A stretch of DNA of 32,000 bases from Thermodesulfobacteriota bacterium. GTDB taxonomy: Bacteria; Desulfobacterota; WTBG01; JAGOGO01. Positions within the stretch are counted from its first letter, which is position 1. Every line of letters begins with the position of its first letter. Both the position numbers and the translations under genes were made by a program. Below are positions 1-32,000 of this stretch, piece after piece. Under the pieces are notes generated by a model. It saw nothing but the letters and a program-made list of their open reading frames with translations, had not been told where the DNA came from and made no database searches. Location: assembly GCA_026625185.1 (NCBI GenBank), contig CP113000.1:1005622-1037621 (forward strand). Reading direction: 5' to 3'.

Positions 1-1316
1 CTTCCTTCGGGGCCGCAATAGTCCTCCATTTTCCGGCATTCGGAACATCCTCCCCCCACCTCAGTTACAAAAAATACTGGTTTTTCTCTAATGGCTTTGT
101 TGGAATATTGTGATACCGAATCATAGAGCAAGTTTTTTGACGCTGTCTCCCAAACTCGAGAACGCATGTTTACCACAATACAAAAACAACCCCGTTCTTT
201 ACATTCACTCAGTTCTATATTCAGGAAATTCGCCTCGAAGATGCTTTTAAGCCCCAGTTGCTTTGCCCGGACAAAAGGGTCATCCGCCTCCTTCAGGTTA
301 ATTGGCGCAGTTGCGTCATATTGGGAAAGCGAAGTTTTAAAAGCAGAACTGAGCATCGCGGCGGGGTCGTTTTCCTGCAGTTCCTGCTGAAGGCCTTGGA
401 TGGCGGGTTGCCATTTGTGCTCAGAGACTTCTCCGGCAATTACACCGCCGGTGAATGCTACAGGCAAATAATATACTGAATATAAAATTGCAACCGGCGG
501 GGCTGACAGATTAAGAAATGCACTGAGGTATGGATGGTCATTCACGAATTGAGAAGAACCATCGCGCTTAAAACTCAACTTCTCTAATCCTATTCCCATC
601 CCCATTGCGCTGATAATGTTCCTCCTTTTCCAATTTGGTGAATTCAACTCTTGAGTGCTGGTGGTCGTGTATCCCATGGGGACAAGTTCACCCATCGTCC
701 GGGTGGTTCTTGGTCTGCTAAGTGGTTTCATGATGACCGATGACAGTGAACCGTATTGCCTGAAAGAAGCCCGGGCAATAACTTTGGCTGATTCAGTCTG
801 GTCAATGACCTTTATCTCAGAACACTGATCTACCTGCCGGCTAATCAATCCTCTTGTGGTTTCGCATGCAGTACTTAGGGTTCCGATATAAATAACCTTA
901 TTACCCTGGGGAACTGAAAACCAAAAACTGTCGGGGGTAAAATAATGAGAGTTCTTCAAGGTATCAACTTTCGGGCTGACCTCAAGATAATAGGTGCCCG
1001 GCTCAAGCATAAAATACACCCACCCATCTTTTCGGGCTTCTGCTGAGGGAAAATCGTAAAAATTAAGATTATTCGTTGAAGAATAAAGGTTGTCACAGGT
1101 TGCTATTACCCAGTAAAATCTTCCCGACCCCTCATTTTTTTGAGAATCAATCTTCGCGGAACACCTAAACAAAACCACGGATTTTCTCTTTTCTTGAGTG
1201 ACCTCCTTAACGTTTATACCCAGGTTTGATCCAGGAGTTGCGCAGCCAAAAAGAAACATTAAAAAAGCATTCAAAGTGATAAAAGCAATTGGTCTTAACC
1301 CTGACATTTTTTTCAT
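1..1316 (-). CDS. Putative lipoprotein of unknown function (N-terminal ~438 aa; the ORF runs off the left window edge)
   Basis: Absent from the ORF track because it has no stop in the window. I checked every codon of this minus-strand frame from 1316 down to 3 and found no stop. The N-terminus MKKMSGLRPIAFITLNAFLMFLFGC has a signal peptide plus a lipobox-like LFGC. AGGAG at 1317-1321 (minus) favours the second ATG, at 1307. A sigma-54 promoter lies 64 nt upstream. I recognise no family. Confidence 0.6.
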   Translation of the reverse strand, partial: MKKMSGLRPIAFITLNAFLMFLFGCATPGSNLGINVKEVTQEKRKSVVLFRCSAKIDSQKNEGSGRFYWVIATCDNLYSSTNNLNFYDFPSAEARKDGWVYFMLEPGTYYLEVSPKVDTLKNSHYFTPDSFWFSVPQGNKVIYIGTLSTACETTRGLISRQVDQCSEIKVIDQTESAKVIARASFRQYGSLSSVIMKPLSRPRTTRTMGELVPMGYTTTSTQELNSPNWKRRNIISAMGMGIGLEKLSFKRDGSSQFVNDHPYLSAFLNLSAPPVAILYSVYYLPVAFTGGVIAGEVSEHKWQPAIQGLQQELQENDPAAMLSSAFKTSLSQYDATAPINLKEADDPFVRAKQLGLKSIFEANFLNIELSECKERGCFCIVVNMRSRVWETASKNLLYDSVSQYSNKAIREKPVFFVTEVGGGCSECRKMEDYCGPEG

Positions 1317-1379
1317 CTCCTTTCACTCTCAAAGTTTCGGATAGTTATTTTTAACTTGAGCTACCCAATGATCGAATAA

Positions 1380-1395
1380 AGCAATTGATGTGCCA
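1380..1395 (-). promoter_or_regulatory. sigma-54 (-24/-12) promoter upstream of the lipoprotein gene
   Basis: The minus strand reads TGGCACATCAATTGCT, which fits the consensus TGGCAC-N5-TTGCW at all fixed positions with correct GG/GC spacing. It lies in an intergenic region 64 nt upstream of the ATG at 1316. Confidence 0.8.
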
Positions 1396-1491
1396 GGGCA
1401 CGAAGATGTTGCTAACTTAATGATTTTGAATAAGATTATGACAAAACCCGGATCAGACTTTGAAAAGGAAGGGGGGTTTAAGGTTCATGCA

Positions 1492-1521
1492 ATGCACTAC
1501 ATCTATACAAATTTTGTATAG
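1492..1521 (-). promoter_or_regulatory. Candidate enhancer (UAS) for a sigma-54 activator
   Basis: ATGCA-N7-TATACAAATTTTG (plus strand 1492-1516) lies inside the near-perfect palindrome CTATACAAATTTTGTATAG (1503-1521). It starts 109 bp upstream of the -24 element. The same 18 fixed bases recur 108 bp upstream of the second sigma-54 promoter. Confidence 0.6.
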
Positions 1522-1575
1522 CACTGAGGTGTCTTCTGGAGGGAGTCGTTCGGAATGTTCCGCATGTTCACGGAA

Positions 1576-2343
1576 CTAGAAATCGGAGGCCAGTGACCTG
1601 AGCTTAAGCATGCGGAGAAGCCAGTGGGCTCCAAAGGCAGCAAACAAATGTTTGAGTGTATGACCGCTCAATATTCCACCGAAAGCGTAGAGAAAGCTAT
1701 CAAAATGCTCTGCCAGTTTTGCCGCGAGGTAAGCCAGCAGCACGACATATAAATCTCTGCTTCGGGTGTAGGGTGACTTATAGGTAATAATAATGAACGG
1801 GATGAGCAGCATGGGCAAAAACTGCACCAGCGCGTAGGGTCTCAAATCGCCTGCCCCTGATTGTTCCGACCAATGCCAATAAAGCACGCTGCCACAACCC
1901 AAGACTATCAGGGGCCATAGCATCACCCTGCCTAATTTTTCGTGCAGATGTTCAGTGATAATCACGCTGAAAAACGCCATAAACGAAAGGGCCATGGGCA
2001 GCCGGTCCCAAAACAGGGTACTGGTGTTCGGATTAAGGTGATAATACGCCGAACCTAAACCGATCAAACAAACTCCCAGGAAGAATAACAGGTATGCGCT
2101 ATAGGCAGGGGTATCAAAGCCAACCCATTTTTTCTTAATGCCGGCAATCGTCCCGATAAGACCCACCATAAAAAGCGGAATATTCGAAATCACATTCCAA
2201 AAATTGGGAATTCCAAGCATCACCCGCCGGTCAGCAAAATGATGATACGCCTCGTCCTGGGGAATCGGCTTAACAAAAAACATGGCGGAAAAAGCAACGA
2301 GGCATATAAAAAGAAAAATGAGGAGTTTTATTTTTTGGCTCAT
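1576..2343 (-). CDS. Ceramidase-like (alkaline phytoceramidase family) polytopic membrane protein
   Basis: ORF 1576-2415, trimmed to the internal MSQKIKLL start at 2343. It is multi-TM with motifs I associate with bacterial PF05875-type proteins: AYHHFADRR..GIPNFWNV.SN, GSAYYHL.P, WDRLPM, LRPYALVQFLP and SGHTLKHL. Confidence 0.7.
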   Translation of the reverse strand: MSQKIKLLIFLFICLVAFSAMFFVKPIPQDEAYHHFADRRVMLGIPNFWNVISNIPLFMVGLIGTIAGIKKKWVGFDTPAYSAYLLFFLGVCLIGLGSAYYHLNPNTSTLFWDRLPMALSFMAFFSVIITEHLHEKLGRVMLWPLIVLGCGSVLYWHWSEQSGAGDLRPYALVQFLPMLLIPFIIITYKSPYTRSRDLYVVLLAYLAAKLAEHFDSFLYAFGGILSGHTLKHLFAAFGAHWLLRMLKLRSLASDF

Positions 2344-2437
2344 ATAGATTGCAGTGTTTCTCTTGTTAATAACGCCTATCCCGTTAATCATCATTATATC
2401 TCTTTTTCCCCTCACCTAAAACAAATTTAATTTGTTA

Positions 2438-3211
2438 TCAATCAGTTGTTCTCATAAACTGACCCTGCCTGATAAAGTTGAGAATTTGTTTTCGCACGTC
2501 CCGATGATTCAGGATAAAGGTATGCTGATGATGGACAACGATGAAGTCTTTCATTTCTTCTAACCGGGCGCTTTCTACAGAAACCCTTCCATCATCCGCC
2601 CCGGGAATGGCAGAAGAGAACCAGGGATTCCCCGGGTTATCACCGGCGATGATTCCAATTTCATAGGGTAACGGCTTTAATGTCCAGACAAGCGCCTTTT
2701 TGTCTGTCCCGATCTGCTGTGCCGCCGGACCGGCAATAATCCCGCATAAGCTCTCCGATTCTTCCTTAAACCGGTCCACCAGCCCACTTCCCTTGTTCGG
2801 GTGACCCACCATAACAATTCTTCCGACATTGGCTATTTTTTTATCCTGGAGGTAATAACGCAGCACTATGCCACCCAGCGAATGGGTTACAAAATGAACC
2901 CGGTCATATTTCCGGAGACACTGCTCGATTTCTTTTCCAACATACTTTGTCGAAATGGTCTGGATATTTTTCGTGACGCTTGGATAGCCGATAATGTAAA
3001 CGTCATACCCCGCTGACTTCAAAAATTTCTCTAATGGTTTAAAAAAGTATTTATTGGACCAGAGACCGTGAAGCACAACAATACACTCCTTTTGGCTTGC
3101 GTAAACCGGCGACCACCAAAGCACCATAAAGGCAAAAATGACTACATAGATTAGGCTATTTTTCAAAACATCTCTTCCTTTTTTGTGAATAATGTAACCT
3201 TCTGGTCTCAT
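2438..3211 (-). CDS. Secreted or membrane-anchored alpha/beta hydrolase (lipase/esterase-like)
   Basis: The N-terminus has a hydrophobic anchor. A VVLHG oxyanion-type motif and the nucleophile elbow HSLGG (GxSxG) are present. Length is about 250 aa. Confidence 0.75.
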   Translation of the reverse strand: MRPEGYIIHKKGRDVLKNSLIYVVIFAFMVLWWSPVYASQKECIVVLHGLWSNKYFFKPLEKFLKSAGYDVYIIGYPSVTKNIQTISTKYVGKEIEQCLRKYDRVHFVTHSLGGIVLRYYLQDKKIANVGRIVMVGHPNKGSGLVDRFKEESESLCGIIAGPAAQQIGTDKKALVWTLKPLPYEIGIIAGDNPGNPWFSSAIPGADDGRVSVESARLEEMKDFIVVHHQHTFILNHRDVRKQILNFIRQGQFMRTTD

Positions 3212-3259
3212 AAGTAAATAATATCCCCATTCCCTCTTCCCGAATAATTTCTTCTTTTG

Positions 3260-4630
3260 TTATGCTTTACTAAGCTGAGGCACCAGATCAAAAATTAATT
3301 TTCTCTCTTTTGCTGGGTTCCAGCCTTTTATATTCCAACAAACCGTACGTCCATAGTAAGCAAAATTGATTGCTGCATGGTAAAGTAATGATGCTAATCC
3401 CCGCGGCCGTTGTGCCTGTCTGGTCAGACGCCTCGCAATCCGCCAGGGGCGATAAAATTCGTACGTTACCCAATCATGCCCCGCTTGCAATGCTTCCGCC
3501 GACATGCCCTGTGGCTGGAAGACCACATTATGAAAATCATAATGAGACCAGTTCCGGTCAAAAATCCGGGAGCTCATGGCTTCAAACCGGGGAGTGCCGG
3601 GCAACGGCGTAAAGATAGAAGCCTGAATTAAATCCACCTCCAGATCATCAAGGAGTTGCAAGGTCCGTTTAAATACCGCAGGGCCGTCGCCGTCAAAACC
3701 AAACACAATCCCCGCTTCCACGCCGATACCATGAGAATGCAGGAGGCGAATCGCTTCCCGATATTTTTCCACCCGGTGAAAACCTTTGTTCACTGCCTCC
3801 AGGTTGCCATCCGAAAAGGTTTCTAAGCCGACAAAAAGGCCGATGCAGCCGGCTTTTGCCATGAGGCGGACAAAGTCGGGATCATCCACTATGCCGAGGG
3901 TCGACTGCGTTACCCATTTTTTCCGCAAAGGCACCAGCGCGTTAAATAGATTCCGGGCGTAGTCTCGATCCGCGGTCAGGTTGTCATCAACCAGAATAAA
4001 AAAACGACCGGGAATTTCCGCTATTTCGTTTGCCACCTCTTCCACCAGACGCCGCCGTTGGGTGTGATGGGAAGCAGCCGAAATAGAACAAAAGTCGCAT
4101 TGATTCTCACAGCCCCTGGTCGCCTGCACTGCCTGAATGGTAGCGTAATGCTTTCCCTGAAGGAGGTGACGAGGCGGTCGCTTAAGCCCCCGCAACTGGC
4201 AGGGGTAATCATTCCGGTAAATACCGCGTAACTGTCCAGCTTGCGCATCAGCGATAACCTTTAGCCAGACTCCCTCGGCATCTCCTGACACAACCGCATC
4301 CGCGTAATTAAGCGCTTCTTCCGCGCAGAGAGTCGGATGCATGCCGCCGAGTACAACCGGAATATTCCTTTTGCGAAATTCAGCCGCGATTTCATAAGCC
4401 CGCGGCGCAAGCGCTGTCATGCAGGTGATGCCTACTAAATCAACTTGTGCGTCCCACGGGACCTCTTCAATCTGTTCATCAATAATTTTAATATCCACAT
4501 CAGGCGGGGTTTCCGCGGCTACGGTTAAAAGGCTTAACATTGAGAACCGGAAGGTCTTGCCGTTAAAAATTCTGTTTTTTCCCACCTTCCGCCACCTTCC
4601 ACTTGCAGGAGCAATTAAAAGAACCTTCAT
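3260..4630 (-). CDS. B12-binding-domain radical SAM enzyme (class B), substrate unknown
   Basis: The CxxxCxxC cluster motif is CENQCDFC. The N-terminus is a Rossmann-like B12-binding region (MKVLLIAP...VGITCMT...VVLGGMHPT). AGGAGG sits 6 nt upstream of the second ATG (4630), so the 4636 start is disfavoured. Confidence 0.85.
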   Translation of the reverse strand: MKVLLIAPASGRWRKVGKNRIFNGKTFRFSMLSLLTVAAETPPDVDIKIIDEQIEEVPWDAQVDLVGITCMTALAPRAYEIAAEFRKRNIPVVLGGMHPTLCAEEALNYADAVVSGDAEGVWLKVIADAQAGQLRGIYRNDYPCQLRGLKRPPRHLLQGKHYATIQAVQATRGCENQCDFCSISAASHHTQRRRLVEEVANEIAEIPGRFFILVDDNLTADRDYARNLFNALVPLRKKWVTQSTLGIVDDPDFVRLMAKAGCIGLFVGLETFSDGNLEAVNKGFHRVEKYREAIRLLHSHGIGVEAGIVFGFDGDGPAVFKRTLQLLDDLEVDLIQASIFTPLPGTPRFEAMSSRIFDRNWSHYDFHNVVFQPQGMSAEALQAGHDWVTYEFYRPWRIARRLTRQAQRPRGLASLLYHAAINFAYYGRTVCWNIKGWNPAKERKLIFDLVPQLSKA

Positions 4631-4679
4631 GATCATCCTCCTTTGGTTATATCGTTTTACGTCAGTTACTCACCAAAAG

Positions 4680-4695
4680 AGCAATGACCGTGCCA
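4680..4695 (-). promoter_or_regulatory. sigma-54 (-24/-12) promoter upstream of the radical SAM gene
   Basis: The minus strand reads TGGCACGGTCATTGCT, a full match to TGGCACG-N4-TTGCW. It is intergenic, about 50 nt upstream of the start at 4630. Confidence 0.85.
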
Positions 4696-4790
4696 GACCG
4701 AATAGTTACGCTTAACAATTTGAATATATTATATATTTAATGGCAGGTTAGTCATTGGCAAATAAGCAGCAAAGAGGATATGATCATTTT

Positions 4791-4822
4791 ATGCAGGAAG
4801 GTTATACAAATTTTGCAGGAAG
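4791..4822 (-). promoter_or_regulatory. Candidate enhancer (UAS) for a sigma-54 activator
   Basis: ATGCA-N7-TATACAAATTTTG (4791-4815) is identical in its fixed bases to the element at 1492-1516. It starts 108 bp upstream of the -24 element. It is embedded in two TGCAGGAAG direct repeats (4792-4800 and 4814-4822) that are 22 bp apart. Confidence 0.6.
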
Positions 4823-5047
4823 AAAGCGATGATGTTGTTGAAAAAACCTTTTGTTGACTTTGCCTCTTCAAAGGATTAAAAAATAAATAATTTATCAATT
4901 CCCAGAAAAAAATAATCGCAGTACAATAATGGGGGCCGCGGAGGAAGGAGATTCCATGAGTGACGAGAATAAAATAAGGCCGAATTACTAAGAATAAAGG
5001 TGATGGGCCTTTTTTACTTTAATGTAAAACCATGATACGAGCTTTGC

Positions 5048-6085
5048 ATGGATAAAAAAGAACAGAATAACTCCCAGTTAGTTTTATATCAGACCGAAGA
5101 CGGCAAGGCACGCATAGAAGTGCGCTTACAGGATGAGACAGTATGGCTCACTCAAAAGATGATGGCTGATCTATTTCAGGTTGCGGTGCCTACTATCAAT
5201 GAGCATATAAAAAATATTTTGGCCGAAGGGGAACTGGTGTCCAAGGCAACTATTAGGAAATTCCTAATAGTTCAAAAAGAAGGCTCTCGGGAGGTATCGC
5301 GTAACGTTGATTTTTTCAACCTCGAAATGATCGTGGCAGTTGGATTTCGTGTCCGGTCACAAAGAGGAACACAGTTTCGTAAATGGGCGATAGATCGTCT
5401 TAATGAGTATATGGTTAAAGGTTTTATCATGGATGACGAACGCCTGAAAGCGGGCATTAATATAGGATCGGATTATTTTGATGAGATGCTGGAACGCATT
5501 CGGGACATCCGTTCCAGCGAGAAGCGGTTTTACCAGAAGATTCGCGATATTTATAAGCTTGCTGTTGATTATGATCCACAAGCGGAAGAAACGCTGGAAT
5601 TTTTTAGTATTGTAAAAAATAAGCTTCATTTCGCTATTTCAGGCAAAACAGCGGCTGAATTGATCTCAGAGCGTGCTGACGCCGCTAAACCCAATATGGG
5701 GCTGAGTTCATGGAGAGGGGCTAAGGTGCGCAGAACAGATGTAACGGTTGCCAAGAATTACCTTAATGAAGCGGAAATGGAAGGATTAAATCGCATTGTC
5801 ACGATGTATCTGGATTTCGCGGAAGATCAGGCAAAACGTCACCGCCAGATTTTCATGCGTGATTGGCGGGCGAAGCTGGATGCTTTTTTAAAATTTAACG
5901 ATCGTGAAATCTTGAAAGATCCCGGCAAGGTGAGCAAGGAGATTGCGGATGCGCTGGCTCTGGAACAGTATGAAATCTTTAACCGCAACAGATTAGCGGT
6001 AGAAGCTGAGCAAGAAGCTATTGCCGATGATAAAGAATTGAAACAGATTCAGAGCAAGATTGAAAAGGGGAAGAGAAAGAAATAA
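5048..6085 (+). CDS. rhuM: RhuM-family protein (virulence/defence-island-associated, DNA-binding-type N-terminus)
   Basis: 345 aa. The N-terminus (LVLYQTEDGKARIEVRLQDETVWLTQKMMADLFQV...INEHIKNILAEGEL) and the central SEKRFYQKIRDIY and MGLSSW motifs match my recollection of the RhuM family (PF13310). Confidence 0.75.
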   Translation: MDKKEQNNSQLVLYQTEDGKARIEVRLQDETVWLTQKMMADLFQVAVPTINEHIKNILAEGELVSKATIRKFLIVQKEGSREVSRNVDFFNLEMIVAVGFRVRSQRGTQFRKWAIDRLNEYMVKGFIMDDERLKAGINIGSDYFDEMLERIRDIRSSEKRFYQKIRDIYKLAVDYDPQAEETLEFFSIVKNKLHFAISGKTAAELISERADAAKPNMGLSSWRGAKVRRTDVTVAKNYLNEAEMEGLNRIVTMYLDFAEDQAKRHRQIFMRDWRAKLDAFLKFNDREILKDPGKVSKEIADALALEQYEIFNRNRLAVEAEQEAIADDKELKQIQSKIEKGKRKK

Positions 6086-6273
6086 TGATAGGCCTTTTTT
6101 TGTTTTGGGACTCAGCTTAGTTGGCGGCTTCGAACCGGCTTATACAGTCTGTAGAAGACCGAAGCTATCAAAACAACAAAATGGTTTAACATTTTAATAT
6201 TATGTGATATTTATAATTTTTCAAGAAAACACGGAAACGTCTTATACAGAAGGCAACCGTCTTTGTTTGCAGT

Positions 6274-6292
6274 ATTATACAGACTGTATAAT
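6274..6292 (+). promoter_or_regulatory. 19-bp perfect palindrome overlapping a TATAAT box (candidate operator/promoter for cassette 1)
   Basis: ATTATACAGACTGTATAAT has 9-bp arms and a 1-nt centre. TATAAT lies at 6287-6292, and TTGTTT lies 18 nt upstream of it. The palindrome ends 5 nt before the proposed cassette boundary. Confidence 0.4.
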
Positions 6293-6297
6293 CTATG

Positions 6298-7136
6298 TTC
6301 GGTATAAAAAAATGGAAAAAAATACTATACAAACTCTTAAAGGTCATTTGTTGGCAGCACGAGCTCTTAAAGACTCGATGGAGAAGTCGCTTGCGTCAAC
6401 TTCAAAGGATAACGTCTGGAAATATGCTAGTTTCAAATCGTATATGTCAACATACCAGAGCATTGTTGCACAAGTATCGACCATAATAAATATCACTGCG
6501 CCTATTGGTGTCTGGGATTTACAAAAAATTCGTGGTTCTCACGATACAACAACCATACAACAACAGGAATTTTTTGAATCAGTTTATGCAAATCTAAACA
6601 TTCTTATCTCATTCATTGAACATTCTATCGATCTTAAGGGCGACGAAATAAGAAGCCTTTGTGATTTTTTTCAGGCAAATCTTAGAAGAGCCGTCTTTGT
6701 AGAACCAGATAAAGAGAAAGAGATACAAGATGTTGTGGAGCAACTGCTGATCGGAAAAGGCTTTGCAAAAGGGATTGACTATGACCGAGAAACCGGCCGC
6801 GTTAAGGTTTCAATTAAGGAAGTAGTTCCTGATTTTATATTGCCGAGATTGTCAATGGCTATAGAGGTCAAGCTGTCAAAAGACAAATCTAAAAGCAAAT
6901 CTATCGTTGACGAGATCAATGCAGATATTCAAGCATACAGCAAGAAATATTCATCTACACTTTTTATCGTTTATGACCTCGGTTCTATTCAAGATGAATT
7001 TGCTTTCAAACATGGCCTTGAAACCATTGATGGGAATATTAGAATAGTCATCGTTAAACATTGAACAATACCGAACAATCGGTTTAACATGGATTGCAAT
7101 TCCGCTGCGCTGCATTGCAACCAGTGAACCGAAACG
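6298..7136 (+). mobile_element. Integron-type gene cassette 1 (PD-(D/E)XK-like ORF plus attC)
   Basis: The left boundary G|TTCGGT (6297-6303) is the exact reverse complement of ACCGAAC (7070-7076), the R'' of the hairpin site after the ORF. The right boundary is G|TT within GTTAGGC (7136-7142). The ORF starts 14 nt inside the boundary. Confidence 0.55.
6312..7064 (+). CDS. Orphan protein with a helical N-terminal domain and a C-terminal PD-(D/E)XK nuclease-like core
   Basis: I use the ATG at 6312 (MEKNTIQ); the 6204 start in the track reads through the promoter/palindrome region. The C-terminal motif is E(VVEQLL)...VVPDFILPRLSMAIEVKL, that is D-x11-E-x-K, with flanking beta-strand-like segments (STLFIVYDLG, IRIVIVKH). 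I recognise no family. Confidence 0.6.
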   Translation: MEKNTIQTLKGHLLAARALKDSMEKSLASTSKDNVWKYASFKSYMSTYQSIVAQVSTIINITAPIGVWDLQKIRGSHDTTTIQQQEFFESVYANLNILISFIEHSIDLKGDEIRSLCDFFQANLRRAVFVEPDKEKEIQDVVEQLLIGKGFAKGIDYDRETGRVKVSIKEVVPDFILPRLSMAIEVKLSKDKSKSKSIVDEINADIQAYSKKYSSTLFIVYDLGSIQDEFAFKHGLETIDGNIRIVIVKH

Positions 7137-7142
7137 TTAGGC
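7070..7142 (+). other. attC-like recombination site 1
   Basis: R'' is ACCGAAC (7070-7076) and R' is GTTAGGC (7136-7142). Between them is an imperfect hairpin: 7080-7084 pairs with 7127-7131, 7088-7092 with 7121-7126 (one bulge), and 7094-7100 with 7114-7120. Bases are bulged on both arms, and 3- to 4-nt unpaired spacers sit next to the R boxes. The site starts 6 nt after the ORF stop. Confidence 0.55.
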
Positions 7143-8124
7143 CGTGACCGAATCTATTCACACCCATAAGGAGATTTCCCGAAATGGACATTCCACGGAT
7201 TTTCAACATCACCGAAAGTGCTCACCGCATCCATAACCCGTTCACACCCGAAAAGCTCGCCACTCTCGGCGCGGCGCTGCGTCTGGAAACGGGGACCCGA
7301 GTGCTCGACCTCGGCAGCGGTTCGGGGGAGATGCTGTGCACCTGGGCACGCGATTACGGAGTCATCGGCACCGGCATCGACATGAGCCAGTTGTTCACCG
7401 AGCAAGCGAAACTCCGCGCTGAAGAACTCGGAGTCGCCAATCAAGTCAAGTTCATCCATGGCGATGCTACCGGCTACGTCTCGGACGACAGGGCCGGTGT
7501 GGCAGCCTGTATCGGTGCTACATGGATCGCTGGGGGAGTCATCGGCACTATCGGGCTTCTGGCGCAGAGCCTCCGCACCGGAGGGATCATCCTCATCGGC
7601 GAGCCATACTGGCGGCAGTTACCGCCGACGGAAGATGTTGCCAAGGGGTGTCTTGCCAACTCAATCTCCGACTTTCTCATGCTTCCAGAACTTCTCGCGT
7701 CTTTCGGCCACCTTGGCTACGACGTCGTTGAAATGGTTCTGGCTGACCAAGACGGCTGGGACAGATACGAGGCGGCCAAATGGCTCACCATGCGCCGATG
7801 GCTTGAAGCCAATCCCGACGACGAGTTCGCGAAAGATGTTCGAGCCAAACTGACCTCGGAACCCGAGCGCTACGCCGCTTACACGCGTGAATACCTGGGC
7901 TGGGGGGTGTTCGCGCTGATGCCGCGGTGATTCGTTGGCGTATCCGGCGGATCGTCAACGGCTGTGCCACGCAACAGCTGGTGGCTCGCCGAGATGTGAT
8001 TGCGCCTGAATTCATTTCTTATGGTCTAGTTATCCGTGCAATCAACAGAAAGGTCTGTCTCAAGCAGGCCTAACATCAATTCATTCAAGCCGACGCCGCT
8101 TCGCGGCGCGGCTTAATTCAGGCG
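7137..8124 (+). mobile_element. Integron-type gene cassette 2 (SAM-methyltransferase plus aadA-type attC), GC-rich
   Basis: It starts with TTAGGC, and its own attC R'' is GCCTAAC (8068-8074), an exact complement of G+TTAGGC as a circular cassette requires. It ends at the G of GTTCCAG (8124). Its composition is visibly much more GC-rich than cassette 1 and the flanking genome. Confidence 0.7.
7184..7930 (+). CDS. Class I SAM-dependent methyltransferase (small-molecule type; no DNA-methyltransferase motifs)
   Basis: Motif I is VLDLGSGSGEM, followed by an acidic post-I residue (GIDMS) and a Rossmann-fold pattern. AAGGAG lies 9 nt upstream of the ATG. I saw no DPPY/NPPY or PCQ motifs. Confidence 0.85.
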   Translation: MDIPRIFNITESAHRIHNPFTPEKLATLGAALRLETGTRVLDLGSGSGEMLCTWARDYGVIGTGIDMSQLFTEQAKLRAEELGVANQVKFIHGDATGYVSDDRAGVAACIGATWIAGGVIGTIGLLAQSLRTGGIILIGEPYWRQLPPTEDVAKGCLANSISDFLMLPELLASFGHLGYDVVEMVLADQDGWDRYEAAKWLTMRRWLEANPDDEFAKDVRAKLTSEPERYAAYTREYLGWGVFALMPR

Positions 8125-8130
8125 TTCCAG
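8068..8130 (+). other. attC site 2 (aadA-like 59-base element)
   Basis: Sequence: GCCTAAC-ATCAATTCATTC-AAGCCGACGCCGC-TTC-GCGGCGCGGCTT-AATTCAGGC-GTTCCAG. It forms a 12-bp stem (8087-8099 with 8103-8114) with one extrahelical A (8093). The 33-nt core TTCAAGCCGACGCCGCTTCGCGGCGCGGCTTAA matches, from memory, the core of the aadA1 attC of class 1 integrons. Confidence 0.8.
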
Positions 8131-8156
8131 CCAGGCTATCCAAATTCTTTAACACG

Positions 8157-11100
8157 TTAGGCTAAGCTTTGGGCCAGGGCTTTGGCCTGGGAAAAGTCGG
8201 CTTTGCCGCTCCCTAACTTGGGAATGCTCTCAACCTTTATGATGCTATCCGGCAGCATCAAGGGGTCCACCTTGTTTTCGATCAATTTTTGTCGTATGAC
8301 CGCCGGATCGATCTCTCCGGCAAACAGGAGAACGATTTTTTCTCCTTTTTTCGCGTCCGGCAAAGCCACTACCGCAAGCTCCATCTCTTTATTGTCCAGC
8401 GCGCCGGCAACCGCTTCTTCCACCGCGCCCAGACTTATCATCTCACCCCCGATCTTGGCAAACCGGGAATAGCGGTCAAGAATGGTAAGAAAGCCGTCGT
8501 CGTCAAGCTGTCCTTTATCTCCGGTCTTGTACCAGCGGATGCCGTCTTTTTCAACAATAACTTCCTGAGTCTTTTTTTCGTTTTTCAGGTAGCCGGCCAT
8601 TATTTGCGGACCGCCGACAAGGATAAGACCCGCCTCACCCGCTGGCAGTTCCTCCAGAGTTGCCGGGTCAACGATTTTAAAGCTTGTGCCGGGAAGGGGT
8701 AATCCCACGGTGCCAATCTTGGTCCCCTGCTGCACGGACCAATCACCGGTCTTGAGCACATCCGGAAGATTGACGCTGGCGACCGGAGTTGTTTCCGTGA
8801 CACCGTAACCTTCGTAAATATCAAGACCGAATTTTGCCTTAAAATCTTCCCGTACCTCGCCGCTTAATTTTTCCGCACCCGCGACAACCAGCCGCAGGGA
8901 TTCAAACATCAGCGGATGAAGCTTCTTGTTTTTGTTATACAGCCGCAAAAAAGTAGAGGTGGAACATAAAATTGTCGCCCGGTGTTCCGCAACCAGCTTG
9001 CCGATTGCGTACGCATTTGTAGGATCTGGGTGGCAAACCACTGGAATACCTTCCACCAGGGGAAGAAAAGAGGTTACCGTCAGACCGAATGAGTGAAAAA
9101 GCGGCAGCACACTTAACAGAACATCGCTTTCTTGGAAATTTAAAACACTGGCAACCTGCTTGATGTTGCCCACAATGTTGCGGTGAGTCAGCTGAACCCC
9201 TTTGGGCAGGCCTTCACTCCCACTGCTAAACACGATAGCCGCGACATCATCGAGCGATGTTTTTTTGGAATACAACAACTTTAAAAGAAACGCCGGCAAC
9301 AGTTTAACCAGGAACGCGGTTCGAATAAGCGAGATCTTGCCAAACTGCTCTCTGAGCTCTTCGAGGAAAACCACTTTTTTATCAGCCAGAAATTCTGAAG
9401 CCGGAAACCCTTTGTTGTTCAAAGTGGTCACAAAACGTTTCGAGGTGAGAATGGTCTTTATTTCCGCCTGTTCAACCGCCTGCATAAGACTTGCCTGCGA
9501 GGCGGTGTAGTTCAGGTTCACCACGGTCTTGCCCAGCATTAATACCGACAGGTTGGCAATTATACCGCCCGAGCTGGTAGGAAGGAGCAAGCCCACATTG
9601 TGTTCCTGTCTTAATTTCTTTTTCAACGCCTGAGCAAAAACTATCGCCGCCGTTAAAAGCCGGTGGGAAGAAAAAGACGTGCCGTCAAAATCAATCAACC
9701 ATTTTTCGTTTTTAATCTTTTTTGCGGTCTTGAGCCATTGAATGGGGATAGTGCTCAAGGCATCAGAATACTGCAGCCAGGAATGGATTGATAACCCCAG
9801 AACCGCTTTTTTCACTTCCGCTGCCGTTGCGTCTCTGGAAAGGGGTTTGCCGAAACACACCGACACATCGCGGGTTCTCTTAAGCCGGGACATCTCCCGG
9901 TGCTTGGGGGTGGCAAAAGAATAAAGGCTTCCCCACAATCCGCGAAGGTAAAAGGGAATAATAACGGCCGCGGCATTTTTTATTGCCAGTTCAAATCCGC
10001 GATGAAACACCCCAACCTGCCCATTGCGGCTCAGCGCCCCTTCGGGGAAAAGGACTACCACCTCACCCTGATTGAGAAGCTTTTCAATAACATCGATAGC
10101 CTCCCTGCTCGCACTGGAGGAAATCGGAACAACCCCAAAGAAATCCAAAAATTTCTTTAAGAACCACTTTTCATAATATCCTCGATACATCACAAACCGA
10201 ACCCGACGGGGGCAGGCCATTTGAACAATGGCCCAGTCCAGATAGCTGGTGTGATTGCCGAGCATGAGTACTCCACCAGAAGAAGGGATGTTATTCATAC
10301 CTATGACCTGAAGCTTATAGTGTTGCGAAACTAATGTAGCAATCACATAGCGAATAAACGACTGCGGCAATTTAATGAAGGTGTAAACCGCTCCGCAAAA
10401 AGCGATGATAAATAATCCTTTAAAGATATAAACGCTGCCTATTCCCTTAAGGGCAGTGCCGATCGCAAGAACCAGGAAGAAGAGCATAACCGCGTTCTGG
10501 AGAAAATTATTCCCCGCCAGCACCTTGCCCAGCTCTTCGCCCTTCGCGTTAAACTGGATGAGGGAATTCAAGGGCACAATAAACATTCCCCCCGCAATTC
10601 CGTAAAGGAAAAACAGGAGCGCGAACCAGGCAATGCTGGTGGTTGAGGGAAGGAGAAAAAGCAAAACCGTGATTCCGATCGCGCTCGCCGGGATCATCCC
10701 GGTCTCAATGTAGTTTTTGGACACCTTGCCCGCGAGCAGCGAGCCGACAATGACTCCGATACCGGCTATGGCCATCAAGCCCTGCGCGATGACTGTATTG
10801 GTGACATCTGCCGTCTCCTTCAAATACGCTCCAAAGGCCGCGAACACCACCTGGTTAATCCCCCAAAAAATCGCCAGCCCGATAATGCTGAGCCAGATCA
10901 CCTCGTTTCCCTTGATCGCCCGAAGGTTTTCTTTCAAATAGTTTCCGGTCACATATTGTTTCCTATCAAAGGCGAGCTCCCTTTTTGTTTCGGTCTTTTG
11001 CGGAAGCGTGAACGCCCACAGGGCTTCGATGGCGGTTCCCACAATAATCAGATATCCCAGCGGAGCAATGGAAGTGAGAATGTCGCTTAAGGTGCGAAAA

Positions 11101-11606
11101 TCCGGGTTATAAATTTTTTCAAAAAGGATGGAGTAAATAAAAACCCCCAGCAAAATAGCCGCGATGCTCACCGCCTGCACAAAAGCGTTGCCAATGGCGA
11201 TGTTTTCTTTTCCGGCCAGTTCCTTGATGTACCCGTACTTGGCCGGAGATAAAAAAGCGGCCTGTATGGCCAGTATAAAAATGAGAATAAAAGAAGTCTT
11301 AAACCAGCCCGCATAAAAACTGACGGTAATAAAAATAGCCAGAACAAAAGCGGACACCGCCGAAACCTTAATCACTTTGTCCTTGGGATACTTATCGGAA
11401 AGATACCCGGCCGGGGTAAACAGCATGACAAAAGGCAAAAGGATCAGGGCGTTCACTACTGCGGTAAGAATGATCTGGGTTGGGCCGGAGAAATATTTAA
11501 ACACCGTGTTTTGGATAATGATTTTATGCCCCAGTTCATTAAAGGCATTCAAAAACACGATCAGGAGATAGGGAAGGAAACCTCTGATTTTTAAAACCTC
11601 AAACAT
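8157..11606 (-). CDS. aas: Triple fusion: MFS lysophospholipid transporter (LplT-like), PlsC-type acyltransferase and acyl-ACP/AMP-forming synthetase (Aas-like)
   Basis: 1149 aa. The N-terminal ~410 aa are polytopic and MFS-like. The acyltransferase HX4D motif is NHTSYLD. The adenylation motifs are SSGSEGLPKG, GYGVTETT and YKTGDKG. This corresponds to E. coli LplT and Aas joined in one polypeptide. Confidence 0.85.
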   Translation of the reverse strand: MFEVLKIRGFLPYLLIVFLNAFNELGHKIIIQNTVFKYFSGPTQIILTAVVNALILLPFVMLFTPAGYLSDKYPKDKVIKVSAVSAFVLAIFITVSFYAGWFKTSFILIFILAIQAAFLSPAKYGYIKELAGKENIAIGNAFVQAVSIAAILLGVFIYSILFEKIYNPDFRTLSDILTSIAPLGYLIIVGTAIEALWAFTLPQKTETKRELAFDRKQYVTGNYLKENLRAIKGNEVIWLSIIGLAIFWGINQVVFAAFGAYLKETADVTNTVIAQGLMAIAGIGVIVGSLLAGKVSKNYIETGMIPASAIGITVLLFLLPSTTSIAWFALLFFLYGIAGGMFIVPLNSLIQFNAKGEELGKVLAGNNFLQNAVMLFFLVLAIGTALKGIGSVYIFKGLFIIAFCGAVYTFIKLPQSFIRYVIATLVSQHYKLQVIGMNNIPSSGGVLMLGNHTSYLDWAIVQMACPRRVRFVMYRGYYEKWFLKKFLDFFGVVPISSSASREAIDVIEKLLNQGEVVVLFPEGALSRNGQVGVFHRGFELAIKNAAAVIIPFYLRGLWGSLYSFATPKHREMSRLKRTRDVSVCFGKPLSRDATAAEVKKAVLGLSIHSWLQYSDALSTIPIQWLKTAKKIKNEKWLIDFDGTSFSSHRLLTAAIVFAQALKKKLRQEHNVGLLLPTSSGGIIANLSVLMLGKTVVNLNYTASQASLMQAVEQAEIKTILTSKRFVTTLNNKGFPASEFLADKKVVFLEELREQFGKISLIRTAFLVKLLPAFLLKLLYSKKTSLDDVAAIVFSSGSEGLPKGVQLTHRNIVGNIKQVASVLNFQESDVLLSVLPLFHSFGLTVTSFLPLVEGIPVVCHPDPTNAYAIGKLVAEHRATILCSTSTFLRLYNKNKKLHPLMFESLRLVVAGAEKLSGEVREDFKAKFGLDIYEGYGVTETTPVASVNLPDVLKTGDWSVQQGTKIGTVGLPLPGTSFKIVDPATLEELPAGEAGLILVGGPQIMAGYLKNEKKTQEVIVEKDGIRWYKTGDKGQLDDDGFLTILDRYSRFAKIGGEMISLGAVEEAVAGALDNKEMELAVVALPDAKKGEKIVLLFAGEIDPAVIRQKLIENKVDPLMLPDSIIKVESIPKLGSGKADFSQAKALAQSLA

Positions 11607-11823
11607 TTTTTATTCCTTTTAACTGGATAAATAATTTATCCTCTTTAAATTCCAAAAACTATGCCGGCTCTGGTGATATTTATAACTATCTGATTCGTCT
11701 AATATAAATATTTTTGTCTTTTATTTCAATCAATGCTACACTTGACGGGTATCCAAATATTGTATCGCTTGTAAACATTTATTGTAAACAACTTTAAGAC
11801 AAATATTTTGAGGATCGGGAAAA

Positions 11824-13320
11824 ATGACAACTAAAAAGGGCTTAAGCCAAAAAGAGCGTGAATTTTTCGCCTTGGTCACTCAGGCTATTTCTGCCAACCC
11901 CTTTAGTGATGAAAGGATAGAGATTGACTTAAGGCTTAGTGGATTATCTCCTGGAGTTTCGCGCACCGAGCGGATAGCAAAACTGGCTGAAGAGTTAAAT
12001 GCTCGGATAAAGCTTCTGGAAAAGGAAGGCGTGGTTCATCTTGACCATTTTTCTCCTGAAGATCGAAAGTTGGCGGAGAATATTTTTCTTTTTGCTTTCT
12101 ATCTCCAGTTGATTGATAAATTTGATATCCACATCCAGGAACAGATTAAGGCGGGAGATACCCCCTTAAAAGTCCCTTTCGCTCAAGAGGCTCTCACTTT
12201 TTTATTGGCCAAGGGTTTCAGCACTGAGGTTGCTTTGCGGTATTTTGCCTTGGGCTATCAGGTCAGGAGAGCCTACTTTTTTATTGACCACAGCCTGGTG
12301 GGTCGAAGCCCCATCATGAAAGAGCTTCGTAAAAATTTATGGAATAATGTTTTTACTTATAACCTTTTATTTTATGATCAGCATTTGTGGAACCGGATGG
12401 AGGACTTTTCTACCCTAATTTTAGGGGAAACCGGAGCCGGAAAAGGTAATGCGGCCAAGGCGATCGGCCGTTCGGGTTTTATCCCTTTTAATGAAAAAAA
12501 GCAGTGCTTTGTGGAAAGTTTTACCCAATCATTTCTAGCGATAAATCTTTCCCAGTTTCCTGAGTCCTTAATTGAATCCGAACTCTTCGGACACAAAAGA
12601 GGTGCTTTTACCGGAGCAGTAGAAGACTATAAAGGGGTACTCACCCGTTGCAGCCCTCACGGAGCAATTTTTTTGGATGAGATTGGAGAAATTCCCGCTC
12701 CCGTGCAAATCAAACTCCTCCAGATTCTGCAGGAAAGGGTCTTCACTCCGGTGGGGAGCCACCAAAAAGTCCGCTTCCCGGGCCGGGTTATTGCGGCTAC
12801 CAACCGACCCCTCAAAAAAATTCGGGAGCAGCGGATCTTCCGTGATGACTTTTTCTATCGTCTCTGCTCAGACATTATCAAGGTCCCATCTCTCGTCCAG
12901 CGCCTGGAGGAAGACCCTAAGGAACTCAATGAACTTCTCGCGCATACTGTTGAGCGAATCGTTGGGAAACCTTCACCTGAGCTTACTGGTATGGTGCTCG
13001 ATGTAATTGATAAAAAGTTGGGAAAACACTATACCTGGCCAGGGAATGTACGCGAGCTAGAGCAGTGTGTCCGGCGGGTACTCCTGAAACGTAATTACGA
13101 GGGTGATTACAAAGCAACCACCCCTGATTTATCTTCACAGTTCAGGGACGCGGTTGAGGCTGATAACGTGGATGCTCAGAGTCTGCTTGCACGTTATTGT
13201 TTTCAGCTCTATCAGCGTTATGGAACCTTCGAAGAAGTCGCCCGGCGCGCTAAACTCGACCGCCGCACCGTCAAAAAATACGTAGAGGACTGGAAAACAA
13301 GATGGGGCGAGAGGGCGTAG
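11824..13320 (+). CDS. sigma-54-dependent transcriptional activator (bEBP) with a non-receiver N-terminal domain
   Basis: Motifs of the AAA+ sigma-54 interaction domain: Walker A GETGAGKG, ESELFGHKRGAFTGA (GAFTGA loop), Walker B IFLDEIG, FRDDFFYRL and WPGNVRELE. A C-terminal Fis-type HTH is present (FEEVARRAKLDRRTVKKY). The first ~190 aa are not a CheY-like receiver. Confidence 0.9.
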   Translation: MTTKKGLSQKEREFFALVTQAISANPFSDERIEIDLRLSGLSPGVSRTERIAKLAEELNARIKLLEKEGVVHLDHFSPEDRKLAENIFLFAFYLQLIDKFDIHIQEQIKAGDTPLKVPFAQEALTFLLAKGFSTEVALRYFALGYQVRRAYFFIDHSLVGRSPIMKELRKNLWNNVFTYNLLFYDQHLWNRMEDFSTLILGETGAGKGNAAKAIGRSGFIPFNEKKQCFVESFTQSFLAINLSQFPESLIESELFGHKRGAFTGAVEDYKGVLTRCSPHGAIFLDEIGEIPAPVQIKLLQILQERVFTPVGSHQKVRFPGRVIAATNRPLKKIREQRIFRDDFFYRLCSDIIKVPSLVQRLEEDPKELNELLAHTVERIVGKPSPELTGMVLDVIDKKLGKHYTWPGNVRELEQCVRRVLLKRNYEGDYKATTPDLSSQFRDAVEADNVDAQSLLARYCFQLYQRYGTFEEVARRAKLDRRTVKKYVEDWKTRWGERA

Positions 13321-13408
13321 GGGGGAAAACAATTTATTTGTCTGAAAGCAATTAAAAAAGATTCGCCATTATATTGAAAATTAGCAGCACCAAAAAGTTA
13401 CAAATGCC

Positions 13409-13438
13409 TTGACATTTGATGAAGAGGTGTGTTAAAAT
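13409..13438 (+). promoter_or_regulatory. sigma-70-type promoter for dsrD
   Basis: TTGACA (13409-13414), an 18-nt spacer, then TAAAAT (13433-13438). AAGGAGG lies 5 nt upstream of the dsrD ATG. Confidence 0.6.
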
Positions 13439-13485
13439 TTATAAATATTTTTTGGAATATATTTTAATCTCTTAAGGAGGAAAAA

Positions 13486-13719
13486 ATGGCTAATGAAGAA
13501 GTAAAGCAGCGGATTATTGACTTTTTTAAACAGTCCAAAGGCAAGAGCAAGTTTTATTTAAGCGACCTTACCAAAGCCGCGCCTGAACTTTCAAAAAAGG
13601 ATTTAAAAAAGGTTACCACCGAGATGATTGCTGAAGGGACGCTGATGTACTATTCTACGGGAAGCACAACCATGCTCCAGCTCTCAGAAGCAGATGTGGA
13701 TGCAAAATTAAAAGAATAA
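13486..13719 (+). CDS. dsrD: DsrD, the small winged-helix protein of dissimilatory sulfite reduction
   Basis: 77 aa. It aligns by eye with Desulfovibrio DsrD: KQ.I.DFF...KGKSKFYL.D..K..P.....D.KK....M..EG.L.YYSTGSTTM versus ...KSKFYFNDF...YWSSGSTTM. Confidence 0.85.
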   Translation: MANEEVKQRIIDFFKQSKGKSKFYLSDLTKAAPELSKKDLKKVTTEMIAEGTLMYYSTGSTTMLQLSEADVDAKLKE

Positions 13720-13767
13720 CCAACGAATAAATTAACCTCAGCTATCGTGGGAATGAGGGCGAGATCG

Positions 13768-14112
13768 TCAGATTTTTTCTTCCCTCTTTCCCTTATACCA
13801 TAAACAAAATTCTAACATCCCCCGATACCGCTCATCCTCTTCCAGGATACCCCTGCAGATTTCAAAAGCTCCTTGCAAAAAGGCATTGCTCGGGCTAATG
13901 AAATCTTTTTCTTTAAGAAATTGATGCCAAAGGCTTACGAGACGTTCCCGGTCGCCTTCTTTTCCATTTATCCTATCAAACGGTTCCTTGGGTTTCTGGA
14001 AGGGATCCCAATTCTCATATCCCTTTTTAAGAATCCCTTGTTGCCTCTTGGGCGACATCGCCTCGAATATTTCCCGTTTCTTTTGTTCTTCCTCTGGAGA
14101 AAGTGTGGTCAT
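13768..14112 (-). CDS. Hypothetical protein, last gene of the dsrAB-TPR-FKBP transcription unit
   Basis: 114 aa and charged. Its ATG directly abuts the FKBP stop codon (TAA at 14113-14115, ATG at 14110-14112), which suggests translational coupling. I recognise no family. Confidence 0.55.
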   Translation of the reverse strand: MTTLSPEEEQKKREIFEAMSPKRQQGILKKGYENWDPFQKPKEPFDRINGKEGDRERLVSLWHQFLKEKDFISPSNAFLQGAFEICRGILEEDERYRGMLEFCLWYKGKREEKI

Positions 14113-14643
14113 TTATTCTATTCCAAGGTCAGTGGACCATACCTTTTTTTTGGTTGCCGGTTCAAAGTCGCAAGGTTTCACAATTTTTAGTTCTGCTTGA
14201 GTAGCCGGCCTGACTTCAACGACGTTTAGGCAATAGGTCAAGGTCCTCCCCGCAAAAGGGTGATTGTAGTCAAGGATAACGCTACCCAATCCTTTTTCTT
14301 TGACAAAATAGCCGCAGGTTATTTTGTGCTTATCATTTTTTGCCAAAACCCATTTTCCGGATTCGAGAGTTTTTCCCTCTGGAAATTCAGAAAAATTTTT
14401 TTCTTTAACTAAAGATGGGTCATAAAAGCCAAAAGCCTCTTCAGGCGGGATCGTTAGGGTAATTTCATCTCCTTGGTTTAAGCCGATCAGTCGCTTTTCT
14501 AAACCAGGCAATACTTGGTCAAACCCAGAAATAAAATCCATGCATTCTAACCCTTCATTTGGGTCTCCTTTAAGAATTTCCCCAGACTCAAGGCGTACCG
14601 TATATTTTATCCTTACATACGTGCCGATCTCACTGACTTGCAT
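14113..14643 (-). CDS. FKBP-type peptidyl-prolyl cis-trans isomerase, SlyD-like (with an insert-in-flap region)
   Basis: The pattern V.I.Y...L..GE......E....F..G..QVLPGLE..L.GL..GD......PPEEAFG.YD..L, followed by LDYNHPFAGRTL.Y...V..V, is typical of SlyD/FkpA-type FKBP domains. Confidence 0.85.
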   Translation of the reverse strand: MQVSEIGTYVRIKYTVRLESGEILKGDPNEGLECMDFISGFDQVLPGLEKRLIGLNQGDEITLTIPPEEAFGFYDPSLVKEKNFSEFPEGKTLESGKWVLAKNDKHKITCGYFVKEKGLGSVILDYNHPFAGRTLTYCLNVVEVRPATQAELKIVKPCDFEPATKKKVWSTDLGIE

Positions 14644-14671
14644 CTTATCCTTTTTTCAATTCTTGAATTGT

Positions 14672-15307
14672 TTAATCCCTCAGTGCACCTCGGTAAGGAT
14701 CCAATGCTTTTTTCAGTTCCGGATTTACCGGAAAGCCGAGTTTCAGGGCATTATCCAGGTAAAGCAGAGCGGATGAATAGTCACCTTTGCGAAAAAAAGC
14801 GATCGCTAAGTTATGATGAGCCAGACTGAAGTTGGGATCTATTTCAAGGGCTTTCTTGTTTTTCTCGACAGCGGCAGATAGGTCGCCTTGGTGGAGATAG
14901 ACATTCCCGAGGTTTGCATAGGCCTGAGGAAACTCGGGAGCAACCTTAATTGCTTTTTGATATTGGCCGATCGCCTCTTCGTATTTTCCTTGCTGAAAAT
15001 AAGCAAACCCAAGATTCACATAACCGTGAACAAAATCAGAATCATGTTCGAGCGCCTTGAGGTTCTGCTCAATACAGCCCTCAATATTGCCTTTGCGGAA
15101 ATAAATTCCTCCTAAGTTTACATACGCCTCAACCAACCCCGGATTAATCGCTATCGCCTGCTTAAATTCCGATATCGCCTCATCCAACTGTCCCTTGCGG
15201 GCATAGGCAAGACCGAGGTTATAGTGGAGAGGCGCTGAGTCTGGTCGTTCAAACAATTGAGCTTTAAGCTCTAAAAAAATATCTTCTTCCTCTTTCTTAA
15301 TACTCAC
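14672..15307 (-). CDS. Tetratricopeptide-repeat (TPR) protein
   Basis: It has about five tandem 34-aa repeats with the signature W/Y-LG-Y...G....A...Y.KAL...P (for example HYNLGLAYARKGQLDEAISEFKQAIAINP). It uses a GTG start at 15307, with AGGA 8 nt upstream. Confidence 0.85.
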   Translation of the reverse strand: MSIKKEEEDIFLELKAQLFERPDSAPLHYNLGLAYARKGQLDEAISEFKQAIAINPGLVEAYVNLGGIYFRKGNIEGCIEQNLKALEHDSDFVHGYVNLGFAYFQQGKYEEAIGQYQKAIKVAPEFPQAYANLGNVYLHQGDLSAAVEKNKKALEIDPNFSLAHHNLAIAFFRKGDYSSALLYLDNALKLGFPVNPELKKALDPYRGALRD

Positions 15308-15463
15308 CAGCTTAATCCTTTATTTAACTAAAGAACTTTTTTAGGTAAAGTTTATCTAACTAATTTGGAAATTGCAAATTTATTGCGGGAAAAACAAAAA
15401 GCGCGGGAATAACGGTTGGAATTGTAAGCTCCGTTACTGAAATTATATCGATCACATAACCGA

Positions 15464-15510
15464 GAAAAAAAGCGTAAGGAGGGAGAAAATAACATTTCTC
15501 CTTACGCTTT
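15464..15510 (-). terminator. Rho-independent terminator (or attenuator) after dsrB
   Basis: A perfect 11-bp stem pairs AGCGTAAGGAG (15471-15481) with CTCCTTACGCT (15498-15508). On the minus strand it is followed by a T-run (plus-strand A-run 15465-15470). Confidence 0.7.
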
Positions 15511-15530
15511 CAAGTAACTTTTTTTGTATT

Positions 15531-16634
15531 TTACCATTTAAACTGGGTAGTTGTTCTCCAGGTGGTCATCGCCAGGCGATAATCATCAATATGCTGATGA
15601 GTGAATGTGATACCTGCCTGATCAAAGAACCTTTCCCAGCCGATTCTTTCAATCCACTCCCCAATCCGCTCATATTTTTGAGCGCCTTTTGCGTAAGCTT
15701 CAACTATTTTCTTTATCGCTTTTACCGTAGAAGGCCAGCGCGGGGGCTCATTGGGAAGAAAGGGAATCGCTAACTTGGAAAATTTAGGGGCAGTGCGAGA
15801 ATTAGAGACTTTACCGCCAACCCATAGAGCGATCCCATCACCTTCATAGTCAGCTAAAGGCATCGCGGAACACATGGTGTAACAGTTGCCGCAGAACATG
15901 CAGCGCTCTTCATTAACTACCACGGTTTTTACTTCTTTTCCCTCGATTGTCTTCTTGGCGGGTTTAATTGCTGCGGTAGGACAAGCGGCAATCGCGAGCG
16001 GAACTTCGCAGACTGCATCCAAGCGGTTATCTTCAACCAGAGGCGGCTTCCGGTGAATTCCCAGAATGGAAATATCCGAACAATGGACCGCACCGCACAT
16101 ATTGAGACAACACGCTAATGAAATGCGAACCTGAGCCGGAAGCTTCATTGAGGTAAAATAGTCAAACAGATCATCCATGACTGCTTTAACAACACCAGAG
16201 GCATCAATTGCCGGAGTATGGCAGTGAAGCCATCCTTGGGTATGGACGATATTGGTAATTCCGGCACCCGTTCCACCGATAGGAAATTTATTTCCACGGC
16301 TCTTTAAGTCTTTCTTTAAAGGCTCAAGTTTTGATTTATCGCTTACCAAAAACTCGACGTTATTTCTGGTGGTAAACCGAAGATGACCATCGCAGTACTT
16401 GTCTGCAATGTCACAGATTTCCCGGATATGGTCTACACTCATCACCCTCGTTCCCCCAACCCGAACAGTGTAAAGCTCAGCTCCGGATTCTGCTACGTGG
16501 ACTAAAACCCCGGGCTCAAGAATCTCGTGATATTTCCACTGTCCGTAGTTATCTTTCACAACCGGAGGAAGAAAATCATGATAATCCGGAGGCCCGATGT
16601 CTGTAATTCGATCTTGATATTTCTTTTCAGTCAT
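15531..16634 (-). CDS. dsrB: Dissimilatory sulfite reductase beta subunit
   Basis: 367 aa. Features: [12 protein letters not shown], the siroheme/[4Fe-4S] Cys motifs, a ferredoxin-like insert (CPTAAI...[10 protein letters not shown]), and the C-terminus [17 protein letters not shown] lies 7 nt upstream of the ATG, and the gene starts 13 nt after the dsrA stop. Confidence 0.95.
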
Positions 16635-16647
16635 TTTTATACCTCCT

Positions 16648-17922
16648 CTATGCCTTATGTCTCATACGATATTCTTCAGCACTCCTTTTCCAGCCACCCT
16701 CAACTTCTTCTTCTTTGAAGAAAATGTACGGGTTGTATCGTGGAGTGTTGATCATTCGCGGATCCGGTTGCAGACCCATTGTTTCCAAAAAGTTTCTCAA
16801 ACCCACACGCTGGATTAATTCACCCAGACGCTCCCGGTTTTTGCCGTTTTCATCCCACCATTCCCATAATTTTTCAATAAATTCTTTGAATTCATCATAC
16901 GGTGGTTCCATCTTGATAAACGGAATGACCACACTGGAGAGCTGAGCCCCTTCAAGAATAGGAGCTTTAGCACCAAGCAAAATGGTCGCGCCGGTCTCTT
17001 TTCCGGGTCGCAACGCGCGAGGCATCACATTAATACAATGCATGCATCGGGTACATTCCTTATCATTAATTTTCAATTCTTTGCCATCCCACCACATGCA
17101 GTTGGTAGGACAAAGATCTGTCACCCATTTTTGGATATCGAGCTTTTCTGGACCGGTTCCATGCGCATTGCCATTGGGCGCAAATTCTCCGGCTGCATAG
17201 GCCCTTACTGCTTCCGGGTCAATGCGAATATTGTCCTTCCAGGTTCCTATAATTGAACAATCCGCCCGCGCAATTGCGGCCACGCAGTCGTTGGGACATG
17301 CAGAACATTTAATCTTAAATTTGTAGGGCCAGGCCGGGCGGTGCAACTCATCCTGGAAGGTCCGGGTAAGATTAAAAATAATATCCTGGCTATCAATACA
17401 TGCCCACTCGCATCGAGACATTCCCAGACAGGCCGCGGGAGTACGGAGTGCTGAACCCGAACCGCCGATGTCCATATTCGCTTGATGGGTTAAATCCTGA
17501 AAACAGGGCTCCAGCTTATCCGTGGTGGTTCCCAAAAGAATAATATCCCCTGTGGAACCATGCATATTGGTTATGCCGCTTCCATGCTCTTCCCAAATAT
17601 CACAAACTTTCCGGAGCCGTTCAGAAGTATAGTATTTTCCCGTGGGCTGGTTTACCCGCATGGTGTGGAAGTGAGCAATATTAGGAAAAAGATCAGGTCG
17701 GTCGCAGTAACGACCAATTACCCCGCCGCCATATCCCATAACACCCACAATACCGCCATGCTTCCAATGGCCTTCCTTTTCTTTATATGAAAGCTCCATG
17801 AGACCCAAAAGGTCGTCGCAAGCAGGCTTCTTTTCTGCCATTTTTTTAATATCCGTGACAAAGCTTGGCCACGGTCCCTTCTCGAGTTCATCGAGCAGGG
17901 GGGTTTTATGTTTCAATGCCAT
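16648..17922 (-). CDS. dsrA: Dissimilatory sulfite reductase alpha subunit
   Basis: The N-terminus [22 protein letters not shown] is canonical for DsrA. A ferredoxin domain is present (CPNDCVAA...[12 protein letters not shown]). The second ATG (17922) has AGGAGG 8 nt upstream, so the 17928 start is disfavoured. Confidence 0.95.
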
Positions 17923-18208
17923 TAACATTACCTCCTGATATCAATCTTAAAAAGTTATTAAAACTTCTCTCTGGACCTAAGTAATGTAACCCACCTCCTT
18001 CCCCTGCAGTTACAAACTTGATTTTGCTGATAAGAATATTTTTAGACTTTTTATATTAGTTTTAAAGACATATAAACAATAGCGAGGCATTAAAGATAAA
18101 AATAACATAAGAAAGTTGAGGTTCAATGATAAAAATCATTCAATTTGATGACAAAAATCAAAATTTTGCATTTATCATTACTTGCTTATCCTCCTTCAAT
18201 TTTTTGAT

Positions 18209-20131
18209 TTAGCCGGCTTGTTTTCGCTCCCGAAGCATACGCACATCTCCTTTCCTCATAGTAACTTTTTCCCGGTCAAAATATTCAAGCAAGGGGATAG
18301 CATATTTTCTCGTTACCCCCGTTATTTCTTTAAAATTACCAGGGGTAAGCTCTTTATTTTTTTCTAAAAAAAATATCAGCTTTTTTTTAAGTTCAACAAT
18401 TTGCTCTTTTAAAAAATAAAGGTCATCTTTTACCCTAATAAGCTTCCCCTCAGTTACTAACAGGCCAAGAAGGTTCTTTATTTCTTCTGGGGAAACCGAA
18501 ACCTGGGTGGCAAATTCCCGAACCGTAGGGGGAGTGAGTCCATGGGTGCGCAGTGCGGCTTCTATCTCGTTTTTTAGTTTAACCTGCTCATCCTTCAGGG
18601 ATACTTTGTGACTGGTCTGGTGAATCACCACACCCGAGACCTCAATGTCCCCCTTTGTTTTTAGCTCATTAATAAGGTATTTAAAAAGCTCTTCAGACAC
18701 TCTTCTTCCGAGCCGTTGTCGCGCTTCCTCCAAAGGGAGTCCTGGTTTTAAAGGATGGTTTTTATGAAAGTCCTGAAGAAGCGTTTTTAGCCGTTGTTCA
18801 TGGTTAACCAAGATTTCTTTATGGAAAACGTGCTGGGTCTCCGGATTAACCTCAACCAGCGTTTTTGATTGCAGAAGGCTTTTCCAAACTTTTTCGATCT
18901 CTTTTGGGAGAGCGGAAATTCTACGCAATACCTCTTTTTGAGTTATGCCCTCTAAGCCATTAGTTAAGGCCAGTGTGGTTAAAATAGTCTCAAGGTCCTT
19001 GGCGTGTAAAATTTTAAACCAATCCCTGGTCGCTGGATCATTTCGCCTGTGTTTCTGAGGATGCGGGTCTAATACTTCCCCTCCCCCAATTGTTCGGCTG
19101 GCATCGATATTCCTGATAACAAACCGCACGCCAGGGATAGTTGTCATGGGTTCAGAAAAACGAACTTGGGCAAAATACTCACCGTCTGGCTCCAAAACAT
19201 TCCCTTCATAGCTAATTACCCGAGCTAAGGTTTGAGTGGCAAAAAGATGAAAACGGATTTCATCACCGTGTTTAATTGGTTGGGGAATATCCGGTAAAAT
19301 TTTCAGCCAAACATCAAACCGAAAAGAAGGCTCGATCGTTCCAGGGTGGGAAAGAATGTCTCCTCGTTTAAAAAAACTTTTCTCAACCCCCTGCAGATTA
19401 ATAGCAGTTCTTTGACCGGCATGGGCGGTTTCTATTTGGGAATTGTGAACCTGAATTCCACGCACCTTTGCTTGCAACCTTTCAGGGAGTATTTCTATGG
19501 TTTCACCAATGCCGATTTCCCCGGAAATTAAGGTCCCGGTTACAACCGTACCAAAGCCTTTCATCGAGAACACTCGATCAATCGGCAAAAAAGCAAGTCC
19601 CCCGGAAAAATTTTTTTTAATTTTGGGGACCAGCGCTTCCAGGGTAGAAATCAGTTGAGGAATCCCCTTTCCGGTAAGCGCCGAGACCGACACTATCGGC
19701 GCTCCTTCAAGAAAGGTTCCCTTGACAAGTTTCAAGAGGTCCTCCTTAATTAACTCCACCCATTCGGGCTCAACGAGGTCAATCTTGGTAAGGGCAATCA
19801 GACCATATTTAATATCGAGAAGCTGACAAATCTCAAGGTGCTCCCGTGTCTGAGGCATTACTCCATCATCAGCCGATACTACCAGCATTACCAAATCAAT
19901 CCCTCCGGCGCCCGCAATCATTCGTTTAATAAATTTTTCGTGCCCCGGAACATCGACCACTCCGACCATTTGGTCCCCTGGAATGCTTAAAGAGGTAAAC
20001 CCCAGCTCAATCGTTATCCCCCTTTTCTTCTCCTCCTTGAGCCGGTCTAAATCCACACCGGTAAGTGCTTTTATTAATGCTGTCTTCCCATGATCAATAT
20101 GTCCGGCAGTACCTAAAATAATATTCGTCAT
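18209..20131 (-). CDS. selB: Selenocysteine-specific translation elongation factor SelB
   Basis: GTPase motifs are AGHIDHGKT, DVPGHEKF and TKID. A long C-terminal extension of winged-helix repeats brings the total to 640 aa. Confidence 0.9.
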   Translation of the reverse strand: MTNIILGTAGHIDHGKTALIKALTGVDLDRLKEEKKRGITIELGFTSLSIPGDQMVGVVDVPGHEKFIKRMIAGAGGIDLVMLVVSADDGVMPQTREHLEICQLLDIKYGLIALTKIDLVEPEWVELIKEDLLKLVKGTFLEGAPIVSVSALTGKGIPQLISTLEALVPKIKKNFSGGLAFLPIDRVFSMKGFGTVVTGTLISGEIGIGETIEILPERLQAKVRGIQVHNSQIETAHAGQRTAINLQGVEKSFFKRGDILSHPGTIEPSFRFDVWLKILPDIPQPIKHGDEIRFHLFATQTLARVISYEGNVLEPDGEYFAQVRFSEPMTTIPGVRFVIRNIDASRTIGGGEVLDPHPQKHRRNDPATRDWFKILHAKDLETILTTLALTNGLEGITQKEVLRRISALPKEIEKVWKSLLQSKTLVEVNPETQHVFHKEILVNHEQRLKTLLQDFHKNHPLKPGLPLEEARQRLGRRVSEELFKYLINELKTKGDIEVSGVVIHQTSHKVSLKDEQVKLKNEIEAALRTHGLTPPTVREFATQVSVSPEEIKNLLGLLVTEGKLIRVKDDLYFLKEQIVELKKKLIFFLEKNKELTPGNFKEITGVTRKYAIPLLEYFDREKVTMRKGDVRMLRERKQAG

Positions 20132-20271
20132 GATTGTATAGTGCTGGAAGGGGTTGCTTTGTTAGATTTGATGATACAGAACTAATTAAAAATATCAGAT
20201 AGAGGGGAAAATAGCAAGGCGTGATGGGAAATTTTAGAAAAGGGGATGAGTTTTATTATTTAATAAGCACA

Positions 20272-20685
20272 TTATTCCTCTATTTCTTCACTTTCCTTTA
20301 TAACACTGCGGTAACGAAGGCTATCATCCTGATTTCGCAGATATTTTTCTTCTTTTTCGATCTTGCTTTGACAAGCAATGCAGTACCGGGCAAAAGGCAT
20401 AACTTTTACTCTCCCTTCAGCAATTTTAGAACCGCAGTTTTCGCAAATCCCGTAAGTACCTTCCTCAATCCGTTCTAAGGCTTCATCAATAAGCTCAAGC
20501 TTTTCCCGGTCACGGTTACAAAGAAGTATCGAAAATTGCCTTTCACGTTCGTCATCAGCTAAATCATACATATCGGCAATAGCCTCTTGAAGGTGGCTGA
20601 TCTCCATTTTCATATTGGAAGCAATTTCCTGAAGCAAATTTTCTTTCAGTTTTAACAACATATCAGTTATTTCATTTTTATTCAT
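20272..20685 (-). CDS. DksA/TraR-family C4 zinc-finger protein
   Basis: A coiled-coil N-terminus is followed by CENCGSKI...(x17)...CIACQ, a four-Cys zinc finger. Confidence 0.8.
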   Translation of the reverse strand: MNKNEITDMLLKLKENLLQEIASNMKMEISHLQEAIADMYDLADDERERQFSILLCNRDREKLELIDEALERIEEGTYGICENCGSKIAEGRVKVMPFARYCIACQSKIEKEEKYLRNQDDSLRYRSVIKESEEIEE

Positions 20686-20802
20686 ATGCTCTCCCTTAGG
20701 ATAAGGATGACCCCTTTTTTAAAAATGAAAGGCAATATTACCTAAAAAAATACTTTTGTCAATTAAATTGGTCTGATTTTTTTAAATTCTCTGAGCCTGA
20801 AA

Positions 20803-22167
20803 CTAAATTTTTAAAATTGCAGGGTTGGACAGGGAGCAGACTTTCCCCTCAAGATTATAAACCCCGGTATTGGTAACCAGGATATTATAAATTTCTCCAG
20901 GAATTAAAATGGGATATTTGGTTATGACTCTGGTTTTTCCATCTACTTCAGGAGCCTGTGAAGCTATTCTTCCACTTACCCCGGATCTTTCTTTTTTTTC
21001 GACCAAGAACCTTTGAACCTTGCCCATAAACTTTTTATTTTTCCCCCGTGAGATTTTTGCCTGAAGGCTCATAAGATCTCTTCGTCGTTTTTCTTTTATC
21101 ATTCCAGTAAGTTGACCGGGTAGCTTGGCTGCCGCAGTCCCCGCTTCCTGGGAATAAGCAAAAACCCCGAGATGGTCAAACTTAACGCGTTTAACCAAGG
21201 CAGCTAATTCATTAAACTGTTTTGAAGTTTCTCCTGGAAATCCTACCATTAAGGTCGTTCGAATGGTTGCCTCAGGAATAGTAGTTCGGATTTTATCGAT
21301 AAGGTCATAGATAAACTGAGGATTATTCTTTCGTCGCATCGCTTTCAGGATCGCGGGATTAATATGCTGCAGAGGGATATCGAAATACTTGCAAATCTTC
21401 TCTTCTTCCTTAATAACCTTTATAAGCTTATCACTAATATTTTGCGGGTTAGCATAAAGCAGGCGGATCCATTCAATACCTTCAACTTCAGCCAACCTGC
21501 GAAGCAAAAATGGCAAATCAACTTTGGGGGAAAGGTCCCGTCCATACATGGTGGTATCCTGAGCAATAAGATTTATCTCCTTTACTCCCTGAGCAGATAA
21601 GTTCAAAGCCTCATTTATGACTGAGTCAGGGTAACGGCTACGAAAACGGCCCCGAATTTTGGGAATAATACAAAAGGAGCAACCATGAGAACAACCTTCG
21701 GCAATTTTGATATAAGCGCTTCCGGGAAAAGAAGTATTAACCCGATCGGTCCTATCATCATAGAGGTAGTAAGGCTTCCCCAAGTAAAATTGGGAAGCGG
21801 TTTTTGTTTCCCTCAGGGACTCAACCACTTCCCTGATCCGATAAAATTCTCCGGTGCCGATAAACACATCTACTTCAGGAAGAAGCTTTGACAATGATTT
21901 GCCGTATCGCTGAGGCAAACACCCGGTAACAACCAAATACTTACACCTTCCGGATTTTTTATACTGCGCAAGCTCAAAAATGGTTTCGAGCGCTTCTTCT
22001 TTTGCCGCATTAATAAAAGAACAGGTATTGATGATAATAATTTCTGCCTGTGCAGGTAGTATAGCAACCGGATACTGAGCTTTAAGCAAAGCACCCAGCA
22101 TGACCTGGCTATCCACAAGATTTTTGGCGCAACCAAGGCTTACTAAATAAACAGCGGGGTACGACAT
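20803..22167 (-). CDS. rimO: Radical SAM methylthiotransferase, RimO-like (ribosomal protein S12 D88 methylthiotransferase)
   Basis: The N-terminal MTTase domain reads SLGCAKNLVDSQ. The radical SAM motif is CSHGCSFC. A C-terminal TRAM-like domain is present. Length is 454 aa. Confidence 0.8.
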   Translation of the reverse strand: MSYPAVYLVSLGCAKNLVDSQVMLGALLKAQYPVAILPAQAEIIIINTCSFINAAKEEALETIFELAQYKKSGRCKYLVVTGCLPQRYGKSLSKLLPEVDVFIGTGEFYRIREVVESLRETKTASQFYLGKPYYLYDDRTDRVNTSFPGSAYIKIAEGCSHGCSFCIIPKIRGRFRSRYPDSVINEALNLSAQGVKEINLIAQDTTMYGRDLSPKVDLPFLLRRLAEVEGIEWIRLLYANPQNISDKLIKVIKEEEKICKYFDIPLQHINPAILKAMRRKNNPQFIYDLIDKIRTTIPEATIRTTLMVGFPGETSKQFNELAALVKRVKFDHLGVFAYSQEAGTAAAKLPGQLTGMIKEKRRRDLMSLQAKISRGKNKKFMGKVQRFLVEKKERSGVSGRIASQAPEVDGKTRVITKYPILIPGEIYNILVTNTGVYNLEGKVCSLSNPAILKI

Positions 22168-22171
22168 GGAA

Positions 22172-22849
22172 TTATTGCCCGATGTCTGATGACGGAGGCT
22201 CTACCACCTCAACACCCTCAGGGGGAATGAACTCAAAGCACTGAGGAGAGATTTTTTTATTTTCTTTTATCTTGCTTAAAACCAATCGGGTATAATTTCC
22301 GGAATCATAATAAAGCGTAACGGTTTTGACCTGATAATTTTTTCTATCCACGGTAATAAGCGCATCGCGAAGCTCTGACAACTTATCTTTAAGAATAAGC
22401 TTTAAGGAAAGATCAGAAGCGCCTTCCTGCGTGCAGTCTTTGATAACGAAATCTTTCTCCAGATTTTCCATCGTGGCAAGAAGGTTGATGAAAGGATGGT
22501 GTAAAAAATCAGGCGACACCTTGTTTTTAACAACCTGGCTATTTGCCGGGGTGCAGATCCATAGATACTGACCGTCAAAAGTCTGCCGTTGTGACGCCGG
22601 ATAAGAAACTTCCATATTAAAAAGGTTCGGTTTTTTAAGATAAATCTTCCCGCGAAACTCACGGGATTGGTCTAATGAAGCGATATAGTTAGTCTGCACA
22701 AAGTCCGCTTCAACCGAATTAACGGCTTTATACTTTTGTTGGACCAAGGCAACAACATCCTCATCCCCCTTTATTTCCTTCACAATAAAGGGAAGAGCGC
22801 TTAAAACAAAGAGCGTCATAATAAAATACAAAACATATTTTGTTTTCAT
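22172..22849 (-). CDS. lolA: LolA-like outer-membrane lipoprotein carrier protein
   Basis: It has a signal peptide and the pattern A.F.Q...........G.IYLKKPN.F......P..Q....DG..LW...P. It sits in the conserved position downstream of ftsK. Confidence 0.75.
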   Translation of the reverse strand: MKTKYVLYFIMTLFVLSALPFIVKEIKGDEDVVALVQQKYKAVNSVEADFVQTNYIASLDQSREFRGKIYLKKPNLFNMEVSYPASQRQTFDGQYLWICTPANSQVVKNKVSPDFLHHPFINLLATMENLEKDFVIKDCTQEGASDLSLKLILKDKLSELRDALITVDRKNYQVKTVTLYYDSGNYTRLVLSKIKENKKISPQCFEFIPPEGVEVVEPPSSDIGQ

Positions 22850-22853
22850 AGTC

Positions 22854-25085
22854 CTAAATATCCACCATCTTTCTTAATACTTCTCTCGGTTTGACACCAT
22901 CACTGGGGCCGACAATTCCATCTTCCTCCATTTTTTCTATCATTCGAGCGGCCCGGTTATATCCGATCCGGAGTTTCCTTTGGATCAAGGAGATGGAAGC
23001 CTGGCCCAGGTTAGTCACCAAAACCACTGCCTCACGGTACTTTTCATCCGTAACCTCAGCCGAGTCATCCGACGTTTCTTCCGCAACCTCCAAGTGGAGC
23101 TCCTGATACTCCGGTTTGGCTTGCTCCTTAAGAAACTCCACGATCCTCAAGATTTCATCATCAGAGAGAAAAGGTCCCTGGAGCCGTTTAATTCTTCCGC
23201 TCCGGGGAGAAAGGAAAAGCATATCGCCCTGGTTAAGAAGGTTCTCCGCTCCATTGCAGTCCAGAATTATCCGTGAATCTGTTTTAGTAGACAGCCGGAA
23301 AGATATTCTCGCGGGAAAATTGGCTTTTATGGTTCCGGTTACGATGTCAACCGAGGGTCGCTGCGTGGCAACTAAAAGATGGATGCCCGCGGCCCGCGCC
23401 ATTTGGGCTAAGCGGGCAAGCAGCCACTCTACTTCCCGGGTGGCTACGGTCATAAGATTAGCCAATTCGTCAATCACAATCACAATCCAGGGCATCTTCT
23501 GGGGGGGCACCTCCTCTCCGTTTTCCGCAGAATCAGCAAGCAGCATGCTTGCTTGAGACTTTAACACCTTCTGGTTATAAACCCAGATATCCCGCGCACC
23601 CATTCTCGCCAGCGAATGATACCGCCGTTCCATCTCCTCAACCGCCCACCGGAGCGCTTCAGCTGCCTGTTTAGCATCAGTTACCACCGGGTAAATAAGG
23701 TGAGGAATATCTTCATAAAGAGTAAGCTCCGAACGCTTGGGATCAATAAAAAGAAGCTTTACATCCGTGGGCAGAGCCTTATACAGAATCGAGCAGATCA
23801 TTGAATTGATAAACACGCTCTTGCCTGAGCCGGTGGTGCCCGCGATTAAAAGATGAGGCATTTTGGCTAAGTCAGCAATAATCGGCATTCCGTAGATATC
23901 TTTGCCCATGCCCAGGGTTAAGGGCGATTCATTTTGAAGAAATTTCTCCTGCCCGACAATCTCTTTAAAAAAAACCGTCTCCCGATTCTTGTTGGGTATC
24001 TCCACTCCAATCGCTCCCCTCCCCGGAATAGGCGCGATGATTCTGATTCCCATGGCTTTAAGCCCCAAAGCCAAGTCGTCAGCTAAGTTAACAATCCGGT
24101 TGATTTTAACGCCAGGCGCGGGCTCAAGCTCATACAGCGTTACCACGGGACCGGGGTGGACGTTTACCACCGTGGCTTGGACGCCAAAATCATTGAGTTT
24201 ATTTTCCAGAAGCCGCGAGTTTTGAAGAAGAAATTCCCTCTCGATTTGGGTAACCTCCCTTTGAGGATCATGGAGCAAGGTAAGCGGAGGAAGCTTAAAA
24301 CCCGAAGGCCGTATCGGTTGAGGAGATGGATTGGGTTGCTCCGGTGGAATCTTGTCAGGTGCCGGAGGAGCAATAATTACCGGTTCCTTTTGGATGATCT
24401 GCGGCTTTTCCCTTTCCCGAAAAAGAGGGAGTGGTTCTTTTTCTTTGAGTGGCTTTGTTTCCGCCCTATCGGTTTTCTTCTTAGTAAAAATTTTCTTACC
24501 CGTTTGAAAAAGAAAAAACAACCCTTTTCCCAAAAAAGTTAAACCAATAAAAATAAACCGTCCCAGCCGGTTAAAGGAAAGGTTGGTGTACAGCCGCAAG
24601 CAAAGCACCAAAACGAGGGTTAAAAGAATATTGGCGCCTGGTTTATTTAAATATTTTATAAGAAAATCAGAAACAATCAAGCCGAGCAATCCACCCGCGT
24701 TTCCCGAAAAATTGAAAAACGTGACTTTTCCCAAATTGAGGTTTATTAGCCCTGAAGTTGAAAACATGAGGCCAAGAAAACTTAAAACCTTAAGCGGCCG
24801 GAAAGAAAATTTAAGGGTAATAAAAAGCCGGACCGAAAGATGGAAAACAGCCACTACCAGCAGAAAAGCGCTAAAACCAAACCCTTGGAACAAAAGAGCG
24901 GAAAGATTGGAGCCAATTATTCCTAATAAGTTATGAATCTTTTGCGGGTGGTTAGTATAATAGAATAACGAATGATCTTTATCGTAATAGGAAATAAGGC
25001 TTAGAAACATTACTAAGCTAACGCTAAAAAGAACGACGGAGAGAATTTCGTTTCGCAGAGAGGATGGTTTTTGAGATTTTCTCAT
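22854..25085 (-). CDS. ftsK: DNA translocase FtsK/SpoIIIE
   Basis: It has N-terminal TM helices, a Pro-rich linker, and a motor domain with Walker A GTTGSGKS and Walker B VIVIDELA. The C-terminal gamma domain reads LIQRKLRIGYNRAARMIE.ME..GIVGP. The start at 25085 (MRKSQ) avoids overlapping the upstream gene. Confidence 0.9.
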   Translation of the reverse strand: MRKSQKPSSLRNEILSVVLFSVSLVMFLSLISYYDKDHSLFYYTNHPQKIHNLLGIIGSNLSALLFQGFGFSAFLLVVAVFHLSVRLFITLKFSFRPLKVLSFLGLMFSTSGLINLNLGKVTFFNFSGNAGGLLGLIVSDFLIKYLNKPGANILLTLVLVLCLRLYTNLSFNRLGRFIFIGLTFLGKGLFFLFQTGKKIFTKKKTDRAETKPLKEKEPLPLFREREKPQIIQKEPVIIAPPAPDKIPPEQPNPSPQPIRPSGFKLPPLTLLHDPQREVTQIEREFLLQNSRLLENKLNDFGVQATVVNVHPGPVVTLYELEPAPGVKINRIVNLADDLALGLKAMGIRIIAPIPGRGAIGVEIPNKNRETVFFKEIVGQEKFLQNESPLTLGMGKDIYGMPIIADLAKMPHLLIAGTTGSGKSVFINSMICSILYKALPTDVKLLFIDPKRSELTLYEDIPHLIYPVVTDAKQAAEALRWAVEEMERRYHSLARMGARDIWVYNQKVLKSQASMLLADSAENGEEVPPQKMPWIVIVIDELANLMTVATREVEWLLARLAQMARAAGIHLLVATQRPSVDIVTGTIKANFPARISFRLSTKTDSRIILDCNGAENLLNQGDMLFLSPRSGRIKRLQGPFLSDDEILRIVEFLKEQAKPEYQELHLEVAEETSDDSAEVTDEKYREAVVLVTNLGQASISLIQRKLRIGYNRAARMIEKMEEDGIVGPSDGVKPREVLRKMVDI

Positions 25086-25128
25086 GAGTACGAATTGCCT
25101 GTGTTGCCCCGAGAAAGTTATTCCGCGG

Positions 25129-26151
25129 TTAAAAACTTCCCCCATTAAGGATATAGTTTTGTTTTTGAATGGCTTTTTTTAATTCCTCTTTTGCTACCGA
25201 GGCCGTGCCAACCTTTTTAATCACAATTCCCGCGGCATAGTTCGCTATCAAAGCAGCAACTCTTTTCGAGGCTCCGGTGGCTAGCGCTAAGGTGAGGGCG
25301 CTTACAACCGTATCCCCAGCACCGGTCACATCATAGACCTCCGTTGCTAACGTTGGGATGTGGGCAAAAGATCCGTTTTTTTCAACCAAGGTCATTCCCT
25401 GCTCTCCTCGGGTAATCAGGACCGATTCACATCCAATCCTTTTTTGCAGGAAAAAAGCCGCGCGGGACGCATCCTTATCACTAAGAATTTTTACCCCACT
25501 CGCTTCGCCGGCTTCCTTTTGGTTAGGAGTGATCATGGTAACGCCTTTATAAATATCAATATGCTCCACCTTAGGGTCCACAATTACGGGCTTCATATCT
25601 TTTTTGCACAAGTTAATTATCTCTTCTACCAACTCCCGAGACAATAGGCCCTTGTCATAATCGGACAAAATGACCGCATGAATGTCTGAAAAAATTCTTT
25701 TGCAGTAAGAAATAATCCTTTTTTGGATAGAAGTGTTTAACGGGGTGTTTTCTTCACGGTCAAACCGAACCACTTGCTGGTTATGCGCAATAATTCGGGT
25801 CTTTAGCGTTGTCGGTCGCTGGTGCGATAAAATGATTCCCCCCGTGCTTATGCCTAACGCCCGAAGATCATGAGCGATCTTTCTTCCCATCTCATCATCT
25901 CCCGCAACCCCGGCAACATAAACTTTTCCACCCAAGGTATGGATGTTGTGGACCACATTAGCCGCTCCGCCTAAGTGGAAGCTTTCATCAGTCACCTTAA
26001 CTACCGGCACCGGCGCCTCTGGCGATATCCGGTTAACACTGCCCCAGATAAAATGGTCGATCATTAAATCTCCGATAACCATAATTCTGGCCTGGGGAAA
26101 GTTATCAATGTGGGTTAAAAGGGCTTTTTTGGGAATAAGTCTTTTCATCAC
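25129..26151 (-). CDS. hldA: D-glycero-beta-D-manno-heptose-7-phosphate kinase (RfaE/HldE domain I, PfkB family)
   Basis: Motifs are MVIGDLMIDHF.WG...RISPEAPVPVV, GGAANV..N...LG and the C-terminal TGAGDT. Confidence 0.85.
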   Translation of the reverse strand: MMKRLIPKKALLTHIDNFPQARIMVIGDLMIDHFIWGSVNRISPEAPVPVVKVTDESFHLGGAANVVHNIHTLGGKVYVAGVAGDDEMGRKIAHDLRALGISTGGIILSHQRPTTLKTRIIAHNQQVVRFDREENTPLNTSIQKRIISYCKRIFSDIHAVILSDYDKGLLSRELVEEIINLCKKDMKPVIVDPKVEHIDIYKGVTMITPNQKEAGEASGVKILSDKDASRAAFFLQKRIGCESVLITRGEQGMTLVEKNGSFAHIPTLATEVYDVTGAGDTVVSALTLALATGASKRVAALIANYAAGIVIKKVGTASVAKEELKKAIQKQNYILNGGSF

Positions 26152-26390
26152 GGCTTCAAAATAAAATAGTATAATCTGAAAATGTTACATAACTTGGTGT
26201 TAAAGTCAATTTTTTCTGGACAGAAGCCCTGAAAAAATCCTACTTCATCAACTTATCGTGAAAATCTGTAAAAGCAAAAAAGTGTATTGACATTTTTGAT
26301 TTTTTTTTGATATGTTACTTTCCCATACAGAAGGTTAATGAATTGGCGAAGGGAAGAGGATATGAAACCAATTAAAGGAAATGGGTTTGT

Positions 26391-26716
26391 ATGAAAAAAT
26401 CCATAATTATTTCTATAATTTTGGGACTTTGTCTAATTTTTAGCACAGTCTCTTTTTTATTTTTAAATCCCAGAGCAACTTCTGCTACAGAGGCAAAGAC
26501 CGCAACTAAACCAGGAGCGGTAAAATTAATAAATATCAATACGGCTTCGGCAGAGGACCTTACGAGCCTCAAAGGCATCGGAGAAAAAACCGCCTAGGCG
26601 ATCATTGAATATCGAGAGAAAAATGGTGCTTTTAAGGCCATTGAAGATATCAAAACGTCAAAGGAATAGGTGACAAGAAGTTTGAGGTATTTAAAAGCAG
26701 TATCTGTGTGAAGTAG
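26391..26716 (+). pseudogene. comEA: comEA (helix-hairpin-helix DNA receptor) disrupted by an in-frame TAG and a 1-nt frameshift
   Basis: A signal anchor is followed by INTASAEDLTSLKGIGEKTA, then TAG (26595-26597) where ComEA proteins have Q. The text continues AIIEYREKNGAFKAIEDIK, and then the conserved NVKGIGDKKFEVFKSSICVK* is only readable after a frame change at the A-run near 26652-26655. Confidence 0.7.
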
Positions 26717-26745
26717 TAACCTGATTCCCCTTCGCCATGATCCCA

Positions 26746-26779
26746 AGAAAGGCCTTTTTAAAAGGCCTTTCTTTTTTTT
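26746..26779 (+). terminator. Rho-independent terminator after comEA
   Basis: AGAAAGGCC (26746-26754) pairs with GGCCTTTCT (26764-26772), followed by a T-run to 26779. Confidence 0.75.
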
Positions 26780-27006
26780 CTCCAGAAACAAAAAGTTCAG
26801 CAGGTGACATTTTTCACATACGTAATTTTGGAGAAGCCGTAAAAAGGCGAAAATCAGACGGCACAGCGGTAGGGACACGTTGCCACGTGTCCTTTCACTA
26901 AATGCAAGGTGCGCCTGTCTTTGAGCTTCGCTCGGAGGCCTGTCCCCGTTCAACGCACAGGGTCAATTTCACCCTCACCCTGCCAGCTCCAGACTCTTCG
27001 TGCCCG

Positions 27007-27108
27007 ATTCAGAAAGTGAGAAGTTAAGAAATTATGAGGTTAGGAAGCTCACATTTTCTTAACTTCGCATCTTCCCAACTTCCAAGTTTTACGAAGCCGT
27101 CAATTTTT
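27007..27108 (+). repeat. 102-bp direct repeat, copy A (contains a 12-bp perfect inverted repeat)
   Basis: It matches 30882-30983 with 7 mismatches in 102 by my hand alignment. The internal hairpin pairs GAAGTTAAGAAA (27020-27031) with TTTCTTAACTTC (27055-27066) around a 23-nt loop. Confidence 0.9.
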
Positions 27109-27117
27109 GTTGCTTTA

Positions 27118-27145
27118 GAACGCTTTTTTGAATAAAATTCTCTCA
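27118..27145 (+). promoter_or_regulatory. ECF-sigma-like promoter motif upstream of nrfH
   Basis: GAAC-N17-TCTCTCA lies 85 nt upstream of the nrfH ATG. The same architecture (GAAC-N17-TGTCTCA) follows repeat copy B. Confidence 0.4.
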
Positions 27146-27229
27146 TAACAATTTTTGAAAGGTACCACGTAATGGTACGAAGAGGAAACCCAAATAGTTT
27201 TTCCATGATGAAAATAACTTAAAAAACGC

Positions 27230-27703
27230 ATGAACTGGAAAAACCTATTTAACACCGATAAGCGCACACTGTTCGGATTAGGCACGCTGTGCGGAATTAT
27301 TATCGTGGTCGTAATCGCGTCCCTGTATACCGCTTCGGGAAGCCCTTACCTTTGCGGCTCCTGTCACAGCATGGGACTGGTGCATAAACGCTGGCAGGTA
27401 TCTCCTCACAAGCAGTTTTCCTGTATTGATTGTCATCTTCCCGCAACGCATCTGCCCGAAAAACTGGCTTATAAAAGTCGCGCCGGCTCTCACGACCTCA
27501 TTAACGAGACCATGCGCATCTATCCCGCGGCCATCCTGTTTTCCGAAGAAGGCCGGGGAATCGTAAACGGTAATTGCGTGCGTTGTCACTTTTCCACCAT
27601 AGAAAAAACCCCGATGGCGGGAATAACGGTTGACTGCACCAGGTGCCATCGCTACCTGGTGCATGGCCGGGGTCTTGAAAAAGGAGGGATTAGCGTTGAA
27701 TAA
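27230..27703 (+). CDS. nrfH: NrfH, membrane-anchored tetraheme cytochrome c quinol dehydrogenase (NapC/NirT family)
   Basis: An N-terminal TM helix and four CxxCH motifs (CGSCH, CIDCH, CVRCH, CTRCH). It lies immediately upstream of nrfA. Confidence 0.9.
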   Translation: MNWKNLFNTDKRTLFGLGTLCGIIIVVVIASLYTASGSPYLCGSCHSMGLVHKRWQVSPHKQFSCIDCHLPATHLPEKLAYKSRAGSHDLINETMRIYPAAILFSEEGRGIVNGNCVRCHFSTIEKTPMAGITVDCTRCHRYLVHGRGLEKGGISVE

Positions 27704-28973
27704 AAAAAGAGTGCTCTTCGTCATTCTTATCGGATTGTTTTTAATGGGCGGGGCAATCCTCGTGCGGGTCGTGATCCTGAAACCTGCCTCTACCATACAG
27801 CTTGCCGGCATTCCCCCGGACGAATATGATCCCGCGGTCTGGGGCCGGCACTATCCCAGGGAGTACCAATCATATCTTAAAAACAAGGAAATGGCTCCTT
27901 CTCCCACCGGATTCGGAGGAAGTGAAAAGGTCCAGAAATCGGTACAGGAACCGGAGATTCTGACCAACTTCAAAGGGATGCCCTTCAACGTCGACTACTC
28001 CGAGGACCGCGGCCATCCTTACGCGCTCGATGATCTCAAAAACAGTAAACGCATAAACGAGACCACGGCCGGTTCCTGCATGACCTGCAAGACCCCGAAC
28101 CTCATCGATGTGTTTAAAGAAAAGGGCTGGGGCTACGCCAAGACGCCGCTTAAAGACTTGCTGCCCAAACTCACACAGCCGATCGCCTGTGCCAACTGTC
28201 ACGATCCCGCCACCATGAACCTGAGGGTGATCAATCCCGCGTTTATCGAGGCCGTGAATCGCCGGGGAATCGACCTCACCAAAGCCACCCGTGAAGAAAT
28301 GCGCGGCTACGTCTGCGGCCAGTGCCATGTGGAATACTATTTTGTGCCCGCCGACAAAAAAGTCATTTTCCCCTGGGCCAACGGCTTAAAGCCCGACGAG
28401 ATGTATACCTACTACGCGCAAAAACCCAATGCTTTTGAGAAAGACTGGCAGCACCCCGACTCTCAGGCTTTGATGCTCAAAGCACAGCACCCGGACTATG
28501 AAACCTGGAGCACCGGAGTTCACGCCAAGTCGGGAGTTTCCTGTCCGGATTGCCACATGCCCTTCACACGCGAAGACGGGGTGAAATACACCTCTCACTG
28601 GGTTACCAGCCCCATGAAGAACATCAAGCAGTCCTGCCGGCCCTGCCACACCCAATCGGAAGACTGGCTCCTCGACCGGGTGAAGACCACACAGAACAAT
28701 GTCTGGCAACTCCAGCGTATTGCCGGCCAGACCATTGCCAAAGCCCACGGAGTGATCGGACAGGCCGCTCAGGTCAAGGATTCCGACAAAAAGAAACTCG
28801 ACCAATCGCGGGAGCTTATCCGCAAGGCCCAGTGGTTCTGGGACATCGTGGCCGCGGAAAACAGCATGGGCTTCCACAACCCTTCACAGGTGGAAAATAC
28901 TCTGGGGCAGTCTATCGATCTGGCACATCAGGCGATAACCGCAGCGAACGATGCAGCACACTCAAATTTCTGA
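27696..28973 (+). CDS. nrfA: NrfA, pentaheme cytochrome c nitrite reductase (ammonia-forming)
   Basis: The diagnostic CxxCK active-site heme motif is CMTCK, and there are four CxxCH motifs (CANCH, CGQCH, CPDCH, CRPCH). I chose the TTG start at 27696 because AAGGAGGG lies 7 nt upstream. The 27630 start in the track would overlap nrfH by 74 nt. Confidence 0.9.
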   Translation: MNKKRVLFVILIGLFLMGGAILVRVVILKPASTIQLAGIPPDEYDPAVWGRHYPREYQSYLKNKEMAPSPTGFGGSEKVQKSVQEPEILTNFKGMPFNVDYSEDRGHPYALDDLKNSKRINETTAGSCMTCKTPNLIDVFKEKGWGYAKTPLKDLLPKLTQPIACANCHDPATMNLRVINPAFIEAVNRRGIDLTKATREEMRGYVCGQCHVEYYFVPADKKVIFPWANGLKPDEMYTYYAQKPNAFEKDWQHPDSQALMLKAQHPDYETWSTGVHAKSGVSCPDCHMPFTREDGVKYTSHWVTSPMKNIKQSCRPCHTQSEDWLLDRVKTTQNNVWQLQRIAGQTIAKAHGVIGQAAQVKDSDKKKLDQSRELIRKAQWFWDIVAAENSMGFHNPSQVENTLGQSIDLAHQAITAANDAAHSNF

Positions 28974-29013
28974 AAATTGTTTTCAAAAATCGCGGGGAAC
29001 AAAGTATTCAGGT

Positions 29014-29625
29014 ATGATGTCTAATAAATCAGATCACGTTTACGATGATGACGTCACCTTTATATCTCGATGCCAAAAGGGCGACACCGAAGCCTTTGGG
29101 GTCCTGGTGGAAAGGTATCAGAAAAAAATGTTCAACATTGCCTTTCGGATGACCGGAGATTACGAGGCAGCAGGCGAGGTTGTCCAGGAAGCCTTTCTTT
29201 CCGCCTTTCGGGCGATCAAAACGTTTCGTGGCGAAGCGACCTTTGCCACCTGGCTGACCACCATTGTGCTCAACCACGCAAAAAACAGCCTCAAAAAGAC
29301 AAGGGTCATCTCCCACTATGAACCGATATCTCTTGACCAAGCCGCTGATCCCCATAATGAAACTCCCCGTTTTGATCCTCCGGCAGACAGTATGTCGGCA
29401 ATGGAACGGCTTGAAAAAAAAGATATCCAGGAAGTGGTCCAGGAAGCTATCAATTCTCTCGATACGGAATTTCGGGAGATACTTATTCTGAAAGACATTC
29501 AGGAGGTTTCTTACGAGGAGATCACTGCTATCCTGAAGATCCCTGATGGCACCGTGAAATCTAGAATTTTCCGGGCGCGTGAAGCCTTGAGAGAACGGTT
29601 AAAAAGAAAGTTAGGAGATTGGTGA
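29014..29625 (+). CDS. ECF (sigma-70 family, RpoE-like) sigma factor
   Basis: Region 2 reads GDTEAFGVLVERYQKKMFNIAFRMTGDYEAAGEVVQEAFLSAF. Region 4 reads FREILILKDIQEVSYEEITAILKIPDGTVKSRIFRAREALR. I trimmed the start to the MMSNK ATG. Confidence 0.9.
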   Translation: MMSNKSDHVYDDDVTFISRCQKGDTEAFGVLVERYQKKMFNIAFRMTGDYEAAGEVVQEAFLSAFRAIKTFRGEATFATWLTTIVLNHAKNSLKKTRVISHYEPISLDQAADPHNETPRFDPPADSMSAMERLEKKDIQEVVQEAINSLDTEFREILILKDIQEVSYEEITAILKIPDGTVKSRIFRAREALRERLKRKLGDW

Positions 29626-30698
29626 TGAACTGCCAGGAAATCCAAAAAAACTTGTCTTCCTACGTTGATGGAGTTTTGTCCTCCGAAGAAAAGAAGCTCG
29701 TGGAAGGACATCTGACATCCTGCGGCCAGTGCAGTGCCGCGCTTGCGGATTTGCGGAAGGCAAAAGACCTTCTCCGAAATCTCGATGAGGTGGAGCCGCC
29801 GCCATGGCTTACGGCAAAAATCATGGCCCGGGTGGGAGAAGAAAAAGAGCAACGGGCGAGTTTCTTAAAAAAACTCTTCTTTCCTTTTTATATAAAAGTC
29901 CCCATTCAGGCTCTCACTGTTATTCTGGTTGGCGTAATAGTATTTCAGGTTTACCGGATGGTAGAACCGGAGAAGAAAGTCACTCACGCGCCCTCTCCGC
30001 CTTCACTTTTAACGGAGCAAGAAGCGCTGAAAAAGGAAACACCCTCAGGTGCTGCGAAGTCATCTGAAGCGCTATCTCCACAGCCACAGCGAAACACGGC
30101 CGCGAGCAAAATCGCCGAGAAAAAGGATGAGAACGCTCAGCCAATGTCTTATGCGCAGGGTAGGGAGGATAAAAAGCCCGGTAATGTACCGGTCCCAGCT
30201 GGGGAAAATGCTCCGGTAATGGCTGAGGCAACGCCGGAAGACAAAAGTAAAAAAGAAGCAGCAGGACTGGCAAACGTACCTGTGCAAACCGAGGCCTCCC
30301 GACAACGATTCCCTGAAGGGCAGCCGGAAGACTCGGAAAAAGCTGCCGTTTTTGCTGATAAAAAAGGAGTGGAAGAAGAACCGGAAACAACGGTTCTCAA
30401 GGATAAAATAACCAGGCAGCGTGCCTGCGCGCAACTCATGCCTTGTATTATCGTAAGCGTCTCCGATACTGCCGCGGCTAAAAAGGTGGCTGAGGATATG
30501 GTAAAACAACTCGACGGAAAAGCGATCGAGACCATCACCCAGGGAACCAGGGAAATTATAATTGCCGAACTGCCTTCCGAAAATATCAACGAGCTCTCCG
30601 AAAAACTTCAAACTCTGGGCGAGATAAAAACCAATCCAGAGCTTTCCAAACTCCCGGAAGAAACCGTTCGTGTCCATATAGAAATTACCCCCCGATAA
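29625..30698 (+). CDS. Anti-sigma factor (zf-HC2 type) with one TM helix and a large low-complexity extracytoplasmic domain
   Basis: Its ATG overlaps the sigma stop codon (TGATG). The N-terminal zinc motif is H-x3-C-x2-C (HLTSCGQCS). The TM segment is VPIQALTVILVGVIVFQVY. A Glu/Lys/Ala/Pro-rich region is followed by a structured C-terminus. Confidence 0.8.
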   Translation: MNCQEIQKNLSSYVDGVLSSEEKKLVEGHLTSCGQCSAALADLRKAKDLLRNLDEVEPPPWLTAKIMARVGEEKEQRASFLKKLFFPFYIKVPIQALTVILVGVIVFQVYRMVEPEKKVTHAPSPPSLLTEQEALKKETPSGAAKSSEALSPQPQRNTAASKIAEKKDENAQPMSYAQGREDKKPGNVPVPAGENAPVMAEATPEDKSKKEAAGLANVPVQTEASRQRFPEGQPEDSEKAAVFADKKGVEEEPETTVLKDKITRQRACAQLMPCIIVSVSDTAAAKKVAEDMVKQLDGKAIETITQGTREIIIAELPSENINELSEKLQTLGEIKTNPELSKLPEETVRVHIEITPR

Positions 30699-30881
30699 CC
30701 GTCCCCGAATCCGGGAAATCAAAAATTCCTTTCCCGCATTCGTGTCGTTTTCCTCTCATCTTAACTTTCCCCACATGAAAAGTGAAGTGTAAAACGTAAG
30801 ATGTTAAAACACTTCGCGCTTCACGCGCTCACGTTTTACGAAATATAATCTTCGCTCCCTGCTCTAGGCTCGTCGTACCCA

Positions 30882-30983
30882 ATTCAGAAAGTGAGAAGTT
30901 AAGAAATTATGAGGTTAGGGAGCTCCCATTTTCTTAACTTCGCATCTTCCTAACTTCCAATTTTTACGATGTCATCAATTTTT
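30882..30983 (+). repeat. 102-bp direct repeat, copy B
   Basis: It matches 27007-27108. The hairpin arms (30895-30906 and 30930-30941) are identical to copy A, while 2 of the 7 substitutions fall in the loop. Confidence 0.9.
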
Positions 30984-30986
30984 CGG

Positions 30987-31014
30987 GAACATTTTTAAAA
31001 CCTCCTGTGTCTCA
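30987..31014 (+). promoter_or_regulatory. ECF-sigma-like promoter motif upstream of the VIT-domain gene
   Basis: GGGAAC-N17-TGTCTCA resembles the GGAAC...GTCT class of ECF promoters. It lies 170 nt upstream of the ATG at 31184. Confidence 0.45.
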
Positions 31015-31183
31015 AGGGACAGAAACCCTAATAATACCAAGTTGCATTCAAAAGCAGATCGAGGCGACGACGAGGAATCGACACAGGTGTACATTTTAGT
31101 GCGTCGAGGAGTGTGACGAGGAGATAACAAAGATATGCAAATGAAAAAGACTTGGTATAAACCCAAAACCAAGGAGGTAAGAC

Positions 31184-32000
31184 ATGAAACAACTAAAACG
31201 ATTCTTATTATCTTTAATCATTACGGCGTTTATTCTACCCTTCGGCGCTCTCGCCCGCGCCCAGGAAAACGAAAATTCCGATCGTACTCTTTCTCCCTAT
31301 TTCTTTGTCAAAAGTGACGACGCCGGTACGGACCAGCTTCCGCTCAAAGCCACTTCAGCGAAGGTAAATATCGCCGGGGTTATCGCTGACGTGCTGGTCA
31401 CGCAGGTTTATAAAAATGATGGGAAAAAATCTTTGGAGGCGATCTACATCTTTCCTGCGTCCACTAGGGCCGCGGTATACGGAATGACAATGACCATCGG
31501 TGAGCGGGTGATTGCGGCAAAAATCGATAAACGCGATGCCGCCCGCAAACAGTACGAACAGGCGCGGGATTCGGGCAGAAGCGCGTCTCTGCTGGAACAG
31601 CAACGGCCCAATGTCTTCCAGATGAACGTTGCCAACATCATGCCCGGCGATGAAATCAAAGTCGAGCTTACTTATACCGAATTACTTGTTCCCACTGACG
31701 GCATATATGAATTTGTTTATCCGATGGTGGTCGGGCCGCGCTACACGAATCAATCGAAGGATAACGCTCCCGCTTCGGAGCATTGGGTGCAAAACCCCTA
31801 CCAGCATCAGGGCAACGCCCCGAGCTATTTCTTTGATATCAACGCGACAGTCTCTGCCGGGCTTCCCATTCAGGAACTGACCTGCTCTTCCCACAAAATA
31901 AAAGCAAAATATGACGGTCTTTCAATCGCCCGCATCGCGCTGGACCCTGCGGAAACAAATGGCGGCAACCGCGACTATATTCTGCGGTACCGTCTTGCCG
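31184..32000 (+). CDS. Secreted VIT (vault inter-alpha-trypsin) domain protein, probably VIT plus vWA (N-terminal 272 aa; runs off the right window edge)
   Basis: Absent from the ORF track because it has no stop in the window. AAGGAGG lies 6 nt upstream of the ATG. A signal peptide (MKQLKRFLLSLIITAFILPFGALA) is followed by the VIT pattern LSPYFFV...D.LPLK.T...V.I.GVIADV.V.Q.Y.N.G....EAIYIFP.S..AAVYGM.M.IG.R.I.A.I..R..AR..YE.A...G.SASLLEQQRPNVFQMNVANI.PG. Confidence 0.8.
   Translation, partial: MKQLKRFLLSLIITAFILPFGALARAQENENSDRTLSPYFFVKSDDAGTDQLPLKATSAKVNIAGVIADVLVTQVYKNDGKKSLEAIYIFPASTRAAVYGMTMTIGERVIAAKIDKRDAARKQYEQARDSGRSASLLEQQRPNVFQMNVANIMPGDEIKVELTYTELLVPTDGIYEFVYPMVVGPRYTNQSKDNAPASEHWVQNPYQHQGNAPSYFFDINATVSAGLPIQELTCSSHKIKAKYDGLSIARIALDPAETNGGNRDYILRYRLA

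Follow-up and report, generated by a model that had tools for sequence, protein, structure and literature searches.

Two exact sigma-54 consensus promoters and a predicted lipid-related regulon of an uncharacterised activator family

The NtrC-glnAp2 and NifA-nifH systems combine a -24/-12 promoter and an AAA+ activator carrying GAFTGA with a pair of neighboring dimer sites that share a helical face about 100-140 bp upstream, and at NifA-nifH the DNA separating enhancer and promoter is bent by IHF; the locus described here shares this layout, its sites and bend being predicted. NifA recognizes TGT-N10-ACA, and NtrC recognizes TGCACC-N5-GGTGCA. With the PspF-pspA system, our locus shares an envelope-related sigma-54 regulon, tandem upstream sites, IHF, and an activator gene that is divergent from its target and autoregulated through the same sites (here predicted). 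PspF itself lacks a sensor domain; it is PspA that controls it. Activators of the XylR/DmpR type show the same order of N-terminal sensor, AAA+ core and HTH, together with IHF-assisted looping (here predicted). In Desulfovibrio vulgaris, sigma-54, IHF and the cognate single-component activator OrpR co-regulate several orp operons (PMC3897727, PMC8359166), and the title of the latter report describes OrpR as sensing redox via an iron-sulfur cluster. Common to OrpR-orp and the present locus are a sulfate reducer as host, several operons, and an activator gene close to its targets.

The window, by which we mean the whole 32 kb stretch of DNA analyzed, contains two transcription units proposed earlier to be co-regulated. 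As had been described, one starts with a radical SAM gene and the other with a lipoprotein gene; the former is of the B12-binding type, and the latter encodes a lipobox.

3260..4636 (-): B12-binding radical SAM gene, 458 aa, first in its operon, Pfam B12-binding and Radical_SAM
2438..3211 (-): alpha/beta hydrolase, lipase/thioesterase-like, 257 aa, Pfam Palm_thioest, DUF676 and Abhydrolase
1576..2415 (-): ceramidase-like polytopic membrane hydrolase, Pfam PF05875
1..1307 (-): lipoprotein gene, lipobox LFGC, extending beyond the window, full-record length 464 aa

Homologues of the radical SAM protein are 62-71% identical across several phyla, and scanning the protein against genome contigs gave only 8 distant loci. 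NCBIfam held no curated equivalog for it; BchE (108 bits vs. a cut-off of 481) and a ladderane-type lipid radical SAM enzyme (55 bits vs. a cut-off of 360) were both sub-threshold and were rejected. The best PDB sequence match (E = 4e-8) was a radical SAM protein without a name, and literature searches for lipid enzymes of the B12 radical SAM type turned up no match. In close relatives, the ceramidase-like gene directly follows aas (synteny with L014 and L016). For the lipoprotein, which had only 12 homologues in the protein collection, ATG 1307 is a more likely start than 1316. An Rfam search of positions 1-14000 returned no matches.

The pair of TGGCAC-N5-TTGCW elements that had been claimed for these units was found exactly, as follows.

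4680..4695 (-): predicted sigma-54 promoter of the radical SAM operon, TGGCACGGTCATTGCT as -24/-12, exact consensus match
1380..1395 (-): predicted sigma-54 promoter of the lipoprotein unit, TGGCACATCAATTGCT, exact consensus match

No third exact match occurs in the window. Their claimed rarity was reproduced as well, with 0.04 matches expected from shuffles and 0 of 100 shuffles containing two. In each, the -24 GG and the -12 GC stand ten bases apart, and both promoters point across a short gap to a gene with a ribosome-binding site: the -12 GC is 45 nt from ATG 4636, which AGGAGG precedes, in the radical SAM unit, and 74 nt from ATG 1307, which AAGGAG precedes, in the lipoprotein unit. Conservation extended to orthologous promoters, where the fixed positions are kept and the spacers differ (L016, L102, L099 and L014). 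The lipoprotein promoter of L016 reads TGGCACGGCCATTGCT, with another spacer, unchanged fixed bases and an accompanying palindrome, CTATACAAATTTTGTATAG; the radical SAM promoter reads TGGCATGGTCATTGCT in L102, an 89% identical strain, and TGGCATAAATATTGCA in L099. The window contains no rpoN or ihf genes; that the genome has them is an assumption based on its lineage.

The original prediction further placed an 18-base element at identical spacing upstream of both promoters. This element was confirmed as minus-strand CAAAATTTGTATA-N7-TGCAT, exact at 1492-1516 and 4791-4815. It is the top direct repeat of the region (D1), with 0.06 matches expected by chance even allowing 3 mismatches, and the common block is longer than reported, reaching TGCAT-N3-ATGA. 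The 18 bases are indeed shared, but they are better read as two predicted TACA-N5-TGTA dimer sites, one strong and one weak, with centers 22 bp apart. Similarly, the spacing is the same within 1 bp but not identical, being 116 vs. 117 bp from the strong-site center to the -24 T; the earlier values of 108 and 109 take the TATAC block as their starting point and count to the T of TGGCAC.

4805..4817 (-): predicted strong activator site, radical SAM promoter, TGCAAAATTTGTA, center 4811, 116 bp from the -24 T
4783..4795 (-): predicted weak activator site, radical SAM promoter, TGCATAAAATGAT, center 4789, 94 bp from the -24 T
1503..1521 (-): predicted strong activator site, lipoprotein promoter, perfect 9+1+9 palindrome CTATACAAAATTTGTATAG, center 1512, 117 bp from the -24 T
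1484..1496 (-): predicted weak activator site, lipoprotein promoter, TGCATTGCATGAA, center 1490, 22 bp from the strong site

The palindrome noted earlier, 19 bp long and located at 1503-1521, was found again and is kept in L016 despite diverged flanks. That it acts as an RNA hairpin or a terminator was rejected: only one copy folds, weakly, and without a U tract.

Between the enhancer and the promoter, the AT-rich block that had been proposed as an IHF bend site proved to contain, in both units, a sequence with one mismatch to the IHF consensus WATCAANNNNTTR.

4713..4725 (-): IHF-like site, radical SAM promoter, ATTCAAATTGTTA, one mismatch to WATCAANNNNTTR
1413..1425 (-): IHF-like site, lipoprotein promoter, AATCATTAAGTTA, one mismatch to WATCAANNNNTTR

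Both sites begin exactly 30 bp upstream of the -24 T. The exact consensus stands at the equal -30 offset in L014, L016, L019, L027 and L030, the L016 orthologue of the lipoprotein site being AATCAATGAGTTA. In the family, the consensus at this fixed offset was exact in 5/22 promoters and had one mismatch in 9/22, against backgrounds of 0.3% and 5.8%. A WATCAANNNNTTR-type sequence in this position is what an IHF-assisted promoter would be expected to carry.

When the locus is set against those of two close relatives, a 5.8 kb insertion (window 2333-8163) is seen that includes the radical SAM gene together with its promoter; no flanking direct repeats were found for it. It had been suggested that the activator at 11824-13320 was closer to its targets before this insertion. 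This holds for the lipoprotein promoter only; the radical SAM promoter is inside the insertion and was therefore never closer. The cassette (radical SAM plus hydrolase) would have come with its own promoter and sites matching the resident regulator. The two 260-bp promoter regions align at 72% column identity, and with one promoter in a segment missing from close relatives, their likeness might be a relic of promoter duplication or of the insertion, reflecting shared descent with one or both copies non-functional. However, the identical positions cluster in the activator sites, the IHF-like site and -24/-12, whereas the N5 spacer and flanks differ, and the promoters are conserved separately, that of the lipoprotein in L016 and that of the radical SAM gene in L102 and L099. 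We regard such a relic as very improbable.

The candidate regulator, its neighbor aas and the region between them contain the following features.

11824..13320 (+): sigma-54 activator (bEBP), all-helical N-terminal domain ~1-190, AAA+ core with GAFTGA, C-terminal HTH
8157..11606 (-): aas, fusion of LplT-type MFS transporter, acyltransferase and acyl-ACP synthetase (Aas)
11748..11790 (.): third predicted activator-site pair, aas-activator intergenic, centers 11758 and 11780, 22 bp apart
11651..11666 (-): degenerate sigma-54-like element before aas, CGGCATAGTTTTTGGA, tentative

The assignment of this protein as a bEBP with an unusual sensor domain was borne out. It carries a Sigma54_activat AAA+ domain (PF00158, E = 8e-42) with Walker A and B motifs (GETGAGKG and FLDEIGE) and RGAFTGA, followed by an HTH at residues 464-493 that matches the Fis/NinH type and has an invariant LDRRT-K; the Walker motifs, GAFTGA and HTH features are invariant across 59 homologues. 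When the model of the whole protein was used for a fold search, the hits were confined to AAA+ cores, with matches to FleQ, FlrC and NtrC1. The first ~190 residues, modelled confidently as all-helical (pLDDT 85-95), gave no Pfam match at E <= 0.05, nothing below E = 0.057 in a PDB sequence search, and nothing significant in Foldseek when searched alone (best E = 1.3). The known sensor classes (receiver, GAF, PAS, V4R, PrpR_N, CARF and ACT) were rejected on the lack of a Pfam, PDB or Foldseek match.

The activator family comprises 839 clusters at 50% identity and is uncharacterised. Its members adjoin genes for Aas, PlsC-type acyltransferase, PfaA-like synthase, ceramidase-like, Lgt-like, VIT-VWA and B12 radical SAM proteins; sigma-54 sites are carried by the ceramidase-like, Lgt-like, Aas, VIT-VWA and PfaA-like neighbors. 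In two distant genomes, L011 from the Verrucomicrobiota and L100 from the Thermodesulfobacteriota, the orthologues of the activator and of the radical SAM gene are divergent neighbors. In L100, only half-sites were seen, and the -12 element is TTGA. The D. vulgaris regulome paper gives no lipid or acyltransferase target of this kind among those it presents, our search found no paper tying sigma-54 to pfaA and secondary lipids, and a 2011 secondary-lipid survey makes no mention of a regulator or sigma factor.

The family motif was then derived from sites beside orthologues of the activator in about 45 other loci, within a comparison of about 100 related loci. T[AG]CA-N5-TG[TC]A occurred at 1.53 per kb upstream of activator orthologues vs. 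0.087 per kb elsewhere, a 17-fold enrichment confined to spacing N5. A second site was counted 40 times at exactly 22 bp and 0-4 times at neighboring distances, site-to-promoter distances cluster at 84, 95, 106, 117 and 128 bp, and 25/28 pairs fall inside one 4-bp phase window of an 11-bp period, all these counts being non-independent, as many loci are from related Desulfobacterota. A weight matrix was built only from sites upstream of activator orthologues in other genomes, leaving the window out. Its top four sites in the 32 kb window are the two upstream elements and the aas-activator intergenic pair: the palindrome at 1503..1521 (score 19.4, rank 1), the site at 4805..4817 (14.5, rank 2), and the intergenic sites at 11780 and 11758 (14.1 and 10.9, ranks 3 and 4). 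Scores of at least 14 were observed three times, vs. 0.07 under a Markov null. In terms of sequence, the inverted repeats are placed as enhancers would be: they lie 80-150 bp upstream of -24, keep helical phase, and accompany the activator from genome to genome.

The second sites of the two units lie at the family-hallmark spacing of 22 bp and score 5.2 (4783..4795) and 3.9 (1484..1496). This weakness was counted against the reading we prefer.

The two promoters could also be genuine and yet respond to another activator encoded elsewhere, the 11824-13320 protein governing its immediate neighbors only. That protein is encoded 7-10 kb away from both promoters, sigma-54 activators are many in Desulfobacterota (37 in D. 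vulgaris; PMC4641369), and L099 has the promoter and site yet no activator on its 9.7 kb contig. Nevertheless, the motif taken from orthologues of this very protein ranks the window elements at the top, a pair of the same motif occurs in the upstream region of its own gene, and in two further phyla or classes its orthologues are neighbors of radical SAM orthologues; we judge a different activator improbable.

Control by sigma-70 promoters, with the palindrome as a repressor operator, e.g., for a MarR-type protein, was also considered. In other phyla, most radical SAM orthologues follow a MarR-type gene and not this activator; MarR-type genes precede them in L004-L007, L009 and L010. A sigma-70-like match of 10/12, ATGACT-16-TATAAT, is present at 4755-4728(-). 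Such matches are, however, not above chance (5 found vs. 7.0 expected), no MarR gene is close to the two units in the window, and the distance and phasing rules link the activator sites to the -24 element. This reading seems to us extremely improbable.

The intergenic pair at 11748..11790 is conserved in L014 and L016 and is a candidate enhancer for aas and autoregulatory site of the activator. The aas product is identified by NCBIfam NF006386 (1513 bits vs. a cut-off of 1221). The element before aas reads TGGCAT-N5-TTGG in L014 and TGGCAT-N5-TTGA in L016, and the aas promoter of the window has no -12 C. Aas-like genes in L033 and L090 have better sigma-54 sites.

Taken together, the family motif, the window-free matrix, the radical SAM adjacency and the IHF offset agree, lending comparative support to the regulon proposed originally. 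It is quite likely that both elements are real sigma-54 promoters of one regulon under the single-component activator 11824-13320. Activator dimers would bind the strong and weak TACA-N5-TGTA sites, centered about 116 and 94 bp upstream of -24, 22 bp apart on one helix face. An IHF-type protein would bend the DNA at its site, which has a constant offset of 30 bp upstream of the -24 T, and the AAA+ ring, once assembled, would thereby be brought to the closed complex of sigma-54 holoenzyme, which ATP hydrolysis would open. In this genome, the regulon would comprise the radical SAM - hydrolase - ceramidase-like operon and the lipoprotein unit, and probably also aas and the autoregulated activator.

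As predicted from sequence, family targets are mostly lipid and cell-envelope genes, a theme read from the Pfam names of neighbors, several targets (among them the lipoprotein and the L014 operon) having no annotation. These targets suggest that the regulon most likely serves the remodelling or repair of membrane lipids and lipoproteins on a signal read by the N-terminal domain. A bolder and rather unlikely reading is that the family is an unrecognised lipid or membrane-state sensor of anaerobes, driving mobile plug-in lipid-remodelling genes, with the helical domain binding a lipid-derived ligand. The ligand would be one such as a free fatty acid, acyl thioester or lysophospholipid, and the B12 radical SAM enzyme would modify acyl chains or lipoprotein lipid anchors. 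If true, its reaction could explain unassigned bacterial lipid biomarkers of anoxic sediments.

For the family as a whole, the analysis provides a predicted recognition sequence, a target list and spacing rules, namely sites 22 bp apart, an 11-bp phase relative to the promoter and a fixed IHF offset. The target list ties a very conserved B12 radical SAM enzyme to Aas lysophospholipid reacylation, acyltransferases, Lgt-like and ceramidase-like membrane enzymes and lipoproteins, which opens a way to test what the radical SAM enzyme does and how anaerobes control membrane remodelling.

The architecture is canonical; the family, its motif and the lipid-related regulon are new. Compared with NtrC and NifA, the predicted site is TACA-N5-TGTA with copies 22 bp apart, and the activator has no receiver or GAF domain. 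Unlike PspF, it has a conserved 190-residue N-terminal domain, and in contrast to the XylR/DmpR type, it has no V4R/XylR_N domain, its best N-terminal Foldseek match being at E = 1.3. Finally, in comparison with OrpR, the sensor domain is all-helical with no known relative, and the targets differ.

The minus strand of the window contained TGGCACGGTCATTGCT at 4695-4680 (first promoter) and TGGCACATCAATTGCT at 1395-1380 (second promoter). No other exact match to TGGCAC-N5-TTGCW occurred in the 32 kb; dinucleotide shuffles gave a mean of 0.04 matches, and two matches occurred in 0 of 100 shuffles, so the original prediction of two sigma-54 consensus sites was correct. The genes concerned are as follows.

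Genes of the window
3260-4636, B12-binding radical SAM gene, downstream of the first promoter
2438-3211, alpha/beta hydrolase of the lipase/thioesterase type, downstream of the first promoter
1576-2415, ceramidase-like membrane protein, downstream of the first promoter
From ATG 1307 past the window edge, lipoprotein gene, downstream of the second promoter (start probable)
8157-11606, minus strand, LplT-Aas fusion (aas; NCBIfam NF006386, 1513 bits)
11824-13320, plus strand, sigma-54 activator (Walker A and B motifs, GAFTGA, C-terminal HTH)
After the activator gene, dsrD, dsrBA, selB, lolA and ftsK, indicating that the organism is a sulfate reducer

The lipoprotein start was placed at ATG 1307 because the Shine-Dalgarno spacing fits, the orthologue in the close relative L016 has no counterpart of the upstream ATG, and NCBI annotates a protein of 464 aa. 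On the overlapping JGI contig L001, four further unannotated genes follow the lipoprotein gene (within 6035-11830, beyond window position 1), one of which is a lipoprotein paralogue (8470-9870, 51% identical); the lipoprotein family comprises only 12 of 5.8 billion proteins. The radical SAM protein was 62-71% identical across Verrucomicrobiota, Omnitrophota, Planctomycetia, Kiritimatiellae, Sumerlaeia and Desulfobacterota, and despite this has no curated family. In most genomes with an orthologue (loci L004-L010), the gene lies directly 3' of a MarR-type gene; it is preceded by a receiver-type sigma-54 activator in L008 and followed by an Aas-like gene in L010.

Upstream of both promoters, CAAAATTTGTATA-N7-TGCAT was found (1492-1516 and 4791-4815), with a chance expectation of 0.06 matches when three mismatches were permitted. 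This block was the strongest direct repeat within 1200-8400. The palindrome claimed at 1503-1521 was exact over 19 bp; its reading as an RNA hairpin was rejected. An identical element at identical spacing had also been claimed. The element was indeed shared, but its spacing to the promoter differed by 1 bp between the copies, and its "ATGCA" was re-read as the left half of a weak second site for the activator. Both promoters carried an IHF-like site with one mismatch at the -30 offset from the first T of TGGCAC (-24 T). If sigma-70 promoters drove these units, a candidate would be ATGACT-16-TATAAT (10/12 matches, 4728-4755, minus strand), between the activator sites and the sigma-54 promoter; however, such matches were not above chance in the region.

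A profile of the activator N-terminal domain was used to collect 80 metagenome loci. In the 400 bp preceding activator orthologues, T[AG]CA-N5-TG[TC]A occurred 47 times (1.53 per kb), compared to 0.087 per kb elsewhere, and the other spacers from N3 to N9 reached at most 0.23 per kb upstream of these genes. A weight matrix was built from the 47 sites with the window excluded.

Highest-ranking matrix matches in the window
1502-1522, rank 1, score 19.4
4801-4821, rank 2, score 14.5
11770-11790, rank 3, score 14.1
11748-11768, rank 4, score 10.9

The fifth match (17030-17050, score 10.5) falls within dsrA, and L016 conserves it, so it is probably a coding coincidence. Under a first-order Markov null, 0.07 matches scoring at least 14 are expected per 32 kb. 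The window-free matrix placed both upstream elements on top, in line with the predicted co-regulation, probably through the nearby bEBP. Moreover, activator and radical SAM orthologues are divergent neighbours in two MAGs, one of Verrucomicrobiota (L011, where an Lgt-like gene comes after radical SAM) and one of Thermodesulfobacteriota (L100, where VIT-VWA comes after it). Since motif, matrix and adjacency all link to activator orthologues, it is unlikely that an activator other than the 11824-13320 protein binds the upstream element.

The distance from the strong site to a second site was 22 bp in 40 cases and 11 bp in 13, with 0-4 at neighbouring distances; the 22-bp rule held in all three window regions (centres 1512/1490, 4811/4789 and 11758/11780). 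The -24 T lay at clustered distances from the site centres (84, 94-97, 106-108, 116-118 and 128 bp); on an 11-bp period, 25 of 28 site-promoter pairs fell into a single phase window 4 bp wide. Roughly half of the promoters have WATCAANNNNTTR beginning 30 bp before the -24 T (exact in 5/22 and with one mismatch in 9/22, against backgrounds of 0.3% and 5.8%). The palindrome overlapped the activator's own start codon (…TG[TC]ATGG) in at least 13 loci (L025, L026, L032, L033, L059, L067, L073, L079, L080, L081, L093, L096 and L097). One site could therefore act both as enhancer of the divergent gene and as autoregulatory block, pointing to autoregulation together with a divergent enhancer.

The original prediction had named lack of conservation of the upstream element at orthologous promoters as refuting; the lipoprotein promoter was kept in L016 and the radical SAM promoter in L102 and L099. 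In L016 (activator 85% identical), TGGCACGGCCATTGCT precedes the lipoprotein orthologue, together with the exact IHF consensus AATCAATGAGTTA and, at 116 bp upstream, the palindrome CTATACAAATTTTGTATAG; the N5 spacer and flanks have diverged from the window. L102 (radical SAM 94% identical) retained the promoter as TGGCATGGTCATTGCT and the site at 116 bp, and L099 (Desulfobacterales MAG, 71% identical) reads TGGCATAAATATTGCA, preceded at 87 bp by a strong site. A duplication relic could also make two promoter regions alike; this is unlikely because each promoter was conserved separately and identity was concentrated in functional blocks. In L014 (the other close relative) and L019, TGGCAT-N5-TTGC, with AATACAAAAAATGTA(T/C)T 94-95 bp upstream and the exact IHF consensus, precedes a different operon located after the activator gene. 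L014 has an additional sigma-54-driven operon (11516-16557, between activator and dsrD) that comprises four unannotated genes and a different radical SAM gene (519 aa).

The aas-activator intergenic region, whose conservation across the window, L014 and L016 is 85%, contains a site pair. On the aas strand, CGGCAT-N5-TTGG lies 92 and 114 bp from this pair; the L014/L016 counterparts are TGGCAT-N5-TTGG and TTGA. A sigma-54 promoter of aas in the window is tentative because the -12 C is absent. The Aas-like genes of loci L033 and L090 have better sigma-54 sites.

By BLAST, L016 and L014 were homologous to the window in two blocks, 1295-2332 and another beginning at 8162-8164, and in both relatives the ceramidase-like gene lies directly 3' of aas. 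The 5.8 kb at 2333-8163 are therefore an insertion here or, alternatively, a loss from the relatives. This segment carries the hydrolase, RhuM, a DpnII-like endonuclease, a methyltransferase of high GC content, and the radical SAM gene together with its promoter and sites; its GC content varies between 0.36 and 0.57, and no direct repeats were found at its flanks. Thus, the radical SAM cassette would bring its own compatible promoter, which by its position would now also drive the ceramidase-like gene. A 20-nt inverted repeat (6140-6291, 90% complementary, arms 112 nt apart) surrounds the DpnII-like gene start. JGI metagenome 3300040744 breaks the region in two: the first contig stops at 7350 and the second begins at 7852. 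NCBI MAG contig JARDUI010000189.1 is 100% identical and covers this gap; one contig of MAG GCA_029216075.1 matches the window without any difference. The gap may reflect strain variation, or contigs joined within the methyltransferase gene; synteny on both sides argues for the contig join.

Confident AlphaFold models of the activator, with a pLDDT of 88 overall and 85-95 in the N-terminal domain, predicted a nine-helix bundle ahead of the AAA+ core. This domain had no match in Pfam or among PDB sequences, and its best Foldseek E was 1.3. Searching 1.84 billion representatives with a profile returned 839 clusters, in which every full-length member measured 470-520 aa and had the domain N-terminally.

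Recurrent neighbours of the activator gene
Aas/AMP-binding genes, 18 loci
VIT-VWA protein, divergent, 18 loci
PfaA-like KS-AT-enoyl-reductase synthase, divergent, about 1900 aa, 14 loci
PlsC-type acyltransferase, downstream, 10 loci
Lipase_3, LytB-UbiA, ceramidase-like and Lgt-like genes

Sigma-54 sites occur together with the motif at several of these genes. In E. coli, LplT-Aas reacylates the lysophospholipid from lipoprotein N-acylation, and Lgt attaches diacylglycerol to lipoproteins; given these roles, the gene set would point to membrane-lipid and lipoprotein-lipid homeostasis. Comparison across genomes supports the regulon interpretation well. What is new is the activator family, the motif with its spacing rules, and a probable lipid-related regulon that includes a highly conserved B12 radical SAM enzyme; the mechanism itself would be canonical enhancer-dependent sigma-54 activation.

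Follow-up and report, generated by a model that had tools for sequence, protein, structure and literature searches.

The window (the whole 32,000-nucleotide stretch of DNA analysed here) and its comparison with other loci confirm that positions 6298–8124 are a real two-cassette integron-type array on the plus strand with no intI in the 32 kb, i.e. a small CALIN. The array is part of the chromosome of a dsrAB-bearing, uncultured deltaproteobacterium represented by a metagenome-assembled genome (MAG; GCA_029216075.1), and it is identical in GCA_029216095.1. It seems probable that its cassettes were inserted in trans at 6297/6298, beside a conserved non-coding module (Table 1).

Table 1. Features of the array and its surroundings, in window coordinates
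Feature	Position	Strand	Remarks
RhuM-family gene	5048–6085	+	Pfam PF13310, E 4e-114; PADLOC PDC-S05; context upstream of the module
Conserved non-coding "docking module"	6126–6297	+	Ends at crossover G6297; recurs in loci L032 and L041
TATAAT	6287–6292	+	Perfect -10-like hexamer inside the right palindrome, 4 nt before GTT and 5 nt before the array
Left junction, GTTCGGT	6297–6303	+	Crossover G6297/T6298; homology to L030 and L031 begins exactly at 6297
Cassette 1	6298–7136	+	839 nt; bounds from homologous cassettes in L030, L031 and L021 and the start of cassette 2
ORF1	6312–7064	+	250 aa; C-terminal PD-(D/E)xK nuclease domain (PF18742, DpnII-MboI-like; Pfam E 6.7e-12)
attC1	7070–7142	+	73 nt; R'' ACCGAAC, N5, L'' GTT-T-AAC, L' GTGAAC, N6, R' GTTAGGC
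Cassette 2	7137–8124	+	988 nt; 95% nt identity to the second cassette of integron L017
YjhP-family class I SAM-dependent methyltransferase	7184–7930	+	248 aa; PDB and Pfam matches
attC2	8068–8130	+	63 nt; aadA / aac(6')-IIa type; R'' GCCTAAC, hybrid R' GTTCCAG
Right-hand spacer	8125–8156		32 nt from crossover G8124/T8125 to the stop codon of the convergent aas; presumed resident DNA

A two-cassette array without an adjacent integrase

CALINs were defined in 2016 (PMC4889954). We applied the term to at least two attC sites on one strand, spaced less than 4 kb apart, with intI not nearby, and this is the arrangement found here: attC1 and attC2 both lie on the plus strand, less than 4 kb apart, in an intI-free window. 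A tblastn search of the 32 kb with two IntI proteins returned nothing below E 0.6, not even a remnant. The first-pass annotation had reported the same absence, and its reading of the array as a CALIN or secondary-site insertion is therefore right. A complete integron has intI adjacent to attI and the array; the upstream neighbour here is the RhuM gene. Arrays of this kind are already known and common, and ours is a further member, two cassettes being the commonest CALIN size (1,362 of 2,961; bioRxiv 10.1101/2022.09.11.507474).

The 7-mer at the left edge of each cassette is the reverse complement of that cassette's own R'' box: GTTCGGT (6297–6303) pairs with ACCGAAC (7070–7076) and GTTAGGC (7136–7142) with GCCTAAC (8068–8074). 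The annotation had pointed out both correspondences, and the same rule is true in five other loci considered below (L017, L030, L031, L032 and L041). Taken alone they are weak statistically, and in the window neither 7-mer counts nor a simple count of box-plus-stem patterns exceeded chance. Because these patterns stand at chance level and the site 1 hairpin is modest, the statistical weight of the case rests on comparison with other loci and on covariance models. Both outer junctions are G/TT (6297 and 8124), and the open reading frames start 14 and 47 nt inside their G/TT boundaries, at 6312 and 7184, as annotated. A third GTTAGGC, missed in the first pass, overlaps the aas stop codon at 8156–8162.

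Cassettes and attC sites compared with other loci

Both units recur elsewhere with the same ends and with different neighbours, complete integrons included, and these alignments support the view that both would behave as discrete integron cassettes.

Cassette 2 was found in integron L017, in which an IntI protein (417 bits on TIGR02249, cut-off 265) is followed by plus-strand cassettes. The second of these matches window positions 7135–7931 and 8061–8126 at 95% nucleotide identity; the shared sequence begins at 7135/7136 and ends at the GTT of 8124–8126, that is, at both predicted crossovers. An array in a Syntrophales MAG (L018) shares the cassette with the same ends, and it also occurs in L016. 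Homology to all other copies ends at 8126, and the C-terminus of aas is native. The encoded protein matches the PDB entries 5BP7, 5EPE and 1NKV (YjhP), at E 2e-151 to 2e-122, as well as Pfam methyltransferase families, and has more than 7,800 homologues across phyla that are about 90% identical. Environmental metagenomes and MAGs of anaerobes commonly contain the methyltransferase cassette together with this attC. Since the cassette that carries attC2 is so widespread in environmental DNA, its "clinical" attC is not exotic, and the earlier remark that such a site would be unusual in an anaerobe does not stand. Methyltransferase genes of Methylocystis and Azospirillum (82% nucleotide identity) were considered as further cassettes and rejected, as no attC follows the gene.

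Cassette 1 has homologues that are themselves cassettes in L031, L030 and L021. In L031, IntI (394 bits) is followed by three cassettes, the third of which encodes an ORF1 homologue with 76% amino acid identity, and homology to the window starts exactly at 6297, the predicted left boundary. In the L030 array the ORF1 homologue follows an unrelated attC and homology again starts exactly at 6297. About 950 homologues of ORF1 were found, together with weak PADLOC matches to Aga_Helical-REase; a search for relatives in the PDB found none.

The bottom strand of attC2 folds into a 12-bp GC stem with one extrahelical base (fold z = -3.8), reproducing the structure proposed from the sequence. Its 33-nt core, TTCAAGCCGACGCCGCTTCGCGGCGCGGCTTAA, is identical to that of the aadA1 attC of real class 1 integrons (L024, 1512–1571), so that the identity proposed in the annotation is borne out. 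A 46-nt stretch is also identical to the aac(6')-IIa attC (L002), and more than 3,600 plasmids match the site. In attC1 the R'' box is one position off RYYYAAC, and the hairpin has bulges and is only modestly better than shuffled sequence (fold z = -2.5); the third L031 cassette has an attC homologous to the 5' half of this site.

Model R3, a home-made covariance model built from 39 attCs, all of other loci, returned attC2 (48.0 bits, E 6.6e-9) and attC1 (17.5 bits, E 0.043, full length) as its two best matches in the window, each on the correct strand and with exactly the ends in Table 1; it matched nothing in the related chromosomes L012 and L013 (44 kb). Thus both annotated sites were recovered, site 1 marginally, with a model other than that of IntegronFinder. 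Model R2 scored attC2 at 26.3 bits and attC1 at 15.1 bits (E 0.18) in another register, so that attC1 is no more than marginally significant across models (E 0.04–0.2). Model R1, made from 13 trimmed attCs, is too narrow: it did not find site 1, and it also missed the attCs of dfrA1, blaPSE, estX and several environmental cassettes. Because attCs of other ORF1-family cassettes were missed as well, we regard these models as imperfect proxies for IntegronFinder. Rfam reported no attC family in the window in gathering or E-value mode, just two chance snoRNA matches. An arm-alignment heuristic was rejected, as it finds known attCs in intergenic regions only and is useless genome-wide, where shuffled sequence scores up to the level of real sites and site 2 falls outside the top 15.

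The upstream module and a proposed route of insertion

The DNA directly upstream of 6297, overlooked in the first pass, is a conserved module bounded by inverted copies of TTATACAG-N-CTGTA(T/g)AA at 6140–6156 and 6275–6291, with a half-copy at 6242–6249. It is 73% identical to positions 2130–2292 of L032, and the final ~50 nt match positions 3099–3143 of L041 at 87% identity. The identity to L032 up to the GTT is partly built in because that locus was found with a probe containing CTATGTT; L041 is free of this bias. Past the module's G/TT, each of the two loci carries a different cassette, and these first cassettes are bona fide, their attCs scoring 22–28 bits with R2. Different first cassettes thus follow the module in three loci, the window included, which is attI-like. 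A degenerate copy precedes a cassette 1 homologue in L019/L020. None of the attC models R1, R2 and R3 has a match in the module, even at E 10; a BLAST search against plasmids found nothing, and three scans of viral contigs gave chance-level matches except for L041.

The TATAAT hexamer is a putative promoter for the array. Its -35 element is poor and it is absent from the list produced by a consensus scan. The annotation had described the cassettes as lacking promoters of their own; this is true of the open reading frames themselves, but in context, with TATAAT 5 nt upstream, the array would not lack one. In a family of phage contigs the module's palindrome sits between TTGACA and TATAAT. A gamma-type LexA box was rejected by eye as an explanation of the palindrome, CTGT-N8-ACAG being absent.

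We propose that an integron integrase acting in trans, encoded elsewhere in the genome or on a transient element, brought in the cassettes through attC x non-attC recombination at the G/TT of 6297/6298, the target lying 5 nt downstream of TATAAT in the conserved palindromic module. Insertion by IntI at GWT sites in the genome ("attG") is a known mechanism, and cassettes that land close to a promoter in this way are expressed (bioRxiv 10.1101/2022.09.11.507474). Either one two-cassette circle was inserted, or the methyltransferase cassette came in before cassette 1, both using one site; both routes would leave attC1 ending in G+TTAGGC and attC2 in G+TTCCAG, the ends observed. Transcription of the array would start at the module's promoter-like element, and the palindrome would serve as operator. 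A search for the empty site (TATAATCTATGTTCCAGCC) found none.

The module's attI-like behaviour lends itself to another explanation, in which 6126–6297 is the attI and Pc of a classical integron whose intI was deleted or displaced, for example by insertion of RhuM. This would account for conservation up to the crossover G in front of different first cassettes (window, L032 and L041), for the promoter-like element directed into the array, and for the 15-nt direct repeats flanking RhuM, as expected if it had inserted there. Yet no IntI or fragment of one lies beside the module in any of the three loci with enough flank, and L041 has only a Xer-like recombinase (102 bits on TIGR02249, below the cut-off of 265). 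The attI regions of the complete integrons L017 and L031 are unlike the module, and three independent losses of intI would be needed; we therefore hold a decayed integron to be improbable. In other loci, tblastn detected neither IntI nor RhuM beside the module.

Another reading extends the array to three cassettes, RhuM being a cassette with a long attC of 175 nt at 6129–6303 (R'' TTCGAAC, L''/L' arms TTATACAGTCTGTA / TACAGACTGTATAA, R' GTTCGGT). This segment does fold into a long hairpin with CGAAC/GTTCG pairing outside a 14-bp stem (z = -3.3), and it is the top score of the arm-alignment heuristic; the pairing of the arms is trivial, however, because each arm is palindromic in itself, and the heuristic gives shuffled sequence scores up to 27.5. 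None of the three attC models matches it, even at E 10, and its stem is free of extrahelical bases. L032 does not conserve the R''-like box, L041 lacks the left arm entirely, neither locus has RhuM upstream of the module, and no GTTCGAA left boundary lies upstream of the gene. RhuM was accordingly rejected as a cassette, leaving three cassettes a very faint prospect.

That the locus is an assembly chimera or contamination, a GC-rich cassette of another organism stitched in at a repeated attC-like sequence, is unlikely in the extreme: cassette 2 does occur in many organisms and contrasts in GC with cassette 1 (about 60% against about 37%), and short-read assemblies do break within the methyltransferase at 7231, 7350 and 7852, but these breaks lie inside the cassette and not at its edges, and two MAG contigs (93 and 150 kb) show 100% identity throughout the locus. 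Every junction is crossed by contigs other than the source contig L004, as the JGI contig L003 extends out of the chromosome across 6297 and 7136 as far as 7350, contig L005 from 7852 across 8124–8157 into aas, and the Logan contig L057 covers 6162–7231. The annotation had asked that a chimera be excluded; the junctions at 6297, 7136 and 8124–8157 are upheld by assembled contigs. The sharp contrast in composition that it described was seen again on measurement, with a GC fraction of ~0.36–0.39 in cassette 1, ~0.59–0.61 in cassette 2 and 0.43–0.53 in the flanks.

Synteny, which the annotation had suggested comparing among relatives, was examined in the two closest genomes (L012 and L013), where aas leads directly to a ceramidase gene. 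They have ~5.7 kb less, including the rSAM and thioesterase genes, and because this segment is much larger than the cassettes the comparison does not delimit the insertion.

Relation to known arrays and cassettes

The nearest known parallels are the CALIN (PMC4889954) and the small CALIN or SALIN that arises by attC x attG recombination (Loot et al., bioRxiv 10.1101/2022.09.11.507474). Our array resembles these in its two attCs ~1 kb apart on one strand, the lack of a nearby intI, its promoterless cassettes, its G/TT crossover and the resident promoter-like element just upstream. It differs at its entry point, which is no anonymous GWT but is set at a constant spacing from a conserved palindrome/TATAAT module that is reused with other cassettes in unrelated loci, and, judging from the loci aligned here, such reuse is unlike that of a random GWT. 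As far as the aadB insertions at secondary sites in RSF1010 and pRAY are described in bioRxiv 10.1101/2022.09.11.507474, they too place a complete cassette outside an integron and just downstream of a promoter able to express it; the present array has two cassettes, is chromosomal and not plasmid-borne, carries non-resistance genes and has an anaerobic host.

A bolder interpretation is that a module of ~50–170 nt ending in GTATTATACAGACTGTATAATC(T/A)(A/T)T/GTT serves as a dedicated, integrase-less docking platform for cassettes, that is, an orphan attI-like site serviced in trans by integron integrases, with an operator-controlled promoter of its own, which has spread through the chromosomes and mobile elements of different bacteria. 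We consider this possible, though doubtful. If it were true, genomes without an integron would gain a regulated expression slot for cassettes, and should the module be a favoured target, some of the many small CALINs may represent filled expression slots and not debris or random attG events.

The array is a clear case from nature of integron cassettes residing outside an integron, here in a strictly anaerobic sulfate reducer, with all its junctions resolved to the nucleotide and both cassettes traceable to complete integrons. Of those integrons, L017 (ENA ERZ27254250 k141_215014) carries the methyltransferase cassette and L031 (Logan ERR15087788_38463) a homologue of cassette 1, with cassette ends as in the window; unlike the window, both integrons have their array adjoined by intI and an attI region, and this attI does not resemble the module.

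The attC family of the clinical aadA, aac(6')-IIa and aadB cassettes is borne in nature by a YjhP-type cassette whose protein is ~90% identical across many phyla, anaerobes included, and the presence of attC2 on an environmental methyltransferase cassette bears on the origin of the recombination sites of clinical cassettes. Among the attCs of class 1 integrons (aac(6')-IIa, aadA1, aadA6, aadB, qacF and related cassettes), attC2 shares the contiguous 46-nt stretch with that of aac(6')-IIa and the 33-nt core with that of aadA1, and it has the same 12-bp GC stem and extrahelical base. It departs from them in a 3-nt insertion between R'' and L'' (ATCAATTC versus AACTC or AATTC), in its hybrid R' and in being attached to a methyltransferase gene instead of a resistance gene. 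Unlike the copy in L017, the window's cassette 2 has an unrelated spacer of 137 nt between the stop codon and the attC.

Two cassettes shared with complete integrons

The first-pass annotation had proposed an integrase-less array of two cassettes, citing four 7-mers and a sharp contrast in composition. All four motifs are present where it placed them, and the contrast holds, with a GC fraction of ~0.37 for the AT-rich cassette 1 and ~0.60 for the GC-rich cassette 2, against 0.43-0.53 in the surroundings.

Features of the array and its flanks (window positions)
Feature	Position	Strand	Basis or description
RhuM gene and divergent B12-radical-SAM gene	upstream of array		
Left 7-mer of cassette 1, GTTCGGT	6297-6303	+	sequence reading
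ORF1	start 6312	+	250 aa, C-terminal PD-(D/E)xK domain, PF18742
R'' box of cassette 1, ACCGAAC	7070-7076	+	sequence reading
Left 7-mer of cassette 2, GTTAGGC	7136-7142	+	sequence reading
ORF2	7184-7930	+	class I SAM methyltransferase, YjhP family; PDB 5BP7, 5EPE, 1NKV
R'' box of cassette 2, GCCTAAC	8068-8074	+	sequence reading
aas (MFS-acyltransferase-acyl-CoA-ligase fusion)	downstream of array		convergent

Judged by locus comparison, both units are discrete cassettes, as had been claimed, and both occur in complete integrons elsewhere. In the integron L017, an integrase scoring 417 bits on TIGR02249 (cut-off 265) is followed by five plus-strand cassettes, each with a left 7-mer that is the reverse complement of its own R'' box. 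The second of these is the methyltransferase cassette, with 95% nucleotide identity to the window copy; the match extends from 7135/7136 to 8126, where homology to cassette 2 also stops in L018 (a Syntrophales MAG array) and L016. In the integron L031, three cassettes stand behind IntI (394 bits); the third carries an ORF1 homologue, and its match to the window sets in precisely at 6297 and continues into the cassette 1 attC. L030 becomes homologous at the same point, behind the attC of an unrelated toxin-antitoxin cassette, and GTTCGGT and GCCGAAC are retained in L021-23. The crossovers (between 6297 and 6298, 7136 and 7137, and 8124 and 8125) are thus fixed by locus comparison rather than by motif matching.

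Homologues number ~950 for ORF1 and >7,800 for the methyltransferase (~90% identity, many phyla). Among the latter (P0002-P0120), ~90% identity is kept in Syntrophales, Geomonas, Geothrix, Armatimonadota, Ignavibacteriales and Desulfobacteraceae, so the methyltransferase gene is a pan-phylum mobile gene. Azospirillum copies of the gene show 81-83% nucleotide identity, and no attC follows the copy (82%) in Methylocystis plasmid pMpar-2. The 137-nt spacer between the methyltransferase stop codon and its attC (7931-8067) does not resemble its 39-46-nt counterpart in L017 and L018, whose cassettes are otherwise 93-95% identical to cassette 2. In L016 (JGI 3300015263, 6-983) the gene contains an internal 231-nt tandem duplication and its product is 325 aa long.

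The attC sites

By its sequence, site 2 is a known attC. When 7100-8200 was compared with plasmids by BLAST, the stretch 8057-8133 aligned in >3,600 records with the attCs of cassettes such as aac(6')-IIa, aadB, aadA and their relatives; 46 contiguous nt are in common with the aac(6')-IIa attC of pYKBF005, which has an IntI1-bearing class 1 integron. The 33-nt core identity with the aadA1 attC, stated in the first-pass annotation, was borne out, and folding of the bottom strand gave the anticipated 12-bp stem with one extrahelical base.

Since Rfam had no matching attC family in the window, we built our own covariance models from other loci (class 1 arrays of five plasmids, the Thiodictyon and Kovacikia plasmid integrons, L017, L030, L031 and L032), leaving out the window and all ORF1-family attCs. 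The final model, R3 (39 naturally aligned sites; both window strands, filters off), gave as its two best matches 8068-8130 (site 2; 48.0 bits, E 6.6e-9) and 7070-7142 (site 1; 17.5 bits, E 0.043), both full length, on the plus strand and with the ends originally proposed. It found no match in the related chromosomes L012 and L013. Because models of this kind are coarse and overlook some genuine attCs, the case for site 1 is made mainly from the comparative evidence.

The third best match of the attC models, 4710-4753 (11.5-11.7 bits, E ~1), is non-significant. It is a 44-nt palindromic pair (GCTTAAC…GTTAGTC) between the rSAM and RhuM genes, shorter than an attC can be, and may represent either a relic site or a chance match. 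A 96-nt site in the Thiodictyon pTs485 integron array (L028 5400-5500, GTCCAAC…GTTAGGC) forms an unbulged, perfect 19-bp hairpin, unlike the six surrounding 97-nt attCs, and was left out of training.

Integrity and surroundings of the locus

No integrase was found in the 32-kb window by tblastn with two IntI proteins, in line with the original reading. An assembly chimera, the concern raised at the outset, is unlikely: an identical 8.9 kb of the locus lies within a 150-kb contig of a second MAG (GCA_029216095.1), contigs of JGI 3300040744 come in from the left as far as 7350 and from the right as far as 7852, and one Logan contig spans 6162-7231. Independent short-read assemblies end at 6153, 6162-6191, 7231, 7350 and 7852, all inside the methyltransferase gene or the non-coding module upstream of cassette 1. 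Such ends are expected of sequences with several contexts, and suggest that both the gene and the module have more than one genomic setting in the communities sampled.

The host MAG (GCA_029216075.1, contig JARDUJ010000189.1; record form JARDUI010000189.1) carries dsrAB and dsrD. The C-terminus of aas is native by comparison with relatives; a third GTTAGGC (8156-8162) overlaps its stop codon, and three of the four GTTAGGC copies in the 32 kb lie within 7136-8162. In the closest relatives, L012 and L013 (aas 79-82% identical), aas is joined directly to a ceramidase gene (L012/L013 13450-13620 compared with window 2438-4636), so the B12-radical-SAM and thioesterase genes are also variable. The RhuM gene belongs to PADLOC candidate defence family PDC-S05, and the direct repeats on either side of it (TGATGGGCCTTTTTT, 5001-5015; TGATAGGCCTTTTTT, 6086-6100) are as expected if it were a separate insertion.

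The module at the left junction and a proposed route of entry

The 172 nt upstream of 6297 carry inverted copies of TTATACAG-N-CTGTATAA at both ends and a perfect TATAAT 4 nt before GTT. In L032, a conjugative-element-like contig from a metagenome scan, the module is 73% identical (the probe included GTT, so identity there is partly forced) and a different cassette follows the G/TT crossover point; in it GTTGGGA matches TCCCAAC, and the attC is of textbook form. L041, found with the palindrome alone, reads …TATTATACAGACTGTATAATCATT and then GTTAGCT, opening a cassette with R'' AGCTAAC and an attC of 27.8 bits, with a second cassette behind. A degenerate module copy precedes the ORF1 cassette in L019 and L020, whose upstream flank is too short to judge intI adjacency. 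Neither the window nor L032 or L041 has an intI next to the module, and the only recombinase of L041 is Xer-like. The module was rejected as an attC itself, as it has no attC-model match and L041 lacks its left arm.

A family of phage contigs (IMG/VR: L035, L038, L040, L045, L048, L049 and L050) reads TTGACA-N4-TTATACAG(A/T)CTGTATAAT, a strong sigma-70-like promoter whose -35 and -10 elements enclose the palindrome of the module. This placement between TTGACA and TATAAT suggests a promoter with an operator.

The array is a small CALIN (as defined in PMC4889954), for which two cassettes is the commonest size (bioRxiv 10.1101/2022.09.11.507474). Integron integrases are known to use genomic G(W)T sites as targets for cassettes, which are expressed if a promoter is near (bioRxiv 10.1101/2022.09.11.507474). 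The simplest history would be insertion at G/TT behind the promoter-like module by an integrase acting in trans. The cassettes may have entered together on a single circle or one after the other at this site; either route reproduces the observed hybrid R' boxes. Reuse of the module in other loci (two clear further cases, L032 and L041, and the degenerate copy in L019/L020) hints, as a lead, at a preferred, attI-like site.

Follow-up and report, generated by a model that had tools for sequence, protein, structure and literature searches.

The 32-kb stretch of DNA analysed here (the window) contains, on its + strand, an open reading frame (ORF) of 250 codons whose product had been described, in an original prediction, as an orphan PD-(D/E)XK-like nuclease carried by a promoterless integron cassette and possibly acting as a compact, single-gene defence system. 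This raises the questions of whether the protein belongs to a family of its own, whether its gene lies in a mobile cassette, and whether it protects the cell that carries it.

The ORF runs from ATG 6312 to the TGA at 7062-7064 (6312..7064, + strand; 250 codons plus stop) and encodes a two-domain nuclease protein of the PF18742 type that stands alone. In the public annotation the gene begins at GTG 6204 and yields 286 residues, a call that is overlong and reads through an attC site. Because all homologues start at the ATG equivalent to 6312 and the extra 108 nt of the public call consist of attC sequence, ATG 6312 is the correct start, in agreement with the prediction. All of the motifs that it quoted are present in the 250-residue protein, namely VVEQLL (141-146), VVPDF (171-175), AIEVK (183-187), FIVYDLG (218-224) and IRIVIVKH (243-250), with a spacing of 11 residues from D174 to E185. 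Differences at first, second and third codon positions numbered 51, 29 and 138 relative to a cassette protein of 76% identity and 38, 12 and 89 relative to one of 82% identity; thus, this third-position excess shows that the nuclease gene is real and under purifying selection. Its GC content of 36-37%, compared with roughly 41-53% in the adjoining genes, marks it as foreign.

The C-terminal part of the protein (residues 107-250; 6630..7061, + strand) has the PD-(D/E)XK layout that had been claimed for it and matches Pfam family PF18742 (REase_DpnII-MboI), scoring 45.7 bits where 27 are required (E = 6.7e-12); all 34 aligned homologues match the family as well. Conservation of the putative catalytic residues, which had been named as a check, extends over these 34 homologues down to 52% identity: E143 in the helix VVEQLL (codon 6738..6740, + strand), P173, D174 (6831..6833, + strand) and F175 of the PDF motif, and E185 and K187 of the E185-V186-K187 (EVK) motif (6864..6872, + strand) are all invariant, together with D200, E201, N203, D205, Y221 and D222. 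E143, D174, E185 and K187 would thus form the catalytic core of a predicted metal-dependent PD-(D/E)XK DNase module. In PADLOC-DB v2.0.0 no whole-protein system model matched, and the matches were at domain level, to the three Aga_Helical-REase profiles (E = 1.2e-10, 5.2e-10 and 4.5e-5; residues 134-248), the alignment beginning only at residue 134 of the protein and covering profile positions 261-373 of 378. We read 'Aga' as 'Argonaute-associated' on the basis of two studies of the nuclease EcbAgaN (PMC10620215; PMC13535254). When the family profile was searched against the PDB, D174 and E185-V-K187 aligned with D298, the catalytic aspartate, and E309-V310-K311 of chain 23wq 'EcbAgaN', in a weak match (E = 0.56); the only other PDB sequence hit was an ESAT-6-like chance match. 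NCBIfam and PHROGs returned no match for the protein.

As judged from these profiles, the module does not constitute a new family: it is a member of PF18742 and the same module as that of the characterised, Argonaute-associated bAgaN, and the full-length architecture has about 950 relatives at 90% clustering, so that the terms 'orphan' and 'undescribed family' had to be dropped. The suggested resemblance to Shedu/DUF4263 nucleases fared no better, since neither the DUF4263 nor the PADLOC Shedu profiles matched at E <= 1 and SduA_N appeared in only 3 of the 34 members, at E >= 0.027.

AlphaFold2 modelling with the 34 homologues (pLDDT 89.8) placed an alpha/beta core after helices at residues 3-29, 41-56, 81-105 and 108-127, and the models as a group (pLDDT 87-90) showed a mixed sheet with flanking helices; the nuclease-only model reached a pLDDT of 87 and a pTM of 0.84. 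In Foldseek searches of PDB with both models, and of BFVD with the full model, neither gave a match at E < 0.001. The structure search that had been proposed thus contributed little: the sensible matches were generic REase-fold nucleases (Can2, XPF/Hef/Mus81, PspGI, EcoO109I and BbvCI), all of them weak (E > 0.001), and the fold assignment rests on the sequence profiles. Phage 'PD-(D/E)XK nuclease' models were also returned, and matches to glycosyltransferases were discarded as spurious.

The same module recurs at the C-terminus of larger proteins. In a 319-residue relative, profile-profile alignment delimited the shared unit as residues 107-250 (41% identity over 138 aligned residues, probability 99.8), preceded there by an AbiTii domain. 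Among close relatives (E <= 1e-30), it is likewise C-terminal in a TPR protein (630 residues), in two LRR-Roc-COR GTPases (863 and 932 residues) and in a Metallophos-SMEK-TIR protein (919 residues). Given these varied C-terminal fusions, the module behaves as an interchangeable effector.

The preceding domain (residues 1-106; 6312..6629, + strand) is family-specific. Consistently with the description of a helical N-terminal half devoid of recognisable motifs, it is modelled as helices (3-29, 41-56 and 81-105), and it matched no Pfam, NCBIfam, PADLOC or PHROG family; the weak matches to DUF5969, DUF6946 and SduA_N were either sub-threshold or located in the nuclease module. A profile search with this domain alone recovered only short fragments of its own family and no other architecture. 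Moreover, its mean pairwise identity is 40%, as against 66% for the nuclease module. Because relatives outside the family are undetectable, a role of this domain as sensor or inhibitor is suggested purely by analogy.

The gene is the single occupant of an integron gene cassette of 839 bp (6298..7136, + strand), delimited by crossovers between G6297 and T6298 and between G7136 and T7137. Within it, 14 nt precede the ATG, which lies 8 nt past the upstream R' box, and 5 nt separate the stop codon from the R'' box. The + strand carries three attC sites in head-to-tail arrangement. The first, attC-1 (6129..6303, 175 nt), closes the rhuM cassette with R'' box TTCGAAC and R' box GTTCGGT (6297-6303), and its bottom strand folds into one long imperfect hairpin (z = -3.0). 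The site that belongs to the nuclease cassette, attC-2 (7070..7142, 73 nt), has R'' box ACCGAAC (7070-7076) and R' box GTTAGGC (7136-7142), with a bottom strand forming an imperfect hairpin with bulges (z = -2.1), and attC-3 (8068..8130, 63 nt), with R'' box GCCTAAC (8068-8074), belongs to the methyltransferase cassette. Complementarity between the R'' and R' boxes that flank a cassette is expected once integration splits the cassette's own attC. Indeed, ACCGAAC at 7070-7076 and GTTCGGT at 6297-6303 are perfect reverse complements (7/7), the non-canonical fourth base co-varying in both boxes of the nuclease cassette, and for the methyltransferase cassette GCCTAAC at 8068-8074 likewise pairs exactly with GTTAGGC at 7136-7142 (7/7); with AAC and GTT fixed, the chance of each such pairing is about 1/256. 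A simple attC heuristic found only these three clustered sites in the window.

Comparison with other integrons supported these boundaries. attC-3 is 87-91% identical to the attC of aadB and aac(6')-IIa in class 1 integrons, which occurs on at least 5000 plasmids; in one plasmid example, aadB and blaOXA-10 flank an attC-3-like site, with intI1 upstream. A GTTAGGC at 8156-8162 was considered as the R' box of attC-3 and rejected, because the aadB attC comparison puts the crossover between G8124 and T8125. For the nuclease cassette itself, two sets of related cassettes were available, L055/56 (76% protein identity) and L057-59 (82%), and in both the DNA similarity sets in at the R' box that closely precedes the ATG and ends within the attC, while the flanking genes on both sides are unrelated. 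Taken together, the shared cassette boundaries and unrelated flanks indicate that the 839-bp unit moved as a cassette.

The preceding cassette carries a rhuM-family gene (5048..6085, + strand), as had been noted at the outset (PF13310, E = 4e-114; PADLOC candidate PDC-S05, E = 1e-148), and the following, independent cassette carries a class I SAM-dependent methyltransferase (7184..7930, + strand; GC 60%), whose position as a neighbour is not conserved. No promoter-like site or terminator was found on the + strand between rhuM and the ATG, no Shine-Dalgarno sequence was found in the nuclease cassette, and the window contains no integrase or tyrosine recombinase, leaving the array without a Pc. 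In view of the missing integrase the array is of the CALIN type, and given the lack of promoter, Shine-Dalgarno sequence, integrase and Pc, expression in the present host is uncertain. The interval 6298-7136 is thus strongly confirmed as a promoterless integron gene cassette, the second of three in an integrase-less array. This array is flanked by a radical-SAM gene on one side and an aas-like gene on the other in a sulfate-reducer-like genome, and the remaining genes of the window are chromosomal (dsrAB, selB, ftsK, nrfA and others). Over 4637-4991 the window is collinear with a strain whose radical-SAM neighbour is 94% identical; in a search for an empty site at the 5' end of the array, the sole close relative stops at window position 4991.

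We then considered how widely the family occurs and in which company. In a 90%-clustered database 954 proteins matched at E <= 1e-3; the 120 matches listed of these 954 all belong to PF18742, and nearly all are 226-262 residues long with a query coverage of 87-100%. Exhaustive profile search of 50% clusters gave 758 clusters at E <= 1e-3 and 117 at E <= 1e-30, and a scan of one genome per species gave 54 loci. Counting these loci and the named matches of the protein searches, the family reaches at least 13 phyla in a patchy spread that includes Campylobacterota, Pseudomonadota, Chloroflexota, Actinomycetota, Bacteroidota, Acidobacteriota, Gemmatimonadota, Thermotogota, Bacillota and Saccharibacteria. 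No relatives were found in the phage and plasmid collections searched by tblastn. Some members are already named 'PD-(D/E)XK nuclease domain-containing protein' by NCBI, and the literature searched held no experiment on the family.

The proposed check for co-occurrence with defence islands and integron cassettes gave a mixed outcome. On the one hand, homologues lie within attC-like arrays in one Vicinamibacterales (L020, 8 sites) and two Gemmatimonadales (L017 and L036, 12 and 13 sites), the array of L036 being headed by an IntI-like fragment 65% identical to residues 242-328 of IntI1, and four other loci (L005, L008, L022 and L037) have weaker recombinase matches nearby. In four loci (L032, L034, L038 and L049) the homologue is inserted tightly between hsdM and hsdS, and in L014 and L011 type I genes lie at most four genes away, a proximity seen in about six loci overall. 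Such integron and hsdM/hsdS locations are typical of mobile or defence genes, and the other neighbours include KAP NTPase, AbiEii-like AAA_21, GmrSD, Mrr, Pycsar-type TIR and rhuM genes as well as ABC-3C CTD1, Gp49, transposases and a relaxase. On the other hand, attC sites or an IntI-like recombinase were found at only about 8 of the 54 loci, so the family is not integron-specific, another 4-6 loci lie within type I R-M operons, and many of its neighbours are plain housekeeping genes. When neighbours at +/-1 and +/-2 of the 54 loci were grouped by BLAST clustering and by Pfam and PADLOC matches, no conserved partner gene emerged: no neighbour family occurred in more than four loci, which speaks against an obligate partner. 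Piwi/Argonaute families were absent both from the ORFs of the window and from the +/-2 neighbours of the 54 loci. Since no neighbour family is shared by more than four loci and the cassette is too small for a second gene, the nuclease is a stand-alone protein.

What might such a protein do? EcbAgaN, which serves as the nuclease in a long-B Argonaute defence system, is a dimeric, Mn2+-dependent and non-specific DNase; its D-EVK motif is essential, and in abortive infection it breaks down genomic DNA (PMC10620215). The isolated C-terminal domain is toxic, the N-domain autoinhibiting the dimer until Argonaute assembles it into an octamer (PMC13535254). By analogy with EcbAgaN and with the fusion partners of the module, we propose, with a probability of roughly 0.5, that the cassette protein is a self-contained, autoinhibited DNase that is released on infection and acts in defence. 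Residues 1-106 would keep the nuclease inactive, serving as its regulatory or sensing part; invasion by a phage or plasmid would lift this block, probably with a change in oligomeric state; and the released module would degrade DNA non-specifically, stopping the invader either directly or through death of the cell. Split or truncated copies in several genomes, the many housekeeping genes among the neighbours and the uncertain expression in the present host weigh against this model. A defence role of any kind, including that of a constitutive, Type IV-like restriction enzyme, appears likely. A narrower and more tentative version, to which we give somewhat less than even odds, is that of an unnamed single-protein anti-phage system in which a private helical domain of about 100 residues senses infection and directly gates a bAgaN-type non-specific DNase, in a unit small enough to travel as an integron cassette and as a type I restriction-modification (R-M) hitch-hiker across at least 13 phyla.

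A single gene that joins an accessory domain at the N-terminus to an REase-fold domain at the C-terminus would also suit a solitary restriction endonuclease without an activation step, either of Type IV or specific for a sequence or structure, with the N-domain reading foreign DNA and the PD-(D/E)XK domain cutting it. DpnII/MboI gave the Pfam family its name, among the neighbours are GmrSD, Mrr and type I R-M genes, and a cognate methyltransferase is not conserved, as Type IV predicts. We nevertheless consider this reading unlikely, since no known family of modification readers or DNA-binding proteins matches the N-domain, a bundle of about 100 residues made up of helices only, since bAgaN, the closest relative of the module to have been characterised, acts as a regulated DNase without specificity, and since the module is mostly an effector fused to sensor or NTPase domains. 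The tight hsdM-X-hsdS insertions and the nearby type I genes of other loci could instead point to a selfish or addiction toxin or to an R-M-linked retaliation device, in which a latent nuclease would be silenced by a host factor such as the type I R-M complex and freed, in a PrrC-like manner, on its loss or inhibition, thereby stabilising cassette arrays. The toxicity of the isolated bAgaN nuclease domain is consistent with this idea, as are the split or truncated copies in several genomes, which suggest a cost. However, type I R-M genes are not nearby in most loci, nor in the window, the cassette leaves no space for an antitoxin, and an Rfam scan of 4500-8300 found no credible RNA match in or beside it, which makes such a toxin improbable.

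A housekeeping nuclease of DNA repair or recombination, present in a cassette by chance, would fit with the nuclease domains of XPF, Mus81 and Hef among the weak Foldseek matches; it is very improbable in view of the patchy distribution, the mobile locations and the unconserved synteny of the family, the carriage in an integron cassette with foreign GC content, and the absence of an NCBIfam match. Finally, the methyltransferase gene at 7184-7930 begins 120 nt downstream on the same strand, an arrangement that might suggest a Type II R-M pair with the nuclease. The attC site between both genes makes them independent cassettes, however, and the methyltransferase matches small-molecule class I SAM families rather than DNA methylases. 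Moreover, alphaproteobacterial genes share 81-82% identity with its DNA, which has a GC content of 60%, compared with 37% for the nuclease gene, and the downstream genes of the related cassettes are unrelated to it. Separate cassettes, enzyme type, GC content and origin thus lead us to reject the pair for practical purposes. Among these readings we continue to prefer the autoinhibited DNase acting in defence.

The idea of a compact candidate defence gene was therefore supported as an idea, and we regard the cassette as a credible, well-supported candidate defence gene of a known kind, which introduces no new category or principle. If the family protects against phages, it would be among the smallest sensor-plus-nuclease defence proteins known, with a short private domain controlling a nuclease module for which an Argonaute, NTPase or Abi partner is normally required. 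It would also extend the picture of integron-borne defence genes, drawn from Vibrio and from clinical integrons, to environmental anaerobes and soil phyla, and the 839-bp cassette offers a clean, experimentally tractable unit.

Among known systems, bAgaN/BPAN is the closest in its nuclease: both proteins carry the same C-terminal PD-(D/E)XK module with D...EVK at identical spacing, and in both a helical N-domain precedes it. They differ in that the cassette protein has 250 residues, as against 370-400, that the N-domains are not detectably homologous (that of bAgaN spans about 220-260 residues and engages Argonaute), and that no Argonaute gene lies near the cassette nuclease. Because of the latter, the activator of the cassette nuclease must differ from that of bAgaN. 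The PF18742 fusions with AbiTii, TIR-SMEK, ROCO and TPR proteins share the same module, again at the C-terminus, whereas the cassette protein has only its short private domain and no recognisable NTPase, repeat or Abi domain. Can2 and Card1, accessory effectors of type III CRISPR systems, gave the best sensible Foldseek matches (TM 0.44-0.47 over 112-134 columns, E above 0.1), and Can2 is among the closest structures reported for EcbAgaN itself (PMC10620215); the cassette protein, in contrast, lacks a CARF domain and shows no relationship with them at the sequence level. Shedu (SduA, DUF4263) offers the parallel of a single-gene defence protein whose regulatory part is N-terminal and whose PD-(D/E)XK nuclease is C-terminal, the role of the cassette protein being putative, but the latter is much shorter and falls outside the Shedu profiles. 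The cassette nuclease is thus best classed, by its domain matches, as a PF18742 member that is neither bAgaN, given its non-homologous N-domain and the absence of a nearby Argonaute, nor Shedu.

As to its vehicle, recent reports have established integron cassettes as carriers of compact defence genes (Kieffer et al. and Darracq et al., Science 2025; Getz et al., Nat Microbiol), and the nuclease family is not named in the literature examined on BRiCs and integron defence cassettes. As a system, the family is absent from PADLOC v2.0.0. Compared with the phage-resistance cassettes of BRiCs and sedentary chromosomal integrons, the present array lacks an integrase and its host is an environmental anaerobe, not a Vibrio or an enterobacterium; with them it shares a compact, promoterless, single-ORF unit that has its own attC, stands in an array and lies beside another defence-candidate cassette.

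The public annotation places the start of the target gene at GTG 6204, giving a product of 286 aa, and this codon falls within the attC-like site of the preceding rhuM cassette (attC-1), with an extra stretch spanning window positions 6204-6311. The homologues and the R' box establish ATG 6312, and not GTG 6204, as the true start of the gene. Within the resulting protein, the segment GRVKVSI (residues 163-169, window 6798-6818) is nearly invariant throughout the family and is the sole low-confidence stretch (pLDDT <50) in both AlphaFold2 models, those of the full-length protein and of the nuclease module alone; it may be a hairpin that becomes ordered only upon DNA binding or oligomerisation.

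Several family copies in other genomes were split into two ORFs or truncated (loci L042, L044, L051, L052, L035, L040, L047, and L049), the copy of Desulfobacterium sp. N47 among them, which may reflect either pseudogenisation of a costly gene or assembly errors in metagenome-assembled genomes. Moreover, a search with the N-terminal domain matched ORFs of 107-185 aa (proteins P0392 and P0396, and others) that contain this domain alone, on contigs of up to 13 kb; these could derive from genes that have been disrupted, or the N-domain could exist there as a protein in its own right. Homologues were also found within dense arrays of 8-13 attC-like sites in Gemmatimonadales and Vicinamibacterales genomes (loci L036, positions 1-16654; L017, 1-16723; and L020, 1-11160). 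At the start of the L036 array lies an IntI-like fragment that shares 65% identity with IntI1, and the three arrays look like sedentary chromosomal integrons of soil phyla.

In the window, the rhuM-family gene corresponds to the PADLOC candidate PDC-S05, and the attC-like site 3' of the gene, attC-1, is unusually long (175 nt; gene and site together span 5048-6303). The 5' boundary of this cassette was not located; the sole close relative contig, L062, stops at window position 4991. Immediately upstream of rhuM, a GGCC hairpin and a T-run come after a mini-ORF of 12 codons (MSDENKIRPNY, 4956-4991) with a strong Shine-Dalgarno sequence (GGAGGAAGGAGA); the mini-ORF is conserved in L062.

Near the 3' end of the array, a second GTTAGGC (8156-8162) overlaps the stop codon of a convergent aas-like gene (8157-11606, minus strand). 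It is the exact complement of the R'' box GCCTAAC at 8068-8074, and could be what is left of an earlier junction between cassettes or of an earlier insertion site, or else due to chance.

The methyltransferase cassette (7137-8130) carries an ORF at 7184-7930 (60% GC) that shares 81-82% DNA identity with class I SAM methyltransferase genes from replicons of Azospirillum and Methylocystis, and an attC (8068-8130) that shares 87-91% identity with the attC sites of aadB and aac(6')-IIa in clinical class 1 integrons. These identities of gene and attC link a sulfate-reducer chromosome with the cassette pool known from pathogens.

Follow-up and report, generated by a model that had tools for sequence, protein, structure and literature searches.

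Two copies of a direct repeat bracket four genes in this stretch of DNA, two for nitrite reductase (nrfH and nrfA) and two for an ECF sigma factor with its anti-sigma partner, and the question is what the repeat represents: the ends of a gene module that moves, a shared regulatory element, a member of a dispersed family, an RNA-level element, or spacer DNA duplicated in place. We place about even confidence in the last of these, a lineage-specific, non-coding segmental duplication of hairpin-forming spacer DNA that does not mark the boundary of a mobile gene module.

The repeat pair

A repeat search of the window (the whole stretch analysed, 32,000 nt) reported a single family, the pair of copies A and B (Table 1). 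These are direct repeats of 129 nt, identical at 115 positions (89%) with a spacing of 3875, and their alignment gives BLAST E-values of 1e-38 to 1e-44. The longest identical run is 38 bp. The first-pass annotation had described 102-bp repeats with seven mismatches and weaker similarity for some 25 nt upstream. On recounting, the core is identical at 95/102 positions, with exactly seven mismatches (27045, 27051, 27076, 27086, 27095, 27097 and 27099), and the similarity to its left extends the unit to 129 nt, with 20 of 27 positions identical. The two parts have diverged unevenly, 7/27 in the left flank versus 7/102 in the core (Fisher p = 0.01), a pattern which fits constraint or gene conversion acting on the core and counts against the explanation favoured here. 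Logan contig L002 ends at 27015 and 30911, the exact points where words of k = 31 turn unique, as expected from the repeat. Across 37.7 kb, made up of the window and 5.7 kb of L001 and including about 25 intergenic regions, BLAST found no third copy.

As had been noted, nrfH, nrfA and the genes for the sigma and anti-sigma factors lie between the copies. Copy A stops 2 nt short of the −35 element of the predicted nrfH promoter, and copy B stops 3 nt short of the GGAAC element upstream of the VIT-vWA gene. The latter motif is the sole match of its type in the window (0.12 expected) and would qualify as an ECF (RpoE-type) promoter by its composition, GGAAC followed after about 16–19 nt by a GTCT/TCTCA-like −10 element, by its conservation and by its location beside a sigma/anti-sigma pair. 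The nrfH promoter has the variant form TTGCGT/TAAGAT in L168.

Table 1. Coordinates of the repeat copies and surrounding features in the window
Feature	Position	Strand	Remarks
HHH gene intrinsic terminator	26745–26773	+	Homology to relatives lacking nrfHA stops just beyond
Block X	26815–26979	+	About 165 nt, lineage-specific, left of copy A; missing from L167 and L169; matches no compared sequence
Repeat copy A	26980–27108	+	Core 27007–27108; fainter similarity possibly out to about 26944–26962
Hairpin, copy A	27012–27074	+	Perfect 12-bp arms 27020–27031 / 27055–27066; imperfect 30-nt arms; tandem octamers
nrfH promoter (predicted)	27110–27138	+	Sigma70-like, TTGCTT-N17-TAAAAT; kept in L167, L169 and L170
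nrfH	27230–27703	+	TIGR03153, PF03264
nrfA	27663–28973	+	PF02335; 436-aa form according to the L001 gene call
ECF sigma factor gene	29017–29625	+	RpoE/SigW-like; Sigma70_r2 and r4_2; top-scoring models RpoE/SigW
Anti-sigma factor gene	29625–30698	+	zf-HC2 + DUF2275; hypervariable linker
Block Z	30768–30850	+	7-nt-periodic spacer just left of copy B; in L044, L045 and L046; not in L040–L043 or L173
Repeat copy B	30855–30983	+	Core 30882–30983
Hairpin, copy B	30887–30949	+	Perfect arms 30895–30906 / 30930–30941
VIT-vWA promoter (predicted)	30986–31014	+	RpoE/ECF-type, GGAAC-N19-TCTCA; nearly invariant at seven related loci
VIT-vWA gene	31184–32000	+	Extends past the window end; 766 aa on L001

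Architecture of the hairpin

Each copy contains perfect 12-bp arms, GAAGTTAAGAAA / TTTCTTAACTTC, around a 23-nt loop, as described at first pass. The perfect arms lengthen into imperfect arms of 27–30 nt. In the first half of the hairpin, about five octamers of the TTnnGAAG type (TTCAGAAA GTGAGAAG TTAAGAAA TTATGAGG TTAGGAAG) stand in tandem, and the second half has about five of the inverse type (TTCTTAAC TTCGCATC TTCCCAAC TTCCAAGT TTTACGAA). With two octamer arrays inverted with respect to one another, the arms are able to pair in more than one register, and the pairing chosen by RNAalifold is a register-shifted one. The 8-nt periodicity has z = 5.6–6.0, and copies A and B are the most 8-periodic segments in the 37.7 kb. 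Folding either strand gives z-scores of −2.5 to −3.6.

Copies A and B share the same arms, whereas two of their differences fall in the loop, from which selection on the structure had been proposed. This argument is not supported: for seven substitutions spread over 102 nt, the probability that none strikes the 24 arm positions is 0.14, and the probability that at least two strike the loop is 0.50. A covariation check found a double change in none of 29 pairs, among three copies that vary too little to be informative.

The repeats do not appear to encode protein, in agreement with the earlier reading. There are stops in all six frames, and the minus-strand ORF is decayed, a W codon in copy A being a stop in copy B. 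In a set of 5.8 billion proteins, the 60-aa ORF across copy A has only itself as a relative; its peptide forms a single protein cluster with no other called ORF.

Comparison with related loci

The relatives compared are metagenomic genomes and contigs (L040–L046, L167–L170 and L173). In L041 and L042, the HHH gene, sigma, anti-sigma and VIT genes are present without nrfHA and without the repeat; L040, L043 and L173 likewise keep sigma, anti-sigma and VIT and lack nrfHA and the repeat, with different genes upstream of sigma. L167 and L169 have the HHH gene, the terminator, the nrfH promoter and nrfH at the same site, and repeat A is missing. L046 has nrfA–sigma, with a copy of repeat B in the orthologous position. 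L044 and L045 carry block Z and the repeat's two flanks, yet lack the hairpin of roughly 60 nt; its absence from L044 may reflect deletion rather than never having had it. The 129-nt block lies additionally directly upstream of the nrfH promoter in the species of the window.

This comparison shows an ancestral order of pfkB, HHH gene, terminator, sigma70 promoter, sigma, anti-sigma, ECF promoter and VIT-vWA. It shows also that nrfHA, with its own promoter, entered between the HHH terminator and sigma, displacing the sigma70 promoter. The limits of this insertion, about 26780/26815 to 28975–28985, do not match the repeat boundaries. The arrival of nrfHA predates repeat A, since there are relatives with nrfH at the same site that lack the repeat. 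The spacer between anti-sigma and VIT shows what appears to be stepwise growth, from a short form to one with Z and the repeat flanks and then to one with the octamer hairpin.

Probable origin by duplication

Judged from these related genomes, the duplication is probably both recent and local. Copy A would have been copied from the B locus, because its last 15–25 nt or so resemble sequence native to the B locus ahead of the ECF promoter, although the matches behind this direction are short and of low complexity (GCCGT..AATTTTT), and relatives have similar strings at their A locus. The junction of A and B falls in an AATTTTT tract just upstream of the −35 element that is native to both loci, as it is in the relatives, which points to a template switch guided by microhomology, or to illegitimate recombination, across 3.9 kb. 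Two copies in direct orientation a few kilobases apart, limits that ignore the element ends and one junction in a shared AATTTTT tract are all as in microhomology-mediated segmental duplication. The likeness is incomplete in that such a duplication explains neither the junction on the left nor where the 165-nt block X came from, and the direction of copying is inferred. Most likely the block itself formed as short units slipped and were duplicated in inverted orientation, and most likely it has no dedicated function. Its consequences are structural. Two promoters now have the same hairpin-prone block ahead of them, at about −40 to −170, and the 129-bp direct repeat could now and then delete or duplicate the 3.9-kb nrfHA–sigma–anti-sigma segment by homologous recombination.

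Relation to dispersed elements

Independent insertion before nrfH and VIT of two members of a family of small, non-autonomous, MITE- or REP-like hairpin elements is a possibility to which we give limited weight. With respect to sister genomes, A and B are both insertions, and both are flanked by short direct repeats, the 8-bp GTCAATTT at A (26962 and 27099) and TTTTACGA at B (30834 and 30962). These flanking repeats differ in sequence and offsets, however, and the empty sites in relatives (L040–L043, L173, L167 and L169) differ from the occupied ones by more than the 129-nt unit. A second small element, at 31034–31158, has 9-bp terminal inverted repeats, is polymorphic in the VIT spacer and has a further, inverted copy elsewhere in L040; small mobile elements are thus active in this lineage. 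A 63-nt stretch of an unrelated metagenome contig, L162, is 81–86% identical to the hairpin in a different gene context, and hairpins of the same style lie between operon genes, for example ptb and buk in L133. Against these observations, no third copy occurs in the 37.7 kb, a low-copy dispersed family would hardly be expected to have two copies 3.9 kb apart, the sister locus L044 has the flanks without the hairpin, the encoded peptide is confined to its one cluster, and no transposase, integrase or RAYT-like domain was found among the window ORFs.

The bacterial MITEs (Correia/CREE of Neisseria, ERIC/IRU, RUP and BOX) resemble the repeat in their length of about 100–150 bp, insertion polymorphism, proximity to promoters and ability to fold when transcribed. 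They are, however, dispersed, carry inverted repeats at their termini and are flanked by a defined target-site duplication, whereas the inverted repeat here (27012–27074) is internal, lying about 30 nt inside either end of a unit whose ends are not complementary. The REP/BIME sequences of enterobacteria and the REPINs of Pseudomonas are likewise extragenic, non-coding and hairpin-forming, and are found between operon genes or beside promoters. REPs, however, are G+C-rich palindromes of 20–40 nt in tens to hundreds of copies linked to a RAYT transposase, whereas here an A+T-rich hairpin of about 63 nt is seen in two copies in 37.7 kb, with no RAYT among the window ORFs.

Cyanobacterial short tandemly repeated heptamers (STRR) are intergenic arrays of units of 7–8 nt near gene starts. 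The TAACTGA repeats of Beggiatoaceae, Cyanobacteria and Bacteroidetes are intergenic arrays of 7–8-nt units, also near gene starts (PMC4679880). In both, unit number varies among relatives, as it does in block Z, which has three additional heptads in L044. Both are, however, direct arrays of a single unit, unlike the two mutually inverted, degenerate octamer arrays that form the hairpin here within a block duplicated as a 129-nt unit.

Octamer-style hairpins were present at about 8 of 120 metagenome loci retrieved, on contigs of 41–58% G+C with unrelated neighbouring genes; together with L162, they hint at a wider family. We suggest, very tentatively and as an idea more likely wrong than right, that the hairpin core belongs to a class of intergenic hairpins, widely distributed and so far undescribed, in which an array of purine-rich GAAGnTnn-type units is followed by an array of its complement. 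Were such a class real, it could act generally through DNA or RNA, for instance as a register-tolerant structure affecting promoters or mRNA ends, and the duplication here would have re-wired the expression of nrfHA and VIT.

Possible regulatory and RNA-level roles

The first-pass annotation had also offered a duplicated regulatory leader. The copies do occupy equivalent positions before two transcription units, but they lie upstream of the −35 elements rather than in a transcribed leader, and the two promoters are of different types. It is unlikely, in our estimation, that the repeat is a cis-regulatory module, for example a structured upstream element or the operator for a regulator that binds as a dimer or tetramer, whose duplication places nrfHA–sigma–anti-sigma and VIT-vWA under common control. 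The hairpin is centred about 100 nt ahead of both predicted starts, just as the copies stop at matching distances from the −35 elements; the latter coincidence is explained by the shared T-tract microhomology. Such a function would account for the better conservation of the core than of the left flank and for the arm identity across three copies, although the latter is not significant and is unaccompanied by compensatory changes. Between the window and L046, the spacer comprising Z and the repeat is 92–99% identical, more conserved than most of the adjacent coding DNA (about 80–90%), though the VIT gene, too, has short stretches at 97–99%. On the other hand, the block is missing in close relatives that have the same promoters and is therefore dispensable, one promoter is sigma70-like (nrfH) and the other RpoE-type (VIT), the ECF promoter itself was left out of the copied block, and no regulator gene adjoins it.

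We think it very unlikely that the repeat specifies a small RNA, or an untranslated 5′ or 3′ element whose structure acts at the RNA level. Its folding z-scores are in keeping with such a role, as is the location of copy B in an operon 3′ region. Moreover, block Z includes a sigma70-like promoter, TTCACG-N18-TATAAT (30820–30849), kept in L044 and L046, which would begin transcripts at the left edge of copy B. At copy A, however, the equivalent of the −10 box is degenerate, and this copy comes after a strong terminator. A terminator-like end is absent, the three copies, which vary little, show no covariation, and nothing in the window reached the gathering score of an Rfam 15 model; over 26600–31300, allowing E up to 5 brought only chance-level hits (E about 1 or more).

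The proposal that the repeats are recombination ends of an nrfHA–sigma–anti-sigma module, acquired as a unit or excised as a circle, is highly improbable and as an origin is already contradicted: exactly four genes do lie between the direct repeats, and the 38-bp identical run would permit RecA-dependent deletion, but sigma, anti-sigma and VIT without nrfHA or the repeat form the conserved ancestral layout, nrfHA occupies the same site without repeat A, the insertion has other limits, the window lacks an integrase or recombinase gene, the G+C content and context match core chromosome, and no contig of the deletion form, HHH/repeat/VIT, was among those met. Integron attC sites have RYYYAAC ... 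GTTRRRY core sites in that order, with one cassette per site and an integrase nearby. Here the motif order is reversed (GTTAAGA then TCTTAAC) and the sites are separated by four genes, with no integrase in the window, and the attC/gene cassette assignment was rejected.

The repeat pair and its anatomy

A repeat search of the window returns a single family of two direct repeats, A and B, each 129 nt long, 89% identical and 3875 nt apart (BLAST E-values 1e-38 to 1e-44). The first-pass annotation had described a 102-nt core with seven mismatches, a count that is exact; seven further mismatches lie within the 27 nt to its left. The perfect 12-bp inverted repeat it reported, GAAGTTAAGAAA / TTTCTTAACTTC around a 23-nt loop, is present in both copies, where its arms continue as imperfect arms of 27–30 nt. 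The four genes bracketed are indeed nrfH, nrfA, an RpoE/SigW-like ECF sigma factor and an anti-sigma factor with zf-HC2 and DUF2275 domains, and they are followed by a VIT-vWA gene. The repeat pair is thus confirmed, and stops in all six frames agree with the earlier proposal that it does not code for protein. Selection on the stem does not follow from the identity of the arms, since the finding that none of the seven substitutions falls in the 24 arm positions has P = 0.14.

The core is strongly periodic at 8 nt (lag-8 identity 0.51–0.52, z = 5.6; z = 6 at lag 16), and no other 48-nt segment of the available 37.7 kb, which comprise the window and the 5.7 kb added downstream by contig L001, is as 8-periodic as the two copies. 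It is laid out as about five octamers of TTnnGAAG type and then about five of the inverse type. The periodicity lets the hairpin arms pair in shifted registers, and RNAalifold prefers such register-shifted pairing.

Coordinates of the repeats and of other features (window positions unless a contig is named)
Feature	Position	Remark
Repeat A	26980–27108	upstream of nrfH promoter
Repeat A perfect hairpin arms	27020–27031 / 27055–27066	
Repeat B	30855–30983	upstream of VIT-vWA promoter
Repeat B perfect hairpin arms	30895–30906 / 30930–30941	
Block X	26815–26979	left of repeat A
Block Z	30768–30850	left of repeat B
Block Z in L044	~1560–1680	
Homology to L040–L042, left end	~26779	
Homology to L040–L042, restart	~28985	
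Promoter-like block of nrfH	27110–27138	
HHH-domain gene	26391–26720	stop codon at 26595–26597
Anti-sigma linker	29904–30450	
MITE-like element	31034–31158	
MITE-like element, second copy	L040 87–197	inverted
Putative defence islet	5048–7930	methyltransferase gene 7184–7930
NIR_SIR-domain genes	15531–17928	
CAMYLJ01 palindrome	L007 3433–3469	
CAMYLJ01 palindrome	L012 4683–4726	
CAMYLJ01 palindrome	L026 4988–5026	

Insertion of nrfHA as seen by comparison with related loci

Relatives of the anti-sigma protein found in metagenomes are 61–71% identical to it. The gene order in contigs L041 and L042 is (pfkB) / HHH-domain gene / terminator / sigma / anti-sigma / VIT-vWA, with neither nrfHA nor any trace of the repeat, which speaks against the proposed module bounded by repeats. 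The sigma, anti-sigma and VIT genes are retained in L040, L043 and L173 with other insertions upstream, and in L040–L042 the sigma gene is preceded by a perfect sigma70 promoter, TTGACA-N17-TATAAT. The window is homologous to L040–L042, which are without nrfHA, until directly past the HHH terminator, and again from 11 nt past the nrfA stop; nrfHA is thus an insertion at this point, and it displaced the sigma70 promoter. Given this replacement and the distance of only 43 nt from nrfA to the sigma gene, sigma and anti-sigma are probably transcribed together with nrfHA from the nrfH promoter.

NrfH relatives are 72–90% identical, the nearest named ones belonging to Smithellaceae, which points to an organism of Syntrophales type. 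L167 and L169 carry the HHH gene, the terminator and nrfH at the window's equivalent site and share with the window the promoter-like block TTGCnT-N17-TAAAAT; they have 65–85 nt in place of the window's ~290 nt of block X and repeat A. As nrfH occupies this site there without repeat A, nrfHA is older than repeat A. The nrfHA insertion does not share either of its boundaries with a repeat, and this contradicts the earlier proposal of a module acquired or mobilised by way of the repeats.

The HHH-domain (ComEA-like) gene of the window is a pseudogene, with CAG -> TAG at codon 69 and then a frameshift; in L041, L042 and L167 it is intact and encodes a 108-aa protein.

Origin of the repeat

In an alignment of eight anti-sigma/VIT spacers, a short state is found in L040–L043, as also in L173; an intermediate state, found in L044 and L045, has block Z and both repeat flanks without the ~60-nt hairpin; and a full state is found in the window and L046. 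The AATTTTT tract at the right end of the repeat is present at both loci in relatives that have no repeat. It is thus native to both, which places the right duplication junction within a microhomology. The last 15–25 nt of the repeat (GCCGTCAATTTTT in A) are similar to the native B locus (GCCGAAAAAATTTTTT in L042, GCCGTAAAATTTT in L044), which suggests copying from B to A, a direction that we only infer because the match is short and of low complexity. The L046 copy matches A at six sites and B at eight, and from this mixed agreement it follows that both A and B diverged from a common form in the window's species.

The ECF sigma operon lost its own sigma70 promoter to the inserted nitrite-reductase operon, after which hairpin-forming arrays of short units grew in the spacer adjoining the sigma operon; one such array, we propose, was copied to the front of the nrfH promoter. 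On the best-supported reading, to which we give an even chance, the repeat is a spacer block of short units, able to form a hairpin, that was duplicated locally in this lineage and set by microhomology just upstream of two promoters. The locus then offers a case study, small in scale, of bacterial spacer evolution.

The mismatches between A and B are unevenly spread (left flank 7/27, core 7/102, p = 0.01), and the spacer made up of block Z and the repeat is 92–99% identical between the window and L046, with the adjoining coding DNA mostly at ~80–90% and short stretches of the VIT gene at 97–99%. Both features fit constraint, gene conversion or recent exchange. The anti-sigma linker is hypervariable, with 37–68% nucleotide identity to L046, and the anti-sigma locus looks like a mosaic between related populations.

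Block Z is periodic at 7 nt, with GTRAARn units followed by CRCTTCR units, and is among the most 7-periodic segments of the 37.7 kb. L044 and L045 have three more of its heptads than the window, and the additional heptads in L044 are as expected for slippage-prone arrays. Homology of block Z to the repeat was not accepted, the two having in common only a 13-nt motif, CAnGTTTTACGAA (15 of 1000 shuffles). A sigma70-like sequence inside block Z, TTCACG-N18-TATAAT at 30820–30849, has its predicted start at the left edge of repeat B.

Copies and similar hairpins elsewhere

That the repeat belongs to a dispersed MITE- or REP-like family is unlikely, though this is the best of the alternatives. Within the window and the added 5.7 kb, A and B are the only copies. 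As a protein proxy for copy number we used a 60-aa ORF called over repeat A, which among 5.8 billion proteins matches only its own cluster, on six contigs of which the longest is 1.6 Mb; the NrfH and anti-sigma protein of the window genome are on a 3.3-Mb contig. A pattern search of genome contigs with AAGTTAAGAAAN{15,30}TTTCTTAACTT returned 36 unrelated hairpins, the source genome not being among them, and a search of metagenome contigs with the degenerate 20-mer TTTCTTAACTTCKCAYYTTC gave at least 120 matches, mostly by chance and not including the known contigs of this organism. Neither viral contigs (pattern search) nor plasmids (BLAST) gave a match.

Among the metagenome matches listed, L162 has a 63-nt stretch 81–86% identical to the hairpin after a response-regulator gene. 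Long hairpins in the same inverted-octamer style (−49 to −78 kcal/mol) occur at about eight loci or more (L093, L162, L143, L133, L064, L056, L052 and L101), their arms being tandem octamers of GAGAAGGT / TAAGAAGT type and then the complements. These loci are intergenic spacers with unrelated neighbour genes on contigs of 41–58% G+C, that in L133 lying between ptb and buk, and none has a match in Rfam. The degenerate query itself comprises 2.5 such octamers; the matches are evidence that the style exists elsewhere, not that the repeat moves. Were these hairpins a true family, they would be a new type among catalogued bacterial intergenic repeats. We class the repeat among the small intergenic hairpin repeats already known, although what was observed in the window and its relatives does not qualify it as a MITE, REP or attC element. 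Judged by eye, the defining motifs of attC sites, sigma54 promoters, dif/Xer sites and FNR/CRP boxes are absent.

The Logan contig L002 ends at 27015 and 30911, exactly where 31-mers turn unique given the A/B mismatches at 27045 and 30881; these ends are an assembly break due to the repeat and not a circle. Contigs L170, L171 and L172 (JGI, ENA and Logan assemblies), which carry a 90%-identical NrfH relative, have a common first base at about window position 27101, at the right end of repeat A. An assembly break at a repeat may account for it, as may shared reads or a coverage drop at a hairpin. We left this start out as evidence because it lacks the k-dependence expected of a repeat break and the assemblies may share reads.

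Another element in the window, of ~125 nt with 9-bp terminal inverted repeats (ATACCAAGT / ACTTGGTAT), sits upstream of the VIT-vWA coding sequence, within the 5′ untranslated region, with the ECF promoter on one side and the ribosome-binding site on the other. The window shares it with L040, L041 and L043, whereas L042, L044, L046 and L173 are without it; L040 has a second copy, 80% identical and inverted. To all appearances the element is truly MITE-like, and it is separate from the 129-nt repeat. The long palindromic repeat GGGGACGTTGGTTnAGAAGTTAAGAAACTGC...GCAGTTTCTTAACTTCTnAACCAACGTCCCC of the Myxococcota MAG CAMYLJ01, found in three copies on three contigs, is a REP-like family that has the 12-nt arm sequence in common with the repeat by chance.

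Promoters, folding and mobility

Directly downstream of the B spacer, GGGAAC-N18-GTCTCAA is kept in all compared loci and is the sole such match in the window, with 0.12 expected by chance. It fits the RpoE-like sigma factor of the locus, and we read it as the predicted ECF promoter of the VIT-vWA gene, with a start expected near 31021; the start of the nrfH promoter is predicted near 27145. An ECF-like candidate for nrfH, GAAC-N18-CTCTCA at ~27123–27150, was rejected, its GAAC being shifted or absent in L167, L169 and L170; TTGCnT-N17-TAAAAT, unlike that GAAC, is conserved in all three.

Repeat B ends 3 nt before GGAAC and repeat A 2 nt before the nrfH −35, so that a cis-regulatory module might be considered; the microhomology junction explains the contact of both copies with a −35 with no function invoked, and we regard such a module as doubtful. 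Should the repeat bind a regulator, it would exemplify regulon expansion through copied promoter-upstream DNA. An RNA element is improbable: both strands of the repeats fold better than shuffles (z −2.5 to −3.6), but Rfam gives no match at gathering or E-value thresholds and there is no compensatory change among the three copies (A, B and that of L046). That the repeats are the ends of a mobile module is the least credible reading and as an origin is contradicted: L041 and L042 are without both nrfHA and repeat, L167 and L169 have nrfH without repeat A, and the window ORFs encode no integrase, transposase or RAYT-like domain. The 38-bp identical run would still let RecA delete or duplicate the 3.9-kb segment on rare occasions. 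The main lesson is one of caution, in that a tidy gene set between direct repeats is no evidence of mobility.

The window ORFs are core genes, among them ftsK, lolA, a MiaB/RimO-like radical-SAM gene, dksA, selB and a dsrAB-like pair. The genes of this pair adjoin each other beside selB and dksA and encode NIR_SIR-domain proteins of the type of dsrAB sulfite reductase subunits. Window positions 5001–7000 are low in G+C (0.36–0.41) and encode two proteins, one of the RhuM family and one with a DpnII/MboI-type restriction endonuclease domain; the methyltransferase gene comes next, at a G+C of 0.54–0.60. The region is possibly an islet, small in size, for restriction-modification or defence.
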